From contig DAOUJN010000005.1 of the NCBI GenBank assembly GCA_034422655.1, positions 1,781-65,780 on the forward strand: a stretch of 64,000 nucleotides of DNA, written 5' to 3'. Origin of the DNA: Dehalococcoidia bacterium. GTDB lineage: Bacteria; Chloroflexota; Dehalococcoidia; Lucifugimonadales; UBA3495. How positions within the stretch are numbered: position 1 is the first letter of the stretch; every line of letters begins with the position of its first letter. Positions 1 through 64,000 of this stretch are shown one piece after another. The notes under the pieces are model-generated. The model made no database searches. It saw only the letters and a program-made list of their open reading frames with translations, and had not been told where the DNA came from. Both the position numbers and the translations under genes were made by a program.

Positions 1-187
1 CGGCTGAGGCCTCAAACATCGTGGGGACTGACTGTGGCGCAAACGTGCGCTCAGTCAACTCGGCATCGGCCGGCTGACCAATAGCGGCCATCGCCGGGTT
101 AGCCAGGCTCATGCTGCCGAAGACGGCGGCGAGAGCCAGGGCCACAACCACGGCTAGGCCAATTAATAGGGTAAATCCTTTCGCCAT
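1..187 (-). CDS. hypothetical secreted or membrane-anchored protein, 5' part only (gene continues past the left edge)
   Basis: ATG at 187 on the minus strand, just downstream of AGGAGGA. Translation MAKGFTLLIGLAVVVALALAAVFGSMSLANPAMA... looks like a signal peptide. Truncated by the window edge, so absent from the ORF track. Confidence 0.5.
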   Translation of the reverse strand, partial: MAKGFTLLIGLAVVVALALAAVFGSMSLANPAMAAIGQPADAELTERTFAPQSVPTMFEASA

Positions 188-252
188 GAAAATCCTCCTA
201 ATAATTTGGGGTGAAGATAATTTAGCTACCCGTGTATTACGCCAGTGTTACA

Positions 253-285
253 GGGAATTAAGAATTAGGAATTAAGAATTGGGGT
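253..285. repeat. AT-rich AAGAATTA-type interspersed repeat (family B)
   Basis: GGGAATTAAGAATTAGGAATTAAGAATTGGGG. Related copies at 399-432 (inverted), 654-704, 29451-29522 and 37106-37145. Confidence 0.7.
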
Positions 286-302
286 TGGTTGCCCCGGGGC
301 CC

Positions 303-330
303 CTGGATTCCGGCTTTCGCCGGAATGACG
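303..330. repeat. CCGGCTTTCGCCGG hairpin repeat (family C)
   Basis: CTGGATTCCGGCTTTCGCCGGAATGACG. The same unit recurs at 39753-39780 (rc), 39822-39849, 58624-58652 (rc), 58693-58720 and 61032-61060. Confidence 0.75.
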
Positions 331-398
331 GTTAAGGGGTTGGTTGCTGGTGGGGCTTCCCGCACGCCAGAGGCGCATCTGCGACCGCCGGCGGGAAC

Positions 399-432
399 AT
401 AATTCTTAATTGTTCATTATTAATTCTCAATT
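399..432. repeat. family B repeat, inverted orientation
   Basis: CATAATTCTTAATTGTTCATTATTAATTCTCAATT is the reverse complement type of the AAGAATTA units at 253-285. Confidence 0.6.
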
Positions 433-653
433 CGCCGCCCGCGGCGGGGCGGGCTGCGTGGGACGACGGAGGGGTCGAGCCGGTGGGAGATAAAGAGAAA
501 TTCGGCTATGAAGTTGCCGGTCATGGCACACCACCCAACATCCTGCGCGTGGTTTTGGGGCCCACAAAGAGGGCATTTCCGGTATCGGGAACAGAATAAA
601 CCCTGTGGGTAGTGGGAAGTCAAGCGGGGTTGTTGGCGGAATTTTTGGAAAAG

Positions 654-704
654 TTTAAGAATAAGAATTAAGAGTTAGGAGTTAAGAGTTAGGAATTGGG
701 GATT
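654..704. repeat. family B repeat, extended tandem form
   Basis: TTTAAGAATAAGAATTAAGAGTTAGGAGTTAAGAGTTAGGAATTGGGG. Confidence 0.65.
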
Positions 705-723
705 GCCGTGAAGGTCCTTGTGG

Positions 724-1011
724 TCAGAATGGGCGGATGTAGAGCAGGACCATGCCGACCAGCAAGGTGACGAAGCCGCCCAAGGCCAGGTAAAGCATGC
801 GGTCGAGCTTGGCGTTGAGGCGGGTTTCGACCGAGGTGATGCGGTCGTTAGTCTGGGTGATGCGGTCGCCGAGGGAGCGGAGGTCGGCCTGGTGTTCGGT
901 GTGCAGATGGCGCTGGTTGGCGTTCAATTCGGCCAACTGGGTGTTGATGTTACGGAGGTCCGCCTCTACGGCGGCGAGGCGGGGGTTGATGTCGTCGGTG
1001 GCGGTGGTCAT
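724..1011 (-). CDS. hypothetical coiled-coil protein with C-terminal transmembrane anchor
   Basis: 95-aa ORF. It has a heptad-like polar N-terminal part (AVEADLRNINTQLAELNANQRHL...) and then a hydrophobic tail LYLALGGFVTLLVGMVLLYI. It looks more protein-like than the overlapping plus-strand shadow ORFs. Confidence 0.45.
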   Translation of the reverse strand: MTTATDDINPRLAAVEADLRNINTQLAELNANQRHLHTEHQADLRSLGDRITQTNDRITSVETRLNAKLDRMLYLALGGFVTLLVGMVLLYIRPF

Positions 1012-1053
1012 GGGTGATGCTCCGGGGTGTTGTTGGGGGGATTATACAGGATT

Positions 1054-1140
1054 TAGCCACGAATACCCACGAATGGGGCACGAATGATTTGTTGGGGTGG
1101 ACAGGGCATTAGTGAACATTCGTGCCCATTCGTGGATTAG
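1054..1140. repeat. CACGAAT palindromic element (family A), copy 1
   Basis: Left arm CCACGAATACCCACGAATGGGGCACGAATG. Right arm CATTCGTGCCCATTCGTGG is its near-perfect reverse complement. Confidence 0.85.
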
Positions 1141-1152
1141 ATTGACCGGGGG

Positions 1153-1626
1153 TCAGGCGCAGGATTGGACGGCGGCTTTGACGGCGTCGTAGTCGGGTTC
1201 GTTGACGGGGGCGGGGGCGACCCAGCGGTACTGGACGGTGCCCTGTCCGTCGACGACGATGACGGCGCGGTTGGCGGCGACGTAGCCTTCCATGCCGGCC
1301 AGGCCGGGGAGGGCGACGTCGTAGGCGTTGACGGCCTGGCGGTTGAAGTCGGAGAGGAAGGGGTAGTTGATGCTGTTGGCGTCGGTCCAGGCCTTCTGGG
1401 CGAAGGGGCCGTCGACGGAGATGCCGAGGACCTGGGCGTTCATGCCGTCGAAATCGGGGACGCCGTCGCGCAGGGCGCAGGCCTCGGTGGTGCAGACGCC
1501 GGTGAAGGCGCCGGGGAAGAAGGCGAGGACGACGGTCTTGCCGCGGAATTCCTGCAGGGTGCGGACGTTGCGGTCGGTGTCATAAAGGGAAAAGTCGGGA
1601 GCCGGCTGGCCAACATCTGCTGGCAT
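1153..1626 (-). CDS. peroxiredoxin (AhpC/TSA/Prx-type thiol peroxidase)
   Basis: MPADVGQPAPDFSLYDTDRNVRTLQEFRGKTVVLAFFPGAFTGVCTTE... carries the classic FPxxFTxVCxxE peroxidatic Cys motif. ATG at 1626 follows GGAGG. The longer track ORF reaching 1773 runs into a repeat element. Confidence 0.9.
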   Translation of the reverse strand: MPADVGQPAPDFSLYDTDRNVRTLQEFRGKTVVLAFFPGAFTGVCTTEACALRDGVPDFDGMNAQVLGISVDGPFAQKAWTDANSINYPFLSDFNRQAVNAYDVALPGLAGMEGYVAANRAVIVVDGQGTVQYRWVAPAPVNEPDYDAVKAAVQSCA

Positions 1627-1671
1627 AGTGGGAACCTCCAAAGATTTAGATGGGGGGATTTTACCACTGTT

Positions 1672-1800
1672 TATCCACGAATAGGCACGAATGAGCACGA
1701 ATGTTATATTAGCTCCGATAGAATCGTTGTGCAGGTTAGTGTCGTTGGCGGACGAGGAAAAATTAGTGAACATTCGTCCGCCGCGGCGGATTAGTGGATA
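1672..1800. repeat. family A element, copy 2 (long, with CCGCCGCGGCGG insert)
   Basis: TATCCACGAATAGGCACGAATGAGCACGAATG ... GTGAACATTCGTCCGCCGCGGCGGATTAGTGGATA. Confidence 0.8.
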
Positions 1801-1820
1801 CAGAAGAGGAGAGAGAGAGC

Positions 1821-3434
1821 ATGTTTTTTGATTCCAGGCGGTCGGGGGTGCTGGCTTTGCGGGGGATGGTGGCGACGAGCCAGCCGCTGGCGGCGCAGGC
1901 GGGGCTGCAGGCGCTGATAAACGGGGGGAACGCGGTGGACGCGGCGGTGGCGGCGGCGGCGGCCCTGAACGTGGTGGAGCCGGAGTCCACCGGCGTGGGC
2001 GGGGACATGTTCGCGCTAATCCGGCACGCGAAGGACGGCAAGGTGCATGCCCTGAACGGCAGCGGCCGGGCGCCGGGGGCGGCGTCCATTGACGAACTGA
2101 AGGCCGCCGGGCATTACCAGATGCCGCAGGAGGGGCCGTACTCGGTGTCCATACCGGGGACGGTGCACGGGTGGGAGACCATCCTGGCGGAGCATGGGAC
2201 CATGCCGCTGGCGGAGGTATTGAAGCCGGCCATCGGGTACGCGGAAGAGGGGTTTCCGGTGAGCGACTACATCGCCTACCAGTGGTCGGGGCAGGGAGCC
2301 CGGCTGGCGGCGCGCCCGGGCGGGGACGAAATGCTGCTGAACGGCCGTCCGCCGGTGCAGGGAGAGGTGATGAAGCTGCCCACCCTGGCGAAGACGCTGC
2401 GGGCGGTGGCCGAGGGCGGGTCGGAAGCCTTCTACCACGGGGAGATTGCCGGGAAGATCGCCGGCTTCGTCCAGGAGCAGGGCGGGTGGATAACGACGGA
2501 GGACCTGGCGGCGCACACGTCGGACTGGGACGAGGCCATCAGCACGGACTACCGGGGAGTGACGTGCTGGGAGTGTCCGCCCAACGGCCAGGGGATAGCG
2601 GCGCTGGAGGCGCTGAACATCGTTGAGGGGTTTGACGTGGCCGGCATGGGGCCGCAGACGGTGAGCCGGTACCATCACCTGATCGAGGCGATGCGGCTGG
2701 CCTTCGCCGACGCCTACCGGTACGTGGCCGACCCGCGCATGGCCGAGGTGCCGATAACGGAGTTGACGGACAAGGCCTACGCAGCCAGGCGGCGGGAATT
2801 GATCGACCCGGAGCGGGCCATGCCCCGGGCGCCCTACGGGGATATAACCAGCCTGGGCAACGGGGGCAGCGGGGGCGGCGACACGGTGTACGTCAGCGTG
2901 GTGGACGGGCAGGGGAACGCCTGTTCCTTTATTAACAGCGTGTACATTAACTTTGGCAGCGGGCTGGTGGTGCCGGGCACGGGGATTGTGCTGCAGAACC
3001 GGGCGGCGCTGTTCTCGCTGGACCCCGACCACCCCAACGCGTTGACGCCGGGGAAGCGTCCCTACCATACCATCATTCCGGCCATGGCGACGAAGGACGA
3101 TGAGCTGTACCTGTGCTACGGGGTGATGGGCGGGTTCATGCAGCCCCAGGGCCACCTGCAGGTGATGACCAACATGGTGGACTTCGGCATGGACCCCCAG
3201 GCGGCGCTGAACGCCCTGCGCTTCCAGGTAATCGGCGACACCACCCTTATAGAGGAAGGGCTGGCGCCGGAGGTAATCGGCGGCCTGCAGTCCCTGGGCC
3301 ACCAGTTGCAGATGATCCGTGGCCATGCCCGGGTAGGCATGGGCGGCGGCCAAGTAATCCAGCGCAACCCGGAAACGGGGGCGCTATGGGCCGGCTCGGA
3401 ACCACGCAAGGACGGGTGCGCGGTGGGGTATTAG
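1821..3434 (+). CDS. ggt: gamma-glutamyltranspeptidase
   Basis: MFFDSRRSGVLALRGMVATSQPLAAQAG...NAVDAAVAAAAALNVVEPESTGVGGDMF...GDTVYVSVVDGQGNACSFINS... are typical GGT motifs, including the autoprocessing Thr context. ATG at 1821 follows AGGAGAGAGAG. Confidence 0.92.
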   Translation: MFFDSRRSGVLALRGMVATSQPLAAQAGLQALINGGNAVDAAVAAAAALNVVEPESTGVGGDMFALIRHAKDGKVHALNGSGRAPGAASIDELKAAGHYQMPQEGPYSVSIPGTVHGWETILAEHGTMPLAEVLKPAIGYAEEGFPVSDYIAYQWSGQGARLAARPGGDEMLLNGRPPVQGEVMKLPTLAKTLRAVAEGGSEAFYHGEIAGKIAGFVQEQGGWITTEDLAAHTSDWDEAISTDYRGVTCWECPPNGQGIAALEALNIVEGFDVAGMGPQTVSRYHHLIEAMRLAFADAYRYVADPRMAEVPITELTDKAYAARRRELIDPERAMPRAPYGDITSLGNGGSGGGDTVYVSVVDGQGNACSFINSVYINFGSGLVVPGTGIVLQNRAALFSLDPDHPNALTPGKRPYHTIIPAMATKDDELYLCYGVMGGFMQPQGHLQVMTNMVDFGMDPQAALNALRFQVIGDTTLIEEGLAPEVIGGLQSLGHQLQMIRGHARVGMGGGQVIQRNPETGALWAGSEPRKDGCAVGY

Positions 3435-3463
3435 GGGCAGGGAATTGACAGGAACGAATGACG

Positions 3464-3491
3464 GTAGGGGCGCACGGCGGTGCGCCCCTAC
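3464..3491. repeat. perfect 12-bp-stem hairpin GTAGGGGCGCAC-GGCG-GTGCGCCCCTAC (family D), possibly a bidirectional terminator
   Basis: Sits between the convergent ggt and TPP-enzyme genes. A near-identical copy lies at 44417-44444, and degenerate relatives at 37604-37632 and 39715-39742. No T-tract follows. Confidence 0.7.
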
Positions 3492-3521
3492 GCAATACGG
3501 GAACCTGCTGAATGTAAACTG

Positions 3522-5177
3522 CTACCGCCCCACCCAGTCGCCGTAGATGGGGTATTGGCTGCAGAGGAACTCGATGTAGGCGGGGCGGTTGGATTGGTTG
3601 ACCTCCAGGGCGCGGCGCAGGGCCGGTACGACCTCCGACGGTTCGGAGACCCGTTCGGTGTGGTAGCCAAGCTCGCCGATTACCCGGGACATGTCCACTT
3701 CGTCGGGGCCCAGCACCGAGTGGGTGAAGGGGTCGTGGCCGGGGCCCCAGAAGCCGGGGCCATAGCCGGCGAACCCGCCGTTGCTGATGTGGGCCACGGT
3801 GACTCCCAGGTTCTGCCGCAGGGCCACTTCCAGGTTGCCCAGCATGTAGCCCAGGCCCGCCTCGCCGGTAACCGTCACCGCCGGCCGGTTGGGGTCGGCC
3901 AGCCGAGCGGCCACCGAGCCGGCCCAGCCGAAGCCCAGGGTGGAGACGTTGCCCCAGCCCAGGAAGGCCCGGGGCACCAGGGTGTCGTACACGGTGCTCA
4001 ACTGGTCGCGGGTGTTGCCCGACTCGTGGGTGATGAAGGAGTTGTAGGGGTCCAGCACCTCCATCAGCCCGGCATAGACCCGGTAGGGGTTGATGGGCTT
4101 GTCGTCGGAGGCCATGGCCTCCCGGTACTGGGCCATGCCGGCGTCCCGCTCGTTCTTCACCTCCAGGGCCACGTCCTCCCGGGAGCGGGCCGACTTGACC
4201 GGGCGGTCGGCTAGCTCGCCGGTCAACGCCTGCAGGGAGTGGCGGGCGTCGCCAATGACCACGCCGGCCGTGTTGTAGACCTTGTTGACGTGCAGGTCGT
4301 CCACGTCGCAATGGACGATGGTCTTGCTGCCGGCGTTGGGGATGCGGTGGCTGAATCGGCCCGGGGACAGGCTGGTACCCACGGCGAACACCATGTCGCA
4401 GTTCTCCAGGTAGTTGTTGACCTGGCCGCCCCGCACGCCCACGAACAGGGGATGGTTCTCGGGGAAGGCGCCCTTGGCCTTCAGGGTGGTGATTACCGGC
4501 GCGTTGGCCATCTCAGCGAAGGCCACCAGTTCCTGGGCCGCCTCGGCGTAAATCACTCCCTCGCCGGCGTAGATGATGGGTCGCTGGGCGCTAGTGAGCA
4601 GGTCGATGGCGTGGGCCACGTCCTCCCCCGCCGGGCCGTGCTTCCAGCCCTTGACCGGCTGGTAGGGGTCGGCGGTCTCGTCGTAGGTGCCCGTGGGGTC
4701 GGGCACGGCCAGGATGACCGGGCCGGGGCGGCCGCTGCGCAGCATGGTGAAGGCGCGGCGCATGAACTCGGGCACCCGTTCGGGGCGGTCGATGAACCCG
4801 TACCACTTGGACACGGTGGACAGGGCGTTGAAGACGTCGTACTGGCTGTTGTTGGTGGAGCCGGCCGGCACTCCGTCGGTGATGCACAGCACGGGGGAGC
4901 CGTCCTCGAAGGCCTGGGCCATGCCGGCGTAGGCGTACTGGGTACCGGCGGCGTTGACGCCTCCCTGGAAGGTGCAGACGCCGATCTGGCGGCCGGCGGT
5001 GATGCGGGAGAAGGCGTCGGCCACGGCCACGGCGTAGCGGTCGTCGCGCATCATCACCATGGGAATGCCCTCGCGGCCCAGGGCGTTGTTGACCCGGCAG
5101 ACGGGGAAGGTGGAAACCCACTCCACCCCCTCCTGCTTCAGAATGCGGGCTATGCCGGTGGCGGCGTCGATAGTCAT
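3522..5177 (-). CDS. thiamine-pyrophosphate-dependent enzyme (acetolactate synthase / sulfoacetaldehyde acetyltransferase-like)
   Basis: MTIDAATGIARILKQEGVEWVSTFPV... plus the C-terminal TPP-binding region GLGYMLGNLE...NGGFAGYG. ATG at 5177 follows GGGAG. The specific substrate cannot be called. Confidence 0.85.
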   Translation of the reverse strand: MTIDAATGIARILKQEGVEWVSTFPVCRVNNALGREGIPMVMMRDDRYAVAVADAFSRITAGRQIGVCTFQGGVNAAGTQYAYAGMAQAFEDGSPVLCITDGVPAGSTNNSQYDVFNALSTVSKWYGFIDRPERVPEFMRRAFTMLRSGRPGPVILAVPDPTGTYDETADPYQPVKGWKHGPAGEDVAHAIDLLTSAQRPIIYAGEGVIYAEAAQELVAFAEMANAPVITTLKAKGAFPENHPLFVGVRGGQVNNYLENCDMVFAVGTSLSPGRFSHRIPNAGSKTIVHCDVDDLHVNKVYNTAGVVIGDARHSLQALTGELADRPVKSARSREDVALEVKNERDAGMAQYREAMASDDKPINPYRVYAGLMEVLDPYNSFITHESGNTRDQLSTVYDTLVPRAFLGWGNVSTLGFGWAGSVAARLADPNRPAVTVTGEAGLGYMLGNLEVALRQNLGVTVAHISNGGFAGYGPGFWGPGHDPFTHSVLGPDEVDMSRVIGELGYHTERVSEPSEVVPALRRALEVNQSNRPAYIEFLCSQYPIYGDWVGR

Positions 5178-5291
5178 AGGTAAGTCTCCCTTCCTGCTTG
5201 GCAGATTCGGATTTGGCGGTTTCGGAGTTTTGCCTACTCTACCATCAAGGTTGGGGGCTGTCATCCCGCCTGCGGTTGGGGTGGGGGGATC

Positions 5292-5374
5292 GTTAACCAC
5301 AGAGGCGCAGAGAACGCGGAGATTCGCAGAGATACTCTGTGCCTCTCCGCGCGCTCTCCGACTCTGTGGTTAAC
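5292..5374. repeat. 83-bp element with terminal inverted repeats GTTAACCACAGAG...CTCTGTGGTTAAC (family E)
   Basis: CCACAGAGGCGCAGAGAACGCGGAGATTCGCAGAGATACTCTGTGCCTCTCCGCGCGCTCTCCGACTCTGTGG. A second copy lies at 41476-41553. Confidence 0.75.
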
Positions 5375-5445
5375 GAAAGGGGTTTGTATTATGATTGGGC
5401 CGAAGGACATGACCACCGGATTCACCAGAAGTACGGAGGTGAAGC

Positions 5446-6993
5446 ATGAAGTACGACGTGATAGTGGTAGGAGGCGGCTCGGCGGGGTGCGCCATCGCCA
5501 CCCGCCTGTCGGAAGACCCGGAACTCTCGGTCCTGCTGCTGGAAGCGGGGCCCGACTACTCGAACTTCGAGACCCTGCCCGACGACCTGAAGCTGGGCAA
5601 CAACGTGTGGCTGTCAGCCTACGGCCCGCACAACTGGGGGTACACCGCCCAGATTACGCCGGAGCAGGCGGAACTGATCATCCCCCGGGGCAAGGCCACC
5701 GGAGGCTCCAGCGCGGTGAACGGCCAGGTGATGTTCCGGGGCATTCCCGAGGACTACGACCGGTGGGCCGAGTGGGGCAACGACCAGTGGGGCTTTACCC
5801 AGGTGCTGCCCTACTTCAACAAGCTGGAGACCGACCTGGACTTCGGCGGCGACGACTTTCACGGCACCACGGGGCCCGTGCCGGTGCGCCGTTCGCCCCG
5901 CAGCGAGTGGATGCCCCATGCCCTGGCCTTCGAACGGGCCTGCCTGGACCTGGGATTCAACATCAGCGAGGACCAGAACCACCCCGAGTCCACGGGCATT
6001 TCGCCCCGGGCGCGCAACACCATCGACGGGGTGCGGATGAGCATGGCCCTGACTTACCTGGAACAGGCCCGCCACCGCCTGAACCTGACCGTGCGGGGCG
6101 GGGTGACGGCGCGGCGAGTCCTGTTTGAGGGCAAGCGCGCCGTGGGCGTGGAGGCGGAGAGCGGCGGCGAGGTATTCACGGTGGAGGGAGAGCAGATAGT
6201 GGTCAGCAGCGGCGCCATCGGGTCGCCGCACCTGCTGCTCCTTTCCGGCGTCGGTCCTGCGGAACAAATCAGCAGTTTCGGCATCGACGTGGTCCAGGAC
6301 CTGCCGGGGGTGGGCCAGAACCTCAGGGACCATCCCTCGGCCGCCGTGCTCTACCAGGCGGCGGGGGAGAAGCCGGACGTGCAGGCGCCGGTGATACAGG
6401 TGGGCCTGCGCTACACCGTCGAGGGATCGGACCTGCGCAACGACATGCAGCTGAGCCCCATGCTCATGACCAGCGAACACCGACCGGCCCAGGTGGAAAT
6501 CAACGACGACCTCAACTACATCGGCATGAGCGCCAGCCTGCAACTGGCCCTGGGCAAGGGGGAGTTGACCCTGCAGTCCGCCGACCCTCACGTGCAGCCC
6601 CGGCTCAACTACAACTATTACCAAGAAGAGGAAGACCTGCGACGGATGCGGGAGGCGATCAGGCTGGGGGTGCAGGTTGCCGAGCAGTCCCATTTCGCCG
6701 ATATGCTGCTGGAACGGATCATGCCCTCCGACGAGGAATTGCAGTCGGACGAACTGTTGGACGAGTGGCTGCGGCGCAACTCGGGCACGTCCCACCACGT
6801 GTCGGGCACCTGCAAGATGGGGCCGGACTCGGACCCCATGGCGGTGGTCGACCAGTCCCTCAAGGTGAAGGGAGTGGAGGGCCTGCGGGTGGCCGACGCC
6901 TCGGTCATGCCCGACTGCATCCGCGCCAACACCAACGCCACGACGTTGATGATTGCGGAGAGGGTGTCGGACTACATTAAGGAAGGGAAGTAG
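5446..6993 (+). CDS. GMC-family FAD oxidoreductase (choline dehydrogenase-like)
   Basis: MKYDVIVVGGGSAGCAIATRLSEDPELSVLLLEAGPD is the GMC N-terminal FAD fold. C-terminal ...HHVSGTCKMG...VADASVMP signature. Confidence 0.9.
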   Translation: MKYDVIVVGGGSAGCAIATRLSEDPELSVLLLEAGPDYSNFETLPDDLKLGNNVWLSAYGPHNWGYTAQITPEQAELIIPRGKATGGSSAVNGQVMFRGIPEDYDRWAEWGNDQWGFTQVLPYFNKLETDLDFGGDDFHGTTGPVPVRRSPRSEWMPHALAFERACLDLGFNISEDQNHPESTGISPRARNTIDGVRMSMALTYLEQARHRLNLTVRGGVTARRVLFEGKRAVGVEAESGGEVFTVEGEQIVVSSGAIGSPHLLLLSGVGPAEQISSFGIDVVQDLPGVGQNLRDHPSAAVLYQAAGEKPDVQAPVIQVGLRYTVEGSDLRNDMQLSPMLMTSEHRPAQVEINDDLNYIGMSASLQLALGKGELTLQSADPHVQPRLNYNYYQEEEDLRRMREAIRLGVQVAEQSHFADMLLERIMPSDEELQSDELLDEWLRRNSGTSHHVSGTCKMGPDSDPMAVVDQSLKVKGVEGLRVADASVMPDCIRANTNATTLMIAERVSDYIKEGK

Positions 6994-7132
6994 GAAGGCC
7001 GGACGGACTTGTGCCACCTTGTGAACCGCTCATGGTGAGCTTGTGGAACCATTCCCCGTTCAGGAGTGCGTCCTTCGACAAGTTCAGGATGAGCGGTTTC
7101 AAACGGCCGCGATTAAAGCTCCTTCCGCTGTA

Positions 7133-7462
7133 TCAGTACTTGAACTCCTCCCTTACGGGGCTGAACACGTCCAGGGCTTTGCAGGGGTGGGCCAGGCCCT
7201 TGGCGTAGTGTTCAACGCCGCCGGGGATGATGTACATGTCGCCCACCTGCAGCACCTGCACCTCGCCGGCGATGCCCATTTCCATTTCCCCTTCCACCAC
7301 TATGCCCGCCTGTTCGTGGGGGTGGGTGTGGAGGGGCACCAGGGAGTTGGCGTCAATCTCGACCAGGGACAGGAGCATGTTGTCGCCCCAGAAGGTGCGG
7401 GTACGGGCGCCGGGGGCCAGGTCCTTGGTGTCCCGGCCCTGGGCGAATTTGAAGTAGGACAT
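7133..7462 (-). CDS. cupin-domain protein
   Basis: 109 aa. ...LVPLHTHPHEQAGIVVEGEMEMGIAGE...GDMYIIPGGVEH is a cupin His motif pattern. Confidence 0.75.
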   Translation of the reverse strand: MSYFKFAQGRDTKDLAPGARTRTFWGDNMLLSLVEIDANSLVPLHTHPHEQAGIVVEGEMEMGIAGEVQVLQVGDMYIIPGGVEHYAKGLAHPCKALDVFSPVREEFKY

Positions 7463-7491
7463 TGTTCGTCTCCTTTATTTGCATGGATAGA

Positions 7492-7643
7492 CTACTCAAA
7501 CCCCAGCTTGCGTTCGTTGAGGCTGACGTAGCGGCCGCCGCTGCCGATGACCAGGTGGTCCAGCAGATCTATGCCCAGCAGTTTGCCGGCGGCTACCAGG
7601 TCGCGGGTGATGGATACGTCCTCCGGGCTGGGCGTGGGGTCGC
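7492..7643 (-). CDS. radC: RadC/JAMM-family protein, exon 2
   Basis: Encodes (G)[49 protein letters not shown], the conserved RadC C-terminus that follows HNHPSG. The frame is restored when joined to 10042. Confidence 0.85.
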
Positions 7644-7708
7644 ATTGGGTAGGGACGGTGCCGCCGATGGCCGGATTGCTCCGACTGGTTTGCGCCATCC
7701 CTCCCACC

Positions 7709-7742
7709 GAACCGGACGTGCCACTTTCGCGGCATCCGGCTC
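7709..7742 (-). ncRNA. group II intron domain V
   Basis: GAGCCGGATGCCGCGAAAGTGGCACGTCCGGTTC: a 34-nt hairpin with a GAAA tetraloop, the AGC-type catalytic triad position and a 2-nt bulge geometry, located about 65 nt before the 3' splice site. Confidence 0.9.
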
Positions 7743-7746
7743 TCCA

Positions 7747-9507
7747 TCAGATGGTTGGTTGGGCTAGACGGTGTGTAGCTTGGTGGCACACCCGGCAGAG
7801 CGTTACTAGGTTGCTGGGCGCGTGGGACTGCATACCTTTGGCGTGGTGGACTTGCAGATTTGTCCGAGTTCCACACTGTCGGCATTTCATCCCGTCGCGC
7901 AGTTTGGCTAGGAGTTTCCGTTCGGTGAGTTCAAGGGGTTCGTTGCGGCTACGTCTGCCGCTCCTGGCCCCAATCGTCGCCGTGTAGATTTGCTCAGCGG
8001 GGCCGGTGGCTCCCAGGGGAAAGTCGCCTGTGTCCTCCATTGCACCGGACAGGTAGGGGTGCGGGAATCCCGTCTTGCCCTTCTGTCTGTAGCGTTGACG
8101 GACAAGTTCCGTGGGAGTAGGGAGCCATTGGTACGCTTCCAGCGAATGTTCGCCTTGGCGCGTTTCTGCGTGCCAGCGGGTTCTGCCGTGGAGCATTTTG
8201 GTCTTGGTGCGGATGAGCTGTTGTTTGCGGCTGCCCTTGTGCTTCTTGAGCAGCCAGTAGAAGTAGCGGAACCAGGTGAACCGCGTGATTTCCTCGATGT
8301 CCGCCGACAGGCTGGTATACCGGTAGTATTCGGCCCAGCCCTTGACGATAGCGTTGAGAGTGGTCAAGCGGTTGTACTCATCCATCCAGGTCCAGTTCCT
8401 GGAAGTCAGGGCTTTGAGCTTCCGTTTCACTCGCTCTTTGCCTTTGGCCGTCGGACGGAGGTGTACTGCCCACTTGCCGCCGGTGTGCTTGCGCTGGATA
8501 TGGAAACCCAGGAAGTCGAAGCCGTCGTTGACGTGGGTGATCAGGGTCTTTTCCGCCGATAGCGTTAGGTGGAGTTCGTTCTCCAGAAATTGCTGTATGG
8601 CCTGTTTGGTGGCCTTGACCTCGGCTTTGGGGGCATTGCTGACGACCACGAAGTCGTCCGCGTAGCGCACCATCCGGTAGTTGCCGAAGCCCGCCTGCCG
8701 TCTCCGTTGCCGGGCGTAGGAGGTGAGTTCCCATTGCTCCGCTGCCCACCGGTCGAACTCGTTGAGGTAGATGTTGGCGAGTAGCGGTGATATGACGCCC
8801 CCTTGTGGCACACCGGCGTCGGTGCGCTTGAAGAGGCGTCCTTCCATTACGCCCGATTTCAGGAATTTCCAGATGAGGTCCAGCACGTCCTTGTCCGCCA
8901 GCCTTTTCCGCAGCAGCTTCATCAACTTCCGATGGTGGACGGTGTCAAAGTAGCTTTGGAGGTCGCCTTCGATGACGTAGTAGTGTTTGACGCTGGTGTT
9001 GAACAGGGGCATGAGGACCGCGATTGCGTCCATAGTGTTACGACCTTTTCGGAAGCCATAGGAATGGGGTTGAAAGTCGGACTCGTAAATCGGGTCAAGA
9101 ATGGCCCGAAGTGCTTCCTGCACGATGCGGTCCCGTAGGGCTGGGATGCCCAGAGGACGTTGCTTGCCGTCGTGCTTGGGTATGTAGACCCGCCGGACTG
9201 GTTGCGGCGTGTACGTCTTGCGCTTCAGTTGGTCGAGGAGCGTAGTCATCTGGCGCTCGTAGTCCTTCTTGAACGCATCCCGTGTCTTGCCGTCCACTCC
9301 GTTGGTCTGACTGCCCGGTCGTGCCAGAACCCTTTCAGCCGCCGTGTGCATCCAACAGTCCCAATGCAACAGGCTGTACAGGTTGGTGAACCTGTGGGCT
9401 GGATGCTCACTGGCCGTCTTTGCCAGGAACTTTTGCTTTTCTGCCATCTTCGTCGGGTACATACATCCCTTCTCCGGCTTAGTTCGCTCTGGTTCTTTGC
9501 ACTGCAT
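7747..9507 (-). CDS. group II intron reverse transcriptase/maturase with C-terminal HNH endonuclease domain
   Basis: RPLGIPALRDRIVQEAL, GVPQGGVISPLLANIYL and the YADDFVV RT motifs. C-terminal CRQCG...LQVHHAKG...LCRVCHQATH. The true start may be an internal Met at 9462 or 9447. Confidence 0.92.
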   Translation of the reverse strand: MQCKEPERTKPEKGCMYPTKMAEKQKFLAKTASEHPAHRFTNLYSLLHWDCWMHTAAERVLARPGSQTNGVDGKTRDAFKKDYERQMTTLLDQLKRKTYTPQPVRRVYIPKHDGKQRPLGIPALRDRIVQEALRAILDPIYESDFQPHSYGFRKGRNTMDAIAVLMPLFNTSVKHYYVIEGDLQSYFDTVHHRKLMKLLRKRLADKDVLDLIWKFLKSGVMEGRLFKRTDAGVPQGGVISPLLANIYLNEFDRWAAEQWELTSYARQRRRQAGFGNYRMVRYADDFVVVSNAPKAEVKATKQAIQQFLENELHLTLSAEKTLITHVNDGFDFLGFHIQRKHTGGKWAVHLRPTAKGKERVKRKLKALTSRNWTWMDEYNRLTTLNAIVKGWAEYYRYTSLSADIEEITRFTWFRYFYWLLKKHKGSRKQQLIRTKTKMLHGRTRWHAETRQGEHSLEAYQWLPTPTELVRQRYRQKGKTGFPHPYLSGAMEDTGDFPLGATGPAEQIYTATIGARSGRRSRNEPLELTERKLLAKLRDGMKCRQCGTRTNLQVHHAKGMQSHAPSNLVTLCRVCHQATHRLAQPTI

Positions 9508-10041
9508 CTGATTGCCCTCCTTCGCCTTGTGGCTGGCTTTCCCAACCTCGGACTACTACGAGGGCTCTGCCCCCCGTCGGGCATTGGCCGCAGGCTGGCC
9601 TACTCCCTGATGGGAGAGCCGGACGGGGTTCCCAAGTTCACGTGGATTGCGTCGTCGTGCCGTATTAGGTCCTGCCTGTACGCCTGGCACGGCTCGCTGC
9701 CGCGCTCGTCGCCGGAGGGAGGCCGGTTGTACGGAGTGCGGCTCCCTTGCCCTAGCGAGACTATCCCTGCCCATCAGAAACAGGGAATCCGACGACTCCA
9801 CCCTCGCCCTACCGTGAGCGGGTGGTTCAACCTTCGACGCTTCAATCGGCAATTTCTTTCGTGACCATAACGACACTCTGGCTAGCAGCGCGCGGCGTAG
9901 TAGGGTGGCCGCCGCCACATTGTCGGGAAGGCTTCAAACACGGTTCTGCCTCTGGTCGCCGTGCCTGCTTCCCTAGCCACCGGCCCACTCCTGGCCGGGT
10001 TCCATACCTGGAACTTTCAACCTACGCGCTTCTTGGCGCAC

Positions 10042-10645
10042 CGGAAGGGTGGTTGTGGGCCACGATGATGGACGGGGCGTTGTCGCGCACCGCCGGCCGG
10101 AAGACCTCGGATGGGCGGACGATGGAACTGTTGACGTTGCCCACGTACACCTCCACCGTGTTCAGCACCTGGTTCTTGGTGTTGAGCAGCAGCACGCGCA
10201 GGTGTTCCTGCTCCAGCGACGCCATTTCCGCCTGCAGCAGGTTGGCCACGTCCTGGGGCGAGTTGATTACCGCCCGGTCCTGGGGCGCCAGGGAGATGAA
10301 GCGCCGGCCCAGTTCCAGGGCGGCCATTAGCTGGCAGGCCTTGGCCTCGCTGAGGCCCCGCTCGGCGCAGAGTTCGGCGAAAGTGCCGCGGCCCAGGCCG
10401 TCCAGCCCACCGAAGCGGCTCAGCAGGCGGTTGGACATGGCCAGCACGTTCTCCCCCTGGATGCCGGTGCGCAGCAGGATGGCGATAAGCTCGGCGTTGC
10501 TCAAGTACCGAGGCCCGTAGTCCCGCAGCCGCTCCCGGGGCCGCTCCCCCTGGGGCATGTCGCGAATTTTGGGCTGGTATGCCAGTGCCCAGGCGGGCTC
10601 CGTCTGCCCAGTTTCAATGTCCGGCGTCGTAATGGTGGCAAGCAT
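10042..10645 (-). CDS. radC: RadC/JAMM-family protein, exon 1
   Basis: MLATITTPD...IRDMPQGERPRERLRDYGPRYLSNAELIAILLRTG...VYVGNVNSSIVRPSEVFRPAVRDNAPSIIVAHNHPS(G). ATG at 10645 follows GGAAGGA. Confidence 0.85.
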
Positions 10646-10737
10646 AGATTCCTTCCCGACCCTGTCTTTCCGGACATTGTTATTCGGGAAGAGCCGCCGG
10701 CGCAACGGGCAAGTGTCAGTAACCGTTACCTCAAGGG

Positions 10738-12387
10738 CTAAACAAACTGGTATTTGGAGAAGGTACCTTCCTCCTTGGTTATGAACTCCAGCAGGGCGAA
10801 CTCGCCGGCCTCGTTGCGTTGCTGGGCTCGGCGCATGGCCGGGGCTATCTGGTCGGGGTCGGTGACGCGTTCGGCCCAGGCCCCCATGGCCCGGGCCATG
10901 TCGGCGTAGTTGCCGCCCGTCTGCTTGGTGTTGTAGCGGGCCACGGCGGTGGGCATGCGACTGTCGGGGTAGATGGCCATGGTGTTGTTGTTCAGGACCA
11001 CGGTGGTGATGGCCAGGTTCTCCCGCACCGCCGTCTCCACGTCCAGGCCCACCATGCCGAAGGCGGTGTCGCCCATGAAGTTGATGACCAGCTTTTCCGG
11101 CGCGCCCAACTTGGCGCCCATGGCCAGGCCCAGGCTGTAGCCCAACTGGGTGGACTTGCCCCAGCCGATGAAGCTGCGCGGCGCCCGGGCCTCCCAGAAG
11201 GGGGACACCTGCTCCCGGGGGCTGCCCGATTCGTGGGTGACGACGGTGTTGTCCAGGTCCACGGTGTGCATGATTTCCCAGATGACCCGGTAGGGGTTCA
11301 GGGGGACCTCGTTGGTGGTCAGCCGGGGCAGCCATTGGTCCAGCCATTCCTGGCGGCTGGCGGCAATCTCGTCGGTCAGTTCCCGGTTGGCGGGGCGGGC
11401 CTGGCCGCCGGTCTGTCGCTTGATTTCCTCCAGGAACTGGGCCAGCACCAGCCTGGCGTCGCCCACCACCGGGTAGTCGGCCTTGTAGTCCTTGTTGATG
11501 TCGGCGTCGGCGTTGGTGGTGTGGATGAGGGTCTTGCCGGGCGGCATGGGCGCGGTGAAGTTGCTACGGATCATGCTGGCGCCCACGGCGAACACGGTGT
11601 CGGCGCCGGTGAGGAAGCGGTGGACCTGCCCCGTCTGGCTGGAGCCGCCAATGCCCAGGGACAGGGGATGATTTTCGGGGAAAGCACTCTTGCCCTCCAG
11701 AGTGGTCATCACCGGAATCTGCAGGAACTCGGCCAGTTCCACCAGTTGGCCGGTGGCCTCGGCGTAGAGGACGCCCTGGCCGGCGGTGATGACAGGACGC
11801 TGGGCGGAGAGCAGGGCGCGGGCGGCCCGGGCCACGGCCTCCGGGTCGCCGGCGGAGCGGATAACCTCGGGTGGCGTGTAGTCGAACTGCTCCTCGCCAA
11901 TCTCCTCGGTTACCAGGTCGCCGGGGATTTCCAGCAGGACGGGGCCAGGCTTGCCGGAACGCAGCTTGGTGAAGGCATGGCGCATCAGTTCGGGCACGCG
12001 GTCGGCGTAGTTAATCTGGGCCGCCCACTTGGTGATGCTCTCGTAGCTGCGGGTGGGGCTGAATACCGGGTCGATGCCCTGGCGGTGGCGGGAGGCCCCG
12101 GCGGGCAGCAGCAGGATGGGCACCGAGTCGGCGTAGGCCTGGGCCACGCCGCCAAAGGCGTTCTCGGCGCCCGGGCCGGCCTGCATCAGGAAGATGCCGG
12201 TGCGCCTGCCGTTGGTGACGCGGGAGAAGCCGTCGGCCATGTGTACGCCCGTCCGTTCCTGCCGAAAGACGATGGGTCGTATGCCGGCAACGGCGGCGGC
12301 CTCGATGAGGGGACTGGAGGGCATGCAGCCGACGAAGTCCACCCCCTCCAGCTTGAGCACGTTGGCAATTGCGGTAACGCCGTCCAT
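10738..12387 (-). CDS. thiamine-pyrophosphate-dependent enzyme, paralogue of 3522-5177
   Basis: MDGVTAIANVLKLEGVDFVGCMPS... and the TPP-binding GDTAFGMVGLDVETA...NNNTMA region. Same three-domain layout as the first TPP enzyme. Confidence 0.85.
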   Translation of the reverse strand: MDGVTAIANVLKLEGVDFVGCMPSSPLIEAAAVAGIRPIVFRQERTGVHMADGFSRVTNGRRTGIFLMQAGPGAENAFGGVAQAYADSVPILLLPAGASRHRQGIDPVFSPTRSYESITKWAAQINYADRVPELMRHAFTKLRSGKPGPVLLEIPGDLVTEEIGEEQFDYTPPEVIRSAGDPEAVARAARALLSAQRPVITAGQGVLYAEATGQLVELAEFLQIPVMTTLEGKSAFPENHPLSLGIGGSSQTGQVHRFLTGADTVFAVGASMIRSNFTAPMPPGKTLIHTTNADADINKDYKADYPVVGDARLVLAQFLEEIKRQTGGQARPANRELTDEIAASRQEWLDQWLPRLTTNEVPLNPYRVIWEIMHTVDLDNTVVTHESGSPREQVSPFWEARAPRSFIGWGKSTQLGYSLGLAMGAKLGAPEKLVINFMGDTAFGMVGLDVETAVRENLAITTVVLNNNTMAIYPDSRMPTAVARYNTKQTGGNYADMARAMGAWAERVTDPDQIAPAMRRAQQRNEAGEFALLEFITKEEGTFSKYQFV

Positions 12388-12437
12388 GGATTTTTACCTC
12401 CCGTAGTTAACGTTATTCAGGATCAGTTCTTCCTGAT

Positions 12438-12503
12438 TATCCACGAATGAACACGAAGGCGCACGAATGTAATTGGTGGATATTCGTGGTCATTCGTGGA
12501 TAA
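12438..12503. repeat. family A element, copy 3 (compact form)
   Basis: TATCCACGAATGAACACGAAGGCGCACGAATGTAATTGGTGGATATTCGTGGTCATTCGTGGATAAAG. Confidence 0.85.
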
Positions 12504-12508
12504 AGGGA

Positions 12509-12973
12509 TTAGAGTTGACCATCCACCCCTCCCCAAAAATACTCCACTTCATACTCCGCCACCAGTTCCCCCTCCTGGTTGTGGGCCGTTACGGTGAAGG
12601 TCAGGTAGCGGTGGCCCTCCCTTTCCTCCTTGCCGGTCAGGGAGGTTTGGGCGGTGATGGTGTCGCCGTGGACTACCGGGATTCCCTGGAAGCTGATGTT
12701 AATGCCGACCGGGTTCAGGGACAGGCCGTCGGGCAGGTTGCAGCCCCGGGCGGCAGCCAGGTCGGCCAGCCGGGGACGGGCGCAGGCCAGCGCCATGGCC
12801 GGCGGCGCGACAATTCCCGGCAGCCCCGACTCCCGGGCCGCCGGCTGGTTGGTGTAGACCAGGTTTTCGTAGCGGGCGGCGTGGCAGTAGTCGGCAATCT
12901 GCTGGTCGGTAATCTCGGTTGAAGCGGGGGGCGCGGTGTCGCCGATGGCGGCGATGTCCCATGTGTAAGTCAT
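12509..12973 (-). CDS. MaoC-like (R)-hydratase / hotdog-fold protein
   Basis: 154 aa with typical MaoC-dehydratase-like layout (...YCHAARYENLVYTNQPAARESGLPGIVAPPAM...GDTITAQ...). Confidence 0.7.
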   Translation of the reverse strand: MTYTWDIAAIGDTAPPASTEITDQQIADYCHAARYENLVYTNQPAARESGLPGIVAPPAMALACARPRLADLAAARGCNLPDGLSLNPVGINISFQGIPVVHGDTITAQTSLTGKEEREGHRYLTFTVTAHNQEGELVAEYEVEYFWGGVDGQL

Positions 12974-13016
12974 GGGGCTAATTTAACACAGACAGCCAGG
13001 CGGGGCCGGCGCAGGG

Positions 13017-13493
13017 TTAAGAGGCCGGTTCGGGTGTGTAGGACCAGGCCACCATCCGGCCCGGCGTAATCTTGATGACCGGGTTATCGTCAATATCCAT
13101 TTCCCCGTATTGCGGGTATTTTTCGCGCAGCAGGTGGATAGCATGGCGGCGCTCAGCGTTTCGGTTGCATCCTTCGACAGGCTCCCCTTCCAGCAACTTC
13201 GCGGCGCCGGTAACCAGGATATACCACAGCTTGGTCCAGTCCGCGTCGTAGTGGTCCACCACCAGGGCAACCTGGGGATTTTCGAGGATGTTACGGACAC
13301 GGCGCAGGCGGGTCAGGGCGGCGCGCTTGGGTTTCCGGTCCAGGACGATGTAGATGGCCGCGCCGTTCTCAAGAGTGTCCAGGGCAAAGCAGACGGGGAT
13401 GACGTGGGGGGCTCCGCTCTTGCTGGCAGTGGACAGGTGGCCTACGGGGGCATCGGACAGCATTTGGACCTGCCGCGGAGAAAGCAGGGGCAA
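13017..13493 (-). CDS. PPOX-class (pyridoxamine 5'-phosphate oxidase-like) probable F420-dependent oxidoreductase
   Basis: ...VGHLSTASKSGAPHVIPVCFALD...VLDRKPK...LRRVRNILENPQVALVVDHYDADWTKLWYILVTG matches my recollection of the TIGR03668-type family. Confidence 0.7.
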   Translation of the reverse strand: MPLLSPRQVQMLSDAPVGHLSTASKSGAPHVIPVCFALDTLENGAAIYIVLDRKPKRAALTRLRRVRNILENPQVALVVDHYDADWTKLWYILVTGAAKLLEGEPVEGCNRNAERRHAIHLLREKYPQYGEMDIDDNPVIKITPGRMVAWSYTPEPAS

Positions 13494-13497
13494 GGCC

Positions 13498-14433
13498 CTA
13501 AACCTCCGCCGAGAAGGCCATGGGGTCTTCCAGGAACTCCACGTTTTCCAGGGCGGCGCGGGCGGCCTCTTCCAGGGAGGCGTCGCCCTCCTCGATGCAG
13601 CGCATCAGGGCACGCTTGGCCAGGGAACCGCCAATTTTCCCCAGGGCGTTCAGGGCGGCTATCTGCACCTGGAAGTCCTCGTCCTCCAGCAGGTCCAACA
13701 GGTAGGGCACCACGTCCTCCTCGCCCAGGTCGCCGCAGGCGTTGGCCGTCTCGTACCGGATGGAGGGCTCCCGGTTGTCCAGTTCCTTGATGAGAGTGGG
13801 CAGCCAGCTTACGTCGCCGGTGCGGCCCATGGCGAAGATGGCACTGGTTTTCAGGGCCGGGTCGTCGCTCTGGTAGGCCCAGCACACGCAGTCGCGGATG
13901 TCGGGAGTGTTGAAAGGGGCCACCGCTTCCAGGCTGCGGCGGCGGACCTCCAGGATTTCGTCCGGGTCCTGGAGGACGGCCATCAGGGTGGTGTGGACGC
14001 TGCCGGCGTCCCGGGCCAGCAGTTGGCCCTCCTGGGCCAGCACCGAGAACTTGCCCAGGGCGGATGCCGCCGCGGCCCTCACGTCCGGCCCCCGCTGGGA
14101 GGTCAGCACCTGGATCAGCCCGGGCAGCACCGACCGGTCTTCGTACTCCCACAGCCCGTCGATGGCCTTTTCCTGCACCCACTCGTCCTCATCCTTCAGG
14201 CACATCTTGAAAATCGTGCAGAAGTCCAGTTCCGGACTGTCTTCGGCCAGCTCAACCAGGGTGGTGAGGATGGCGCGCTTCTGCATCCGGGACAGGCGGA
14301 ACCAGTGGCGGGTAAATACCCCCACCTCGGACGGGGAAAGGTCGGAAAGTTCGATGAAGTCGGAGTTGCTCAGGGGGATTGCTGGATCGGAAAGGTTTTC
14401 AAGGAATCGTTCCAGTGACATGGCGCCCCTCAC
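13498..14433 (-). CDS. HEAT-repeat protein
   Basis: 311 aa with repeated helical units (DEDEWVQEKAIDGLW, DVRAAAASALG, PSIRYETANACGDLG, DFQVQIAALNALGKIG). Lies 4 nt upstream of the PPOX gene. Confidence 0.7.
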   Translation of the reverse strand: MRGAMSLERFLENLSDPAIPLSNSDFIELSDLSPSEVGVFTRHWFRLSRMQKRAILTTLVELAEDSPELDFCTIFKMCLKDEDEWVQEKAIDGLWEYEDRSVLPGLIQVLTSQRGPDVRAAAASALGKFSVLAQEGQLLARDAGSVHTTLMAVLQDPDEILEVRRRSLEAVAPFNTPDIRDCVCWAYQSDDPALKTSAIFAMGRTGDVSWLPTLIKELDNREPSIRYETANACGDLGEEDVVPYLLDLLEDEDFQVQIAALNALGKIGGSLAKRALMRCIEEGDASLEEAARAALENVEFLEDPMAFSAEV

Positions 14434-14712
14434 ATCATGCGGGCCTGAGCGGCTGCCTGGGCCGGGCAGCCGTGGTTGTCAGACGGTCTTTTGTAGCTGA
14501 GGATTTATCTAGAATATAACATAATGTAATCTGTCAACAGCCCTACCCGCAACGAGTTTTGGCCAATTTGCGGGTTTATGTTCACCCCTTAAAGCCGGTT
14601 CAGGACCCGGGAAGCCCAGCGCTACCCCTTTGTGCAATTTCGCGGCCTTTCGTTGAGGCCCAGGTTGCCCCGTGATAGAATTTTTTGGACTTTCGTATAA
14701 GGTACTGGACTG

Positions 14713-15600
14713 ATGGCCAAGATACTGGACGGCGCCGCCCTGGGCCGGGAGGTACGGGCCGAGGTGGCCGCCGGTGTCGCCGAGATGCAGGAAAAGCACG
14801 GCGTTACCCCCGGCCTGGCCGCCGTGCTGGTGGGCGGCGATCCTGCTTCGGCCATCTACGTCCGCAACAAGGGCCGCGCCTGCGACGAAGCGGGGATGTT
14901 CAGCGAAATCTTCCATCTTCCCGAGGAGACCACCCAGGCCGTACTGCTGGACCTGGTGGCCAGGCTGAACGCCGACTCCCGCTTTCACGGCATCCTGGTC
15001 CAGCTGCCCCTGCCGCCGCAGATTGAGGAGACGGTCATCATCGAGGCCCTGGACCCGGCCAAGGACGTGGACGGCCTGCATCCCTTCAACCTGGGCAAGC
15101 TGCTGCAGGGTGTTCCCGACTTCATCCCCGCCACACCTGCCGGCATCCAGCAGATTCTCCTGCGCAACGGCTGCGACCCGTCGGGCAAGCACGTGGTGGT
15201 GTGCGGGCGCAGCAACATCGTGGGCAAGCCCCTGGCCACCCTGCTGCTGCAGCGGAGGGAAGGCTCCAACGCCACCGTTACCGTCACCCACACCCGCACC
15301 GCCAACCTGCCGGAAATTACGCGGCAGGCGGACATCCTGGTGGCGGCCATGGGCCAGCCCCGGGCCATCACCGCCGACATGGTCAAGGAGGGGGCGGTGG
15401 TCATTGACGTGGGCGTCAACCGGGTGGACGACCACAGCCGCCGCCGGGGCTACCGCCTGGAGGGCGACGTGGACTTTGGACCCGTATCAGAAAAGGCCGA
15501 GGCAATTACCCCCGTGCCCGGGGGCGTGGGCCCCATGACCATTGCCATGCTGCTGGTAAACACCCTTACCGCCGCCCGCATCTCCATCCATGGCCGGTAA
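14713..15600 (+). CDS. folD: bifunctional methylenetetrahydrofolate dehydrogenase / methenyl-THF cyclohydrolase
   Basis: MAKILDGAALGREVRAEV...PGLAAVLVGGDPASAIYVRNK...HGILVQLPLP...CGRSNIVGKPLA...TPVPGGVGPMTIAMLL. Confidence 0.95.
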   Translation: MAKILDGAALGREVRAEVAAGVAEMQEKHGVTPGLAAVLVGGDPASAIYVRNKGRACDEAGMFSEIFHLPEETTQAVLLDLVARLNADSRFHGILVQLPLPPQIEETVIIEALDPAKDVDGLHPFNLGKLLQGVPDFIPATPAGIQQILLRNGCDPSGKHVVVCGRSNIVGKPLATLLLQRREGSNATVTVTHTRTANLPEITRQADILVAAMGQPRAITADMVKEGAVVIDVGVNRVDDHSRRRGYRLEGDVDFGPVSEKAEAITPVPGGVGPMTIAMLLVNTLTAARISIHGR

Positions 15601-15699
15601 GATTGGTGAGAGAATGATACCTATGTCGCAGGGGTCCGCCTCAGGCGGACGGCTGCCCTGCCCATGCGGGCAAACCCTCTCCAAGGAGCAATACCACCC

Positions 15700-16113
15700 A
15701 TGACCGAACCGCAACAACCCGCCGAGGAATCCCAGGGCTTCGAACTGCCCCCCGTTGGCAGCATACCCTGGCAGGACCTGACCGTCCCCAACGCCCCCGA
15801 AATCCGCGACTTCTACTGCCAGGTGGTGGGCTGGACCTATACCGACCACGACATGGGCGACTACAACGACTACAACATCAATCTGCCCGACGGCGGCCAT
15901 ACCGTGGCCGGCATCTGCCACACTCGGGGCGCCAACGCCAACATCCCGCCCCAATGGCTGGTCTATATGGTGGTGAAGAACGTGGACGAGAGCGTCCGAC
16001 GGTGTGTTGAACTGGGCGGCCAGGTGGTGGACGGCCCCCGGGAAATGGGTGGGCAGCGCTTCTGCGTAATCCAGGACCCGGCCGGCGCCGTGGCCGCCCT
16101 CATCGGCGGTTAA
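15700..16113 (+). CDS. VOC/glyoxalase-family protein
   Basis: ...IPWQDLTVPNAPEIRDFYCQVVGW...GGQRFCVIQDPAGAVAAL. ATG at 15700 lies downstream of AAGGAG. Confidence 0.75.
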   Translation: MTEPQQPAEESQGFELPPVGSIPWQDLTVPNAPEIRDFYCQVVGWTYTDHDMGDYNDYNINLPDGGHTVAGICHTRGANANIPPQWLVYMVVKNVDESVRRCVELGGQVVDGPREMGGQRFCVIQDPAGAVAALIGG

Positions 16114-16138
16114 TCGGGCGCGGCCTGCCCCTGCTACC

Positions 16139-17239
16139 ATGCGTACCGACGACTTTGACTACCACCTGCCCCCGGAACTGATCGCCCAGACCCCGGTGGA
16201 ACCCAGGGACGCTTCCCGCCTGCTGGCGCTGGACCGGGCCACCGGACGGGTCGACCACCGCCAATTCACCGACATCCTGGACCTCATTCCCTCCGGCGCG
16301 GTGCTGACGCTGAACCGCAGCCGGGTCATACCCGCCCGCCTGTACGGTCGGCGCAAGGGCAGCGGCGGCCGGGTGGAACTGCTGCTGCTGCGCCGCGAAG
16401 AGGAGGGAGTATGGCAGGCCCTGGGCAAGCCGGGCCGCAGCCTACGCCCCGGATCGGTCGTCAGGCTGGAGGCATCGGAGGTTTCCGACACGGAGGGAAA
16501 TGCCGCGGCTTCCCCCGCTGGCGGGTTCCCAGAGCCGGAACCGGTGGAGGCCGAAGTGCTTTCCGTTGGCGATGACGGCATCCGCCGGGTGCGTCTATCC
16601 GCCGAATCCGGTATTGACCGGCTGGGCGAAATGCCCCTGCCACCCTATATCCACCGGAGACTGGAGGACCCGGAGCGGTACCAGACGGTGTACTCCGACC
16701 GCCCGGGCAGCGCCGCCGCCCCCACTGCGGGGCTGCATTTCACCCCGGAACTGCTGGACGCCCTGCGGGACAAAGGAGTGGAGACCGCCTACGTTACCCT
16801 GCACGTGGGTCTGGACACCTTCCGGCCCGTTTCCGAGGACAACCCGCAGGAACACGCCATCCACACCGAATACTACGAGCTTCCGGCGGAGACGGTGGGC
16901 ACACTGACCAGGGCCAGGGCCGAGGGCCGGCCCATAATCGCCGTGGGCACCACCTCGGTGCGAACGCTGGAGCAGGTGGGCAGAGATTTGGAGATTAATG
17001 GTGTGGGCAGCGACGGCCCCATCAGCGCGGTCAGCGGCCAGGCCGACCTGTTCATCCTGCCGGGGCACAAGTTCAGGCTGGTGGACGGGATGATTACCAA
17101 CTTCCACCTGCCCCGCTCAACGCTGGTGATGCTGGTGTCGGCCTTCGCCGGCCGGGAGAACATCCTGGCGGCTTACCGGGAGGCCATCGCCCGGCAATAC
17201 CGCTTCTACAGCTTCGGCGACGCCATGTTCATCCGGTAG
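16139..17239 (+). CDS. queA: S-adenosylmethionine:tRNA ribosyltransferase-isomerase
   Basis: MRTDDFDYHLPPELIAQTPVEPRDASRLL...PLPPYI...AAPTAGLHFT...VGTTSVRTLE...ITNFHLPRSTL. Confidence 0.95.
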   Translation: MRTDDFDYHLPPELIAQTPVEPRDASRLLALDRATGRVDHRQFTDILDLIPSGAVLTLNRSRVIPARLYGRRKGSGGRVELLLLRREEEGVWQALGKPGRSLRPGSVVRLEASEVSDTEGNAAASPAGGFPEPEPVEAEVLSVGDDGIRRVRLSAESGIDRLGEMPLPPYIHRRLEDPERYQTVYSDRPGSAAAPTAGLHFTPELLDALRDKGVETAYVTLHVGLDTFRPVSEDNPQEHAIHTEYYELPAETVGTLTRARAEGRPIIAVGTTSVRTLEQVGRDLEINGVGSDGPISAVSGQADLFILPGHKFRLVDGMITNFHLPRSTLVMLVSAFAGRENILAAYREAIARQYRFYSFGDAMFIR

Positions 17240-17272
17240 CCACGTAATTTGGGCACGGCGGAAGCGATTTCC

Positions 17273-19678
17273 TCACCCCCATCCTGACCTTCCACCAGCG
17301 GCGCTGACGCCGCCTGAGGCTTGGGATGCTGGCGTCAACACCAGCGTTTCGAGGGTGGCCGCCTCGACGGCTTCGTCGCTCCACGCAATGGGCACGCCGT
17401 CGCCCTTCAGCCAGGCGGGCAAGAGGTCGCTGTAGTGGGGTGACAGCGGGTTGCCCGACTGGCCGCCGGGCAGCGAGAACAGCGCCCGGTCCCACTCGCC
17501 GACGTCCGCCACCATGCGCATGGAAGGGACGATGGCGGGCCCGGCCAGCGGGTCATCCGCAAAGGTGCCGGCCTGGAAGACCGTGTTGGCGTCGCCGGGG
17601 CACTCGAACGGCCCCAGGTTGAGAATGCCCCCCAGCAGGGGCATTCGACCCAGTGGGTGTCTCAGCATGCCGGTACGGGCCCGACCCCAGCGCCACCGGG
17701 CCGAGGGCTCGCCCAGCCGCCGGATTGCATCCGAGTAGGCCGAGCGCAGCGCGTCGTCAATCTCAACCTGCCAGCCATGCTCGAACCAGCCCGGGGGTTG
17801 TTCCCGCACCAGGCGGGATACGCGGCCGGCCTGGCGGGCCGCGAAGGAGGTGCTTGTGTTAGCCGGAATCACATTGCGGCCCAGCAGCCAGGGCGCGGAC
17901 CGGGGCGCCCTGGCCCCGACGACCCGGCGGGACATTTCGGCCAGGAAGAGATGGAAAAGGGTTGCGCCGGCTGAATCCGTGGACATGCGACCGTCCCAGG
18001 TCTCAAGAATCCGGCGGGCCGCCCGGGCCTCGGCGCTGACCGGCGTACCGGCCAGGACGTAATCCCTTATTTCCGCCCAGGGCAACGACTGCACATCCAT
18101 CTGAAACGCCGCCGTTGCCTCAATGTCCCAGTCCCGACCCTCGGCCAGAGCTTCCATTATTCTGCCGAGACGGTAGCCGTCAATCCAGTCCAACCCCAGG
18201 AACGGGCCCGCCCCGTGGGGTTCGGGCTGGGTGTTCGCGGCGGCAACGTAGCCGCAGGGCGGGTCGAACGCGCGGGGCATCTCGTGGAAGGGAACGCCAT
18301 CTTCTTCCCACCCGGCGCCAGTCTCCCAGCCGGCGCTGGGCACGGTCCCATAGCCACGTTGGCGGCGGGGAACCTCTCCCACCAGTTGATAGCCCACGTG
18401 GCCCCCGGTGTCGGCATAAACCAGGCCGAGGGGAAGAATGGGCCAGGCTGCGAAGGGCGCGCAAAACTCCTCGAAGGTCTCTGCCCGCAGGCTGCCCAGG
18501 AATCCTCGAATCGGGAGCGGGTCCAGCCAGACTGTCCGGATGGAGACGGCGCCAACCTCGCCGTTCAGGGCGGGCCCGATTATCGGCCCGCGGCGCGTGA
18601 CCAGGACTTCCTCCTCCACCGGGTTGGCTCCCCTGACCTGGATTACCTCCCGGCGGACCTGGCACAGGACGTACTCGCCATCTTCAAGGACCGACCTGCC
18701 GTCGGGCCCAACCCGTTCCAGGTAAAGGTCCGTGTTGTCGGTCAGCCCCGCGGTAACGCCCCAGGCGCAGTTTTCATTGTGCCCCACCACTATGCCCGGG
18801 GTACCCGCCAGGGCGGCGCCGGCCACGGTCCAGTCCGGCGACTGCATCCGCGCCAGGTACCAGTGCGGCGGCACGGCGGCGGGTAGATGCGGGTCGTTGG
18901 CCAGCAGGGGGCGTCCCGAGCGGGTCCTGCTGCCGGTCACCGCCCAACCGTTGGAACCGCCGCCGGTAGCAATCGTGTCCTGGAACATCGCCAGGTCTTC
19001 GGCGAGGCGTTCCGCGGCCCCGCCGGCGATGCCCGACGGGGGTACGGCGACCGGATGCCACTCAGGATACGCGGGGTCCAGGTCCCGCAGCGCGTCGGGG
19101 CCGTCCAGGTTCAGGACCATCAGCCTGGCAAGTTCCGCGTCCCAGTTGGACGGCATGGAAAAGGACTGGAGCTTGAGGATAGTGAGCACGTCGAGAGCGG
19201 TGAACTCGGTGGGGCATGCCCGCAGCAGGACAAACTCGTGGGGCCGACGGGACAGCCCCAGGGTGCGGCCGGCGTTCACACCCATGGCAAAGGCGGTGAT
19301 TATGTCGGCGACGCGGGACTCCAGGACCTGAAACTGCTCCTCGGCGGCGTGGCGCAGGCCGGCGCGGCGAAAAAGGCGGTCCACCGGCAGCGTCACCTCC
19401 CCGAATAGCTCGGACAACGTTCCCGATGCCGCCCGCTTCGACAACTCGATCTGCACCGCCCGGTCCTGGCCCTGGCAGAAGCCCAGGCCAAGGAAGGCGT
19501 CCAGTTCGTTTTCAGCCCCGATCATCGGGATGCCGTAGCGGTCGCGGCGCAGCGTAATTGGGCCCCTGGCGCCCGCAACCTCCAGCGTGCCGCTGGTCAC
19601 GGGCAATCGGGAACCCAGCAGCAGCCGGAACAAGGTGCGATTCAAAGCGTGCATACCAGCGGATATTCGATGATTCAA
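17273..19678 (-). CDS. penicillin/AHL acylase-family (Ntn hydrolase) protein
   Basis: 801 aa. ...GGSNGWAVTGSRTRSGRPLLANDPHL... shows the autoprocessing Ser-Asn-x-Trp context. Typical family length. Confidence 0.85.
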   Translation of the reverse strand: MNHRISAGMHALNRTLFRLLLGSRLPVTSGTLEVAGARGPITLRRDRYGIPMIGAENELDAFLGLGFCQGQDRAVQIELSKRAASGTLSELFGEVTLPVDRLFRRAGLRHAAEEQFQVLESRVADIITAFAMGVNAGRTLGLSRRPHEFVLLRACPTEFTALDVLTILKLQSFSMPSNWDAELARLMVLNLDGPDALRDLDPAYPEWHPVAVPPSGIAGGAAERLAEDLAMFQDTIATGGGSNGWAVTGSRTRSGRPLLANDPHLPAAVPPHWYLARMQSPDWTVAGAALAGTPGIVVGHNENCAWGVTAGLTDNTDLYLERVGPDGRSVLEDGEYVLCQVRREVIQVRGANPVEEEVLVTRRGPIIGPALNGEVGAVSIRTVWLDPLPIRGFLGSLRAETFEEFCAPFAAWPILPLGLVYADTGGHVGYQLVGEVPRRQRGYGTVPSAGWETGAGWEEDGVPFHEMPRAFDPPCGYVAAANTQPEPHGAGPFLGLDWIDGYRLGRIMEALAEGRDWDIEATAAFQMDVQSLPWAEIRDYVLAGTPVSAEARAARRILETWDGRMSTDSAGATLFHLFLAEMSRRVVGARAPRSAPWLLGRNVIPANTSTSFAARQAGRVSRLVREQPPGWFEHGWQVEIDDALRSAYSDAIRRLGEPSARWRWGRARTGMLRHPLGRMPLLGGILNLGPFECPGDANTVFQAGTFADDPLAGPAIVPSMRMVADVGEWDRALFSLPGGQSGNPLSPHYSDLLPAWLKGDGVPIAWSDEAVEAATLETLVLTPASQASGGVSAAGGRSGWG

Positions 19679-19768
19679 GGAAAATCGGCAACCAGGGTTT
19701 AGTCACGCAACCGGCCCAGAGGGAAGAAGCGATTGGGGCGTTCGTGAGTATGGGGGAATAAAGGAAGG

Positions 19769-19860
19769 TGGCGGAGGGAGTGGGATTCGAACCCACGATC
19801 CCGGTTTCCCAGGATAAGCGCTTAGCAGGCGCCCGCACTAGACCACTATGCGATCCCTCC
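19769..19860 (-). tRNA. tRNA-Ser (GCU), CCA encoded
   Basis: GGAGGGATCGCATAGTGGTCTAGTGCGGGCGCCTGCTAAGCGCTTATCCTGGGAAACCGGGATCGTGGGTTCGAATCCCACTCCCTCCGCCA. 7-bp acceptor stem, 3-bp D stem, CUGCUAA anticodon loop, long variable arm and a GTTCGAATC T-loop. Confidence 0.92.
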
Positions 19861-20073
19861 TGAAAACGGAAATTCACTATATCAGATTGATCGCCCGCCC
19901 ACAACACGGCCCCGTTCCCGCCCCCAGGGTCCCCTCAATGCCGCCTTTAATCCGCCATTAATGTACGGCTGATATTATTTCATTTGACAGGCTTGTCCGG
20001 CGTTCTTTACGATAATCCGAAATTCGAAACGGCTACCTGCCAACACAATGAATTGTCGGACGGTTGCTTTCTG

Positions 20074-20967
20074 ATGGTTACGTACGACCTGAAACTTGAA
20101 GATAACCGGATACTGCCCGAAACCACGGCGATCAATCACGATGTCCCAGCCTTTCGAGGCATTGAGTACCTGGCCTACCGCGCCGAGTTGCGCATCCTGA
20201 GGCGGCAACTGCTCGCCCTTCAGGAATGGATTGTGCAAACGGGTCAGCGGGTTGCCATCGTTCTGGAAGGTCGGGACGCCGCGGGCAAGGGCAGCATTGC
20301 CGCCGCCATAACTCACTACCTTAACCCCAACGGCTACGAAATCATCAGCCAGGGCATTCCCACGCCCCAGGAAATGCGCAACTGGCTGGGCCACCATTAC
20401 AAGCTCCTGCCCATGCCCGGAAAGATGACCGTTTTCGACCGTTCCTGGTATTCGCGGGCCCTGATTCAGCCGGCCATGGGTTACTGCACCATGCGCCAGT
20501 ACCACTACTTTATGAACAAGGTCAACGACTGGGAAGAGGAACTGGTTGAAGAAGGGTTGACGTTCATAAAAATCTACCTTTCGGTAAGCCGCGAGTCCCA
20601 GGACCTGAGGTTCCGGCTCCGGCAGGACAGCGACCTGCAGTACTGGAAGTATTCCGCCAACGACCGCAAGGTAGCCGAGCGGTGGCAGTTGCTGACCTAC
20701 TTCAAGGAGCGGATGTTCGCCGTCACGTCCACCGACTACGCACCCTGGGTAATCATAGAATCGGACAACAAGCAGCAGGCCAAGCTCAACGCCATCCACC
20801 ACATCCTGACCCGCTTTGAGTACGAAGGCAAGGACCTGAGACCTGAGTTTATCTACCAGGCCCCGGATATGGATATGCTGACCGACGTGGTGGTGGACGG
20901 GGTGTTATTCACCGGCCTGAACCGCGATCAGATAGGAATTTTGGAGCGCATTCTGATACATGAATAG
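20074..20967 (+). CDS. polyphosphate kinase 2 (PPK2) family protein
   Basis: ...RVAIVLEGRDAAGKGSIAAAITHYLNPNGY...FDRSWYSRAL... gives the Walker A and PPK2 lid region. The track ORF start at 19984 coincides with a TTGACA promoter-like hexamer, so the ATG at 20074 is preferred. Start uncertain. Confidence 0.8.
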   Translation: MVTYDLKLEDNRILPETTAINHDVPAFRGIEYLAYRAELRILRRQLLALQEWIVQTGQRVAIVLEGRDAAGKGSIAAAITHYLNPNGYEIISQGIPTPQEMRNWLGHHYKLLPMPGKMTVFDRSWYSRALIQPAMGYCTMRQYHYFMNKVNDWEEELVEEGLTFIKIYLSVSRESQDLRFRLRQDSDLQYWKYSANDRKVAERWQLLTYFKERMFAVTSTDYAPWVIIESDNKQQAKLNAIHHILTRFEYEGKDLRPEFIYQAPDMDMLTDVVVDGVLFTGLNRDQIGILERILIHE

Positions 20968-21424
20968 AGATGAACTGCCGAAGATGTATGCCGCCGGGGG
21001 CCTGGTCCTCTGCGGCGGCCATGCCCTGGTAATCCGCAAGCACCGGCTCCTGGACCTGCCCAAGGGCAAGGTGGACTACCCGGGCGAACCCTACGAAAAC
21101 TGCGCTCTTCGCGAAATCTCCGAAGAGTCGGGACTTTCTCCCTCTTTAATCACCATCCGCTCACCCCTCTGCCGCACCAGGTATATCTCCTATTACCGGA
21201 TCGGTCCCGTGGACAAGACGGTCCAGTGGTTCCTGCTGGACTACGCCGGCGACCTGTCGGACCCACTGCAGCCCGACCTGACGGAAGGGATCGACCAGTG
21301 CCAGTGGGTCCCCATGGACGAACTGCTGGAGCGGCTGCGGGCGGCCCGGCCCTACCTGCGCCCCGTGCGCCAGGCCATAGAGCAGGAACTGTATTCAGCC
21401 CCGGCGCCTTTGAGCGGGGTCTGA
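20960..21424 (+). CDS. NUDIX hydrolase
   Basis: Nudix box GKVDYPGEPYENCALREISEESGL. The ATG overlaps the PPK2 stop by 8 nt. Confidence 0.85.
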   Translation: MNRDELPKMYAAGGLVLCGGHALVIRKHRLLDLPKGKVDYPGEPYENCALREISEESGLSPSLITIRSPLCRTRYISYYRIGPVDKTVQWFLLDYAGDLSDPLQPDLTEGIDQCQWVPMDELLERLRAARPYLRPVRQAIEQELYSAPAPLSGV

Positions 21425-21526
21425 AGGCCGCTGCTCCGACTCCGCCCATCCCCAAATTCCCGGGCGGTGGTAGAATACGGGACAGGCAACCGGGAGCACC
21501 CAATCTCCGGCCAAGGAGGTCAGCCC

Positions 21527-22561
21527 TTGACCACCCAAACCCTTATCCCCGTCTACACCGATACAGCCGCCGAATACCGGGCCATCACCGAGTCGGCCGG
21601 CCTGCACGACAGTTCCTACACCGGCAGGCTCAGGGCCACCGGCGACGATGCGCTGGACCTGCTGAACCGCCTTTCCACCAACGGCATCATCAACCTGGCG
21701 CCCGGGCAGGGAGCGCCCACCATCCTGACCACCGACCGGGGTCGCATCCTGGACCTGCTGGGCGTGGTCAACACCGGCGACCACACCCTCCTTATCACCA
21801 GCCCGGGCTGCCAGCAGGCGGTCATCGACTGGCTGGACAAGTACACCATCATGGAAGACCTGGAGGTTGAGGACATCTCCGACGAGACGGCCATGTTCAC
21901 CGTCTGCGGGCCCCACAGCGCAGAGACGCTGGTCAAAGTGGCGCGCCAGGAAACCGGCAGCATGGAACTGGAAGCTATGAGCCCCTATGCCATCCTGGAG
22001 AGCGCGATCGGGGGGCATGACGCCTTGGTGATTCGCCGGGACCTGGGCAACCTGGTCGCCTTTGACGTGGTGGCAGCCGCCGGCAGCGCGGTGGAGGTAT
22101 GGGACGCGCTGACAGCAGCCGGCGCTACTCCCGTCGGCACCGATGCCTTCAACGCCGCCCTGGTGAGCCACGGCGTACCCCGCCATGGCCGCGAAATGGG
22201 CGATGCCTACAACCCCCTGGAAGCCGGCCTCATCGGCTCAGTCGATTTCGCCAAGGGGTGCTACATCGGCCAGGAAGTCATCGCCCGCCTGGACACCTAC
22301 CAGAAGGTGCAGCGGTACCTGGTGCGCCTGCGCTTCTCCGAAGAGGCCCAGGTGGAAGAGGGCGCAGGCCTGCAACTGGACGGCCTGCGGGTGGGCCAGG
22401 TAACCTCCCTGGCCGCCATTCCCTCCACCGGCCAGCTGGCAGGCCTGGGCTACGTCCGCACCGCCCGGGCCAACCCCGGCGAGACCCTGACCCTGGCCGC
22501 CCCGTCCATCGGCACCGCCGAGATTGTGGATTTGCCCCAACTCTTCGGGCCGGGGGAGTGA
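21527..22561 (+). CDS. folate-binding aminomethyltransferase-family protein (YgfZ/GcvT-like)
   Basis: ...EYRAITESAGLHDSSYTGRLRATGDDALDLLNRLSTN...KGCYIGQEVIARL... TTG at 21527 lies 7 nt after AAGGAGG. Confidence 0.8.
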   Translation: MTTQTLIPVYTDTAAEYRAITESAGLHDSSYTGRLRATGDDALDLLNRLSTNGIINLAPGQGAPTILTTDRGRILDLLGVVNTGDHTLLITSPGCQQAVIDWLDKYTIMEDLEVEDISDETAMFTVCGPHSAETLVKVARQETGSMELEAMSPYAILESAIGGHDALVIRRDLGNLVAFDVVAAAGSAVEVWDALTAAGATPVGTDAFNAALVSHGVPRHGREMGDAYNPLEAGLIGSVDFAKGCYIGQEVIARLDTYQKVQRYLVRLRFSEEAQVEEGAGLQLDGLRVGQVTSLAAIPSTGQLAGLGYVRTARANPGETLTLAAPSIGTAEIVDLPQLFGPGE

Positions 22562-22568
22562 AGCCGTC

Positions 22569-22648
22569 AATCCACGAATCCGCCGCGGCGGACGAATTTC
22601 CACGAATGGCGTGAGATAAATGGAATATTGGTGGGAATTCGTGGATTA
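22569..22648. repeat. family A element, copy 4
   Basis: AATCCACGAATCCGCCGCGGCGGACGAATTTCCACGAATGG...GGGAATTCGTGGATTAC. Confidence 0.8.
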
Positions 22649-22659
22649 CCTGAGCGACT

Positions 22660-22878
22660 ATGAACCAACTGCTCAGAGAAGCTTTCGAGAAAGCTGCCCA
22701 ACTTCCCGAAGACGAACAGGACAGGTTCGCCCGCTTCCTCATAGCGGAACTGGAATCAGAACGACGGTGGGCCGAACTTTTTGCCCACCCTGAGTCGGAT
22801 GACCTGCTAACGCGCCTGGCAGACGAGGCACTGGCCGACCAACGTGCGGGGAAGACGGAACCACTGGGCAGACCTTAA
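22660..22878 (+). CDS. small antitoxin-like protein (orphan, no toxin partner seen)
   Basis: MNQLLREAFEKAAQLPEDEQDRFARFLIAELESERRWAELFA...LADEALADQRAGKTEPL resembles, from memory, the helical antitoxins encoded upstream of RelE/ParE-type toxins. No toxin ORF follows. Confidence 0.45.
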   Translation: MNQLLREAFEKAAQLPEDEQDRFARFLIAELESERRWAELFAHPESDDLLTRLADEALADQRAGKTEPLGRP

Positions 22879-22905
22879 TTTCGAGGTTCCCTGCCCCCGC
22901 CCCCC

Positions 22906-23457
22906 TCAGGCGGGTATGGTAAGCCTCACCAGGGTGCCCTGACGGTGTTGAGTTTCCCGCAGTTCGGGTTCCGCGGCGCCATACATGGTTAGCAGGCCAG
23001 AGCCGGACTGGATCCACAGCTTCCGCCCGGGCTTCCGCATCTCGGTTACGGTCATCCAAAGGCCGATGCCCCTGGTGGGGATGCCGCTGCCCGACACAAG
23101 CTCCTGCACCGCCAGCCCTATGGCCTCAGCGTCCGATTCGGGTGGGGGCAGGCCTGGATTTCCGGCCAGCGTGGCTCGGATTCCCGCTCCCGAGTCCGCC
23201 ACGACAACGTCAAAGGCCTTCCCTCTGCGGTGCGGCATGTACCGCACGTGGGCGCTGGCCCCCTCCGCAGTCATTCCGTGCTCGGCGGCGTTGTTGACCA
23301 GTTCTGAAAATAGCTCCACCAGTTCGGGGCGTACGCTGGCAGCGCCCATCCGCCGCTCCTGCAGGCTCACTTCCAGGGTATCAGCCAGTTCCTGGGCTTC
23401 CTGCATAGAGCGAAAGGTTGTGGGTTCCAGCGCGTATTCCGTCCCTTCTTTGCTCAT
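22906..23457 (-). CDS. stand-alone GHKL ATPase (RsbW/SpoIIAB-like anti-sigma kinase fold)
   Basis: N box ELVNNAAEHG, G1 VVADSGAGI, G2 TRGIGLWM. No STAS protein or sigma factor gene is adjacent. Confidence 0.65.
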   Translation of the reverse strand: MSKEGTEYALEPTTFRSMQEAQELADTLEVSLQERRMGAASVRPELVELFSELVNNAAEHGMTAEGASAHVRYMPHRRGKAFDVVVADSGAGIRATLAGNPGLPPPESDAEAIGLAVQELVSGSGIPTRGIGLWMTVTEMRKPGRKLWIQSGSGLLTMYGAAEPELRETQHRQGTLVRLTIPA

Positions 23458-23473
23458 CCTGTCTCCGCTAATT

Positions 23474-23560
23474 TATCTACGAATCCACATGAATAATCAC
23501 TAATGTCTAATGTGCCCCATTCCGTCATTCGTGAAAATTCGTGCCCATTCGTGGATAAAG
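23474..23560. repeat. family A element, copy 5
   Basis: TATCTACGAATCCACATGAATAATCAC...CATTCGTGAAAATTCGTGCCCATTCGTGGATAAAG. Confidence 0.8.
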
Positions 23561-23563
23561 TCC

Positions 23564-26023
23564 CTACTCCACCAGCCCCATTACCGCCAGCATGAAGGCG
23601 TACTCCTCGGCCACCTCGTACAGGCGGTCGTAGCGGCCCGACCGGCCACCGTGGCCGGCGCCCATGTTGGTCTTCAGCAGCACCAGGTTGTCGTCGGTCT
23701 TCAGGTACCGCAGCTTGGCCACGTACTTGGCCGGCTCCCAGTAGGTAACCCGGGGATCGTTCAGACCCGCGGTTACCAGGATGGGCGGGTAGTCCCTGGC
23801 CGTAAGCTGGTCGTAGGGGGAGTAGGAGCGGATGTACTCGAAGACGGTCTCGTCTTCGATGGGGTTGCCCCACTCGGGCCACTCGATGGGCGTCAGGGGC
23901 AGGGTGTCGTCCAGCATGGTGTTCAGCACGTCCACGAAGGGCACGTGGGCGGCTACCGCGCCCCACAGGTCCGGGGCCTGGTTCACCACCGCGCCCATAA
24001 GCTGGCCGCCGGCGCTGCCGCCGGCAATGGCGATGCGCCCCTCCTGCACGTATCCCCGGGCCACCAGGTGGCGGGCCACATCCACGAAGTCGTTGAAGGT
24101 GTTGGTGCGGCGGTCCAGCTTGCCCGCCTCGTACCAGTGGTAGCCCAGGTCGTCGCCGCCCCGGATGTGGGCGATGGCGTAGATGAAGCCTCGGTCCAGC
24201 AGCGACAGGCGCGTGGTGGAAAAGCTGGGCGGGATGGCGTACCCGTAGGCCCCGTAGCCGTACAGGTACAGGGGAGCCGAGCCGTCCACCGGCGTATCCT
24301 TGTGCCGGACGATGGATACGGGGACCTCCACGCCGTCCCGGGCCGGGGCCAGCAGCCTCTCGGTAACGTACTCGGAGGCGTCGTAGCCGCTGGGCACCTC
24401 CTGCACCTGCCGCACCTCCAGTTCCTCCGTGTCGATGTGGTAATCGAACACGGTGCTGGGCGTAACCATCGAATCGTAGTAGAGACGCAGGGTATCCGTC
24501 TGGAACTCCCGGTTGCGGCCCACGGAGGCGGAGTAGGCCGACTCGGGGAACTCAATGCTCTTCTCCCTGCCGTCGCGCCACATCAGGCGCACGTGGTCCA
24601 GGCCGTCAATGCGCACCTCCACGGCTATGAAGTCCTGGAAGGTGTCGAAGCCCGTGATGTAGTGGGCGTCGGACGCCTTCACCAGCGTCTGCCAGGCCGC
24701 CTCGGTGGGATCGTCACCCGGGGCCGTGGCCAGCCGCGTGTTCTTGTGGGTGTCGTTGGTGCGGATGATGAACCGGTCTCCCTGGTGGTCGATAGAGTAT
24801 TCGTGGTTGGCCCGGCGCGGCGCCACCACCACCGGGTCGGCTCCCGGGTCGGCAGCCGGAACCAGCCGCACTTCGCTGGTAACATGGTCGCCGGCTCCGA
24901 TGAGAATATACTCTTTAGATGCGGATTCGTTTATGCCTACGAAGAATCCCGAGTCCGTCTCCTCGTAGACCACCGTATCCTGTTCCACGGGCTGGCCCAG
25001 CACGTGGCGGCGCACCTGCCAGGGCCGCCAGTTATCGTCCACCACGGTATAAAGGATAGACGTGTCGTCGGCGGACCAGACCAACCGGCCAATGACGTTG
25101 GGAATCTCTTCGGGCAGCATCTCCCCGGTTGCCAGGTCCTTGACCACCAGCTTGTACCGCTCCGAGCCGTCGGTATCGGTGGCGTAGGCCAGCAGGGTGC
25201 CGCTGTTGCTCACCGACAGGGAGCCCAGCCGGAAATACTCCAGGCCCTCCGCCAGTTGCGGTTCGTCCAGCAGCGTCTCCACGTCGGCGGTGGGGGCTTC
25301 CCGCGCGTTGGGCCCGTCGGCCGGCCAGCGCAGCCAGATGCGGTACTGGCTCTCCTCGGCAAACTTCCACTGGTAATACCAGTCGCCGTCCTTCCAGGGA
25401 ACGCTGGCCAGGTCGGGCTGCTGGCGACCCTTTATCTCCTCGAAGATGGCGTCGGTCAGCCCCTTGTAAGGCTCCATCCGGGCCTCAAAGTAGGCGTTCT
25501 CCGCGTTCAGGTAGGCCAGCACCGCCTCGTCGTCTACGGTGGGATAGTCCAGGTCCCGCAGCCAGTTCCACGGGTCCTCGATGGTAATGCCGTGGTGGGT
25601 AAAGCTGTGGGGACGCTGCCCGGCCACGGGCGGGATGATGGCGCTTTCAGGGGTCAATGTCGGTTCAGGCAAGATTGTGGGCTCCTTTGTTGGTGTAGGT
25701 TCGGTAACCGCCGTCAGGGCAGGCAGCGGAGTTGGCTCCGGGACGGCCGCCGATTCCGGCGTTGGGCGCGCATTCACCGGGGCTTCCGCCTGCGGGACGG
25801 GTGTCGGTTTTACGGCAGCCGCCTTCACGGGTTCTCCGGCTGGACCTGCGGCAACCGGTACAGGGCTTGCCGGAATGGTGGTTACCGGGGCCTCGGCCAT
25901 TCCGCTGGTCGGGCCGGGTTCTTCAGTGGCAACCGGCGTCTCATTGCCGCAGGCAACGACGCTGAGCGCAACCGAGACCGCAAATATTCCAAACGCCAGT
26001 GCCATCACCCGATAGCGCAACAC
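23564..26023 (-). CDS. S9-family serine peptidase (oligopeptidase B-like) with lipoprotein signal and Pro/Thr/Ala-rich linker
   Basis: N-terminus MLRYRVMALAFGIFAVSVALSVVAC (lipobox), then about 110 aa of low-complexity linker, a beta-propeller region and a catalytic region GGSAGGQLMGAVVNQAPDLW... Confidence 0.85.
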   Translation of the reverse strand: MLRYRVMALAFGIFAVSVALSVVACGNETPVATEEPGPTSGMAEAPVTTIPASPVPVAAGPAGEPVKAAAVKPTPVPQAEAPVNARPTPESAAVPEPTPLPALTAVTEPTPTKEPTILPEPTLTPESAIIPPVAGQRPHSFTHHGITIEDPWNWLRDLDYPTVDDEAVLAYLNAENAYFEARMEPYKGLTDAIFEEIKGRQQPDLASVPWKDGDWYYQWKFAEESQYRIWLRWPADGPNAREAPTADVETLLDEPQLAEGLEYFRLGSLSVSNSGTLLAYATDTDGSERYKLVVKDLATGEMLPEEIPNVIGRLVWSADDTSILYTVVDDNWRPWQVRRHVLGQPVEQDTVVYEETDSGFFVGINESASKEYILIGAGDHVTSEVRLVPAADPGADPVVVAPRRANHEYSIDHQGDRFIIRTNDTHKNTRLATAPGDDPTEAAWQTLVKASDAHYITGFDTFQDFIAVEVRIDGLDHVRLMWRDGREKSIEFPESAYSASVGRNREFQTDTLRLYYDSMVTPSTVFDYHIDTEELEVRQVQEVPSGYDASEYVTERLLAPARDGVEVPVSIVRHKDTPVDGSAPLYLYGYGAYGYAIPPSFSTTRLSLLDRGFIYAIAHIRGGDDLGYHWYEAGKLDRRTNTFNDFVDVARHLVARGYVQEGRIAIAGGSAGGQLMGAVVNQAPDLWGAVAAHVPFVDVLNTMLDDTLPLTPIEWPEWGNPIEDETVFEYIRSYSPYDQLTARDYPPILVTAGLNDPRVTYWEPAKYVAKLRYLKTDDNLVLLKTNMGAGHGGRSGRYDRLYEVAEEYAFMLAVMGLVE

Positions 26024-26454
26024 AGCTTCCCCCCTTGCGGCATCACTCCGGCCATTATGTTACCCAAAGAATCGAGATGACGTCTTACTGCAATAGACCA
26101 TACTATATCTTGTGGCCCGGGGCCACCGCCGCCCGACAAGGCTACCAGACCGCTTTTCCCGGCGGGTGACCTAATGGTTCAACCCCCTCCCGGTCGCCGG
26201 GAAATCAGCCCGTTGGGGCCTTCCCGGCCCCTCCATTTTTCGTGAATTTCCACAACATTCCGGGAGCGGGATGGGCGCCGTCCGGGTACCAGGCCAGATA
26301 CGACAGCGGGCTAACCGGGTTCCGGCGTGGCCCCATTTTCTATCTGGCCGCAGCCCCCGCGCCGGAAACAGGCCAGTCTTGCGTGGCGGGACGGCGGGGC
26401 GTAACCTTTTCGTTACCGTTTTTCCGGACCACTTTCCCCCACCGAGTATGCACC

Positions 26455-27837
26455 TTGACAGAAAGATCTGCACGAGACACCTGGATCGCCACCCTCGGGC
26501 AACTGGAAATGGAGTTGCCCAGGGCCACCTTTGACACCTGGCTGAAGGACACGGAAGGGCTTACCTTCGACGGCATGGACCTGCTGGTCCAGGCGCCCAG
26601 CGTATTCACCATCGCCTGGCTGGAACAGCGCATGTACCAGACAATCCTCCGGGCCCTCCGCCAGTCCTCCGGAGACCTGCTGGACGTCCGGTTCCAGGTC
26701 TCCCCCGAGGTGGCCGCGGCAGGGGTACAACCCCCTTCAGTCAACGGGCCGGAGGCTGGCGGAGTGGCTGGCGCAGCGCCCTCCGCCGCACCCCCGCGAT
26801 CCCCAGCGCCCATGACATCGGGGGTCAACTTCGACCGCAAGTACTCCTTCAACAACTTCGTGGTGGGCAATTCCAACCGCATGGCCTTCAGCGCGGCCCA
26901 GGCCGTGGCCGACGCTCCCGGCCAGGCCTACAACCCCCTGTTCCTCTACTCGGGCGTGGGCCTGGGCAAGACCCACCTGCTCCACGCCATCGGCCAGGAG
27001 GCCTCCCGCAACGGCAAGAGCGTCCTCTACGTCTCCTCCGAGCAGTTCACCAACGACTTCATTTCGGCCATCCGCAACCGCACCACCGAGGACTTCCGGC
27101 AGCGGTACCGCAGCGTGCAGGTGCTGCTGATTGACGACGTCCAGTTCATGAGCGGCAAGGAGCAGACCCAGGAGGGTTTTTTCCACACCTTCAACGACCT
27201 CCACACCGCCGGCTACCAGATTGTGCTGACCTCCGACCGGCCGCCCAAGGCCCTGGCCCTGCTGGAAGACCGCCTCCGTTCCCGTTTCGAGTGGGGGCTC
27301 ATTGCCGACATCCAGCCACCGGACCTGGAGACCCGCATGGCCATCCTGTCCACCAAGGCCGAGCAGCTCAACACCATCATCGAGGAGAGCGTACTGGAAC
27401 TGATCGCCAAGCGGGTGCAGAAGAACGTGCGCGAACTGGAGGGCAGCCTGAACCGGGTCGTGGCCTTCTCCCAGCTGATGAGCGTGCCCGTCAGCATGGA
27501 GTCCACCTCCCGGCTGCTGGACGACCTGACCCTGGACACGGCCCGCCACGCCATTGACCCGGAGCGGATTCTCGAAGCCGTATCCCGCCAGTACAAGGTA
27601 ACCACCCACGATCTGCTGGGCCGCCGCCGCAGCAAGACCATCGCCCTGGCCCGCCAGATAGCCATGTACCTGCTCATCTACGAACTGGAGCTATCCCCCA
27701 CCGAGGTAGGCCGCCTGCTGGGCAACCGGGACCACTCCACCGTCATCCACGGAGCCGGCAAAATCAACGGCGAGATCAACGAAGACTACCAGCTCCGCCA
27801 GAACGTGCTGACGATTAAGGAAGCGATCTTCACCTGA
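26455..27837 (+). CDS. dnaA: chromosomal replication initiator DnaA
   Basis: ...WIATLGQLEMELPRATFDTWLKD..., Walker A YSGVGLGKTHLLHAIG, LLIDDVQF, the sensor region and C-terminal domain IV ...IALARQIAMYL...GNRDHSTVIHG. The start is uncertain: the ORF opens at 26242, and TTG at 26455 gives a conventional N-terminus. Confidence 0.93.
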   Translation: MTERSARDTWIATLGQLEMELPRATFDTWLKDTEGLTFDGMDLLVQAPSVFTIAWLEQRMYQTILRALRQSSGDLLDVRFQVSPEVAAAGVQPPSVNGPEAGGVAGAAPSAAPPRSPAPMTSGVNFDRKYSFNNFVVGNSNRMAFSAAQAVADAPGQAYNPLFLYSGVGLGKTHLLHAIGQEASRNGKSVLYVSSEQFTNDFISAIRNRTTEDFRQRYRSVQVLLIDDVQFMSGKEQTQEGFFHTFNDLHTAGYQIVLTSDRPPKALALLEDRLRSRFEWGLIADIQPPDLETRMAILSTKAEQLNTIIEESVLELIAKRVQKNVRELEGSLNRVVAFSQLMSVPVSMESTSRLLDDLTLDTARHAIDPERILEAVSRQYKVTTHDLLGRRRSKTIALARQIAMYLLIYELELSPTEVGRLLGNRDHSTVIHGAGKINGEINEDYQLRQNVLTIKEAIFT

Positions 27838-27849
27838 TATTCCCCTGGT

Positions 27850-28123
27850 TGTTGATAACTCCCGGAAATTTGTGGATAACTCCCCAATTACCGGGGATAA
27901 CCCGCCCTTATGCACTTACCAACCATCCCTGATCCGTGGACAGTTCCAAGTGCACTTTCATTAAAGGAATGTTATCCACGTAGAACAGCTACTTATCGAC
28001 ATCAATGGACGAATTGCCCCTTCAACCTGACAGATAGTCCACTAAAAACTTACATAACACAGAAGCGGTTTATCCACTTTTGCACGCCTTTATTATTCCC
28101 GTTATCTAATCTACAATTATCCC
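27850..28123. other. candidate oriC: DnaA-box cluster plus AT-rich tract
   Basis: One perfect box, TGTGGATAA, at 27871-27879. One-mismatch boxes at 27850-27858, 27972-27980, 27993-28001 and 28070-28078. Two-mismatch boxes at 27892-27900 and 27908-27916. An AT-rich stretch at 28085-28120 directly abuts the obg start. Confidence 0.7.
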
Positions 28124-29443
28124 ATGATAGATACAGTCAGACTTAACATTAAGGCAGGGGACGGCGGCAACGGCTGCGTGAGCTTCCTGCGCGAGAAATT
28201 CCGGCCCCGGGGCGGTCCCAACGGGGGCGATGGCGGCAACGGGGGCAACGCTTACGTGGTGGGTGACGACTCCATCAACACCCTGCTGCACCTGAAGTAC
28301 AACAGCACAATGTACGTTGATCGCGGTGGCCACGGTAAGGGCAAGGGCCAGCGCGGCGGCAACGGCGAGGATACCGTCATCAAGGTTCCCCTAGGCACCG
28401 TAGTGTGGCGTATGCACCGCGGCGGCGAGAAGGAGTTCCTGACCGACATTACCGACGATACTCCCCGCCTGGTGGCCCAGGGCGGCGCCGGCGGCTGGGG
28501 CAACGCTCACTATGTCTCCCCCACCAACCAGGAACCCATGCTGTCCCAGCGCGGGGAACGGGGCGAGTACGTGGTCTTGTTCCTGGAACTGAAACTGCTG
28601 GCCGACGTGGGCCTGCTGGCTCGTCCCAACGCCGGCAAGTCCACCCTCATATCCCGCTGCTCGGCGGCCAAGCCCCGCATCGCCGACTACCCCTTCACCA
28701 CTGTCGAACCGGTGCTGGGCGTGGTCACAACCCGGGGCCAGGACTTCGTAATGATGGAGGTGCCCGGACTGCTGGAGGGCGCCCACGAGGGCGTGGGCCT
28801 GGGCGACCAGTTCCTGCGCCACGCCGAACGGGCCCGCCTGTATATCCACGTCCTGGACGGCCTGTCCGACGATCCGGTGGCCGACTTCCACATGATTAAC
28901 CGAGAACTGCAGGAGTTCAATCCGGCCCTGGCCCACAAACCCCAGGTCATCGCCGTCAACAAGATCGACGTTACAGAGGTCCGGGAACGTCAGGAGGAAC
29001 TGAGCGGAGCGTTGAAGGCGGCCGCCGCCCAGTCCCCCGTGCTCAGCAACGGCGCGGACACGCCCCTCTTTTTCATCTCCGCGGTCAGCGGCGAGGGCGT
29101 TGACTCGATGCTGGGCCAGGTTATCGAGATGATGGAGCGGGCGACGGAGCGAGAGGCGCAGCTGTCAGCCGACGAAGAATTCTTGGCAGAAGCCCCAACC
29201 CGTCCCAACCGGCGCCGCCAGGCAGCGGAGCCTATCTCTTTTTACAAGGACCGGGGTGTTTACGTGGTCAAGTCGGAACAACTGGAGCGGCTCAGCGCTC
29301 TGGCCGATACCCGGGACTACCGCGTACTGCTGCAACTGTGGCGGGAAATGACCCGCCTGGGCATTGCCCGAAAGCTGCAGGACGCCGGGATAGAACCCGG
29401 GGACACCATCCGCATCGGTCGCGCTGAAATGGAATGGTTCTAG
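28124..29443 (+). CDS. obg: GTPase Obg/CgtA
   Basis: MIDTVRLNIKAGDGGNGCVSFLREKF...GGDGGNGG... (Obg fold), G domain LARPNAGKSTLIS...DVPGL...NKID, plus a C-terminal OCT-like extension. Confidence 0.95.
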   Translation: MIDTVRLNIKAGDGGNGCVSFLREKFRPRGGPNGGDGGNGGNAYVVGDDSINTLLHLKYNSTMYVDRGGHGKGKGQRGGNGEDTVIKVPLGTVVWRMHRGGEKEFLTDITDDTPRLVAQGGAGGWGNAHYVSPTNQEPMLSQRGERGEYVVLFLELKLLADVGLLARPNAGKSTLISRCSAAKPRIADYPFTTVEPVLGVVTTRGQDFVMMEVPGLLEGAHEGVGLGDQFLRHAERARLYIHVLDGLSDDPVADFHMINRELQEFNPALAHKPQVIAVNKIDVTEVRERQEELSGALKAAAAQSPVLSNGADTPLFFISAVSGEGVDSMLGQVIEMMERATEREAQLSADEEFLAEAPTRPNRRRQAAEPISFYKDRGVYVVKSEQLERLSALADTRDYRVLLQLWREMTRLGIARKLQDAGIEPGDTIRIGRAEMEWF

Positions 29444-29450
29444 TCAATTG

Positions 29451-29522
29451 GGAATTATAAATTAAGAATTACGAATTGACCCCTTTGTCCGAGTCAGGTC
29501 TTAATTCCTAATTCTTAACTCT
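29451..29522. repeat. family B inverted-repeat element between obg and nadD
   Basis: GGAATTATAAATTAAGAATTACGAATTGACCCC...GGTCTTAATTCCTAATTCTTAACTC. The arms are complementary, so it may act as an obg terminator. Confidence 0.7.
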
Positions 29523-29533
29523 TGATTACAGTC

Positions 29534-30142
29534 ATGCGGATAGGAATACTGGGCGGCACCTTTGACCCTGTCCACTTGGGCCATTTGCTCATCGCCGAAG
29601 AGAGCCGCATTGGCCTGGGGTTGGACCAGGTGCTCTTCCTTCCCGCTGGGCGGCCTTGGCTAAAGGAGGGTCAGCCCCTGACGGATGCCAGCCACCGGGT
29701 CAAGATGGTGGAACTGGCCGTAGAGTCGAATCCCCACTTCCACGTCTGCCGCGACGAGGTGGACCGCCCCGGCCTGACGTACACGGTGGATACGCTGGAG
29801 GAACTGCGCTCGGAAGTTCCAGACGGCGCCGAGTTCTACTTCATACTGGGCCTGGACGCCTTTGAGAGCTTTCACCGCTGGAAGGAACCGGACCGCATCC
29901 TGGAACTGTGCCGGCTGGTGGTGGTCAGCCGCCCCGGCTACGCCGAGGATGAGCGGGACCGGCTGCTGGCCCGCTACCGCGATCACGGCGACCGCATCTG
30001 CCTGCTGCCCGTGCATAGCGTGGACTTCAGCGCCACCGAAATCCGCCGCCGCGCCGCCGAGGGCATCTCCTTCCGCTACCAGGTCCCGGAGGCGGTGGAG
30101 GCGTATATTGTGGAACAGGGGCTGTACGGCGCAAACCCTTAA
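29534..30142 (+). CDS. nadD: nicotinate-nucleotide adenylyltransferase
   Basis: MRIGILGGTFDPVHLGHL... is the (H/T)xGH motif. ...FSATEIRRR is the ISST-like motif. Confidence 0.92.
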   Translation: MRIGILGGTFDPVHLGHLLIAEESRIGLGLDQVLFLPAGRPWLKEGQPLTDASHRVKMVELAVESNPHFHVCRDEVDRPGLTYTVDTLEELRSEVPDGAEFYFILGLDAFESFHRWKEPDRILELCRLVVVSRPGYAEDERDRLLARYRDHGDRICLLPVHSVDFSATEIRRRAAEGISFRYQVPEAVEAYIVEQGLYGANP

Positions 30143-30174
30143 AGGCTGGCATTTCTAACGACGGAGAGATTCCC

Positions 30175-30738
30175 TTGCAAGACACATCAACCCGCCTGCT
30201 GCAACTGGCCCTGGATTTGGGCGCCCTGCGTTACGGGGACTTTACCCTGACGTCGGGGAAGAAAAGCGCCTACTACTTTGACGGGCGGCTGCTGAGCCTC
30301 CATCCGGAGGGGGCGTACCTGGCGTCGCAGGCTCTGCTGCCGTTGGTGCGGGCTGCCGGCGCCGAAGCCATTGGCGGGCCCACCCTGGGCGCCGACCCCA
30401 TAGTGGCCGCGGTATCGCTGGCCAGCCACCTGGATTCGGTTGGCGGACCCGTGCCCGCCTTCATCGTCCGGAAAGAGGCCAAGGAGCACGGCATGGGCAA
30501 CGCGGTGGAAGGGCATCTGGCCCCGGGCGGGAAAGTGGCGGTGGTGGACGACACCTGCACCACCGGCGGTTCCCTGTTCCAGGCCATCGAGGCTGCCGAG
30601 GCCGGCGGCTGCACCGTGGTAAAGGTGCTGGCCATCCTGGACCGACGCGAGGGAGGCAGCGACGAACTGCGCCGCCGGGGGTATGACTTTGCGGCTTTGT
30701 TAGTGGCTAACAGCGAAGGGGAGATTGAGGTGGCGTAA
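30175..30738 (+). CDS. pyrE: orotate phosphoribosyltransferase
   Basis: ...GALRYGDFTLTSGKKSAYYFDGR... and PRPP loop VAVVDDTCTTGGS. TTG start. Confidence 0.9.
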   Translation: MQDTSTRLLQLALDLGALRYGDFTLTSGKKSAYYFDGRLLSLHPEGAYLASQALLPLVRAAGAEAIGGPTLGADPIVAAVSLASHLDSVGGPVPAFIVRKEAKEHGMGNAVEGHLAPGGKVAVVDDTCTTGGSLFQAIEAAEAGGCTVVKVLAILDRREGGSDELRRRGYDFAALLVANSEGEIEVA

Positions 30739-30791
30739 CTACCAGCCCTAGGGTGGGCTATGACTATTCTGTAACCTGATTAACCCGACAG

Positions 30792-31286
30792 CTACTCTTC
30801 CACCTTTCCGTTTTCGCTGGGGGCGTGATTGCCGTTGCCCCCGAATGCAGGAAGCTCCACGCTCTCGTTGACAGTTACCTTGCCCGTCCGTACTTGCTCT
30901 TCCCACCACGACTTCATGGCCTTGGTATTTTTTGCCCGCTCTTCCTCCCGCTCTTCTGCCCTAATCTTGTCTATGGTAGGTTGCAACAGAAACTTCAGGT
31001 TCATAGCTACTTTACCTCCAGCGTGGTGAACCAGAATCACTAGGCTCAGGATTATCAGCAGGTCCCACGGGTCGGTTATGGACTGCCACGGCTTGGGCAA
31101 GTCCATTTTATCAAGAAACGGGCCTGCCGGCAGGTACCTGAGTGAAATGGCATAAAGGGCAATTAAGACTTCCAGGGCGGTCAGGGTCTTGTCACTGTTG
31201 GCCAAGGCCGCCCTCAGCTTGGAGGGCGTGTTGCCGGAGATTAGCCTGGCCAGGGGTAACAACAGGTAAGAGAGAAGTTCTGACAC
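30792..31286 (-). CDS. hypothetical membrane protein (orphan, lower GC)
   Basis: 164-aa ORF with 2-3 hydrophobic segments and a charged C-terminal region (IRAEEREEERAKNTKAMKSWWEE). No family recognised. Confidence 0.5.
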   Translation of the reverse strand: MSELLSYLLLPLARLISGNTPSKLRAALANSDKTLTALEVLIALYAISLRYLPAGPFLDKMDLPKPWQSITDPWDLLIILSLVILVHHAGGKVAMNLKFLLQPTIDKIRAEEREEERAKNTKAMKSWWEEQVRTGKVTVNESVELPAFGGNGNHAPSENGKVEE

Positions 31287-31423
31287 GGGATCGTTCCTGT
31301 TATGGTCTGTCCGTTATGGAATGTGGGTGGGACTTCGACTTTACTGAACAGACCCGCAAGTGCGGGGGAGGGCCAGCGACCCTCCCCCTTTCTGTTGCCT
31401 GAGCGGTTGCCCTTTCGGTCAGC

Positions 31424-33208
31424 TTACTCCTCGAACCACATGCCGCTGACGCGGATGGTGGGGTCGAGGCGCGGCTCCCACTGCAGCTTGGGATTGACCG
31501 CGTAGACTACGGGCAGGTCGAACAGGGGCAGCATGAACACTTCCTCGCGGAACCGATCGGCCAGAACTTCCAGCCGTTCCTGCCTTTCCTGGCCCGAGGA
31601 TGCCAGGGCCTCGTCAATCTGGTCCTGGATTCCGCCTGGGGCGGGATCGCAGACGGCGGAGCGCTGGCTGGTGCAGTTCATGTAGTAGCGCACCTGCCGG
31701 CCGAAATCCAGCGTTTCGTTGGAAGGCTGGTTGCCGATCATGTGGAAGCCCTCGCAGCTGGAGTTGCCCCTGTCCACAGCGGCGATCATGTCGTCCCTGG
31801 TGGCCTCGGCAGTCTCCGGATCCCTGCCGGACTCCTCGATGATGTCCAGCACTGCCTGGCCCACGGCGCACCGGGAGCGGGCGCTGCGGATGGAGGGTTC
31901 CACGATCTGGAACTCGAAGTTGATGCCCACCTCGTTCAGGTAGGCGTGGACAGCCTCGGAGATTTCCGTCTGCTTGGCCACGCGCACACCCCGGGAAATA
32001 AGGGTGATTGTGTTCTCCGGGTCGTAGTCGGCCTGCTCGAGCAATTGCCTGGAAAGCTCAGGATTGTACTCGTAGGGAGCGGTATTCGCTTCAGTGGCCC
32101 CTATAATGCCCGGCCAGATGATGTTGCCGCGGCAGGTGGTAAGGCCGCTGTAGAGCGTGTCGACCAGCTCCTGGCAGTTGACGGCGTGGGCTATGGCCTG
32201 GCGGACCTCCTTCTTGCGTAGTTCCGGGTGCCAGGCAGTATCAATCTGCAGCGTGTAGGTCTCGGCGGAGGACCCGAACCGCAGCTGGTCCGCGGGGAAG
32301 GCCTCAATCTGCTCCACCCCCACGTCCCAGCCCATGTCCGCCTCTTCGGTCTCCACCATGGCGGCGATGACGGTGGGCTCGCCGCGCCACTGCCATTCAA
32401 TGTTCTGGATGAGAGGCTTCTGGAACTCGAAGTGGTCGCCCGCGGGCACGTAGTCTGCGTAGGCTTCCTGGGTGATGGACACGCCGGGCGTCCACTCCAC
32501 GTGCTGGTAGGGGCCAAGCCCTATGCTCATTCCCGCACGGTCTTCTTCCGCCGTGCCGGCCAGCCACTCGGGCGCCTCAAAGCCCAGGAAGAAGGCGGTG
32601 TTGGGGAAGATGGGGCAGGCATCCTGGCAGTTGATGTCCACCGTGTAGTCGTCAACCTTTACCGACGTGTGCGGGCCGGTGTAGTTGATGCTGCCGCCCT
32701 CAGAGGCGGGACTGCCGTTGGCCGTGAGGCTGGGCAGGGCGGCGTCGGCATTGAAAGCCTCGCCGTTGTGGAACTTCACGCCCTCGCGCAGCGTGAAGCG
32801 CCAGGTGTCGGCGTCAATCTGTTCCCATCCTGTGCTGGCGCCGGTCGGCACTATCCGCAGGTCGTCGCCCGACTGCCAGGTCAGGGGGTCCTGCAGGTTG
32901 GCCCGGGTGATGGAGGCGTACAGCGAGCCGCCGATGCTGAGGAAAGAGTTGAGGTTTACCGGTTCTTCCGGCACCACCAGGACAATGGAGTCCTGGGCGG
33001 TGGCCACGTCCTCCGGCAGCGGCGTGGCGGTGGGCGCCGGCGTGGCGGTTGCGTCGGGTACCGGTGTTGCCGTGGGCTGGCCGACTGCCGCGGGTTCCGC
33101 CGGAGCCGCCGGTTCCGGTTCCGCCGCGCCGCCGCAGGCCACAATCAATAAGGCTGATAACGCCAATATTCCAACCAGCCAGGTAGTTAGGTATCTCCCG
33201 CGTTTCAT
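31424..33208 (-). CDS. ABC transporter substrate-binding lipoprotein (family 5, peptide/nickel type)
   Basis: Signal peptide and lipobox LLIVACGG, a Pro/Ala/Thr linker, and a typical SBP_bac_5 length. No permease or ATPase genes are adjacent. Confidence 0.8.
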   Translation of the reverse strand: MKRGRYLTTWLVGILALSALLIVACGGAAEPEPAAPAEPAAVGQPTATPVPDATATPAPTATPLPEDVATAQDSIVLVVPEEPVNLNSFLSIGGSLYASITRANLQDPLTWQSGDDLRIVPTGASTGWEQIDADTWRFTLREGVKFHNGEAFNADAALPSLTANGSPASEGGSINYTGPHTSVKVDDYTVDINCQDACPIFPNTAFFLGFEAPEWLAGTAEEDRAGMSIGLGPYQHVEWTPGVSITQEAYADYVPAGDHFEFQKPLIQNIEWQWRGEPTVIAAMVETEEADMGWDVGVEQIEAFPADQLRFGSSAETYTLQIDTAWHPELRKKEVRQAIAHAVNCQELVDTLYSGLTTCRGNIIWPGIIGATEANTAPYEYNPELSRQLLEQADYDPENTITLISRGVRVAKQTEISEAVHAYLNEVGINFEFQIVEPSIRSARSRCAVGQAVLDIIEESGRDPETAEATRDDMIAAVDRGNSSCEGFHMIGNQPSNETLDFGRQVRYYMNCTSQRSAVCDPAPGGIQDQIDEALASSGQERQERLEVLADRFREEVFMLPLFDLPVVYAVNPKLQWEPRLDPTIRVSGMWFEE

Positions 33209-33606
33209 GGTCCCTCCTGTATTTTGGAATGCTCCTGAATCCGGGTTCCGTTAAGGGTGACCCATGCCGAGCCCAGCACCGGCCCCGCATGTTAAGGGAA
33301 GGTTAACAGATTCTAGAGTGGCCGGTGGGCAAAAGCAACATACCTCGCAATACCGGCACAACGAGCCCGGGCAACGAGTTTTCTAATCTACTGACACTTG
33401 CCCATTGACGCTCTGGAAAACCCGTCTTTAGCCTGAACAATATCGGGTGAGACGGGGAAAGTCGCCGCCAACCGGCGACTGGCGGACAATCGAACAGGGC
33501 GGGCCAAATGCGTCCGCAACCAACGCGAGGGACTGACCTTTGTGGCTCGGTCCCTTCTGTTGTCCCCGCGCCCACCCGACCAAATCCAGGAAAAGGAGGT
33601 GAAAAA

Positions 33607-34308
33607 TTGAAGGCAATGTTTCCCGAAGGCGTTGATTCCCCGCAGGAACGCCAAGGGCTGCTGGAATCCCTGGAGACCTACCGCCGGGGCCTGGCCGACG
33701 CGCCCCTGCTGCGGAAATGGGGCGGCGGGCCGGCCGGAGGCCGCGGGGTGGCGGTCGAGGACGCGGACGGCTTCCCTCGCTCCCAAAAGAACGCCGATAC
33801 GGAGGCCCCCATGACCTTCGTAATTTCCAGCGAGGAGGTGGACCGCCACGGCGACGTGGTCCTGGCCCAGGGCTGGCGGCTGCAGGCTTACCTGCAAAAC
33901 CCCGTCCTCCTGTGGGCCCACGACTATGGCCGTCCCGTCATCGGCCGCGCCCTGGCCGTGTGGCCCGAGCCGGGGCAGCTTCTGGCCCGCCTGGAGTTCG
34001 CCCCCACCGAATTCGCCAGCCACGTGGCTGCCCTGTACCGGGGTGGCTACCAGCACGGCGTGTCGGTGGGCTTCAGGCCCCTGCGGTACGAGGAGCGGCG
34101 CGACCCCAGGACCGGCGCCTTCCTGGGCATCCGCTTCCTGGAGCAGGAACTGCTCGAGGTGAGCGCCGTTCCGGTCCCGGCCAACCGTCACGCTCTGCGC
34201 CGGGCCGCTCAATCCACGAATGGGCACGAATCATCACCAATAGTGGAATCCATCATCGCGGTTATTCGTGAAAATTCGTGGTCATTCGTGGAAAAAAAGA
34301 ACAGTTAA
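33607..34308 (+). CDS. HK97-family phage prohead protease
   Basis: ...MTFVISSEEVDRHGDVVLAQGWRLQAYLQNPVLLWAHDYGRPVIG...GVSVGF...LLEVSAVPVPAN is a Peptidase_S78/U35-like core. TTG at 33607 lies 5 nt after AAGGAGGTG. The last roughly 30 codons lie inside a family A repeat. Confidence 0.8.
   Translation: MKAMFPEGVDSPQERQGLLESLETYRRGLADAPLLRKWGGGPAGGRGVAVEDADGFPRSQKNADTEAPMTFVISSEEVDRHGDVVLAQGWRLQAYLQNPVLLWAHDYGRPVIGRALAVWPEPGQLLARLEFAPTEFASHVAALYRGGYQHGVSVGFRPLRYEERRDPRTGAFLGIRFLEQELLEVSAVPVPANRHALRRAAQSTNGHESSPIVESIIAVIRENSWSFVEKKNS
34211..34292. repeat. family A element, copy 6 (overlaps the protease 3' end)
   Basis: AATCCACGAATGGGCACGAATCATCACC...TTATTCGTGAAAATTCGTGGTCATTCGTGGA. Confidence 0.85.
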
Positions 34309-34319
34309 AGGAGTAACTC

Positions 34320-35651
34320 ATGACACTGGCAAATCAGGATATCGAACTCATCAAGCGCGAAGTGGCCGGCATACGGGACTTCTACCAGTCCCGCCTGGAC
34401 GCCGAACTGCCGCCCCTGCAGGAAGAGGTGGGCCGCATCTCCGCCCAGCTGGGACGGGTGCAAGAACAGTGGCGCGACGGCGAACGCCGCTCCATCCTGG
34501 CCAAATTCGGCGGCGACGACCGCCCCCGCGTAACCCACGGCAAGTACCGGGGCATGGACGCCCTGTCCCTGGCCTACGTCCGCAGCGTGCTCAACGCTCA
34601 GCTGCGCGAACCGGCCGGCCTGAACCAGCGCATGCTGGAGGACTGGCAGAACAATCTCAAGGCCGCCCTGGACAGCACCACCGCCGGCACGGGCGACGAA
34701 CTGGTGGCCACCGCCGAGGCTTCCGCCCTGTGGAGCGATGTCAACCTGGAAACCCTGATCGCGCCCCTCTTCTCCAGGGTGGATATGCCCACCAACCCCT
34801 TTGAAATTCCCCTGCAACTGGGCGGCGTTACCTGGTACCCCGGCTCGGAGAACACCGCCGTCACCGGTTCAGCCCCCGCCACCGCCCGCCAAACGCTGAC
34901 GGCCCACGAACTGGTGGCCGAGGTGCCCTGGTCGCTGACCCTGGACGAGGACGCCGTCATCGCCATGGCCGAGGAGGTCCGCAGTTCCCTGGTGCGCAAC
35001 GCGGTGGAGGTCATTGACGACGTGCTGCTCAACGCCGATACCACTGCGGCCAACAACATCAACGCCGACGGCGCCACCATCGCCGCCACCACCGCCGGCA
35101 AGGGCCACTGGCTGGTCGGCTTCGACGGCCTGCTCCACCTGCCCCTGGTGGACAACGCCACCCAGGCCAACAACCACAACGCCGCCGTCAGCGACGCCAT
35201 GTTCAACGAAATTCGCGGCAAGCTGGGCAAGTACGGCGTCCGCCCTTCCGAACTGGCCTACGTCATGGACGTGAGCACCTACATCAAGTCGCTGACGGTG
35301 GACAACTTCCGCACCCTGGACAAGCTGGGCGGCAACGCCACCCTGCTGCGGGGCCAGCTTGGTGCGGTGGAGGGCATCCCCGTCATCGTCTCCGAGCAGA
35401 TGGCCACCGCCGACGCCGACGGCAAGGTTACCGACGACGGCAACGCCAACACCAAGGGACGTCTGCTCATCACCAACCGCACCCAGTGGCGGCTGGGCTT
35501 CCGCCGCGAACTGCTCATCGAGACCACCCGCGACATTCAGAAGCGGCAGAACATCATGGTGGTCAGCATGCGCCTCGCCTTCATGGAGCGCACCGGTAAG
35601 CGCAGCGCGGCCACCCACACGGCCCTGCAGTACAACATCACCGGCGTCTAG
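34320..35651 (+). CDS. HK97-family phage major capsid protein
   Basis: 443 aa. N-terminal coiled-coil delta-like region, then ...GDELVATAEASALWSDVNLETLIAPLFSRVDMPTNPFEIPL...TAHELVAEVPWS..., which is typical of TIGR01554-type capsids. AAAGGAG ribosome-binding site. Confidence 0.88.
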   Translation: MTLANQDIELIKREVAGIRDFYQSRLDAELPPLQEEVGRISAQLGRVQEQWRDGERRSILAKFGGDDRPRVTHGKYRGMDALSLAYVRSVLNAQLREPAGLNQRMLEDWQNNLKAALDSTTAGTGDELVATAEASALWSDVNLETLIAPLFSRVDMPTNPFEIPLQLGGVTWYPGSENTAVTGSAPATARQTLTAHELVAEVPWSLTLDEDAVIAMAEEVRSSLVRNAVEVIDDVLLNADTTAANNINADGATIAATTAGKGHWLVGFDGLLHLPLVDNATQANNHNAAVSDAMFNEIRGKLGKYGVRPSELAYVMDVSTYIKSLTVDNFRTLDKLGGNATLLRGQLGAVEGIPVIVSEQMATADADGKVTDDGNANTKGRLLITNRTQWRLGFRRELLIETTRDIQKRQNIMVVSMRLAFMERTGKRSAATHTALQYNITGV

Positions 35652-35667
35652 GCCCAACACGGTTATT

Positions 35668-35749
35668 GATCCACGAATAGGCACGAATTTTCACGAATGG
35701 GATTGGGGCAAATAAATCATTAGTGAATATTCGTGTCTATTCGTGGATA
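35668..35749. repeat. family A element, copy 7
   Basis: GATCCACGAATAGGCACGAATTTTCACGAATGG...GTGAATATTCGTGTCTATTCGTGGATAG. Confidence 0.85.
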
Positions 35750-35768
35750 GAAAAAGTTGGAGTAATTT

Positions 35769-36578
35769 ATGACCAACGCCTATTGCGACCTGGCCCTGCT
35801 CAAGTCCGGCGGCGCCCTGAACATCACCGGTGCCGCCCACGACCGGCGCCTGCTGGCCCTGCTGGAGCAGGCATCCCGGATCATCGACGGCCACTGCAAC
35901 CGCCATTTCTACGTCCTGCGCGCCGCCCGGCAGTTCGAGGCCAGCCGGTGGTCGGCGGGGATTCAGCAGTTGCTGGTCCCCGATCTCATCGCCGCTGACT
36001 CCGTGCGGGTGGCCGCCGCGCTTGACGGCCCGCCCGGCGAACCCCGGTGGCGGGCCGCGTCCTACCGGCTCTATCCCCTGGACGCCGCCCCCGACCGGCC
36101 CTGGGGCCGGCCTTACACCCGCATGGCCATTGACCCGGCCGGCCTGCCACTGCGTCACGGCGCCGACGGCAACGCCCTGGTGGAAGTCGCCGGCCGCTGG
36201 GGCTACCGGCAGGTGGTCACCGGCACGGACGCTACCCTGGCCGCCGACGTGGCCGGGGCGGACGGCACGCTCACCTTCACTGGCGGCGCCGCCTTCGCCC
36301 CGGGCCAGACCCTTTCGGTGGACGACGAGCAGCTTCACGTAACCGCCGTAACCGACGCCACCGTGACGGTGGACCGCGCCGTCAACGGCACGTCCGCCGC
36401 CGCCCATAACTCCGGCGCCGCCATCGGCGTCTACGCCTACCCCGCCCCGGTGGTGGAGGCCTGCCTGCAGCTAGCCATGTGGCTCTGGCGAGGCGACCAG
36501 CAACCCACGCAGGAGCGCAGCGGCCTGGGTCGGGAGATGGAAACCCTGCTCGCCCCCTACCGCAAGCTGCCTGTCTAA
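35769..36578 (+). CDS. phage head-tail adaptor (gp6-like) with an inserted domain
   Basis: N-terminus MTNAYCDLALLKSGGALNITG...LLALLEQASRIIDGHCNRHF is gp6-connector-like. Central ...LSVDDEQLHVTAVTDATVTVDRAVNGTSAAAHNSGAAI is a motif common in phage structural proteins. Assignment from memory only. Confidence 0.55.
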   Translation: MTNAYCDLALLKSGGALNITGAAHDRRLLALLEQASRIIDGHCNRHFYVLRAARQFEASRWSAGIQQLLVPDLIAADSVRVAAALDGPPGEPRWRAASYRLYPLDAAPDRPWGRPYTRMAIDPAGLPLRHGADGNALVEVAGRWGYRQVVTGTDATLAADVAGADGTLTFTGGAAFAPGQTLSVDDEQLHVTAVTDATVTVDRAVNGTSAAAHNSGAAIGVYAYPAPVVEACLQLAMWLWRGDQQPTQERSGLGREMETLLAPYRKLPV

Positions 36579-36584
36579 CCGGCT

Positions 36585-36664
36585 AATCCACGAATAGACA
36601 CGAATGAGCACTAATGGAATAAGGAAAAAATTTCTTCGTACCCCTTCGTGTCCTTCGTGGATAA
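36585..36664. repeat. family A element, copy 8 (degenerate right arm)
   Basis: AATCCACGAATAGACACGAATGAGCACTAATGG...CTTCGTACCCCTTCGTGTCCTTCGTGGATAAA. Confidence 0.8.
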
Positions 36665-36680
36665 ATGAAGGAGAAAAGCT

Positions 36681-37103
36681 ATGAGCCTGATTGCAGTAAG
36701 GGACGAACTGGCAAAGCGCCTGGCCACCCTGGACGGACTGCGGGTCTACCCCGTCCCGCCCGACACCGTGCCGCAACTGCCCGCCGCCATCATCCAGCCC
36801 GGCCAGCCCCTGGCCGAGTACGGCCGCACCCTGTCCGGCGGCGATGTTACCTACGCCTTCGCCGTCCTGCTCCTGACCCAATCCGGCGACGACGAGCAGG
36901 CCTGGCGGGACCTGGCCGCCCGCCTGGCCCCTACCGGTCCGCCTCAGGCGGACTCGGTCAAGGCCGCCGTGGAAACCCCGGTCAACACCGGCCCCGCCGA
37001 CTGGTTCCGCGTCCTCCGCGCCACCGAAGGCGGCCCCATAACCTACCGCAAAACCACCTACTGGGGCGCAACCTTCCAAGTCCAAGCCTACGTCGGCGGG
37101 TAA
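36681..37103 (+). CDS. phage tail-terminator / tail-completion-like protein (DUF3168-like)
   Basis: 140 aa. MSLIAVRDELAKRLATLDGLRVYPVPPDTVPQLPAAIIQPG... matches the typical N-terminal pattern of this family. Position between adaptor and tube. Confidence 0.5.
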   Translation: MSLIAVRDELAKRLATLDGLRVYPVPPDTVPQLPAAIIQPGQPLAEYGRTLSGGDVTYAFAVLLLTQSGDDEQAWRDLAARLAPTGPPQADSVKAAVETPVNTGPADWFRVLRATEGGPITYRKTTYWGATFQVQAYVGG

Positions 37104-37105
37104 CG

Positions 37106-37145
37106 AAGAAAAATTCTTATTTCCTAATTCTTAATTCGTAATTCA
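37106..37145. repeat. family B repeat (single arm)
   Basis: AAGAAAAATTCTTATTTCCTAATTCTTAATTCGTAATTC. Confidence 0.6.
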
Positions 37146-37154
37146 GGAGGCCCC

Positions 37155-37595
37155 ATGGCCAGGGTGCCCGTCGCAGGCAACAGCTACATCGAAATCAACG
37201 ACTCCGGCGGCGTTCCCCGTAACCTGTCCGCCTGGGTCGAGGAGGTGGAACCCCTGGGCCAGCAGGTGTCGGCGGTGGACGTTACCGCCCTGAACGACAC
37301 GTCCCGCCAGGTGGTGAAGGGCGTCGAACCGGTGCAGGAGTTCATCCTGCGCGGCCTCTTCGACGACACCCCAGTAACCGGCCCCGACGCCGTCCTGGCC
37401 GGCATCGTGGGCCAGGTGGTGACCGTTGCCTATGGCCCGGCGGGCAACCGGGCGGGCCAGCGGAAAATCTCGGGCCAATTTCTCTGCCTGTCCTACCAGG
37501 TCGGCGGTCGCGCCGAAGAGAGCCGTAACCCCGGCCTGGTTCGCTTCACCGCCCGCTTCCGCCAGTCCGGTCCCGTAACCCTGGGCACCTGGTAA
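37155..37595 (+). CDS. phage major tail (tube)-like protein
   Basis: 146 aa. ...IEINDSGGVPRNLSAWVEEVEPLGQQVSAVDVTALNDTSRQVVKGVEPVQEFILRGLFDD...VAYGPAGN... resembles TP901-1/GTA-type tube proteins in size and pattern. Confidence 0.5.
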   Translation: MARVPVAGNSYIEINDSGGVPRNLSAWVEEVEPLGQQVSAVDVTALNDTSRQVVKGVEPVQEFILRGLFDDTPVTGPDAVLAGIVGQVVTVAYGPAGNRAGQRKISGQFLCLSYQVGGRAEESRNPGLVRFTARFRQSGPVTLGTW

Positions 37596-37603
37596 CCCGC
37601 AGT

Positions 37604-37632
37604 GCGTAGGGGCGGCCCTTGTGACCGCCCTT
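37604..37632. repeat. family D-like hairpin (degenerate)
   Basis: GCGTAGGGGCGGCCCTTGTGACCGCCCTT. Shares the CGTAGGGGCG 5' part with 3464 and 44417. Confidence 0.45.
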
Positions 37633-37667
37633 GCCCCAACAATCCAACAATCGGAGGCACAAGACTA

Positions 37668-39701
37668 ATGCCAAATCCCCACTGGCGTATCTGGGTGGAC
37701 TGGAACGACAACGTGACCTGGGCCGAAACGTCCGGCCCCTACCGCGAGGACATCACCGCCGACGTGCTGGACCTGGACTGGCGCTGGGGCCGGCCCGTGG
37801 GTTCCTTCCGCGCTCCGGCCCGTCCCCGGCCCGCCCGCCTGGACCTTACCTTGGGCAATGAAGACCGCCGCTACACCCCCGGCAACGACCGGTCGCCCCT
37901 GGCCGGCAGCCTGGCCGCCGGCCGCCGTGTCTGGGCTGCCTTTGCCTGGCCCTATGACGGCTTTGCCGGGGCGGACGACCAGGACCTGCACGGTCGCGCC
38001 GTCCCAGTGGGCGAATCGTCCTGGGCCAAGATCTCCACTGGCCCCGCCGGCCTGGCCCTGTCCGAGGGGCGGGCAGCAGCCACGGCGGGAACCGGCGGCG
38101 CCGTCTATGCCCTGGACTTTGGCGACCCCGACGCCCACCTGGGCTTTATCTTCCGGCGCAACAGCGACGGCAGCAGCGGCGTGGCCCTGCGTGTGGCCAG
38201 CCGGTGGGACTACCTGCGCGTTAGCTTCGGCAATACCGCCACCCTGCTGGAGGACGTTACCTTCGGCTTCCCATCCACCATACGCCGGGGCGACCCGCTG
38301 GAGGCCGGGCGCGACTACTTCATCGAAATCGAAATGCACGGCGGCTCGGTGCATCTCTACGCCACCGACCTGGACGGCGGCGATATGGACCGCCGGGAAA
38401 TCCTGGACGGCGGTGGGACTGCCGGCAACGCCGCCGCTACCAGGCACGGCATCTGGCACGATGGTACCGCCGCCGCCGCCGGCGACCGCTGGGGCGATTT
38501 CGGCGGCTGGCGCAGTTTCTTTCACGGCGCCCTGGTCCGCATCTCCCCCGAACGGGACCCCGACCTGGGCCAGGTCTGCCGCGTCCGCGCCGAGGACGAC
38601 CTGCGGCTGCTGGAGCGGCGGCCCCTGTACCACTTGTTCAACCGGCGTCTCCTGTCCTCCGCCGCCATCGCCAACGGCATTCTCACCTGGGCCGGCTTCA
38701 ACGCCGGCTACCGACGCCTGGACCCCGGCCGCACTTTGGTGGCTTCCTCGCCCCGGGCCCTGTGGGGCCTCTCCGCCATCGAGGCCCTTTCCGACCTGGC
38801 CGAGGAGGAGAACGGACGCGTCTACGTGGACGGTCGCGGCTACTTCCGCCTGGAAGCCGCCGACCACCGGCAGTCCGGCCCCCACGCCGCGTCCGTGACC
38901 ACCCTGCGCGACACGTCGGCCGTCGGCCCGTACTTCTCCGCCCTGGATTGGGACGAGGGCAGCGAGGGAGTGGAGAACTCGGTAATCTTCCGCTACCGCC
39001 AGGCCGTCAACGCCGGCGCCCAGAAAATCTGGCGGCTGCGCGACGTCCCCGCCATACCCGTCGGCGAAAGCCGCGACTTCCTGGCCGAGAGCGGCAGCTA
39101 CGACGCCGTGGACGGCATCCGCGTCCCCGTTGCCGTCACCGACTACGCCGCCAACTCCCGTTCCGGCGGCGACGGCGACGACCTGACCGCCAGCATTGCC
39201 GTAACCCTGCCCCACGTTGCCGGCGGCGCGCTGGCATCGCCGTCCGACTCCTACGTGGGCCGGGGCACGGTGGTGCGAGTAACCAACACCCACGCTACCG
39301 CCACCGCCTACGTAACCCTGCTGAAGCTCACCGCCAACCGCGCCTACCAGGCCCCGGATCCCACCAGCTACCGGGCCGAGGACGCCGCCAGCCAAACCGC
39401 CCACGGCCTGCGCGCCCATACGGTGGACTGCCGCTTCATCGACCACTACGAGGCCGCCAAGTCAGCCGCCGACGCCCGCCTGTCCGACCGCCGCCGGCCC
39501 CGTACTCAACTGGTCCTTGCCATCCCCGCCGGCTCCGGCGCAAACCTGGCCCAGATAGTCCACCGCGTCCTGTCCGACCGCATCACCGTCGTCGGCGACA
39601 ACCCCGTCCTGAACGCCGACTTCTACATCGAAGGAATGGAACTCCAGGCCACCGCCCGCACCGGCCACCTAACCGCCCGCTGGCACGTCCAGGAGGCCTA
39701 A
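37668..39701 (+). CDS. phage distal-tail (Dit)-like protein with a large central insertion
   Basis: ATG at 37668 follows GGAGG. N-terminus ...RIWVDWNDNVTWAETSGPYREDITADVLDLDWRWGR...RLDLTLGNEDRRYTPGN and C-terminus ...RITVVGDNPVLNADFYIEGMELQATARTGHLTARWHV follow the pattern I associate with siphovirus Dit / minor tail proteins. The central part (about residues 130-300) could be a lectin-like insert. Confidence 0.5.
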   Translation: MPNPHWRIWVDWNDNVTWAETSGPYREDITADVLDLDWRWGRPVGSFRAPARPRPARLDLTLGNEDRRYTPGNDRSPLAGSLAAGRRVWAAFAWPYDGFAGADDQDLHGRAVPVGESSWAKISTGPAGLALSEGRAAATAGTGGAVYALDFGDPDAHLGFIFRRNSDGSSGVALRVASRWDYLRVSFGNTATLLEDVTFGFPSTIRRGDPLEAGRDYFIEIEMHGGSVHLYATDLDGGDMDRREILDGGGTAGNAAATRHGIWHDGTAAAAGDRWGDFGGWRSFFHGALVRISPERDPDLGQVCRVRAEDDLRLLERRPLYHLFNRRLLSSAAIANGILTWAGFNAGYRRLDPGRTLVASSPRALWGLSAIEALSDLAEEENGRVYVDGRGYFRLEAADHRQSGPHAASVTTLRDTSAVGPYFSALDWDEGSEGVENSVIFRYRQAVNAGAQKIWRLRDVPAIPVGESRDFLAESGSYDAVDGIRVPVAVTDYAANSRSGGDGDDLTASIAVTLPHVAGGALASPSDSYVGRGTVVRVTNTHATATAYVTLLKLTANRAYQAPDPTSYRAEDAASQTAHGLRAHTVDCRFIDHYEAAKSAADARLSDRRRPRTQLVLAIPAGSGANLAQIVHRVLSDRITVVGDNPVLNADFYIEGMELQATARTGHLTARWHVQEA

Positions 39702-39714
39702 CCCGCAACACTTC

Positions 39715-39742
39715 CGTAGAGGCAGACCTGCGTGTCTGCTCC
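39715..39742. repeat. family D-like hairpin (degenerate)
   Basis: CGTAGAGGCAGACCTGCGTGTCTGCTCC, with stem GCAGAC/GTCTGC. Confidence 0.4.
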
Positions 39743-39752
39743 AGCCCCTAAC

Positions 39753-39849
39753 CGTCATACCGGCGAAAGCCGGTATCCAGAAATCCTGCCTGACAGGCGC
39801 CGTGCCTGCGGCTTTACCCTTCTGGGTTCCGGCTTTCGCCGGAACGACG
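39753..39849. repeat. composite inverted pair of family C units
   Basis: CGTCATACCGGCGAAAGCCGGTATCCAG ...41 bp... CTGGGTTCCGGCTTTCGCCGGAACGACG. Same architecture as 58624-58720. Confidence 0.8.
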
Positions 39850-39970
39850 TTTTACCCCGAACCAGACTTGCCGAGTCCGGGCCCAGGCCCCCCGTTTGCC
39901 CCCGCCCCGTCCATCCCTTACAATTCCGCCCAAGCTACCCGAACCATTTGCACCTGGGGAGGCGCCTACC

Positions 39971-40375
39971 ATGACACAGGAACCGGCCCGATGCGATGCC
40001 TGCGGTCGTGAACTGGACGAGCGGCCCTTCGACCCCTACCAGGTACCCGTGTCCGTGAACCCCAATCCCGACGAACCGAAGAACTTCGTCGAGCGCAGCC
40101 TCAAGCAGCACATCCAGACCCTGGACAGGCTCTCCGGGCAGCTGGACGAACTGCTGGAACTGGTGCGGGCCGGGAAGGACGACGACGGCCAGGTCCTGGA
40201 ACTGCTGGACCTGCTCCGCCAGTACATGAAGCCCCGCCACGGCCTGTGCATCGACGGCCACTGCGCCCCCTGCCGCGTCCACGAGGAAGCCATCAAGGAG
40301 CACGTCCTGCTCTACATAGACTGGAAAATCCCCGGCACCGTCGAAAAGCTCCAGCAAGCCCGCCACCGCAACTAA
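39971..40375 (+). CDS. hypothetical Cys-containing protein
   Basis: 134 aa. MTQEPARCDACGRELD... with CxxC near the N-terminus and CIDGHCAPC near the C-terminus. ATG follows GGGGAGG. No family recognised. Confidence 0.55.
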   Translation: MTQEPARCDACGRELDERPFDPYQVPVSVNPNPDEPKNFVERSLKQHIQTLDRLSGQLDELLELVRAGKDDDGQVLELLDLLRQYMKPRHGLCIDGHCAPCRVHEEAIKEHVLLYIDWKIPGTVEKLQQARHRN

Positions 40376-40477
40376 CCGGCCATAGCCTTCCACCCCATCC
40401 CCCGCTATAATTCGCCATAGATACAACCCTTGGAGCCAAATCCCCAACGAAAACTTCAATAAAAGGCGGTGATTGTT

Positions 40478-41449
40478 ATGGGAAAGGACTACAGCATCTG
40501 CGTTGGCGCCGTTGGTTTCGGCGGCGGCGTCTGGTACAGCCCCGACACCGGCGAGACCTGGAACCGCATCCGCGACCCCTTCGTGCTGGGCGCTGATGTC
40601 CGGGCCCTGGTACCCTACCCCGACAACCCTGACCGCATCCTGGCCGGTTCCAACCAGGGCATCTTCCGCAGCGAGGACAAGGGCGCCACCTGGGTCAAGC
40701 TCTGGTCGCCCATGGAGGGCGTACCCATCTGGAACATCGCCATTGACCCGGTGGATACGGGCACCATCTATGTCGGCATCAAGCCGGCGGCCCTGTTCCG
40801 CTCCCGGGACGACGGCCAGAGCTGGACCAAGCTGCCCGTGGACATGGCCCAGTACTGCCACATTGGCCCGCCCATGGTCACCGCGCTGATGGTGGACCCC
40901 AAGGCCCACAACACCGTCTGGGCCGGGGTTGAGGTGGACGGCGTGTACCGCAGCCTGGACGGCGGCGACTCCTGGACCCATATCACCACCGGCGTTCACC
41001 CCGACATCCACGGCATGGCCATCAGCCCCGGGGACGAGAACCGGGTCCTGTTCAGCACGCCCCGGGAAATCTACTCCACCACCGACGTGGGCGAAAGCTG
41101 GGAGTCGCTGAATAAGACCGATGACCTTCCCCTGCCCTACAGCCGGGGCATCGCCTTCAAGGCCGACGACCCCAACGTGCTGTTTTCGGCATTGGGCGAA
41201 ACGGCGATCAGCAGCCAGGGGGCTCTCCGCCGTTCCATGGACGGGGGCCGTACCTGGGAGGATCGACCGCTGCCGGTGGAGCCCAACTCCAACATCTGGG
41301 GCTTCGTCACCCACCCCGCCGACCCCGACTTCATCCTGGCGTCCAGCCTCTTCGGCGAACTCTACGCCACCGAGGACGCCGGCGACTCCTGGAACAAGCT
41401 GAAGCGGGAATTCACCGAGATAGGCGCGATGGTCTGGGTGCCCAACTAG
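40478..41449 (+). CDS. BNR/Asp-box repeat beta-propeller protein
   Basis: Seven SxDxGxTW-type repeats (SPDTGETW, SEDKGATW, SRDDGQSW, SLDGGDSW, TTDVGESW, SMDGGRTW, TEDAGDSW). No signal peptide. Confidence 0.8.
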   Translation: MGKDYSICVGAVGFGGGVWYSPDTGETWNRIRDPFVLGADVRALVPYPDNPDRILAGSNQGIFRSEDKGATWVKLWSPMEGVPIWNIAIDPVDTGTIYVGIKPAALFRSRDDGQSWTKLPVDMAQYCHIGPPMVTALMVDPKAHNTVWAGVEVDGVYRSLDGGDSWTHITTGVHPDIHGMAISPGDENRVLFSTPREIYSTTDVGESWESLNKTDDLPLPYSRGIAFKADDPNVLFSALGETAISSQGALRRSMDGGRTWEDRPLPVEPNSNIWGFVTHPADPDFILASSLFGELYATEDAGDSWNKLKREFTEIGAMVWVPN

Positions 41450-41475
41450 GGACTGAGCTTGCTGAGGGTCTCCCT

Positions 41476-41553
41476 CACCGCAGAGGCGCAGAGCGCCCAG
41501 AGATACGCAGAGACTCTCTGCGAAACTCCGCGCTCTCTGCGTCTCTGTGGTTA
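41476..41553. repeat. family E element, copy 2
   Basis: CACCGCAGAGGCGCAGAGCGCCCAGAGATACGCAGAGACTCTCTGCGAAACTCCGCGCTCTCTGCGTCTCTGTGG. Confidence 0.7.
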
Positions 41554-41704
41554 AAACCGCCTTTCCGCCAAGACCATGCGGGAAGCGAATGCCCACAATG
41601 CTCCCGTTCCCAACTTCCCTTACCTGGCCTTTGGGTGTATCGTACATCCCACCGAACTACCGGGGAGGGATGCCCCGCCCAGACCGTATGGCCCAGGAGG
41701 CACC

Positions 41705-43006
41705 TTGGCAGATCCTGAACACGTCGCCATAGCGAAGGCCGGCCCCAACGCCATATCCCGCTGGCGGGAAGCAACCTTTTGGGTTCCCAACGAACAGCCC
41801 ATCGTTTACCACCTGAACTACAGCCTTGGCGACCGCTCCACCGGCGAGACCTTTGAACGGGACTTCGTCCACGGAAGGGCCAAGCTGGACCTCTCCGGCG
41901 CCTATCTCAGCGGGGTCAGGCTGCCCCGGGCCGACCTGGCCCATGACGACCTGAGCCGCGCCGACCTGACCGGCGCCAACTTGCAGTATGCCCGCCTGCT
42001 GGGCACCAACCTGCAGTCGGCCCACATATCCCGGGCCAACCTTTCACACTCCGACCTTACCCTGGCCAACATGCCCGGCTGCACCCTTATCAGGAGCGAT
42101 CTCTCCAGCAGCCACCTTTCCCAGGCCCAGCTGACGGGCGCCAACCTCAGCTACTCCGACCTCCAGTACGTTAACCTGGAGGGGGCCAACCTTTCGGGCG
42201 CCAACCTGGCCTATACCGACCTCTCCTGGGCCAACCTCAGCGGCGCCAACCTGCGGGGCGCCAACCTGTCCGTCACCTCCCTCAAGCTGGCCGACCTTAC
42301 CGGCGCAGACCTGCGGGGCGCCAACTTCTCCAAGGCCGACCTGGAAAGCGCCGTTTTCGTCAACACCACCCTGGGGTTCACCCGCTTGGTCAACTGCGAC
42401 CTCAGCATGGCCATCGGCCTGGAGATGGCGCGGCATACCGGGCCCAGCGCCATTACCCTCGACACCGTCGCCAGTTCCGGCGGGCGAATACCGCGGGCCT
42501 TCCTGGCCAACGCCGGCGTGGCCGAACCCCTGCTGGCGGCCCAGGATGTGATGCGGGGCGTGAACCGCGCCTACGCCACGACGCTGATCATCGGGTCCAC
42601 GAATGACGGTGACCTGGCCGCTCGCCTCCGGTCCGGCCTGGCGGAGTCGCAGATTCCCGCCTGGTCCATAGCCGCTGATGACGAAGCGGCGGTGCAGTCC
42701 GGCCAGATTCTTTTTGAACACACCCCCCATTACGATTGCCTGGTCCTGCTCTGCACCGCCCAATCCCTGGAAAGCCCCCAGACCAGCACCTACCTGGCCC
42801 AGTTGGCCGGCGCCCAGCGGGCCGCCACCGGCCAGACCCTGGTAGCCATCGCAACGGACGATGTCTTCTACCAGCGGGACGACCATCTCTGCCGCCTGCT
42901 GCGGGAGGGAGAGGCGCTGGACTTCCGGGGCTGGGAAGAGGCCGGCATCTTCGAGGAGGCCCTGCCCCTGCTGGCCGGCCTCATCACCAGGAAGCCGTTC
43001 GTATGA
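41705..43006 (+). CDS. pentapeptide-repeat protein with C-terminal TIR-like (apparently degenerate) domain
   Basis: About 35 A(D/N)LxG-type pentapeptide units (ADLTGANLQYARLLGTNLQSAHISRANLSHSDL...). The tail ...IPRAFLANAGV...YATTLIIGSTNDGDLAARLRSGLAESQIPAWSIAADD...YDCLVLLCTAQSLESP...ALDFRGWEE follows the layout of pentapeptide-TIR proteins. TTG at 41705 lies 4 nt after AGGAGG; the track ORF opens at 41576. Confidence 0.7.
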   Translation: MADPEHVAIAKAGPNAISRWREATFWVPNEQPIVYHLNYSLGDRSTGETFERDFVHGRAKLDLSGAYLSGVRLPRADLAHDDLSRADLTGANLQYARLLGTNLQSAHISRANLSHSDLTLANMPGCTLIRSDLSSSHLSQAQLTGANLSYSDLQYVNLEGANLSGANLAYTDLSWANLSGANLRGANLSVTSLKLADLTGADLRGANFSKADLESAVFVNTTLGFTRLVNCDLSMAIGLEMARHTGPSAITLDTVASSGGRIPRAFLANAGVAEPLLAAQDVMRGVNRAYATTLIIGSTNDGDLAARLRSGLAESQIPAWSIAADDEAAVQSGQILFEHTPHYDCLVLLCTAQSLESPQTSTYLAQLAGAQRAATGQTLVAIATDDVFYQRDDHLCRLLREGEALDFRGWEEAGIFEEALPLLAGLITRKPFV

Positions 43007-44355
43007 ACTCGCTGCGGGAGCAGTACCACTATGCCTGGATGGTGGTGGGCATGGGCACGGTGCTGCGGGTTACCGCCAACTTCGTAAGCCAGGCCTTCGC
43101 CGTAATCCTGGTCGTCCTGCAGCAGGACTTCGCCTGGGGCGTAACCGCCATCGTGGTGGCCCAAGTGCTGCGCAGCGTGTCCAACGCCCTGCTCTCCCCG
43201 GTGGCCGGGTGGGTCGGCGACCGGTACGGCGCGCGGCGGTCGCTGTTTGTCGCCGCCGTCCTGTACGTCTGTGGAATGCTGCTGCTCAGCACCATGGACC
43301 AGCTTTGGCAGCTTTACCTTTACTACAGCGTCCTTCTGGGCCTGGCCCAGGCCCTCTTCGCCGTTAACATTCCCACCACCGTGGCCGCCTGGTTCAAGAA
43401 GAAGCTGGGCGTGGCCGTGGGAATCCAGCAGTCCATAGGAGGCATGGGAGCCTCGGTTACCGCCCCGGCCCTGGCCTTGCTGATTTCCCAGACGGGCTGG
43501 CAGGTGGCCTTCTGGATAATCCCCGCCGTGGGGGGCGTGATTCTGTTCTCGCTGCTGGCCTTCTTCCACAGCGAACCGGCCGACCGGGGTATGCGGCCCT
43601 ACGGCGCCGACGCGGACGACCCAGACCCGGCGCCCACCGACCGGGCCACCGCCAAGCTGCGGAGCAAGGTGTTCCTGCAGCACGCCCGCCGCACCAGGGC
43701 CTTCTGGAACCTGCCCTTCATACACTTACTGGGCTGCGTGGGCCACTCCATTGTCATCTGGCACGTGGTGTTCTTTGCCACCACCCAGGGGTTGTCCCTG
43801 TCCATGGCCGCCTGGATTGTCTCCATCTACACCATGACCAGCGTCAGCAGCCGCCTGTTCATCCCCATCCTGGCCGACCGGTGGGGCGCCAAGACGGCCA
43901 TGGTGGTGCCCTACTTCCTGCAGGGAGTTTCCGTGCTGCTGCTCTTCTGGGCGGAAAGCCCCTGGCAGTTCTACGTCTTTGCCGCCATATTCGGGGTCGG
44001 GTTCGGCGGTGAAATGTCCGCCTTCCTCATCGCCAACCGCCAGTACTATGGCATGGGGCCCGTGCGCTCCATATTCGGGTTCCAGCACCTGGGCGCGGGC
44101 CTGGGCATGGGCGCCGGCGGCCTCATCGGCGGGATGATTTACGACTTCCGGCTGAATGAGGGCGCGCCGGTGGAGGTGTTCGGCCTGTTCACGCTGGGAG
44201 GCGGTTCCTACGACCTGGCCTGGGTCGTGTCTATAGCCGCCAGCCTGGCCGGGGTGCTGTTCATCGCCTTCCTGGAACCCACGTCAAGGGTGCTCATTCC
44301 CGACTGGGAGGACTCCCTGCCCGGGGAAACGGAGGCGTCGCCTGCGGCCACGTAA
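43003..44355 (+). CDS. MFS transporter
   Basis: 450 aa with about 12 hydrophobic segments. ...GWVGDRYGARRSLF... is an MFS loop 2-3 motif. The ATG overlaps the upstream stop (ATGA). Confidence 0.85.
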   Translation: MNSLREQYHYAWMVVGMGTVLRVTANFVSQAFAVILVVLQQDFAWGVTAIVVAQVLRSVSNALLSPVAGWVGDRYGARRSLFVAAVLYVCGMLLLSTMDQLWQLYLYYSVLLGLAQALFAVNIPTTVAAWFKKKLGVAVGIQQSIGGMGASVTAPALALLISQTGWQVAFWIIPAVGGVILFSLLAFFHSEPADRGMRPYGADADDPDPAPTDRATAKLRSKVFLQHARRTRAFWNLPFIHLLGCVGHSIVIWHVVFFATTQGLSLSMAAWIVSIYTMTSVSSRLFIPILADRWGAKTAMVVPYFLQGVSVLLLFWAESPWQFYVFAAIFGVGFGGEMSAFLIANRQYYGMGPVRSIFGFQHLGAGLGMGAGGLIGGMIYDFRLNEGAPVEVFGLFTLGGGSYDLAWVVSIAASLAGVLFIAFLEPTSRVLIPDWEDSLPGETEASPAAT

Positions 44356-44375
44356 CCCCACGCCAACCCCGGCCC

Positions 44376-44400
44376 TTATCCGCGAATGCACACGAAAGTG
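44376..44400. repeat. family A half-element (partial)
   Basis: TTATCCGCGAATGCACACGAAAGTG. Confidence 0.5.
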
Positions 44401-44416
44401 CCGGGCGTCTGACGGC

Positions 44417-44444
44417 GTAGGGGCGCACGGCCGTGCGCCCCTAC
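44417..44444. repeat. family D hairpin GTAGGGGCGCAC-GGCC-GTGCGCCCCTAC
   Basis: The 12-bp stem is identical to 3464-3491. Again lies between convergent genes (MFS and DUF1385). Confidence 0.75.
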
Positions 44445-44473
44445 CTCTCCCCGTTACCGGTCGTCGTCGGCTC

Positions 44474-45451
44474 TCAACCCTCTCCCATCCCTGAGTCTTC
44501 TGCGTCCGCATCCTCCGGTTCTTCATCCTCCGGTTCAGGCCACGGGGCAAAGGGGGAGACGTAGCTCTGGCCGGCGTCGGCTGCCACCGCCGCGCCCATG
44601 GCGGTTATGGCTACTTCAATCTGGTCGTCCTCCGGTTGCCGCGTGGTCAACCGCTGCATCCACAGGCCGGGGAGAGACATCAGCCTGGCTATGCGCCAGG
44701 TGGGGTGCGCGCCGTAGAACCGGATGAACTCGTAGCTGATGGCCGCCACCACCGGAATGAGCAGGACGCGGGAGAGGATGCGCCATTCCATTTCCGGGCG
44801 GCCCAGGAAGGCGAACACGACCACGGAAACCAGGACGACGGTAAGGAGGAAGGCGGTGCCGCAGCGGGGGTGGGGAGTGTCGAACTTGCGGACGTTCTCC
44901 ACCGTCAGGGGAAGTCCGGCTTCGTAGGTATGGACCGCCATGTGCTCCGCCCCATGGTAGGCGAAGACCCGCCGGATATCCTTCATCAGGCCAATGCCGC
45001 TGATATAACCCAACAGGATCAAGAGGCGGATACCGCCTTCAATCAGGTTGCTGACGAGGTCCGAACCGATGAACGGGTCCACCACCCACACGACCAGCAG
45101 GGGCAGGATGAAGAAAATGCCCACACCCAGGGTGATTGATACCAACATGGTGAGGGCAAGCAGCCAGTTGGGAATTTCGTCCCGGTTGCCCTCTTCGTCC
45201 GCGGAGGCCAGCGAAGCCGAACGGTTGAGGGCCTTGATTCCCAGGATGAGGGTTTCAGCCAGGACCAGCACACCCCGCAGGAGGGGAACGCGGCGGATGG
45301 GGCCGGTGAAAGCGGTGCTCAGGGGTTCGTGGCAGTGGAAAATGTTGCCGTTGGGACAGCGCACGGCCAGACTGTAAAATTCGCGTCCGCGAATCATAAC
45401 GCCTTCAATGACTGCCTGCCCGCCGTAGGTGACTCTTGGTTGTTCCGCCAT
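44474..45451 (-). CDS. DUF1385-family membrane protein
   Basis: MAEQPRVTYGGQAVIEGVMIRG...AYHGAEHMAVH... Typical neighbour of rpmE. Confidence 0.8.
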   Translation of the reverse strand: MAEQPRVTYGGQAVIEGVMIRGREFYSLAVRCPNGNIFHCHEPLSTAFTGPIRRVPLLRGVLVLAETLILGIKALNRSASLASADEEGNRDEIPNWLLALTMLVSITLGVGIFFILPLLVVWVVDPFIGSDLVSNLIEGGIRLLILLGYISGIGLMKDIRRVFAYHGAEHMAVHTYEAGLPLTVENVRKFDTPHPRCGTAFLLTVVLVSVVVFAFLGRPEMEWRILSRVLLIPVVAAISYEFIRFYGAHPTWRIARLMSLPGLWMQRLTTRQPEDDQIEVAITAMGAAVAADAGQSYVSPFAPWPEPEDEEPEDADAEDSGMGEG

Positions 45452-45607
45452 TGCCTGTTTACCTTTTGACGCCGGTGGGAAGGTGTCGGCTCATAGAGCC
45501 GCTGCCGCCATCTCCTGACAACCCGGCGTTAGCCACAAAAAACGAATCGAGGGTTTCGCTGACATCCCTCGATTCTGGCGACTGCTTCCGTTCCGGTTTG
45601 AAACGAA

Positions 45608-45808
45608 CTACTGTAGATTGTACCGTCTCCGCAGGCGCTCAATGCGGCCCTGGGTATCGACGATACGCTGCTCCCCCGTGTAGAAGGGGTGGCACCTGCT
45701 GCAAACCTCGACCCGCAGGGCGGGCTTGGTGGCTCCGGTCTGGAAGACGTAGCCGCACGAGCAGGTAACGGTTGCATTGAAGAACTCGGGGTGAATTTCT
45801 GCCTTCAT
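45608..45808 (-). CDS. rpmE: 50S ribosomal protein L31 (Zn-ribbon type)
   Basis: MKAEIHPEFFNATVTCSCG...VEVCSRCHPFYTGEQRIVDTQGRIERLRRRY. Confidence 0.95.
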   Translation of the reverse strand: MKAEIHPEFFNATVTCSCGYVFQTGATKPALRVEVCSRCHPFYTGEQRIVDTQGRIERLRRRYNLQ

Positions 45809-45874
45809 TGTGATGCTTTCCCCCGCGCCTGCCGGTGATGAACTGTCATCCGCCGCCGGCGCAGTCAGTTTCGG

Positions 45875-46162
45875 TTAGCTGGCCAGGGCCATGGCATCGG
45901 CGGGAGCTTCCGCCGGGTAAACGCTGACCTGGCGGCGGCCCTTGGACGCCCATTCGAACGTCACCTTGCCGTCCACCTTGGCGTAGATGGTGTAGTCCCG
46001 TCCTAGCCCCACGTTGTTGCCCGGCTTGATGCGAGTCCCCCGCTGCCGGATGATGATGGAGCCGGAGGTAACCTGTTCGCCGCCGTACCGCTTCACGCCC
46101 AGCCGTTTGGCGTTGCTGTCCCTGCCGTTGTTGCTGCTTCCGCCCGCCTTCTTGTGAGCCAT
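45875..46162 (-). CDS. rpmA: 50S ribosomal protein L27
   Basis: [52 protein letters not shown]. Confidence 0.97.
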
Positions 46163-46168
46163 GAAGGG

Positions 46169-46489
46169 TCAGCCTCCTGTCTGGATGTCCTGGATGACCA
46201 GGCGCGTGTAGTTCTGCCGGTGGCCGCGCTTGCGCCGGTAGCGGGTCTTGGCCTTGTACTTGAAGACCATCAGCTTCCGGTCCTTGTAGTGGGACTGGAC
46301 CTGGGCTACCACCCTGGCCCCGGCCACGTGCGGGGACCCGAAACTTACCTCGCCGCCGTCGGATACGGCCAGCACCTCGTCGAATTCCGCTGAGTCTCCC
46401 ACCTCCAGGGGCAGGAGTTCCACGTCGAGGACATCGCCCGGCTTCACCCGGTACTGCTTGCCCCCGGTCTTGAAAATCGCATAGTCCAT
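46169..46489 (-). CDS. rplU: 50S ribosomal protein L21
   Basis: MDYAIFKTGGKQYRVKPGDVLDVE...KVVAQVQSHYKDRKLMVFKYKAKTRYRRKRGHRQ. Confidence 0.95.
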   Translation of the reverse strand: MDYAIFKTGGKQYRVKPGDVLDVELLPLEVGDSAEFDEVLAVSDGGEVSFGSPHVAGARVVAQVQSHYKDRKLMVFKYKAKTRYRRKRGHRQNYTRLVIQDIQTGG

Positions 46490-46513
46490 AGTGTCAAAAA
46501 ACCTCGGTTGTCA

Positions 46514-46542
46514 ATTCTATGGCAGTCACATTGGAGTGTCAA
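46514..46542 (-). promoter_or_regulatory. sigma70-like promoter for rplU-rpmA
   Basis: Minus strand TTGACA-17 nt-TAGAAT, with the -10 ending about 25 nt upstream of the rplU ATG. Confidence 0.6.
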
Positions 46543-46691
46543 GGGATTTGGAAATCGTCGGCAGGGCAATCGTAATTCAATATCGGGAAAAGTTCGTCGC
46601 TGCCGCTCGGGCGGGAGCCTCGAACCGGCGCAGACAACGTTCAAGGTGAAGGCTTTTGTTCGCTAATGCCGTGTAGTTATCCCTCATTGCG

Positions 46692-46720
46692 TTGACTATC
46701 CTGCCTTCCCACAACATAAT
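46692..46720 (+). promoter_or_regulatory. sigma70-like promoter for the AI-2E transporter gene
   Basis: TTGACT-17 nt-CATAAT, about 80 nt upstream of the ATG at 46801. Confidence 0.5.
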
Positions 46721-46800
46721 GTTGCCCGGTATGCCGAGGTATGCTTCCGGCGCCCCTTTCGTGCCCGCCTCCGCCAAATACGAACCACGCCGAGACTGCA

Positions 46801-47943
46801 ATGGAATCTTCCCTGAAACGAAAACGCTTTCTGCTGCTGGGCACCGCCGCCATATTGGTGGTGGCCCTGGTCATCCTGTACCTGCTGGGCAGTGTGCTGC
46901 TCACCCTGGGTATCAGCGCGGTCATCGCCTACGTGCTGCTGCCCGTCGCCAAGCTGATGGAGCGGGGCATGCCCTGGCGGCGCAGCCGTCCCGGCCTGGC
47001 CCGGGGCATTTCCGTGGGCGTCATTTTCCTGGTCGGGATTGGCGTATTTGTTGGCCTGATAATAGCCGTCGTGCCCCCCACTATCGAACAGGGACAGCGA
47101 TTCATCGACGGATTCCCCGCCTTCCTGAACAACGCCCGCGTTACCATAGAGGGGTGGGTCGCTCAATACGCAGACGTGGTACCCGCCGACATCCGGGACC
47201 AGGCCGAGGAAGCCCTGGCCGGGGCCGGCGGCATCATCGGGGCCGCCGCCTGGAACGTGGTCAAGCAGACCCTCGGCATCATCACCGGCTCTTTCGCCTT
47301 CATCCTGGGGCTGGCCACCGCGCCGGTGCTGGTCTTCTACCTGATGAAGGACTCCAGCCCCATCCGCGAGTCCCTTCACGCTCCCTTCCCCACGGCTATT
47401 CGTCCCTACCTGCGGGACATCCTCGACATTGCCGACCGAACCCTGGGGGGCTACATCCGCGGCCAGCTTACCCTGGGCGTCATCGTCGGCGTGATAGTGG
47501 CCGTTGGTCTCCTGCTGCTGGACGTTCCCTTCGCGGTCCTCCTGGGTATCGTGGCCGGCCTCACCGAGCTGGTGCCCATAATCGGTCCCTGGATCGGCGG
47601 CGCCGTGGGCGTACTGGTAACCCTGGCCACCGAGCCCGACAAGGTGCTGTGGGTAATCCTGCTCTACCTTGTCGTGCAACTGCTGGAAAACACCCTGCTG
47701 GTGCCCCGCATCCAGGCCGACACCCTGAACATGCACCCCATCGCCGTCATCCTGGTCATCACCATCGGCAGCCAGTACTTCGGCCTGTGGGGCGTAATCC
47801 TGGGCCCGCCCCTGGTGGCCCTGGCCAAGGACGTAATCATCTACCTGGTGAAGGAATGGAACGAGGCGCCGGGGGCTGAGCCGGCATTAGATGTGGGAGA
47901 GCCTATCAGGGAGGCTCAAGCTGCCGAAGAGGGGTGTGACTGA
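46801..47943 (+). CDS. AI-2E family transporter (PerM/UPF0118)
   Basis: MESSLKRKRFLLLGTAAILVV... with multiple TM segments. ...GLTELVPIIGPWIGGAVG... is the family signature. Confidence 0.85.
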   Translation: MESSLKRKRFLLLGTAAILVVALVILYLLGSVLLTLGISAVIAYVLLPVAKLMERGMPWRRSRPGLARGISVGVIFLVGIGVFVGLIIAVVPPTIEQGQRFIDGFPAFLNNARVTIEGWVAQYADVVPADIRDQAEEALAGAGGIIGAAAWNVVKQTLGIITGSFAFILGLATAPVLVFYLMKDSSPIRESLHAPFPTAIRPYLRDILDIADRTLGGYIRGQLTLGVIVGVIVAVGLLLLDVPFAVLLGIVAGLTELVPIIGPWIGGAVGVLVTLATEPDKVLWVILLYLVVQLLENTLLVPRIQADTLNMHPIAVILVITIGSQYFGLWGVILGPPLVALAKDVIIYLVKEWNEAPGAEPALDVGEPIREAQAAEEGCD

Positions 47944-47988
47944 AGTGGGTCTCCTGATTGGTGGACAGGCGGCGCCAAAATAGGAAGG

Positions 47989-48399
47989 CTACTTGTCCTC
48001 AACCCTGATCCACGCATACTCCAGCACCGCCCTGGCTACCAACCCGGAGCGCGACTCCCTGTCTTGCGCAGCGATGTCGTCGATAAGGTCCAAGATGGGG
48101 GAAGGGATGGTAAGGTTGATATCAACATCCTCCACTTTTATCTTCGAGACATCGACGTCGACCCATGCCCAAAAGCCGTCAGCCAAGAGTTCGTCCTTCT
48201 TGTGGACGCTAATGTCCTTCTTCTCGGGTATAGGCTCACCGTGCATCAGCATGCCTTGAACGTGGCAAACAATGGCTTCCTTGGAGGAAACCAAAGCCTC
48301 CTCAAGGGTGTCCCCACCTGAAAAGCAACCGGGAAGATCGGGAATAATGACCCCGAAGCTACTCTCTTCATCTTTGTGAATGACAATAGGGAATTTCAT
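47989..48399 (-). CDS. hicB: HicB-family antitoxin with C-terminal RHH-like DNA-binding region
   Basis: MKFPIVIHKDEESSFGVIIPDLPGCFSGGDTLEEALVSSKEAI... The ATG at 48399 follows GGAGGA and overlaps the hicA stop (ATGA). Confidence 0.85.
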   Translation of the reverse strand: MKFPIVIHKDEESSFGVIIPDLPGCFSGGDTLEEALVSSKEAIVCHVQGMLMHGEPIPEKKDISVHKKDELLADGFWAWVDVDVSKIKVEDVDINLTIPSPILDLIDDIAAQDRESRSGLVARAVLEYAWIRVEDK

Positions 48400-48629
48400 C
48401 TGCGCGTCCTCCAGTCCCATCCAGCTTGCCGAAAAATGCTCCTCAGATCGTGAATTGGTATATCCTTCTGAGGATGCTTCACTGTAACTTTACCTGGCTT
48501 TTCAGGATGCAGGTATTGATAGTGGCTACCTACGACACTTACTCGGTACCACCCTTCCCGCCGGAGCATTCGTATTATTTCCCTGCTTTCGATAGGGTTT
48601 ATGGTACACGCCGCCGCCGTTTCCGGCAA
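48396..48629 (-). CDS. hicA: HicA-family mRNA interferase toxin
   Basis: ...SREIIRMLRREGWYRVSVVGSHYQYLHPEKPGKVTVKHPQKDIPIHDLRSIFRQAG. Start uncertain (TTG at 48629). Confidence 0.8.
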   Translation of the reverse strand: MPETAAACTINPIESREIIRMLRREGWYRVSVVGSHYQYLHPEKPGKVTVKHPQKDIPIHDLRSIFRQAGWDWRTRR

Positions 48630-48646
48630 TCACGCATATACCCGCC

Positions 48647-48675
48647 TTTACCCAGTATGGTAAGGAAACTATAAT
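48647..48675 (+). promoter_or_regulatory. possible ilvD promoter
   Basis: TTTACC-17 nt-TATAAT, about 45 nt upstream of the GTG start. The -35 is weak. Confidence 0.4.
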
Positions 48676-48718
48676 GTTGCCACTTTCTACTCGCTGTTAA
48701 CTTGCCAGGAGGTCCCCA

Positions 48719-50440
48719 GTGACTACCGTTACCGACGCCACGCAAACAACCACCCGCGACGCCGCTACCGTCGCCCGCATGAAGCACCGCAGCAACGACG
48801 TTACCCAGGGTCCGGAACGGGCCCCCGCCCGGGCCATGCTCCTGGCCATGGGCCTGACCCAGGAAGACCTGGACAAACCCTTCGTCGCCATAGCCAACCT
48901 GGCCAGCGACGTAACCCCCTGCAACGTCCACCTGTCCCGCTTCGCCCAGGCCGCCAAGGAGGGCATCCGCCAGGCCGACGGCACCCCCTTCGAGTTCGGC
49001 ACCATCACCGTCAGCGACGGCATTTCCATGGGCACCGAGGGCATGAAGGCCTCCCTGGTCAGCCGCGAAGTCATCGCCGATTCCATCGAGGTGGTCACTT
49101 TCGGGGAGCGCATGGACGGCCTGGTTACCATCGCCGGCTGCGACAAGAACATGCCCGGCTGCATGATGGCCATCGCCCGCCTCAACGTCCCGTCCATTTT
49201 CATCTATGGCGGCACCATCATGCCCGGCCAGTACCTGGGCAACGACGTGAACATCCAGGACGTGTTCGAGGCGGTGGGCGCCTATGCCAAGGGCAGCATC
49301 ACCCGCGACGAACTGACCGCCCTGGAGTGCGTGGCCTGTCCCGGCGAGGGTTCCTGCGCCGGCCTCTTCACCGCCAACACCATGTCCACGGCCATTGAAA
49401 TCATGGGCATGTCCATGCCCGGCGACGCCTCCATTCCCGCCATCGACCCCCGCAAGGTGGACGAAGCCCGCAAGGCCGGCAGCACACTGCTCCGTCTGCT
49501 GGAAGAGGACATCCGTCCCCGGGACATAATGACCCGCCAGGCTTTCGAGAATGCCATCACCGTGGTCCTGGCCATGGGCGGCTCAACCAACGCCGTCCTG
49601 CACCTGATGGCCATCGCCAACGAGGCGGGGGTTGAACTGAGCCTGGACGACTTCGACCGCATCAGCCGCAGCACCCCCTACATTTCCGACATGCGACCCG
49701 GCGGCCGCTACGTTATGGCCGACCTGCACCGCTACGGCGGCGTTTCGCTGGTGGCCAAACGGATGCTGGAGGCCGGCCTGCTCCACGGCGATGCCATGAC
49801 CGTCACCGGCAAGACGCTGGCCCAGAACGTGGCGGATATGCCCACCATTGATGACCAGCCTGTCATCTACCGGCCCGACAACCCCCGCGGCGCCACCGGC
49901 GGCTTGGCCATCCTTCGCGGCAACCTGGCCCCCGACGGCGCCGTAATCAAGGTGGCCGGCCACCAGGAAAAGGTGTACGAGGGTCCGGCCCGGGTCTTCG
50001 AGCAGGAAGAACCCGCCTTCCAGGCTATCCAGCGCGGCGAAATTAACGAGGGCGACATCGTCATCATCCGCTACGAGGGCCCCAGGGGCGGCCCCGGCAT
50101 GCGGGAAATGCTGGCCGTAACCGGCGCCCTTATCGGCCAGGGCCTGGGCGACTCCGTGGCTCTGGTAACCGACGGTCGGTTCTCGGGCGCTTCTCACGGC
50201 CCCATGGTGGGCCACGTCGCCCCCGAGGCCGCGGTGGGTGGCCCCATCGGCCTGCTGCGTGAAGGCGACATTGTCACCCTGGACATTCCCAACCGGCAGT
50301 TGAACGCCCGCCTGACGGAAGAGGAGCTTGCCGACCGCCGGGCGCAGTGGCAGCCCATACCGCCCAAATACACCTCCGGCGTTCTCGCCAAGTACGCCAA
50401 GCTGGTCTCCTCCGCCGCCGAGGGCGCGGTAACGCGGTAG
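48719..50440 (+). CDS. ilvD: dihydroxy-acid dehydratase
   Basis: ...[24 protein letters not shown]...[10 protein letters not shown]...[16 protein letters not shown]...[14 protein letters not shown] start follows AGGAGG. Confidence 0.96.
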
Positions 50441-50485
50441 GGGCGCCCCCGTCCGGCTCACCAAAAGCACTATGGAGAGTTGCTT

Positions 50486-50707
50486 ATGACCAGGCAATTG
50501 ACGGCAATAATAGAACGGGAGGGCAATGGCTACGTTGCCCTTTGTCCCGAGTTGGACATTGCCAGCCAGGGAGATTCGGTCGACGAGGCCCGCAATAACC
50601 TTAAAGAGGCCCTGGAACTGTTCTTTGAAACGGCTTCAGCTGCCGAAGTGCAGCAACGGCTTCACGATGAAGTGTACGTAACACGATTGGAAGTGGCGGT
50701 TGGCTAG
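50486..50707 (+). CDS. hicB: HicB-like (UPF0150) antitoxin
   Basis: MTRQLTAIIEREGNGYVALCPELDIASQGDSVDEARNNLKEALELF. Confidence 0.8.
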   Translation: MTRQLTAIIEREGNGYVALCPELDIASQGDSVDEARNNLKEALELFFETASAAEVQQRLHDEVYVTRLEVAVG

Positions 50708-50918
50708 ACTCACCCCATTATCCGGGCGAGAAGTGTGCCGGATAATGGCCCAACACGGATTTACCGAAGTTCGGCGCCAGGGCAGCCACATCATCATGCA
50801 AAAGGCAGAGGAAAACACCACGGTTACCGTCCCGGTTCCCGACCACCGGGAGCTTCGCATTGGAACATTATCGTCAATCATCCGCCAGTCACTGCTGCCC
50901 AGAAATCTCTTCGAATAA
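50700..50918 (+). CDS. hicA: HicA/YcfA-like toxin
   Basis: ...LSGREVCRIMAQHGFTEVRRQGSHIIMQK...TVTVPVPDHRELRIGTLSSIIRQS. The TTG start overlaps the upstream stop by 8 nt. Confidence 0.8.
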   Translation: MARLTPLSGREVCRIMAQHGFTEVRRQGSHIIMQKAEENTTVTVPVPDHRELRIGTLSSIIRQSLLPRNLFE

Positions 50919-50930
50919 AACTGGCAAGTA

Positions 50931-51704
50931 ATGAACTGTCCCGTATGCCAGCACCCCTATAGCCCGGGCGACAGGTTCTGCGGCAACTGCGGCTACAACC
51001 TGGCCCAGGCGACTGCGGAGCCCGTTCCGCCTGAAAGCCCGGCCCCCACCGCGCCCTCCGATTTCCCCGAATCGCCAACTTTCCCGGTCGAGCCGCCCGC
51101 CGATTCCGCCGTCCAACCGCCACGGAACATCGTCTGTCCCCGCTGCCACCGGTCCAACGACGCGGACGCGGCCTTCTGCTTCACATGCGGCTTTCCCCTG
51201 CTGGCGGGCCGGGAAGCACGGCGCCGGGAAGCACGGCTGGCCGCCTTTGAATTAGGCAGCCCCGGCGGATTCGGGTTCCGTACCCTGGCCTACATCATCG
51301 ACTCCCTGGTTATTGTCCTGCCCCTGGTCTTCCTGTGGATTATTCTGGGGCAGCCCGTACCCGACAGTTTTGATCAGATTGTGGACCCGCCGGAGGGGTA
51401 TGACCGCCTGCAGGTCCTGGTCCTCTTCCTGACCATGGCCTACGACACGGCGCTGATCACCTATTTCGCCACCACCGTGGGCAAGCGGGCCTTCGGCCTC
51501 TACGTGGTGCGGACCGACGGCTCCCGGGTTGGCTTCGTCCGCGCTTTGGCCCGCCACGTTCTCACCGCCCTTTCCGCCAACCTGACCCTGGGCTTCATCT
51601 TCCTGGTAGTCCTGTTCCGCGAAGACCGCCGCGGCGTCCACGACCTCCTCTGCGACACAGTCGTCATCCGCCGGTACCGGCAGACTCAGCGTAATTCGGA
51701 ATAG
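50931..51704 (+). CDS. double zinc-ribbon + RDD-domain membrane protein
   Basis: MNCPVCQHPYSPGDRFCGNCGYNL and CPRCHRSNDADAAFCFTCGFPL, followed by the RDD region (FRTLAYIIDSLV...KRAFGLYVVRTDG...GVHDLLCDTVV). Confidence 0.8.
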   Translation: MNCPVCQHPYSPGDRFCGNCGYNLAQATAEPVPPESPAPTAPSDFPESPTFPVEPPADSAVQPPRNIVCPRCHRSNDADAAFCFTCGFPLLAGREARRREARLAAFELGSPGGFGFRTLAYIIDSLVIVLPLVFLWIILGQPVPDSFDQIVDPPEGYDRLQVLVLFLTMAYDTALITYFATTVGKRAFGLYVVRTDGSRVGFVRALARHVLTALSANLTLGFIFLVVLFREDRRGVHDLLCDTVVIRRYRQTQRNSE

Positions 51705-51727
51705 TCTTATCCGAGCTCATTAGTCTA

Positions 51728-52513
51728 ATGAATTGCCACCAATGTGGAAGGCCTACAGATGTAAGCGATAACTATTGCCCGGACTGCGGCGTTTTGCTTC
51801 AGCGTCAGTGCCCGTCCTGTCATGCGACCTTCGCCCCGGGCAATCGTTTCTGCCGACATTGTGGTCATAACCTCTCGCAGGACTACCAGGACCCCGGCTA
51901 CCGGACGTCTTCCCAGGTTGGGCAGCTGCCGCCTCCGGTCCTGGTCTGTCCGCGCTACTTCCAGGGCAATCAACCCGACGCAGATTACTGCTACAATTGC
52001 GGGTTACCCCTGGACCAAAGCACCCTCCGCCGTCCGGTTAATCACACATTGCGAGCATTTTCCCAGGGCAGCCCCGGGGGATTCTGGCTGCGCGTCCTGG
52101 CCTATCTCGTTGACAGCCTCGTAGTCCTCGTAGCTTTTCTCGTTCTCTGGTCCGTGGTATTTGGCCAGTCCGCTTCTGACTATTTCGACTTTTGGACCTC
52201 GTCTGCCGGGAGTGCTGAGTACGAATTGCAGGACTTTGGTGGCGATGTCCTGAACACACTTGTCGCAATATTTTACGACGCTATCCTGATTACCCTCTGG
52301 GCAACCACTCTTGGAAAAAGGACCTTTGGCCTGTACGTCTTACGTAGCGACGGTTCCAGAATAGGCTTTGGGCGCGCCCTGGCCCGCAACTTGGCCGCAA
52401 TTCTTTCTCTCCTGCTCCTCGGCATTGGTTTCTTGATGATTGCCTTCCGGCAGGACAAACGGGGCCTGCACGACCTGATCTGCGATACCGTGGTCATCCG
52501 CCGCTACCGCTGA
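51728..52513 (+). CDS. triple zinc-ribbon + RDD-domain membrane protein (paralogue of 50931-51704)
   Basis: MNCHQCGRPTDVSDNYCPDCG, CPSCHATFAPGNRFCRHCGHNL and a degenerate third ribbon CPRYFQG..YCYNCG, followed by the RDD region (LRVLAYLVDSLV...KRTFGLYVLRSDG...GLHDLICDTVV). Confidence 0.8.
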   Translation: MNCHQCGRPTDVSDNYCPDCGVLLQRQCPSCHATFAPGNRFCRHCGHNLSQDYQDPGYRTSSQVGQLPPPVLVCPRYFQGNQPDADYCYNCGLPLDQSTLRRPVNHTLRAFSQGSPGGFWLRVLAYLVDSLVVLVAFLVLWSVVFGQSASDYFDFWTSSAGSAEYELQDFGGDVLNTLVAIFYDAILITLWATTLGKRTFGLYVLRSDGSRIGFGRALARNLAAILSLLLLGIGFLMIAFRQDKRGLHDLICDTVVIRRYR

Positions 52514-52518
52514 CTGAT

Positions 52519-53400
52519 TTGACTGCAACTGCACTGATATTGGTGTCCTTTACGCCCGGACTGTTCTGGTTGTGGTTCTTTCTGCGGCTGGACGTGATTA
52601 GGCCGGCCTCTCGTAGGTGGATAGCCCTGACCTTCCTGTGGGGATGTGTTGCAACTATTCCCGCAGCCTTGCTCGAATTTCCCTTCATCTCACCTGAACT
52701 CCTGGAAAGCGATGCCACCGTTGTACCCGACTTCACGAGCGTGGCCGTGGCTATGCTGCTGGTGGTGGGGCCGGTGGAAGAACTCTGCAAATTCGGGGCG
52801 GTACGTTTCGGAGCCTATCGTTCGCTCTACTTCGATTCGCCAATCCACGGCCTGGTTTTTTCCATTGCGGCCAGCCTGGGCTTTGCTTCGCTGGAAAACT
52901 TGTTCTACGTGCTCCAGTACGGTCCGGAAGTTATGCTGCTAAGGGCGCCCTTGTCCACCTTGGGGCATCTCGTATTCGGCGCCATCTGGGGACAGGCCCT
53001 GGGGCGATACTACGCGTCCGGAGGGCAAACAAAGCTGGAATTGGCCGGTTCTCTCGCGGGGGCGGCACTAATTCATGGGTTGTTCAATGTTTTTGTCTTC
53101 ACTGTGGGGCCGGTGGCCCTGCTGCTTGACGCAGTGCTGGTTTTGATTGGCAGCCTCTGGGTTTATGGGACATTTCGCAGTTGGCAGCACACCTCTCCTT
53201 TCCGGCTTCGTCGAAACTATCCCAAGGTTAACTGCCAACGGTGCGGCAACCAGTTGATGATCGCCAGCCGATTCTGCAACTCGTGCGGGGCTCCGGTCCG
53301 CCTGGGCCGCCAGCCGCTGCTTTGCAGCAATTGCAGCAGGCTCAACGAACCCGACGCCCGTTTTTGCATAGGCTGTGGCGATCAGTTATTGCATGTTTGA
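52519..53400 (+). CDS. PrsW-family intramembrane protease with C-terminal double zinc ribbon
   Basis: ...PGLFWLWFF...VEELCKFGAV...SLGFASLENLFY...HLVFGAIWG are PrsW motifs. C-terminus CQRCGNQLMIASRFCNSCG and CSNCSRLNEPDARFCIGCG. TTG start. Confidence 0.75.
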   Translation: MTATALILVSFTPGLFWLWFFLRLDVIRPASRRWIALTFLWGCVATIPAALLEFPFISPELLESDATVVPDFTSVAVAMLLVVGPVEELCKFGAVRFGAYRSLYFDSPIHGLVFSIAASLGFASLENLFYVLQYGPEVMLLRAPLSTLGHLVFGAIWGQALGRYYASGGQTKLELAGSLAGAALIHGLFNVFVFTVGPVALLLDAVLVLIGSLWVYGTFRSWQHTSPFRLRRNYPKVNCQRCGNQLMIASRFCNSCGAPVRLGRQPLLCSNCSRLNEPDARFCIGCGDQLLHV

Positions 53401-53530
53401 AGGACCTGCAGCCAAAATATTCCAGCCGGGGAACCTTGGTTGTCGGTTGCTTTATTTCAATAGTCGTTAATCAAGAATCACGTTTATCCAGCCAACAATA
53501 TTCGGCCGAGCTTCCATTCAGGAGCGCCCC

Positions 53531-54175
53531 ATGCTAACCACTGTCCTCCTTGCCATCCACATCAGCGCCGGTTCCCTTGCCTTGCTTACCGCCGCCGTAG
53601 CCGTTTTGACTCCCAAAGGTGAGAAATGGCATATCCTGTCGGGAAGGGTTTATGCCATCGCTATGGCCCTGGTGTTCCTTACGGCGGTGCCCCTGGCGCT
53701 GCTGGGGGCCAGCATATTCCTGCTGCTCATTGCCTTCTTCAGTTTCTACCTGGTCTTTGCTGGCTGGCGATTTGCCCGCAACCGGCGGGGTGCTCCCCAC
53801 GCCATTGACTGGGCCGCCACCGCCATACTGTTGACGACGGGCCTGGGCATGGGAGTTTATGCCGGAATCCTGGCCGGCTCCGGCGATTTCCAGTGGGTTA
53901 CCTTGACGATTTTTGCCGGTATCGCCCTTGCCCTTGGCGTCGCCGATGGCCTCTACCATCGCCTGCACCGGGCCACCGGCGGTCGGCGCATTTCCCGCCA
54001 CCTGACCAACATGCTGGCCGGCACCATCGCCACCATCACCGCCGTGCTGGTGGTCAACGTGGAGACCAACCCCCCGTGGATTGCCTGGATTCTGCCAACG
54101 GTGATCATTACTCCCTTTATCACCTGGTGGAACTTTCGGGTTGCCCGCCAGTACCGCCCGAACCGGCCGGCCTGA
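53531..54175 (+). CDS. hypothetical polytopic membrane protein (DUF2306-like?)
   Basis: 214 aa with about 6 hydrophobic segments. The family call is tentative. Confidence 0.55.
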   Translation: MLTTVLLAIHISAGSLALLTAAVAVLTPKGEKWHILSGRVYAIAMALVFLTAVPLALLGASIFLLLIAFFSFYLVFAGWRFARNRRGAPHAIDWAATAILLTTGLGMGVYAGILAGSGDFQWVTLTIFAGIALALGVADGLYHRLHRATGGRRISRHLTNMLAGTIATITAVLVVNVETNPPWIAWILPTVIITPFITWWNFRVARQYRPNRPA

Positions 54176-54204
54176 ACGGTGGCCGTTGAGAGGAGTCGCC
54201 GCCA

Positions 54205-54756
54205 GTGCCTGAAGTGATTCTGTACATAGCATCCAGCCTGGACGGCTACATCGCCCGTCCCGATGGAAACGTGGACTGGCTGGATGAAGTCGCGGCCCCG
54301 GCAGATAGCCCCGAGGAAGATTTTGGCTATGCGGAGTTCATCGCCGGCATCGGCACGGTGCTGATGGGACGGGTTACTTACGAACAGATACTTACCTTTG
54401 GTGTGGAGTATCCCTACCCCGGCACTGCCGGCTACGTCTTTTCCCGTACCCGCGCCGGCGAGGGGGACGAGAACGTAGAGTTCGTGGACGGCGCCGACAT
54501 CCCCCGGTTTGTCGCCCAACTGAAAGCGGCTTCGGACAAGCACGTCTGGCTCATCGGCGGCGGGCTGCTGATACGGGAATTTCTCAGGCTCGACCTGATA
54601 GACCGGTTCATAGTAACGCTGATGCCGGTAATCCTGGGAGAGGGCATCCCCCTGTTTCCGCCAACCACTCCCCAGATTGGCCTGGAACTGGTGGAGAACC
54701 TCGCTTTCCCCGGCGGAATGGTACAGTTGACCTACCTGCGGCCGACCCGGCCCTGA
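54205..54756 (+). CDS. dihydrofolate-reductase-like (RibD C-terminal domain) protein
   Basis: (M)PEVILYIASSLDGYIARPDGNVDWL...VWLIGGGLLIREFL... GTG start. Confidence 0.8.
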   Translation: MPEVILYIASSLDGYIARPDGNVDWLDEVAAPADSPEEDFGYAEFIAGIGTVLMGRVTYEQILTFGVEYPYPGTAGYVFSRTRAGEGDENVEFVDGADIPRFVAQLKAASDKHVWLIGGGLLIREFLRLDLIDRFIVTLMPVILGEGIPLFPPTTPQIGLELVENLAFPGGMVQLTYLRPTRP

Positions 54757-54935
54757 ATTTGGACTGGCGCAGCCTCACAGTTCGGGACGGCGTTCCATTA
54801 GTTGCGGGTTCAATTTCCCCACAACCTTGCTTTTGGGTTTATAATTGGCGAATCCGGTTCAACAAGAGAGCGACGCGCCGCATGCTTCGGTCGCCGGCGG
54901 GCGTTGCTTAACAACTTTTCAGGTGGGATGAGAAT

Positions 54936-56093
54936 ATGATGGACTACGGAGCTGAAGCCATTAACCGCCACCGGGCCAGCCGGGGCAAGATAAGCATTGC
55001 CTCCAAGATGAAGGTGGAGACAATGGAGGAGCTTTCCATTGCCTACACCCCCGGCGTGGCGTCGGTGTGCCTGGCCATTGACCAGGACAAGTCGGAAAGC
55101 TACGCGCTGACCAACCGGGGCAACACCGTGGCCGTGGTCACCGACGGCTCCGCCGTGCTGGGCCTGGGCAATATCGGCCCCGAGGCGGCCCTTCCGGTGA
55201 TGGAGGGCAAGTCCATCCTCTTCAAGGGCCTGGCCGACGTGGACGCCTTCCCCATCTGCCTCGGCACCCAGGACAACGCTTCCATCATCCAGACCGTGCG
55301 CAACCTGGCCCCCTGCTTTGGCGGCATCAACCTGGAGGACATTGCCGCCCCCCGCTGCTTCGAGATAGAGGAGAGCCTGCAGGACCTGGGAATCCCCGTC
55401 TTCCACGACGACCAGCACGGCACTTCCATAGTGGTGCTGGCCTCCATCATTAATGCGCTGAACGTGGTCGGCAAGCCCATAGCCGACGCCAGGTTCGTTT
55501 TCTCCGGCGCCGGCGCCGGCGGGGTCGCTTCCACCAAGCTGCTGGTTGACTACGGCGCCCGGAACATTGTCCTGGTGGACAGCCAGGGCATCATCCACCG
55601 CAACCGCCCCGATCTGACGCCCATTAAGACGGAAATGCTGGAAATCACCAATCCCGATAACCTGGAAGGCGGCCTGGCCGACGCCATGCGCGGCGCCGAC
55701 GTCTTCATCGGCCTGTCCGTGGGGGATACCGTTACCCAGGACATGGTGCGCTCCATGGCTCCCGACCCCATAGTCCTGGCGGCGGCCAACCCCACGCCCG
55801 AAATCTGGCCAGACGCGGCCGCCGAGGCCGGGGCAAAGGTGGTGGGCACCGGCCGCAGCGACTTCCCCAACCAGATTAACAACAGCCTGGCTTTCCCAGG
55901 GGTCTTCCGCGGCGCCCTGGACGCCCGCGCCACCAGCATCACCACCCGCATGAAGCTGGCGGCCGCCGAGGCCCTGGCCGGCCTGGTGGCCGAACCCACC
56001 GCCGAAAACATCATCCCCTGGTCGCTGGACCCCGCCGTTGTCCCCGCCGTTTCCCACGCCGTAGCCCGCGCCTGGCAGTCGGAACAGGGGTAG
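54936..56093 (+). CDS. NAD(P)-dependent malic enzyme (short form, no PTA domain)
   Basis: ...LSIAYTPGVASVCLAI...VAVVTDGSAVLGLGNIGPEAALPVMEGKSILFK...FSGAGAGGVA...ANPTPEI. Confidence 0.9.
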   Translation: MMDYGAEAINRHRASRGKISIASKMKVETMEELSIAYTPGVASVCLAIDQDKSESYALTNRGNTVAVVTDGSAVLGLGNIGPEAALPVMEGKSILFKGLADVDAFPICLGTQDNASIIQTVRNLAPCFGGINLEDIAAPRCFEIEESLQDLGIPVFHDDQHGTSIVVLASIINALNVVGKPIADARFVFSGAGAGGVASTKLLVDYGARNIVLVDSQGIIHRNRPDLTPIKTEMLEITNPDNLEGGLADAMRGADVFIGLSVGDTVTQDMVRSMAPDPIVLAAANPTPEIWPDAAAEAGAKVVGTGRSDFPNQINNSLAFPGVFRGALDARATSITTRMKLAAAEALAGLVAEPTAENIIPWSLDPAVVPAVSHAVARAWQSEQG

Positions 56094-56120
56094 ACACGAA
56101 GCCATAAGGAGAAGTCAGCA

Positions 56121-56438
56121 ATGTCTCCTGAACTGATTGGGATAATAACGGTTGGCATAGGACTCTTCAGCGCTAACTTGGCGCTGGTAGGGCTTTTAAT
56201 TGTGCTTTTGAATCGGTCTGAGGCACGGACAAACCAACGAATAGACCGGCTTGAAGATAGAATGGACCGAGGCTTTGAGCAATTGCGTACTGAAATGAAG
56301 CGCGGGTTCGACGAGCAGGATGTGCGAATTCGCGGCCTGGAGCAGGGCCAGGCGTATATGTCCGGTCAGTTTGCAGAGTTGAAGGACTACTTCACGCATA
56401 GCCCCTCTGCCCGAAATAATCCGGAAGATGGAGATTAG
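56121..56438 (+). CDS. hypothetical N-terminally anchored coiled-coil protein
   Basis: N-terminal TM segment IGIITVGIGLFSANLALVGLLIVLL, then a charged helical region (RIDRLEDRMDRGFEQLRTEMKRGFDEQDVRIRGLEQ). Confidence 0.55.
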   Translation: MSPELIGIITVGIGLFSANLALVGLLIVLLNRSEARTNQRIDRLEDRMDRGFEQLRTEMKRGFDEQDVRIRGLEQGQAYMSGQFAELKDYFTHSPSARNNPEDGD

Positions 56439-56558
56439 CCGATAGGCCCCGAAGGCTCCTGCCTCACAATCAGCTAAAGCTGTGACGAATAGAAAACCCC
56501 ACTAATCCGGCCCTTGGAACCGCAATAATCCAGGGGCCGTCCTGCAAGGCCCGATGCC

Positions 56559-58127
56559 ATGCCCGACACCATTTCCGTAGATGACCTGGACATAATCCGG
56601 CCCAGGCTGCTGTCGCTGGTGACCGAACGGGCCAGGTCCCTCCCCAAGTTCCGCTACTGCGACCTGCGCGTCCAGGTCAAGGAGGAAAAGCAGGGCTCGG
56701 CGGAAAACGGTTTGGAAAAGGCCAGTTCCGAGGACGTTACCTTCGATTTCGGCGTGCGGGTTATCGCCCAGGAGCGGATGTCCGCCGCCGGTTTCTACGG
56801 CCGGGTGCTGGGCGCCGCGGACCTGGATCGTATCGAGTCGGTGGTCTGGGAGGGCATCGGCCAGGCCCATCAGCGCGCCCGCGCCAACGCCCGCAAAAAG
56901 TCCCAGACCTGGCGTCGCTTCCCCGGCGTGGCCCGCAGCCTGGACGACACCTTCCTGGCCCGGGTCCCGGTGGCTGAGGATACCATCCCCGCCACCTGCG
57001 AGGTCGACCCGCTGACCGTTCCCCTGGGGGACACTGTGCGCATGGCGGTGGATGGCTGTCGGGCCGCGGGAAGCCGGGCCAGGAACCTCCTGTTCACCGC
57101 GGCGTCCACTTCCACCTTCCTGTTGCGGGAACTCTTCATCAGCTCCGAGGGCGCCAACATAGACCAGGCTTTCGCCCAGACCGAGGGCTTCATCTTTGTC
57201 ATCTGCGGCGGCGAACACGGCGCCTACGAGCTTTACGACTCCACCGGCCACCAGCGGGGCTGGGAGGTGCTGACCAGGGGCTACCACAACGGCCCCATAG
57301 ACCTGCCCGACTTCACCACCTTCTGCCGCAACCTGGGCCGGGACGCCTCCGACGTGGCCGCCGCCCCGCCCCTGAAGCCGCCCGACCGGGAGGTGCCGGT
57401 GGTTACCGACCCCCACTTCAACACCCTGCTGGTCCACGAGGTGGTGGGCCATCCCGCCGAACTGGACCGGGCCCTCAAGTACGAAACTGCCTACGCCGGC
57501 CGCTCCTGGTTCCTCAATAACCTTCACGACAACCGGCTTGGCCAGCAGATTGCCTCGCCCCTGGTCAACGCCTACTCCGACCCCTTGATGGAAGGCTACG
57601 GCTCCTTCCGCTACGACCACGAGGGCACCCCGGGCCGCCGGGCCCACATCATCCGCGACGGAGTGCTGGAAGAGTTTCTGAACAACCGGCAGACGGCGGC
57701 CATCCTGGGCGTGGCCCCCAACGGCTCGGCCCGGGCCACCGAGGCCCACCTGGCGCCCCTGATCCGCATGACCAACACGGTGTTCGCCCCCGGGGAACGC
57801 GATGCCCGGGAAATCATTTCCGAAGTGGACTCGGGCTATTACGTGGTGGGCCACCGCACCCCTTCCATCGCCGAATCCCGGGAAAACTTCCGCATCACGG
57901 CGGTGAAGGTGTACGAGATTGAGCGGGGCCGGGTGGGACGCCTCTACCGCGACGGGGGCATTACCGCCGATACCCGCAGCTACTTCCAGTCCATTGACGC
58001 CGTGGGCAGCGATTTACGGGTCAATCCCATCCCCAACTGCGGCAAGGGCCAGCCCATGCAGGCCAAGCGCATGAGCAACGGCGGCCCCACCATGCGAGGC
58101 ATCGCCAGGCTGACCGGGCCGGGGTGA
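56559..58127 (+). CDS. TldD/PmbA-family metallopeptidase
   Basis: 522 aa. ...LLVHEVVGHPAELDR... (HExxGH) and a typical C-terminal ...NCGKGQP... region. Confidence 0.85.
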   Translation: MPDTISVDDLDIIRPRLLSLVTERARSLPKFRYCDLRVQVKEEKQGSAENGLEKASSEDVTFDFGVRVIAQERMSAAGFYGRVLGAADLDRIESVVWEGIGQAHQRARANARKKSQTWRRFPGVARSLDDTFLARVPVAEDTIPATCEVDPLTVPLGDTVRMAVDGCRAAGSRARNLLFTAASTSTFLLRELFISSEGANIDQAFAQTEGFIFVICGGEHGAYELYDSTGHQRGWEVLTRGYHNGPIDLPDFTTFCRNLGRDASDVAAAPPLKPPDREVPVVTDPHFNTLLVHEVVGHPAELDRALKYETAYAGRSWFLNNLHDNRLGQQIASPLVNAYSDPLMEGYGSFRYDHEGTPGRRAHIIRDGVLEEFLNNRQTAAILGVAPNGSARATEAHLAPLIRMTNTVFAPGERDAREIISEVDSGYYVVGHRTPSIAESRENFRITAVKVYEIERGRVGRLYRDGGITADTRSYFQSIDAVGSDLRVNPIPNCGKGQPMQAKRMSNGGPTMRGIARLTGPG

Positions 58128-58252
58128 CAAAGAGTTAGCGGTGGAGAAAAGGAACCTCTGAAAAAGTCCCTGCCCCCTTGATGGGGGTGACACATCCACC
58201 TCTGGTGGGAAGGTTAGAAAGGGGGTGGAGTGAACATTAAGCCCGCCCCCTA

Positions 58253-58561
58253 TCAGTTCACGGAAAAGGCGGGTCCGGGGCTTTTGGTCTGCTCGTTAAC
58301 CAGGAAGGAAGCGCTGTCCCGTCCGTAGATCGTATCCAATTCCACGTCAAAGCGCTGGCCGCCGAAGTGACCCAGCACCTCGTACTTGCGGTCGGTGCTC
58401 ACCGTACCCTCAAACTCCGAACCGGATACCGTGCGCCGGTCTTCGTCCTGCAGGTACATCTCCACCGCCGTGGTCATCAACTCCTTCATGTCCTCTTCGG
58501 AAAGGTAGACGGCCCCCCTCAGGAAGACGTAACCCCATCTTATTCCCAGGTGTTCCAGCAT
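58253..58561 (-). CDS. hypothetical protein
   Basis: 102-aa ORF with no recognisable family. Coding is plausible from composition only. Confidence 0.35.
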   Translation of the reverse strand: MLEHLGIRWGYVFLRGAVYLSEEDMKELMTTAVEMYLQDEDRRTVSGSEFEGTVSTDRKYEVLGHFGGQRFDVELDTIYGRDSASFLVNEQTKSPGPAFSVN

Positions 58562-58623
58562 CTATCAAGCGATCACAGTCAGACGTAACCGTTTAGATTC
58601 GTGGAGTCGCTTTCGGCCCAGAT

Positions 58624-58720
58624 CGTCATTCCGGCCTTGAGCCGGAATCCAGAAAGGCCAGACCCAATCCAACGTAAGGAGTGCAAAGACTCCTGGATAC
58701 CGGCTTTCGCCGGTATGACG
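58624..58720. repeat. composite inverted pair of family C units
   Basis: CGTCATTCCGGCCTTGAGCCGGAATCCAG ...40 bp... CTGGATACCGGCTTTCGCCGGTATGACG. Confidence 0.8.
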
Positions 58721-58860
58721 ATATCGTGGAGCAGCCTGTTGCCCCTGATGGTGAACAGTTGTAGTCAGACAGGCTCCCGTAAGCGATCCCGTGCTGCCGG
58801 AGCCGCTTAACCAGAGCCTGTCGGGTGTCCGTAACATTACCTCTGTTTCCGTCGGTTCCT

Positions 58861-60051
58861 CTAGTCGTCAGCCGGCACGGCGACGCTGGCCTGCGCCTTG
58901 AACTGGGGCATAACCTCTTTGCCGAACCATTCCAGCTGTTCCAGGATGACCTTCTGGGGCGTGCCTACCACCGACCCGACGTTAATCTGGGTCAGGCCCG
59001 GGTACATTTCCTGGATGGCGTTCAGCTTCTCCGCCACCAGTTCCGGCGGGCCGCACAGCCACGAACCGGCCCGGACGCCGTCCTCTATGGTGGGCAGCCC
59101 GGCAAAGCGCGCCCGGGAAGGGTCGCCCAGGGCCACTATCTGCTCGTCCGACAGGCCATGGAAGAAGCCCAGGGGCGCGAACATCTTCATGTTCTCTTCA
59201 AAGAACAGCCTGGCCTCATTCATGCCCTTTTCCTCGGTATCGGCCAGGTGGATGGAGAACCCGATAATCAGGTCGCCGCCCAGTTCCGTCTCCTTGCCGG
59301 CATTGGCCAGGGTTTCCCGCCATCGCCGCACCACCTCCATGGTGGCGCCCCCGGCCGCCGCGCCGCCGCCGATCATGCCCTTGATGCCGTGCTTGACCAT
59401 GAAGTCCATGGCCCGCTGGCTGGCGCTGACCACGGGCTGGTAGCATTCCACCGGCAGGTACTTGGGCCGGGGCACCAGGGTGATCTCCTTTAGGTCGTAA
59501 CCCCGGTAGGGCACGTCCGGCGGGATGTTGTAGTGTTTGCCGTGGTGGGAGAAGGAGCGTTCGTTGAAGGCCTTGAACATCACCTCCACCTGCTCCTCGA
59601 ACAACTCCCGGTTGGCGTCCTGGTCAATGATGGGGGCGTAGAAGGTTTCTACCTCCCGGGTGTGGTAGCCCCGGCCCACGCCGAACACCACCCGTCCGTC
59701 GGTCAGAATGTCCGCGGTGGCATAGTCCTCGGCCATGCGCAGGGGATTCCACATGGGGGCGATGTTGAAGCCGCACCCGATCTTCAGCTTCTTGGTCAGG
59801 TGGGCCAGGTGGACGGCGAACAGCATCAGGTTGGGGATGCACTCGTAGCCCTCCCGCTGGAAGTGGTGCTCTGCCATCCAGAAGGTCTCGTAGTCCAGCC
59901 GGTCCATCACCCCGGCGATGGCCTCGGCCTTGTCGAATACGGAAGCCAGGTGCTCGTCGGGCAGCCAGCGGTCGTTAAGCGCCGTGGCGTCCAGCCCGAT
60001 ATCTTCAAAGTCCACGTGCCCGGCAAACAGGCTGCCAAATTTGGTAATCAT
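58861..60051 (-). CDS. LLM-class (luciferase-like) flavin/F420-dependent oxidoreductase
   Basis: ...YETFWMAEHHFQREGYECIPNLMLFAVHLA...DGRVVFGVGRGYH... Confidence 0.85.
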   Translation of the reverse strand: MITKFGSLFAGHVDFEDIGLDATALNDRWLPDEHLASVFDKAEAIAGVMDRLDYETFWMAEHHFQREGYECIPNLMLFAVHLAHLTKKLKIGCGFNIAPMWNPLRMAEDYATADILTDGRVVFGVGRGYHTREVETFYAPIIDQDANRELFEEQVEVMFKAFNERSFSHHGKHYNIPPDVPYRGYDLKEITLVPRPKYLPVECYQPVVSASQRAMDFMVKHGIKGMIGGGAAAGGATMEVVRRWRETLANAGKETELGGDLIIGFSIHLADTEEKGMNEARLFFEENMKMFAPLGFFHGLSDEQIVALGDPSRARFAGLPTIEDGVRAGSWLCGPPELVAEKLNAIQEMYPGLTQINVGSVVGTPQKVILEQLEWFGKEVMPQFKAQASVAVPADD

Positions 60052-60232
60052 TCAGGCCCTCCGGGTATTCAGGATAGTGTTGCCTCGGTTGGCGCCATTA
60101 TAGCGGATTTGGCGGGGGATAGGTCAGGACGCGCCGCGACTATCCGGCAAGCATCGTTACCGCACCATGTTGTATAATCCTCCGGCTGCCGCCGTCCAAT
60201 CCACAAAATTCATTAAGGGAGTGCTGCAAATT

Positions 60233-61012
60233 ATGCCTGAAGTAACCGGCCACGCCCCCGGCAATTTCTGCTGGGTTGACCTGTCCACCACGGACGCCGA
60301 AGCCTCGAAGAGCTTCTATTCCCGCCTGTTGGGGTGGACCTCCATAGACAATCCGGTGGGGAACGGAATGGTCTATTCCATGGTACAGAAGGACGGCAAG
60401 AACGTATGCGGTCTGTACGAGATGGGCCCTGGCATGGAGGGTGTCCCGCCCCATTGGAGCAGCTACATTTCGGTAGAGGACGTGGATGCCCAGGTTGCCC
60501 GGGCGACCGAGGCCGGGGGCACCGTGATTATGGGACCGGACGACGTGTTCGATGCCGGGCGCATGGCCTTCATGGCCGACCCCACCGGCGCCGTCTTTGG
60601 CATGTGGCAACCGAAGGAGCACATCGGTGCCCAGCTCATTTACGCCCCCGGTTCCCTGGGCTGGAACGAACTCTACACCTACGACACCGAGGCCGCCGCC
60701 GGCTTCTATGCCAATGTCTTTGGCTGGAACCGCGCCGTCACTCACCCGGACCCGCAAGGCGGCCAGTACAACGAGTTCACCAACGGCGAAAACCCGGTGG
60801 GCGGGATGATGCAGATAAAGCCCGAATGGGGCGAAGTGCCGCCCAACTGGTCTGTCTACTTCTGCGTAGAAGACTGCGCCGCCAGCCTGGAACTGGCCGA
60901 GAGCATGGGCGCCGAGGTAATTGTCCCCCTAACCCACATGGACAACATCCGGTTCGCCTTCCTGAAAGACCCGCAGGAAGTTTACTTCGGCATTGCCCAG
61001 GTTGTGGGGTAG
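60233..61012 (+). CDS. two-domain VOC/glyoxalase-family protein
   Basis: MPEVTGHAPGNFCWVDLSTTDAEASKSFYSRLLGW... and a second repeat ...LGWNELYTYDTEAAAGFYANVFGW... ATG follows AAGGGAG. Confidence 0.8.
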   Translation: MPEVTGHAPGNFCWVDLSTTDAEASKSFYSRLLGWTSIDNPVGNGMVYSMVQKDGKNVCGLYEMGPGMEGVPPHWSSYISVEDVDAQVARATEAGGTVIMGPDDVFDAGRMAFMADPTGAVFGMWQPKEHIGAQLIYAPGSLGWNELYTYDTEAAAGFYANVFGWNRAVTHPDPQGGQYNEFTNGENPVGGMMQIKPEWGEVPPNWSVYFCVEDCAASLELAESMGAEVIVPLTHMDNIRFAFLKDPQEVYFGIAQVVG

Positions 61013-61031
61013 GGGGTGGCACGGTTGCCTT

Positions 61032-61060
61032 CCTGTATTCCGGCTTTCGCCGGAAAGACG
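61032..61060. repeat. family C unit (single)
   Basis: CCTGTATTCCGGCTTTCGCCGGAAAGACG. Confidence 0.7.
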
Positions 61061-61220
61061 GCTCTGGGGCCAGTCTGTTCCCCCTGAGACTGAACAGTTG
61101 CCCAAACTGTTGACAATTGAAGGGTAGCCAGATAAGTTAGAAAGGTAACGAAAGGGTCGGCGAAAAGAGCCCCGGGGCTCTTCTGGAGAACATTTCCGGA
61201 TAGTCGGCCCATTTTCTATT

Positions 61221-61874
61221 TCAGTAATAGACCGTACTTTGTGGGGCGAGTAGGTCGTACTCCGACCTTATCTTTGGCCGGAGCAGGTCATACGAACGAA
61301 AGTCTCCTCTTTCCCACTTCCGCTGAATTGCCCAGCAGCAATAGTCGGCTGCTTGCAAGCAAGGTTCTACGGCCGCTGGCCACATGTCTACTCGGATGCT
61401 GCCGGTCGGCGATGTCTGATGAATTACTTCCTGCACCGCGTAATGAAAGTTCATGAATTTTCTCTTGGTACCTATCGATGATGCTATGACCATTAGTTCG
61501 TCGGGAGCGGTTACAACGCGGCGTGCGATATGGTTCATGTGGTAAAACCAGGCGTACCTGTAAAAGGCCTCCTCTTCATGGGCTACGCGTGGCAGCACTT
61601 TTCGCTTTTCAAATATCGTTGCGTCCACTCGAAAATCGTGCCGGGACAGCAGTTCGAATACCCTATCTCGCACTACCTGCTGGTCAGTAGTAGCGTGAAA
61701 CGGTCCTGGCAAATTGTGGTTCTCCCACACCAACTCCCGCCTTAAATCGAGCAGGTCACTCTCAATTTGATGGTTGTCAATCAGTACGGTGGTCAGTATA
61801 AAGTACCGGGATGCACCAGGCTTGTTGCTGAAATCAAAATTACCTGCTTCATCCGCATATATGTACTTCCGCAT
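61221..61874 (-). CDS. DUF3800-domain protein
   Basis: MRKYIYADEAGNFDFS... is the N-terminal DE motif. ...LQAADYCCWAIQRK... is the C-terminal motif typical of DUF3800. GC is visibly lower than the surroundings. Confidence 0.7.
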   Translation of the reverse strand: MRKYIYADEAGNFDFSNKPGASRYFILTTVLIDNHQIESDLLDLRRELVWENHNLPGPFHATTDQQVVRDRVFELLSRHDFRVDATIFEKRKVLPRVAHEEEAFYRYAWFYHMNHIARRVVTAPDELMVIASSIGTKRKFMNFHYAVQEVIHQTSPTGSIRVDMWPAAVEPCLQAADYCCWAIQRKWERGDFRSYDLLRPKIRSEYDLLAPQSTVYY

Positions 61875-61960
61875 TCGCCTATCTTACACCAAAGCCCTTG
61901 TCCGTCCGTCCCCCATCATCACTTCCCCAAATGTTAATCCCAATTTAATATCAAAACCTG

Positions 61961-61989
61961 TTGACAACCCCTCCGGGGGCCGTTACAAT
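61961..61989 (+). promoter_or_regulatory. near-consensus sigma70 promoter
   Basis: TTGACA-17 nt-TACAAT. Confidence 0.65.
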
Positions 61990-62087
61990 TCCTGACAATG
62001 CTAGTCAACAATATCTGCATTTGCACCTGTACCTGTCCGCCCCCATAGGGAGCGGGTAAGTCTTTACGTCCTACAGACATCCCAGCG

Positions 62088-62125
62088 CCCACCAAGCCTC
62101 TCGCCGTTTGGTGGGTTTGTTTTTT
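62088..62125 (+). terminator. intrinsic terminator
   Basis: CCCACCAA-12 nt loop-TTGGTGGG followed by TTTGTTTTTT. Confidence 0.7.
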
Positions 62126-62201
62126 GCCCTGGCCGCGGCCAGCGCAACCGGTGAATCGGAACTAGTTCAGCCATATAAGTCAGGCATCGCAGGAGGCCAC
62201 A

Positions 62202-64000
62202 GTGACTACCAGGACGCAGCAGTCCCAGGAGGAAATCTACCAGGAGAGCCTTGAATCGGCCGCCACCGCGCCGGGAGTCGTTCCCTTCCTGGAGAGCGAG
62301 GTGCAGCGGTTTGAGGCGGAATCGGCCCGCTACCAGTCCGGCGAACAGGACAACCTGGAATTTACCCCCTTCCGCCTTCGCCAGGGCGTGTACGGCCAGC
62401 GCCAGGCCGACGTGCAGATGATCCGCGTCAAAATCCCCGGCGGCATTCTCACCGCCGATGCCCTGGATGTCCTCGGCGACATCGCCGAGCGGCACGCGCC
62501 CCTGGGCAAGGGCCACATTACCACCCGGGAAAACATCCAGTTCCACCATATTCCCCTGCCCGAGTGTCCCGACGTCCTGCGCTTGCTGGGTACGGTGGGC
62601 CTGACCAGCCGCGAGGCCTGCGGCAACACCGTCCGCAACGTGGTGGGTTCCCCCACCGCCGGCGTGGACGCCGACGAAATTTTCGACCCCACCCCTTACC
62701 TCACCGGCTACGTGCGGTTCGGGGTGCGCCATCCCATCACCCAGTCCTTCCCCCGCAAGTTCAAGTCCGCCTTCACCGGCATCGACAGCCGCGATACTGT
62801 GGCCGCGGCTATCCAGGACCTGACCTACGTTTCCCAGGTAAGGGTTGAGGACGGCGTGGAGCAGCGGGGATTCAAGGTTTACGTGGGCGGCGGCACCTCC
62901 ATCATGCCCCGCCTGGCCAAACCCCTGTACGAGTTCCTGCCCGAGAAGGACTACCTGCGCCTGGCCCTGGCCGTCTGGACCGTGTTCGACAAGGCCGATT
63001 CCCTGCGCAAGAACCGCATGATGGCCCGCCTCAAGGTCCTGATCGACCGCATCGGCCTGGACGAGTTCCGCAACCTGGTCGAGGCGGAACTGGCCGAGAT
63101 TGGGCCCATAGACCCCAACGATTACATCGCCAACGAGGAGATTTACCGGGAGAACCCGCCGGCCCTGCCGTCCGTCTCATCCAACGGCTCCGGCAACGGC
63201 AGCGGCGAATACAATTACTGGCTGGAGACCAACGTGGTGGCCCAGAAGCAGGCGGGCTACAACATCGTCTACGTCAAGCCCGTCCGGGGCGACCTGACTC
63301 CCGACCAGTTCCGGGGCCTGGCCGACGTCCTGCGCCGCTACACCGGCGGCCGCTCCAACGCCACCCAGGAGCAAAACCTGGCCCTCCGCTGGGTTCCCGA
63401 CGGCTACCTGCACGAAGTCTGGGAGGCCCTGGGCGCCATTGGGCTGAACGAACCGGGCGCTCACCACATCAGCAACGTTGTATCCTGCCCCGGCACCGAC
63501 AGCTGCAAGCTGGGCATCACTTCCTCAATGGGTCTCGCCAGGGCCATCCGCGATGAACTGGGCACCTGGAACGGCCTGATGGAGGACGACGGCGTCAAGA
63601 AGATTCGCATCAAGATGAGCGGCTGTCCCAACGGCTGCGGTCTGCACCACATCGCCAACATCGGCTTCCACGGCGCCGCCATCAAGGGACCCGACGGCAG
63701 CCAGATTCCGGCCTACGAAATGTTCCTGGGCGGCAACTATGGCGACAACCGCGTCGAGGACTCCCGCATCGGGACCCGCATCCCCAAGGTCAAGGTTCCG
63801 GCCAAGCTGGCGCCGCGCATGGTCCGTGAGATTGCCTCCTACTACAAGGACAACCGCCAGGACGGCGAAGCCTTCAACAGCTTCCTCGACCGGGTTGGCG
63901 TGGAGGAACTGACCGCCGTGGCCGCCGCCATCCAGGAATCGGCCACCAGCGGGGAGGTCGGCGGCGACCTGTACGTGGACTGGGAACGCACCAACAACTA
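62202..64000 (+). CDS. ferredoxin-type sulfite/nitrite reductase (siroheme, 4Fe-4S), 3' end beyond the window
   Basis: GTG at 62202 follows AGGAGG. ...FRLRQGVYGQRQADVQMIRVKIPGG...TTRENIQFHH...TSREACGNTVRNV... and the cluster motifs SCPGTDSCKLGI / SGCPNGCGLHH. The ORF is open to position 64000, so it is absent from the ORF track. Confidence 0.9.
   Translation, partial: MTTRTQQSQEEIYQESLESAATAPGVVPFLESEVQRFEAESARYQSGEQDNLEFTPFRLRQGVYGQRQADVQMIRVKIPGGILTADALDVLGDIAERHAPLGKGHITTRENIQFHHIPLPECPDVLRLLGTVGLTSREACGNTVRNVVGSPTAGVDADEIFDPTPYLTGYVRFGVRHPITQSFPRKFKSAFTGIDSRDTVAAAIQDLTYVSQVRVEDGVEQRGFKVYVGGGTSIMPRLAKPLYEFLPEKDYLRLALAVWTVFDKADSLRKNRMMARLKVLIDRIGLDEFRNLVEAELAEIGPIDPNDYIANEEIYRENPPALPSVSSNGSGNGSGEYNYWLETNVVAQKQAGYNIVYVKPVRGDLTPDQFRGLADVLRRYTGGRSNATQEQNLALRWVPDGYLHEVWEALGAIGLNEPGAHHISNVVSCPGTDSCKLGITSSMGLARAIRDELGTWNGLMEDDGVKKIRIKMSGCPNGCGLHHIANIGFHGAAIKGPDGSQIPAYEMFLGGNYGDNRVEDSRIGTRIPKVKVPAKLAPRMVREIASYYKDNRQDGEAFNSFLDRVGVEELTAVAAAIQESATSGEVGGDLYVDWERTNN

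Follow-up and report, generated by a model that had tools for sequence, protein, structure and literature searches.

Interspersed palindromic arrays of CACGAAT words in a Dehalococcoidia genome and a GxxExxY gene bracketed by the same arms

Two classes of enzyme have previously been paired with dispersed palindromic repeats of their own, namely the Y1 transposases of REPIN-RAYT systems and the GIY-YIG nucleases known as Ssn. In the former, REP doublets that form hairpins accompany REP-associated tyrosine transposases (PMC3116915; PMC3337134; PMC5581495; bioRxiv 10.1101/2021.07.10.451892), and compensatory changes are common in these REP hairpins (PMC3116915). In the latter, site-specific single-strand DNA nucleases occur with NTS/SRM repeats (PMC11893778). 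The genomic signature seen at the locus described here is the same as that reported for these two other enzyme classes (PMC11893778; PMC3116915). It is carried by CACGAAT palindromes (Family A) that lie in a 64-kb stretch of a Dehalococcoidia genome, the whole of which we call the window. We think it probable, at roughly 0.6, that the Family A copies represent the gene-less form of a small cassette-type element whose full form carries a GxxExxY nuclease gene, and the system is best read as REPIN-RAYT-like or Ssn-like, built on a PD-(D/E)XK nuclease. In the literature the element was not found described under its motif, GxxExxY, PDDEXK_3, TIGR04256/PF13366, or palindromic or extragenic repeats.

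The original prediction described Family A as REP/MITE-like and proposed a census of its motif. CACGAAT occurs 34 times in the window as against 5.5 times expected (the mean of dinucleotide-preserving shuffles), with a shuffle maximum of 12 and 0 of 100 shuffles reaching the observed count, so that the motif is indeed commoner than composition predicts. This CACGAAT content consists of eight inverted-arm elements and one weak half copy (Table 1), and on reading the sequence all eight full copies are found where they had been placed. Family A is confirmed as a genuine interspersed repeat family, and its REP/MITE-like description is supported. The family numbers ~90 copies in the 3-Mb genome and ~160 arms, with 49 (about 50) clean arm pairs and, for the rest, many degenerate or solo arms. 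Genome-wide, 127 of 134 arms lie outside genes, the heptamers run in the order CACGAAT ... ATTCGTG in every case, the reverse order never being seen, and adjacent heptamers on the same strand are spaced at 10 bp in 112 of 131 instances. The helical phasing that had been claimed holds at this 10-bp step for the CACGAAT subfamily, whereas sister subfamilies step 9 bp.

Table 1. Positions of the Family A copies in the window and of the cassette on contig C5.
Feature	Position	Strand	Character	Neighbouring genes
Element copy 1	1054..1140	.	right arm E = 6e-11	small coiled-coil ORF (724-1011, minus strand) and AhpC/TSA gene stop
Element copy 2	1670..1800	.	long centre	divergent spacer between AhpC and gamma-glutamyltranspeptidase genes
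Element copy 3	12436..12504	.	shortest form	MaoC-like dehydratase gene stop to TPP-enzyme gene start, both minus strand
Element copy 4	22567..22648	.		directly after GcvT-like gene stop
Element copy 5	23472..23560	.	left arm decayed, right arm intact	prolyl-oligopeptidase gene stop to ribosome-binding site of small HATPase-domain gene
Element copy 6	34209..34296	.		within prohead-protease frame 33508-34308
Element copy 7	35666..35751	.	3+3 units	capsid gene stop to ribosome-binding site of next gene
Element copy 8	36584..36665	.	hybrid	
Half copy	44376..44400	+	candidate decayed solo arm (TTATCCGCGAATGCACACGAAAGTG); not significant alone (arm profile, E = 0.69)	
Full cassette, 542 bp	contig C5 262661-263202		inverted arms around GxxExxY gene	
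GxxExxY nuclease gene, 125 aa	contig C5 262750-263124			197 kb downstream, same contig

An arm profile built on 74 arms of the genome finds both arms of most window copies, with E values from 1e-5 to 1e-11, and gives weak scores to variant or degenerate arms of the copies at 1672, 22569 and 36585 (copies 2, 4 and 8). The left arm of copy 1, with exact CACGAAT units at 1058, 1068 and 1079 and an 11-bp step among them, goes unreported by the profile despite its three exact heptamers; the right arm of this copy is CATTAGTGaacATTCGTGcccATTCGTGGATTAG. Copy 2 pairs a left arm of three exact units with a right arm that is the CCGCCGCGGCGG variant, and copy 4 has a CCGCCGCGGCGG insertion in its left arm and a degenerate right arm. 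This variant, first described as an extra palindrome carried by some copies, is genuine: the 12-mer occurs 29 times in the genome, 15 to 19 of these within an arm. Copy 3 consists of 3+3 units about an apical loop of 3 nt, copy 7 has a nearly perfect outer stem of 20 bp, and copy 8 joins a CACGAAT-type left arm to a CACGAAG-type right arm (CTTCGTGtcCTTCGTGGATAA). Judged on a crude gene map, the window copies are intergenic, as had been stated, except for 34211-34292 (copy 6), which is the 3' end of the prohead-protease frame; the frame reads through this element, which provides its last codons.

The window copies vary among relatives at the same gene junctions, some relatives carrying a copy that others lack. 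Copy 2 is found at its junction in most genomes of the genus, nested in some of them with CACGAAG-type arms, and copy 7 is present in 4 of 14 relatives, the remainder having other repeat families there. Of 4 readable junctions within the genus, 2 have copy 3, in degenerate form both times, and the other 2 have unrelated sequence in its place. At the copy 6 junction none of the 13 relatives with a readable junction has a CACGAAT element. The copy 5 junction is a near-empty site in one relative (G012), where only a spacer of 15-18 nt is seen, with no target duplication visible and without the copy 5 centre; the copy 8 junction in one relative measures only 27 nt. The relatives diverge by 10-15% in coding DNA, and for this reason most junctions have other repeat families in place of the copy and not a clean gap.

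What is conserved in these elements is the words; base pairing is not. At spacer triplets and variable positions the two arms of one element are no more alike than arms taken from different elements (identity 0.403 in either case, permutation p = 0.46), and pairing with G-U allowed reaches 0.523 within an element and 0.519 between elements; compensatory hairpin changes give no signal with or without G-U, nor by transcribed strand. With conservation confined to the heptamers and the spacer triplets free, the arms behave as the array of binding words that had been suggested as one possibility. The centres of the copies show no non-self match between any two copies, and they match neither the cassette, the rest of the genome nor a phage collection. 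Because no two copies share a centre, plain copy-and-paste of whole elements is not what is seen, and the centres find no support as target-site pieces, captured DNA or phage-derived spacers. Element lengths have modes near 78-80, 86-89 and 136-139 bp. The ~10-bp length steps are strong in this genome and marginal only in other taxa, and for the latter reason we do not treat a 10-bp quantisation of length as established. All copy centres are unrelated, yet the element lengths step by ~10 bp.

As had been claimed, the window holds no transposase; what was overlooked, on the other hand, is a nuclease gene further along the same contig. This gene is the one of the genome's two PF13366 genes that is bracketed by CACGAAT/CACTAAT arms. 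The cassette arms are inverted and 32 bp each, of the form TT(T/A)ATC-CACGAAT-rgg-CACGAAT-rTT-CACTAAT-G, and their sequences, TTTATCCACGAAcaaaCACGAATgttCACTAAT ... ATTAGTGaatATTCGTGtgtATTAGTGGATTAA, are the same as those of the arms of the gene-less copies. The cassette protein scores 145.9 bits against PF13366 (cut-off 22) and 145.7 bits against TIGR04256 'GxxExxY' (cut-off 35). Residues E30, D70, E80 and K82 are invariant across 30 homologues and are consistent with a PD-(D/E)XK motif. A structure predicted at pLDDT 91 has its best fold matches in Cas4 SSO0001, Hjc resolvases and lambda exonuclease, solved structures giving no match by sequence search with the protein, and on this model the protein is a minimal PD-(D/E)XK nuclease fold. 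The family is a broad one (4,890 protein clusters at E <= 1e-10), and PF13366 has been listed as of unknown function since 2012; our literature search found no biochemical evidence for it, and the classifying paper, too, gives its function as unknown.

The second GxxExxY gene of the genome has CATGGATGGACAGGAT arms built on a different word, ACAGGAT. Dispersed copies of these arms number 35 and form a separate gene-less family, and the second gene with its CATGGATGGACAGGAT family is an independent replicate of the system within one genome. In 41 related genomes, own included, inverted phased arrays flank all of the homologues examined (19 of 19, to be counted as about 9 independent loci). The flanking 7-mer word follows the protein lineage: CACGAAT/CACTAAT goes with proteins at least 76% identical to the cassette protein, CACGAAG with those at 60-71% and ACAGGAT with those at ~50%, while CGCAGAT, CACAGAG and CGCAGAG are found with more distant proteins. 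Within any one cassette the units of both arms change in concert. Because gene and arms are physically linked, co-inheritance by itself accounts for part of the way they diverge along a lineage. The counts of T-type and G-type arms do not track the type that flanks the resident gene, and agreement between the two at position 7 of the word, tried as a sign of fine specificity, is rejected. At least 10 other phyla have identical arms, and in three MAGs, an uncultured Bacteroidetes, a Prevotella and a Lentisphaeraceae, CACGAAT arms stand on both sides of the gene.

Of 40 relatives, only those in the genome's own genus have the arms, with a range of 0 to 78 pattern matches each; the arm pattern has zero matches in the 24 other genera belonging to the family and order, and two members of the genus are free of arms. 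Within the genus, arm abundance accompanies an intact gene. Arm-pattern totals range from 30 to 110 in the 7 genomes of the genus whose cognate gene is intact or nearly so (in one of these, G015, the gene match has an in-frame TAA) and from 0 to 66 in the 10 where it is broken or absent, a difference whose one-sided Mann-Whitney p of 0.0014 is overstated, since the genomes are kin. An exception is G005, with 66 matches and no cognate gene detected, although the master locus there reads N. The resident cassette sits at a single locus beside der/engA in 9 genomes; remnant arms are found at this locus where the gene has been lost, and nothing is found there in the two arm-free genomes.

How the gene-less copies might arise can be outlined as follows. 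Several nuclease protomers would recognise the 7-mer words spaced every 10 bp along each arm, and such word recognition would enable the enzyme to act on any DNA bearing such arms. One resident gene, itself mostly vertically inherited, could then give rise in trans to the gene-less arm pairs and the solo arms and maintain them, in a parallel to the dependence of REPINs on RAYT and the pairing of NTS/SRM with Ssn. Copies would persist only where they are harmless, in the short stretch that separates a stop codon from the following ribosome-binding site, or between convergent genes. We infer that the nuclease binds the words, cuts there, and thereby gives rise to new copies. PD-(D/E)XK enzymes hydrolyse DNA and, to our knowledge, none joins strands alone, which leaves the new-copy step without a known chemistry. 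The unrelated centres, taken with the 10-bp steps, hint that new copies arise by a process reproducing only the arms, at a measured distance from one another, and such a process would be something other than ordinary transposition.

Were the elements instead host-level RNA structures, that is, intercistronic or 3'-end hairpins acting in mRNA stability, termination or pausing, or processing, the nuclease gene would lie inside one of them by chance; RNA stability and termination had been among the original suggestions. The predicted hairpins are very stable (-25 to -42 kcal/mol, z -4 to -10). Outer ends lie a median of 5 nt past the stop codon and a median of 25 nt ahead of the start codon, and of the copy-bearing spacers 28 are tandem, 13 convergent and 4 divergent (genome-wide shares 62%, 20% and 19%). 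However, no pairing is conserved beyond the words, even with G-U and on either strand, and the element centres are no more foldable than shuffles (mean z = -0.7), which also leaves the idea of the centres as hairpins unsupported. A T run does not as a rule follow the hairpin, and Rfam covariance models give no family match at gathering threshold for the elements, the sole matches in the window being a group II intron and a tRNA, neither at an element. Presence at a given operon junction differs among species of the genus, the family is absent from two members of the genus and all 24 sister genera, and arrays stand at every homologue of one particular gene family; we regard an origin as host RNA elements as unlikely. 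The absence of copies from two genomes of the genus is also incompatible with a core host function, and so weighs against the arms being a passively spread binding array for a chromosomal protein such as DnaA, a nucleoid protein or a regulator. Words conserved between free spacers would be expected of such an array, the ~10-bp length steps would fit proteins on one face of the duplex, and the arm terminus TTATCCACG shares 8 of 9 positions with the classical DnaA box, TTATCCACA. This likeness is not common to the sister cassette lineages, however, whose termini and words are quite different (CATGGATGGACAGGAT, CGCAGAG), and the TTATC part is missing from the inner units, all of which makes a host binding array seem very improbable.

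It also appears quite unlikely that the arms are recombination or recognition sites of another enzyme, for which GxxExxY would be only one of several cargoes, as in integron-like or toxin-antitoxin-carrying cassettes. The centres of the gene-less copies do all differ, and arm pairs bracket a PIN/MazE-like pair with an HNH ORF (contig C8, 38620-39833) and a nucleotidyltransferase-HEPN fusion (contig C39, 147393-148456), but both of these cases depend on weaker arm matches (E = 8e-4 and 0.04 for the arms on contig C39) and could be two adjacent solo arms. Moreover, the word changes with the GxxExxY lineage in all cassette units together, arm abundance follows the state of the GxxExxY gene, and no other gene recurs beside the arms at the loci read. 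Ordinary IS MITEs, or RAYT-dependent REPs, with an enzyme encoded elsewhere or lost, would equally be short, intergenic and multi-copy with inverted ends, and a RAYT-type enzyme encoded elsewhere had been among the original suggestions. This one fails: the genome, 96.9% complete, has no match to PF01797 and thus no Y1/RAYT match, while the control search is positive in 6 of 14 named genomes, and the RAYT hypothesis is rejected. No direct repeat of >= 4 bp is seen at any offset in 30 copies and TA flanking is statistically independent on the two sides, so that a TA target and a target-site duplication are rejected as well. The copies have no common internal sequence, long arm pairs enclose GxxExxY, a toxin-antitoxin pair or an NTase-HEPN gene and never a transposase, and no parent IS with the same terminal repeats was found in this genome, the only one examined for it. 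We give hardly any credence to such a MITE or REP origin.

If the GxxExxY nuclease does recognise the arms, it would add a third, independent enzyme class to the two that come with dispersed palindromic repeats of their own, and a small nuclease plus cognate repeats would be suggested as a general mode of DNA persistence in bacterial genomes. A function would then be at hand for the large orphan family PF13366, and with it a source of new site-specific nucleases whose recognition words vary by lineage. It is possible, and we put this wider claim forward only tentatively, that GxxExxY proteins are a new class of sequence-specific nucleases reading evolvable arrays of 7-mer words, and that with their arms they make up a REPIN-RAYT-like PD-(D/E)XK replicator system, widespread across bacterial phyla, that seeds operon junctions with gene-less copies. 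For annotation, such elements account for many intergenic arrays that look conserved and might be taken for operators, iterons or riboswitch-like elements, and the prohead protease here shows that they can alter the end of a gene.

Iterons of plasmid and phage replication origins are direct repeats of short words at the helical period, and the arms described here share this direct repetition of short words. Unlike iterons, these are ~90 dispersed chromosomal copies, always in inverted pairs, with no replication initiator gene adjoining. Correia and Nezha MITEs, and transposon ends with several transposase-binding sites such as those of Tn7, Mu and IS21, also come close, being short and non-autonomous, with inverted ends, repeated subterminal words, nested insertions and clusters. 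They differ in that the present elements have no target-site duplication, DDE transposase or common internal sequence, and in that the words here are only 7 bp and strictly periodic.

The closer likeness is to systems that pair an enzyme with its repeats. As in REPIN-RAYT, a single resident enzyme gene, passed on mostly by vertical descent, lies between repeats of its own. These are also found outside genes as tens to hundreds of gene-less inverted doublets whose ends are conserved, whose spacer varies and whose overall lengths fall at preferred values, and as solo remnants and tandem clusters; here, too, the repeat population is smaller where the gene has been lost. The enzyme, on the other hand, would be a 125-aa PD-(D/E)XK nuclease and not a Y1 HUH transposase, and the arm is three 7-mer words at a 10-bp period where a REP is a stem with a GTAG-type head. 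The compensatory changes of REP hairpins are not seen in CACGAAT elements, and CACGAAT arms are identical across many phyla, which points to horizontal spread. The differences from Ssn are of the same kind, in that the flanked gene belongs to PF13366 of the PD-(D/E)XK family and not to the Ssn clade of GIY-YIG, phased word arrays take the place of a single short hairpin, and GxxExxY could act on either single- or double-stranded DNA. In both cases, nevertheless, a small nuclease gene has a repeat on either side, the flanking repeat is found also in hundreds of dispersed copies, the repeat variant shifts with the nuclease lineage, and gene and repeats co-occur across phyla.

The best-supported reading of Family A, the palindromic elements built of inverted arms of CACGAAT words, is that they are gene-less arm pairs of a cassette whose complete form brackets a GxxExxY nuclease gene. 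The genome from which the window comes carries two PF13366 genes, one of which lies on the window's own contig, 197 kb away, within a 542-bp unit that has CACGAAT/CACTAAT arms at both ends, and this links the Family A arms to the gene. Its product scores 146 bits on PF13366 and 146 bits on TIGR04256 (“GxxExxY”), and an alignment of 30 homologues shows no variation at E30 (the E of GxxExxY), D70, E80 or K82. No sequence-related solved structure was found for this protein; the best fold matches to its AlphaFold model (pLDDT 91) are PD-(D/E)XK nucleases, among them Cas4 SSO0001, archaeal Hjc resolvases and lambda exonuclease.

A protein search over 41 related genomes, this one included, returned 19 full or nearly full GxxExxY homologues, each of which has a short phased word repeated in inverted arrays on its flanks; the word differs with the protein lineage. 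Homologues at least 76% identical to our protein have CACGAAT or CACTAAT; those 60–71% identical, CACGAAG; those about 50% identical, ACAGGAT with a CATGGATG terminus; and more distant ones, CGCAGAT, CACAGAG or CGCAGAG. Each cassette uses one word, identical across all units of both arms. Because several of the 19 loci are orthologous, we count about nine independent cases, to which an uncultured Bacteroidetes MAG, a Prevotella MAG and a Lentisphaeraceae MAG add three from other phyla, each with a gene 51–58% identical to ours between CACGAAT arms. The second PF13366 gene in the genome, with its CATGGATGGACAGGATnnACAGGAT arms, is a separate gene-and-arm system and hence an internal replicate: the CATGGATGGACAGGATnnACAGGAT 16-mer is scattered through the genome in 35 copies, likewise in inverted pairs, and ACAGGATNNACAGGAT occurs 78 times. 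Two further CACGAAT arm pairs, on contigs C8 and C39, bracket other genes (see table), which could be cargo of like cassettes or could lie between neighbouring solo (unpaired) arms by coincidence.

Locations of genes, arm pairs and other features in the window and elsewhere in the same genome
Feature	Location	Strand	Remarks
Group II intron	window 7492-9507	minus	Rfam RF00029 match at 7644-7744
Group II intron ORF	window 7747-9507	minus	reverse-transcriptase, maturase and HNH domains
tRNA-Ser gene	window 19769-19860	minus	GCT anticodon
GxxExxY gene	contig C5 262750-263124		CACGAAT/CACTAAT arms
Second GxxExxY gene (locus L115/L164)	contig C30 46287-46628, outside window		flanked by CATGGATGGACAGGATnnACAGGAT arms, 9-bp period
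CACGAAT arm pair	contig C8 38620-39833		brackets PIN/MazE-like toxin-antitoxin pair and HNH ORF
CACGAAT arm pair	contig C39 147393-148456		brackets nucleotidyltransferase-HEPN fusion

In nine genomes of the genus the cassette sits at one site adjoining the der/engA GTPase gene, with the GxxExxY gene broken in two of them. The same site holds a lone right arm in G009 and degenerate remnants in G001, G012 and G014, and it is empty in G002 and G016, the two genomes without arms anywhere. The gene is thus a single-copy, largely vertically inherited resident and the arms its dispersed counterpart. Counted with the pattern ATCCACGAATNNNCACGAAT, arms number 78 in our genome and 72, 55, 39, 30, 25, 24, 22, 17, 14, 6, 6, 3, 2, 1, 0 and 0 in the 16 others of the genus. 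The pattern is absent from each of 24 genomes of other genera of the family and order, and a reversed-pattern control gave no match in any genome. CACGAAG-type arms occur throughout the genus, and their counts co-vary with those of the CACGAAT type (Spearman 0.75). With both types summed, matches number 30–110 in the seven genomes whose cognate gene is intact or nearly so (one of the seven, G015, has an in-frame TAA in its gene match), as against 0–66 in the ten with a broken or absent gene; the one-sided Mann-Whitney p of 0.0014 overstates the case, since the genomes compared are relatives. In G005, with 66 matches, no gene was detected in the readable sequence; the der-locus stretch where the cassette would lie reads N.

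Among species-representative genomes at least 114 loci have arms, in Chloroflexota, Planctomycetota, Acidobacteriota, Bacteroidota, Lentisphaerota, Verrucomicrobiota, Armatimonadota, Spirochaetota, Cloacimonadota and others. This distribution is consistent with horizontal transfer into the lineage and subsequent expansion there, in that the arms are absent from sister genera yet present in distant phyla. In a Candidatus Limimorpha (Bacteroidales) MAG, nine tandem 73-bp units (locus L058, 2269–2924) suggested a CRISPR array by their spacing; each unit is instead a complete inverted-arm CACGAAT element.

Within the window, eight of the nine copies originally claimed are complete elements, each starting with (T/A)ATCCACGAAT, continuing through one or two more CACGAAT or CACTAAT units and a variable centre, and closing on the mirror-image ...ATTCGTGGAT(A/T); the ninth, the half copy at 44376, is weak and not significant alone. 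CACGAAT occurs 34 times, against a mean of 5.5 and a maximum of 12 in dinucleotide-preserving shuffles. For most window copies a profile of the genome's arms matches the two arms at E 1e-5 to 1e-11, with weak scores for variant or degenerate arms of copies 1672, 22569 and 36585 and no report of the left arm of copy 1054. The adjoining genes are all ordinary (AhpC/TSA, gamma-glutamyltranspeptidase, TPP enzyme, MaoC-like dehydratase, GcvT, prolyl oligopeptidase), and beside them stands an HK97-type prohead protease and capsid cluster that is kept in nearly every genome of the genus and is therefore not a recent prophage. The earlier-noted overlap of copy 34211–34292 with the 3' end of the protease gene is borne out: the frame (33508–34308) runs through the element and lacks a ~40-codon C-terminal stretch that relatives encode past the conserved core, so the element has replaced the gene end and supplies the stop.

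The whole assembly (3.02 Mb, 50 contigs, 61.6% GC), in which the window occupies 1781–65780 of contig C5, contains 473 exact heptamers forming 92 clusters of two or more, with 10-bp spacing between same-strand neighbours in 112 of 131 cases and plus-strand units always preceding minus-strand ones. The arm consensus is TT(T/A)ATC-CACGAAT-rgg-CACGAAT-rTT-CACTAAT-G, with conservation fading ~6 bases outside the first word. At E ≤ 0.1 the profile finds 160 arms, split 77 to 83 between the two strands and forming 49 clean pairs; many “solo” arms have a partner that is decayed or carries a CCGCCGCGGCGG variant. This 12-mer, the extra palindrome earlier noticed in some copies, is indeed present there, with 15 to 19 of its 29 genomic occurrences inside arms. 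The intergenic placement originally described holds for 127 of 134 arms on a crude gene map; copy 34211, read through by the protease frame, departs from it. Outer ends fall a median of 5 nt past a stop codon and 25 nt ahead of a start codon, and the elements therefore almost fill short spacers. Of the copy-bearing spacers, 28 are tandem, 13 convergent and 4 divergent (genome-wide shares 62%, 20% and 19%).

Relatives differ at the junctions orthologous to six window copies: in some the element is present, if sometimes decayed, in others a different family of repeats lies there, and in a few the spacer is short. Copy 34211, which takes the place of the protease frame's variable C-terminal part, is unique to our genome; 4 of 14 relatives have copy 35668; the junction of copy 36585 is a mere 27 nt long in one relative; and that of copy 23474 has, in G012, 15–18 nt between stop codon and ribosome-binding site, where neither a duplication nor any remnant of the centre is seen. 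The element at 1672 is old. Its ortholog in G010 (locus L170) is a complete CACGAAT element within a complete CACGAAG element, a nesting that reflects either insertion of one type into the other's centre or BIME-like mosaic clusters. In this genome and its relatives the capsid-cluster junctions (e.g., L131, L133, L134, L137, L140, L143) are also held, from species to species, by at least four further families of intergenic repeats: GTAGGGGCGCACGGCCGTGCGCCCCTAC palindromes, CCCTCACCCCCGGCCCCTCTCCC...GGGAGAGGGGCCGGGGGTGAGGG pairs, phased arrays of the GAGACACGGAGAAACGGAGG type (probably the arms of other GxxExxY lineages), and a GGTTCCATTTTGGCCCATTTTGGGGG module, frequently adjacent to solo CACGAAT arms.

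Among the rivals to a nuclease-linked arm pair is a role at the RNA level. The hairpins originally proposed are predicted on folding, the words alone giving very stable structures; no Rfam family matches the elements, and the variable positions (spacer triplets and flanks) are as alike between elements as within one (identity 0.403 in both, p = 0.46), with no within-element arm likeness above background if G-U pairing on either strand is counted as well. Conservation lies in the words and not in a stem. A further rival is an ordinary MITE or REP. TA is common on each side of the copies, statistically independently between sides, and no flanking direct repeats of at least 4 bp were found. Among the centres of 46 paired copies no two are related, and none resembles the interior of the cassette or any other part of the genome; nor do they match phages or fold better than shuffles. 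Such unrelated centres argue against plain copy-and-paste. The suggested RAYT-type transposase encoded elsewhere did not materialize, no Y1 transposase being found in this genome.

The arms might also be an array for a host protein, or the cassettes might be served by another enzyme. For the copy-forming step, no chemistry is known by which a lone PD-(D/E)XK enzyme would carry it out. Taken modulo 10, the spacing of the terminal units is 8, 9, 0 or 1 in 40 of the 52 copies (Rayleigh R 0.51–0.54, p near 1e-6), so that end-to-end lengths step by ~10 bp despite the unrelated centres; seven copies are 136–139 bp long, with mutually unrelated centres of 66–69 nt. Because this signal is marginal in other taxa, we record the length steps as unexplained, not established.

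If Family A does consist of gene-less arm pairs of the cassette, the arms would be binding arrays for the GxxExxY nuclease, which may both cleave and make new copies. We found no published description of these arms in the literature searched, and a 2012 table entry for PF13366 gives only an unknown function and multiple horizontal transfers. In its behaviour the system would resemble REPIN-RAYT, or else the Ssn nuclease and its NTS/SRM repeats. With the former it shares a single-copy, largely vertical resident gene and dispersed repeats, a pattern outlined for RAYTs and REPINs (PMC3116915). With the latter it shares the genomic signature, which in Ssn led on experimental follow-up to a site-specific single-strand nuclease (PMC11893778). 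We rate GxxExxY and its arms as a case of a small nuclease or transposase with a cognate population of dispersed palindromic repeats.

Follow-up and report, generated by a model that had tools for sequence, protein, structure and literature searches.

A six-gene block in the DNA analyzed here is, with a probability that we put at roughly 55%, the operon for the structural head, neck, and tail proteins of a phage-derived particle system found in SAR202-type Dehalococcoidia, one that is vertically inherited, spread over several co-regulated loci, and GTA-like in organization. This reading is suggested by the intact inheritance of the block in dozens of SAR202-type species, together with packaging genes that relatives carry far away under the same control sequence. 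The initial annotation had proposed a domesticated, GTA-like locus, and this core idea is supported. It looks like a GTA-like particle system of Chloroflexota, a phylum from which none has been described earlier. The features are given below by their positions in the window, i.e., the whole 64-kb stretch of DNA analyzed.

33391..33434, + strand: conserved promoter with a CTGACAC element, TTGACG (-35), a 17-nt spacer, and TTAGCCT (-10-like), from eight orthologous regions
33529..33563, + strand: leader hairpin GGGACTGACC...GGCTCGGTCCC, then a U-rich run (intrinsic-terminator-like attenuator), from 63 copies and RNAalifold
33607..34308, + strand: prohead (HK97-type, S78) serine protease (PF04586, PHROG 617, PHROG 80), intact ORF 33607/33616-34308, a called gene of 233 aa
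34209..34295, no strand: family A palindromic REP-like element, copies also at 35669-35751 and 36586-36662
34320..35651, + strand: HK97-fold major capsid protein (MCP) with an N-terminal delta-like region (PF05065, PHROG 10)
35769..36578, + strand: head-tail adaptor with an inserted beta domain at about residues 130-225 (PHROG 442, structural model)
36681..37103, + strand: tail terminator (PHROG 17840)
37112..37144, no strand: family B AT-rich heptamer repeat in the terminator-tube spacer, also at 255-280 and 29452-29521
37155..37595, + strand: tail tube (major tail) protein (PHROG 10528)
37668..39701, + strand: tail hub (gp27/Tal-like) with an inserted ConA/CBM66-like lectin domain at about residues 120-300 (AlphaFold, Foldseek)
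39716..39852, no strand: D-like hairpin and family C palindrome 3' of the hub gene (inverted repeat I3)
39971..40375, + strand: 134-aa Cys-rich coiled-coil protein, block membership uncertain

The six ORFs, from 33607/33616 to 39701, are co-directional and intact, and each is preceded by a GGAG-type Shine-Dalgarno site, as first described. The protease gene starts with a TTG at 33607, 5 nt past AAGGAGGTG, in agreement with the called 233-aa gene. Host genes flank the block on both sides, and genes for an integrase, a repressor, replication, or lysis are absent there. Genes for portal, terminase, tape measure, chaperone, lysis, and integration are all missing from the 64-kb window, as are the chaperone-like, tape-measure-like, and other accessory genes that relatives have; a tblastn search of it with TerL and portal of a relative gave no match. 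The earlier statements that portal, terminase, lysis, and integration genes are missing, that no tape-measure or chaperone gene lies between the tube gene and the last gene, and that the left neighbor belongs to the host therefore hold for the window. The block was found to lack genes for a tape measure, chaperone, Dit, stopper, and lysis, and their absence counts against the particle-system reading; we know of no siphophage tail that assembles without a tape measure.

The head assignments of the initial annotation, an HK97 prohead protease and an HK97 major capsid protein, are borne out by Pfam and PHROG profiles. The protease matches Pfam S78 (PF04586, 2.5e-6), PHROG 617 (1.5e-21), and PHROG 80 (1.9e-17), and its dN/dS is 0.30. 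A family A repeat overlaps its last ~30 codons, and the C-terminal motif reads IIAVIRENSW here versus ..LAALRxxxW in homologues. The capsid protein, with the lowest dN/dS of the block (0.13) and 77-94% identity across the type A clade, matches PF05065 (5e-9) and PHROG 10 (1.4e-12), as well as T5-type capsid proteins in a profile search of the PDB.

The neck and tube assignments also stand. The adaptor, correctly described as carrying an insert, matches PHROG 442 (1.6e-7), and its AlphaFold model (pLDDT 90.1) finds the RcGTA neck adaptor as best PDB match (6toa_D, E 2.9e-4); its 270-290-aa architecture is found again in 2034 representative clusters, and its dN/dS is 0.38. The tail terminator matches PHROG 17840 over its full length (3.1e-20; dN/dS 0.35), and the tube protein (dN/dS 0.27) matches PHROG 10528 at 2.5e-10, a distant orthologue scoring 1.7e-22. 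The tube gene adjoins the hub gene in 75 of 80 loci.

It is the 677-aa protein for which the original assignment, Dit, is rejected. Its AlphaFold model (pLDDT 88.9, pTM 0.86) matches baseplate hubs, VgrG, Mu gp44, T5 pb3, and lambda gpJ in the PDB (Foldseek, E 1e-11 to 1e-6), and also resembles the gp27 and Tal hub proteins, while in BFVD it matches protein A0A1B1IPF7 (E 3e-57, TM 0.76). The insert resembles ConA-like lectin folds and has a CBM66 match at 1e-5 (Foldseek PDB). The predicted structure thus identifies a tail hub of the gp27/Tal type that carries a lectin-like insert (dN/dS 0.32). As a result, the claim that the module has no hub/Tal was wrong, and Dit is instead the missing part.

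Nor is the module an orphan, as it had been called. The hub has homologues in 93 species genomes of Dehalococcoidia/SAR202, in about 35 of which the order protease-MCP-adaptor-terminator-tube-hub is maintained, often at an identical chromosomal site and in several cases between SBP_bac_5 and DUF1385 flanks. Block divergence correlates with that of the host SBP gene (rho 0.72-0.85), which indicates vertical inheritance with the chromosome and agrees with the long residence proposed earlier. Comparison of synteny and dN/dS among relatives, a route suggested in the initial annotation, gives values of 0.13-0.38 for the six block genes and 0.075-0.087 for host neighbors, at a dS of 0.24-0.53, which is not saturated. 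These ratios, rather than values near 1, indicate purifying selection on all six genes in about 35 species and uphold the view that this is not a recently decayed prophage.

Partner genes had been predicted to lie elsewhere, and intact TerL and portal genes are indeed found far from the block on one and the same chromosome; these loci are known from relatives, not from the window's own genome. Related complete chromosomes carry a second small operon 150-620 kb from the module, in which a small zinc-ribbon ORF lies upstream of the large terminase (TerL) and portal genes. TerL and portal are both intact in OZ219748.1, ~150 kb from the module, and in CBDAVT010000002.1, ~190 kb from it; in OY730415.1 they lie ~620 kb away, and a 2.9-kb insertion interrupts TerL. 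Two additional terminase-portal islands (L092 and L214) sit between host genes, another such locus (L213) is ~4 kb downstream of a tail module, and a contiguous version also exists (L087: TerL-portal-x421-PROT-MCP-x150-ADAPT-TTERM). By sequence, the MCP and portal families are both large and strongly conserved: the MCP search returned 1377 matches, the best 120 of which are all at least 73% identical, and the portal search returned 946, with 65-92% identity among the matches listed. The nearest complete relatives (3.59- and 3.75-Mb chromosomes) are not among the best 120 of these 946, which counts against the particle-system reading without deciding the matter.

The control region links these loci. 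Upstream of the protease gene, TTGAC and TA..CT are invariant across eight diverged orthologous regions, and the same architecture recurs before the TerL-portal operons of four relatives (L089-L092). The window's protease operon and these operons have in common the promoter CTGACAC-N7-8-TTGACG-N17-TTAGC(C/G)T, followed by a terminator-like hairpin, which favors the multi-locus, GTA-like reading. The hairpin is known from 63 distinct copies at the 5' ends of the family's protease, tube, or TerL operons, with only one true copy in the window. RNAalifold analysis of 47 copies gives a variable stem pair that is AU in 24, CG in 6, UG in 5, GC in 5, UA in 4, and GU in 2, with one break, compensatory changes that identify a predicted leader hairpin. 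In types B, C, and D it begins ~10-15 nt past the -10 box; in the window it lies ~95 nt past the -10-like box, within a structured leader. Neither a Q-like gene nor a qut site was identified.

In the scheme that we propose, transcription from the shared promoter would halt at the leader hairpin unless a candidate antitermination factor acts, and antitermination might switch on all loci together, by analogy to lambdoid late genes. With a portal provided in trans, the protease and capsid protein would assemble on it, the terminase would fill the head with DNA, and a short tail of adaptor, terminator, tube, and hub, without tape measure, would attach to it. The predicted lectin domain of the hub may bind a cell-surface glycan.

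An alternative that we consider unlikely, although it survives best, is exaptation for a role other than DNA packaging: capsid protein and protease might form a compartment, tube and lectin-bearing hub a separate surface or secreted device, and the head-tail link would be only historical. In more distant relatives just tube and hub are left, in some cases with a chaperone-like gene, and about 40 genomes have TUBE-HUB(-c8) only, with no capsid genes within 10 kb, a near-consensus promoter and hairpin, and conserved host synteny. That many genomes retain just these two genes near each other also tells against the particle-system reading. Further points for exaptation are a stepwise loss of tape measure and chaperone genes, broken TerL in two genomes examined whose structural genes are still intact, and the precedent of T6SS Hcp/VgrG, in which a tube can stack on a gp27-like hub with no tape measure present. 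However, adaptor and tail terminator are under purifying selection although no role is known for them in the absence of a portal and a filled head, the conservation of portal and TerL equals that of MCP in the wider family, and the promoter and hairpin of the window's protease gene recur at the TerL-portal loci of four relatives. The capsid genes of the tube-hub-only genomes may also sit elsewhere.

That the block is a nonfunctional remnant of an ancient prophage, decaying slowly and kept by chance or hitchhiking, is improbable. Gene disruptions are frequent among relatives, which speaks against a particle system, and insertion sequences, frameshifts, and deletions strike different genes in different genomes: TerL and portal are both frameshifted in L026; L016, L033, L038, and L042 have a broken MCP or have lost it; L041 and L064 have a broken hub; and an IS21 element interrupts the protease of L012. 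Parts essential to a siphophage (tape measure, Dit, and lysis genes) are absent, and host repeats occupy every spacer and the protease 3' end. These copies recur elsewhere in the window, as first reported for families A, B, C, and D-like: family A has 26 half-site matches at ~10 sites versus 0.25 expected, family C is also found at 303, 58693, and 61033, and D-like at 957, 3479, 37606, 50437, and 57935. Family A occupies the same spacers in L007 and L009 and none in L005, L008, and L010, and is thus a host-wide repeat that invaded recently. Against decay are the dN/dS values at unsaturated dS, an MCP conserved above neighboring host proteins (92-93% identity versus 77% for DUF1385), hub ORFs intact at 650-700 aa in 80 loci down to 33% identity, and noncoding promoter and hairpin sequences conserved with compensatory changes.

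Downstream, the 134-aa gene (cluster c61) always lies 3' of the hub in the nearest sub-clade, with a dN/dS of 0.17 and its own sigma70-like promoter (39896-39924); it has no family match.

Least probable is a helper-dependent, satellite-like element or chromosomal "parts kit" receiving tape measure, Dit, and lysis functions from an infecting phage: the gene set is incomplete for an autonomous tail, a phage-encoded antiterminator could read through the leader terminator, and the phage-like contig L086, with ADAPT-TTERM-TUBE-chaperone-(tape-measure-like)-HUB homologues whose tape-measure-like genes stand at the tube-hub gap where relatives have a chaperone-like gene, implies that compatible phages exist, but the module lacks satellite-type integrase, excisionase, replication, and small-terminase redirection genes, is fixed in position and vertically inherited, comes with TerL and portal genes of its own in relatives, and had only 2 related contigs in a search of 2.9 million viral contigs.

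A GTA-like particle system, the reading that we prefer, has its closest counterpart in RcGTA of Rhodobacter capsulatus and alphaproteobacterial relatives (PMC7296036; PDB 6TOA/6TBA), likewise made of phage-derived head-tail genes without a replication or lysogeny module. Both appear vertically inherited under purifying selection, occupy several, probably co-regulated chromosomal loci, and have a like gene order (protease-capsid-adaptor-...-terminator-tube-...-hub), and the RcGTA adaptor is the best structural match of the block's. The phyla differ, and sequence homology is undetectable beyond generic HK97-type folds. Whereas TerL and portal head the same cluster in RcGTA, they are separate from the structural operon in the SAR202 system, in whose block the stopper, chaperones, tape measure, Dit, peptidase, and megatron were not found and the hub has a lectin insert. 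RcGTA regulation is of the CtrA/GafA type, whereas control of the block appears to be leader-terminator based. In this it resembles lambdoid late control (PR' promoter, tR' terminator, Q antiterminator), where a strong promoter, with an intrinsic-terminator-like hairpin right behind it, also precedes structural genes, although the block's hairpin lies farther downstream, as given above, and antitermination is inferred.

As in T6SS Hcp-VgrG and phage tubes on gp27-type hubs, the hub has a gp27/VgrG fold, the tube gene is immediately 5', there is no tape measure, and tube-hub pairs of the family also exist as isolated islands. Yet the tube resembles families of siphophage major tail proteins rather than Hcp, sheath and baseplate genes are not seen, the hub is without a gp5-type needle, and the pair stands in linkage with capsid and neck genes. 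Phage satellites, among them capsid-forming PICIs, likewise combine a compact HK97-type capsid, protease, and connector set with no full phage genome. In contrast to these, the block has no integrase, regulatory, or replication module in its 10-kb flanks and no att sites or canonical TerS identified, and it does have tail parts, a fixed syntenic position across species, and divergence that tracks the host.

The six phage head-tail genes (p1 to p6) lie on one strand, and each of these co-directional ORFs carries the ribosome-binding site of GGAG type that the initial annotation had described as Shine-Dalgarno. With two elements upstream of p1, the block reads as follows.

33391 to 33434, + strand: promoter CTGACAC-N7-TTGACG-N17-TTAGCCT, invariant blocks upstream of p1
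33529 to 33563, + strand: leader hairpin GGGACTGACC...GGCTCGGTCCC followed by a U-rich run, invariant blocks upstream of p1
33607/33616 to 34308, + strand: p1 (PROT), prohead protease, ~233 aa
34320 to 35651, + strand: p2 (MCP), major capsid protein, 443 aa
35769 to 36578, + strand: p3 (ADAPT), head-tail adaptor, 269 aa
36681 to 37103, + strand: p4 (TTERM), tail terminator, 140 aa
37155 to 37595, + strand: p5 (TUBE), major tail (tube) protein, 146 aa
37668 to 39701, + strand: p6 (HUB), predicted tail hub, 677 aa

For p1, a TTG start at 33607, 5 nt 3' of AAGGAGGTG, agrees with the public gene call. Upstream, the block is bordered by a host ABC substrate-binding protein gene (SBP) on the opposite strand and downstream by host BNR, pentapeptide, MFS, and DUF1385 genes; the flanking host genes also include obg, nadD, and dnaA, the last of which (26242 to 27837) is ~6 kb upstream of the block. 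The G+C content (64 to 70%) does not depart from that of the remaining window, itself part of a 533-kb metagenome scaffold. Elsewhere in the window, Rfam finds a group II intron catalytic domain (RF00029; 7644 to 7744, - strand; 63.5 bits, E 3.7e-10), and an adjoining 586-aa ORF (7747 to 9507, - strand) may be the reverse transcriptase/maturase of that intron.

Pfam and PHROG profiles bear out the protease, capsid, adaptor, tail terminator, and tube assignments proposed earlier. The protease matches Pfam S78 (2.5e-6), PHROG 617 (1.5e-21), and PHROG 80 (1.9e-17); the HK97-fold capsid protein matches PF05065 (5e-9), and its family profile retrieves T5-type capsid proteins from the PDB. The terminator matches PHROG 17840 (3e-20) and the tube protein PHROG 10528 (2.5e-10, and 1.7e-22 for a distant orthologue). 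The adaptor matches PHROG 442 (1.6e-7), and its AlphaFold model, built with homologues from a representative search (pLDDT 90.1), has a single PDB match below E 1e-3, the neck adaptor of the Rhodobacter capsulatus gene transfer agent (RcGTA; 6toa_D). Adaptors of this build, 270 to 290 aa with an insert rich in beta structure, are common, with 2034 representative clusters. Relatives in cultured phages are remote, at 21 to 28% identity overall (MCP ~21% to T5-like phages, tube ~27% to Arthrobacter phages). Neither Pfam nor PHROGs gave a match for the hub, for p7, for the small neighbor-gene clusters c8, c12, c18, and c20, or for proteins x421 and x538 of the related locus L087, and the hub and tube sequence profiles had no match in the PDB.

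The identity of p6 comes from its fold. The AlphaFold model is confident (pLDDT 88.9, pTM 0.86) and resembles gp27-type hubs, including eCIS and T6SS VgrG spikes, Mu gp44, T4 gp27, T5 pb3, lambda gpJ, and phage Tal (E 1e-11 to 1e-6). Foldseek returned 7aef_q, 3d37, 7q5p, 7zqp_b, 3cdd, 1wru, and 2z6b_D with probability 1.00 and E 3e-11 to 1e-6, the best matches being trimeric gp27, Mu gp44, VgrG, and Tal hubs over ~540 aligned columns. By this model, p6 is a tail hub with a multi-domain gp27/Tal-type fold. A Dit, with its hexamer-forming belt domain and galectin-like domain, is ruled out by the fold search, in which hubs match instead; the 677-aa protein had earlier been called Dit-like and a hub/Tal had been listed as missing, and since p6 itself is the hub, "no hub/Tal" should read "no Dit." The fold search also identifies an insert at approximately residues 120 to 300 as a ConA/CBM66-like lectin domain, and the BFVD matches of p6 are siphovirus tail proteins with ConA-like domains. 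The lectin domain is probably the receptor-binding part of the tail. In L087, x538 was considered as a hub analogue and ruled out by hhalign.

As the initial annotation had stated, portal, terminase, chaperone, tape-measure, holin/lysin, integrase, and repressor genes do not accompany the block. The large terminase (TerL) and portal of a relative, used as tblastn queries, gave no match in the 64-kb window, which also lacks the relatives' chaperone-like, tape-measure-like, and other accessory genes; stopper, Dit, and megatron are likewise absent. Neither the window's block nor the related module loci examined have an integrase or repressor nearby. Flanked by host genes, the block thus holds phage-like structural genes without replication, lysogeny, or regulatory modules, as GTAs do, and lysis genes (holin/endolysin), by which a GTA would be released, were not found in the window or beside the module. 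Two mobile-element classes do not fit. An intact or recently decayed HK97-like siphovirus prophage does not agree with the lack of integration, lysogeny, and lysis genes, of a contiguous terminase-portal pair, and of a tape measure, or with dN/dS far below 1. A capsid-forming PICI or other satellite does not agree with a fixed, syntenic site or with the absence of any integrase, regulatory, or replication module in the 64-kb window or within 10 kb at the related loci read.

Full-length hub homologues form 102 protein clusters from 93 species-level genomes, all titled Dehalococcoidia, SAR202, or Chloroflexota with the sole exception of a Phototrophicaceae MAG; many are from sponge or marine metagenomes, and many stand on chromosomes of 2 to 4.7 Mb. 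Comparison of gene content at 80 loci gives four types. Type A, the window's clade, keeps PROT-MCP-ADAPT-TTERM-TUBE-HUB in the same order in ~35 species (hub 51 to 83% identical), often at the same chromosomal site, and several of these genomes share the flanks SBP_bac_5 ... DUF1385-L27-L21. Type B (L043, L046, L071, and viral contig L085) has MCP, several small genes, and ADAPT-TTERM-TUBE-c12-c18-HUB-c8. Type C, with host neighbors, retains TUBE-c12-c18-HUB-c8 only, and type D, in conserved host synteny, TUBE-HUB-c8 only. Eleven TUBE-HUB-c8 islands at ~9400 to 12300 of their loci (L051, L055, L057, L058, L061, L063, L066, L069, L073, L075, and L078) have conserved host synteny, with ABC-transporter-like genes upstream and c23/c25 downstream, and in each a near-consensus TTGACA-17-TATATT promoter runs directly into the hairpin. 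The gene 3' of the hub varies: the nearest sub-clade always has a 134-aa Cys-rich protein there (CxxC ... CxxxxCxxC, with a coiled-coil region; window 39971 to 40375; dN/dS 0.17), with its own sigma70-like promoter at 39896 to 39924, more distant type A loci have the unrelated ~100-aa c20, and c8, a 71-aa protein with a hydrophobic stretch, occurs only in the distant clades (types B to D).

Identities of MCP, ADAPT, TTERM, TUBE, and HUB track those of the neighboring host SBP (Spearman rho 0.72 to 0.85, n = 11 to 12), and MCP, 77 to 94% identical across type A, is more conserved than adjacent host proteins. Within the group formed by the window and its six closest relatives, dS ranges from 0.24 to 0.53 and is therefore not saturated, and dN/dS is 0.13 for MCP, 0.27 for TUBE, 0.30 for PROT, 0.32 for HUB, 0.35 for TTERM, and 0.38 for ADAPT, far below the value near 1 expected of relaxed selection; host neighbors have 0.075 to 0.087. 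Conserved order, an often conserved site, correlated identities, and low dN/dS indicate vertical inheritance under purifying selection across species, which sustains the earlier view of a long-resident, GTA-like block rather than a recently decayed prophage. Damaged copies do occur: the protease gene of L012 is disrupted by IS21, MCP is broken or lost in L016, L033, L038, and L042, the hub is interrupted in L041 and L064, and terminator or tube went undetected in a few genomes.

The module spacers also carry repeats found between housekeeping genes, as first noticed by inspection. Family A, a palindromic element of TCCACGAAT/CACGAAT units, has 26 half-site matches at ~10 sites in the window (0.25 expected), with three copies in module spacers; families B, C, and D-like have further copies between housekeeping genes. 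The same spacers hold family A in L007 and L009 and not in L005, L008, and L010, so the invasion is recent and lineage specific, evidence that the block behaves like any other host DNA. At 34209 to 34308, one copy runs into the final ~30 codons of the protease gene. Protease homologues end in a conserved ..(E/D)(V/L)LAALRxxxW, and the window's repeat arms encode a similar IIAVIRENSW, so the insertion has preserved both the open frame and a C-terminus resembling the motif.

The packaging genes were sought in relatives. The MCP family has 1377 matches, the best 120 of which are all at least 73% identical. One member, in L087 on a 1.9-Mb chromosome, belongs to a contiguous cluster with host genes on both sides, in the order zinc-ribbon ORF, TerL (PHROG 2, 5e-40), portal (PF04860, 3e-64), x421, a trypsin-like gene on the opposite strand, PROT, MCP, x150, ADAPT, TTERM, and x538. 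The cluster adjoins a reductive-dehalogenase-like Fe-S protein, and the trypsin-like protease gene separates the portal-side genes from the prohead protease (1304 to 2599 and 7382 to 8785 of the locus); Trypsin_2 genes are also found near modules in L088 and L003. In type A locus L026, TerL and portal are frameshifted, 7 to 9 kb downstream of the hub. The reconstructed portal retrieved 946 homologues, with 65 to 92% identity among the matches listed, some on chromosomes already carrying type A modules. TerL and portal are both intact ~150 kb from the module in OZ219748.1 and ~190 kb from it in CBDAVT010000002.1; in OY730415.1, ~620 kb away, the portal is intact and TerL is split by a 2.9-kb insertion with a DNA methyltransferase. 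By our tally, distant TerL and portal on the same chromosome are intact in three relatives and disrupted in two others. Two further terminase-portal islands (L092 and L214) lie amid host genes, and in L213 the pair is ~4 kb downstream of a tail module. A zinc-ribbon ORF of 51 to 75 aa precedes TerL in L026, L087, and L089 to L092, those with upstream sequence read. DNA N6/N4 methyltransferase genes recur beside these islands: in L089 (5534 to 9897) the TerL-splitting 2.9-kb insertion with its methyltransferase is followed downstream by a second methyltransferase and a ResIII helicase, and in L090 (13045 to 13938) an HTH_17-methyltransferase gene lies 3' of the portal. Given these separate loci on relatives' chromosomes, the system of the window's clade spans several loci; the partner genes that had been predicted elsewhere exist, TerL and portal at distant loci, as demonstrated in relatives and not in the window's own genome.

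Separate loci have leader elements in common. Within the 407 bp 5' of p1, the promoter and hairpin blocks are invariant across diverged genomes. The hairpin has 63 distinct copies in family loci, nearly always at an operon 5' end, and a single true copy in the window. In type A it lies 5' of PROT; in types B, C, and D, 5' of TUBE, directly after near-consensus TTGACA-17-TATAAT promoters; in L087, 5' of both the TerL and PROT operons. A variant lies 5' of the TerL-portal islands in type A relatives L089 to L092, preceded by the same promoter (CTGACAC-TTGACG-TTAGCGT). One variable stem position covaries among 47 copies (AU 24, CG 6, UG 5, GC 5, UA 4, GU 2; 1 break; RNAalifold). The p1 leader (33441 to 33577) has a predicted closed three-hairpin fold (MFE -75 kcal/mol, z -2.95) in which conserved blocks ATCGGGTGAGACGG and CCACCCGACC pair together; RNAalifold on type A leaders supports the terminator-like hairpin only, not the longer multi-stem fold. 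Rfam has no RNA family match in the leader, and a consensus promoter/terminator scan missed both the conserved promoter and the hairpin. A metagenome scan with a degenerate hairpin pattern gave no new regulon operon, with 5 family loci among at least 120 matches; as the loosened pattern also matches unrelated sequences, it is not specific outside the family. Because a terminator-like hairpin follows a conserved promoter at separate loci, the element between promoter and first structural gene is best read, from sequence, as their common attenuator; it could alternatively be a 5' stabilizing stem. An antitermination factor would switch on all loci together, by analogy with lambdoid late operons; as no such factor was found, this step is inferred.

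A scan of viral contigs with the hub profile gave only two relatives. In L086 (IMG/VR UViG_3300003690_000297), a c12 homologue lies directly 3' of the tube and 5' of two coiled-coil proteins (277 and 284 aa) in the tape-measure position, which suggests stepwise loss, tape measure first and then chaperone, with tube and hub kept. Also encoded on this phage-like contig (1143 to 13270) are a 1105-aa protein 3' of the capsid gene, a pair of tube paralogues, a chaperone-like stretch read in two frames, a hub, and a protein of 61 aa with a hydrophobic segment at its C-terminus; the contig may represent a free-living phage lineage ancestral to the module.

Taken together, the evidence fits a phage-derived particle system of GTA-like organization that is inherited vertically, co-regulated, and distributed over several loci. 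We give a probability of roughly one in three to a fuller reading: an independently domesticated GTA-like system of SAR202-type Dehalococcoidia, of about nine genes in at least two co-regulated loci (zinc-ribbon ORF-TerL-portal; protease-capsid-adaptor-terminator-tube-hub), silenced by a shared promoter-proximal terminator and having a tail without tape measure, its tube stacked directly on the lectin-bearing hub. Such a minimal tail would consist of adaptor, terminator, tube, and hub, and its receptor would probably be bound by the lectin domain; in the T6SS Hcp/VgrG pair, a tube stacks on a gp27-like hub. Loci reduced to TUBE and HUB and broken copies of TerL favor exaptation for a DNA-free function, the weightiest rival. 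Next comes a slowly decaying remnant, which is contradicted by the dN/dS values and by the conserved noncoding elements. A helper-dependent parts kit carries the least weight of the three.

If the domesticated GTA-like reading is true, this would be the first such system in Chloroflexota, with a new minimal tail architecture. To our knowledge, GTAs are known from few lineages only (Alphaproteobacteria, Bartonella, Brachyspira, Desulfovibrio, and Methanococcus), and full-text literature searches on Chloroflexota, SAR202, and Dehalococcoidia turned up neither a GTA nor a capsid module described as domesticated or conserved. New would be the independent domestication in a new phylum, the split architecture, the shared leader terminator, and the tail without tape measure; a co-regulated capsid-tail system that is inherited vertically and spread over several loci would count as one more, independent case of domestication. 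Since its hosts are uncultured Chloroflexota that abound in the dark ocean and in sponge symbioses, genes could be exchanged by this route in those habitats. Stepwise loss of tape measure and chaperones with tube and hub under selection bears on which parts long tails truly need, and the shared promoter and hairpin offer a sequence handle for finding the remaining regulon genes and the switching factor.

Among known agents, RcGTA has stopper, chaperones, tape measure, Dit, hub, and megatron in its cluster, whereas the Chloroflexota block lacks all but the hub. The block does not belong to the RcGTA-type family: besides lacking these parts, it comes from organisms titled Chloroflexota, and its sole RcGTA-specific match is the structural one of the adaptor to 6toa_D. 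The system resembles GTAs in general in its organization: structural and packaging genes only, host-like inheritance, purifying selection, and dispersed loci.
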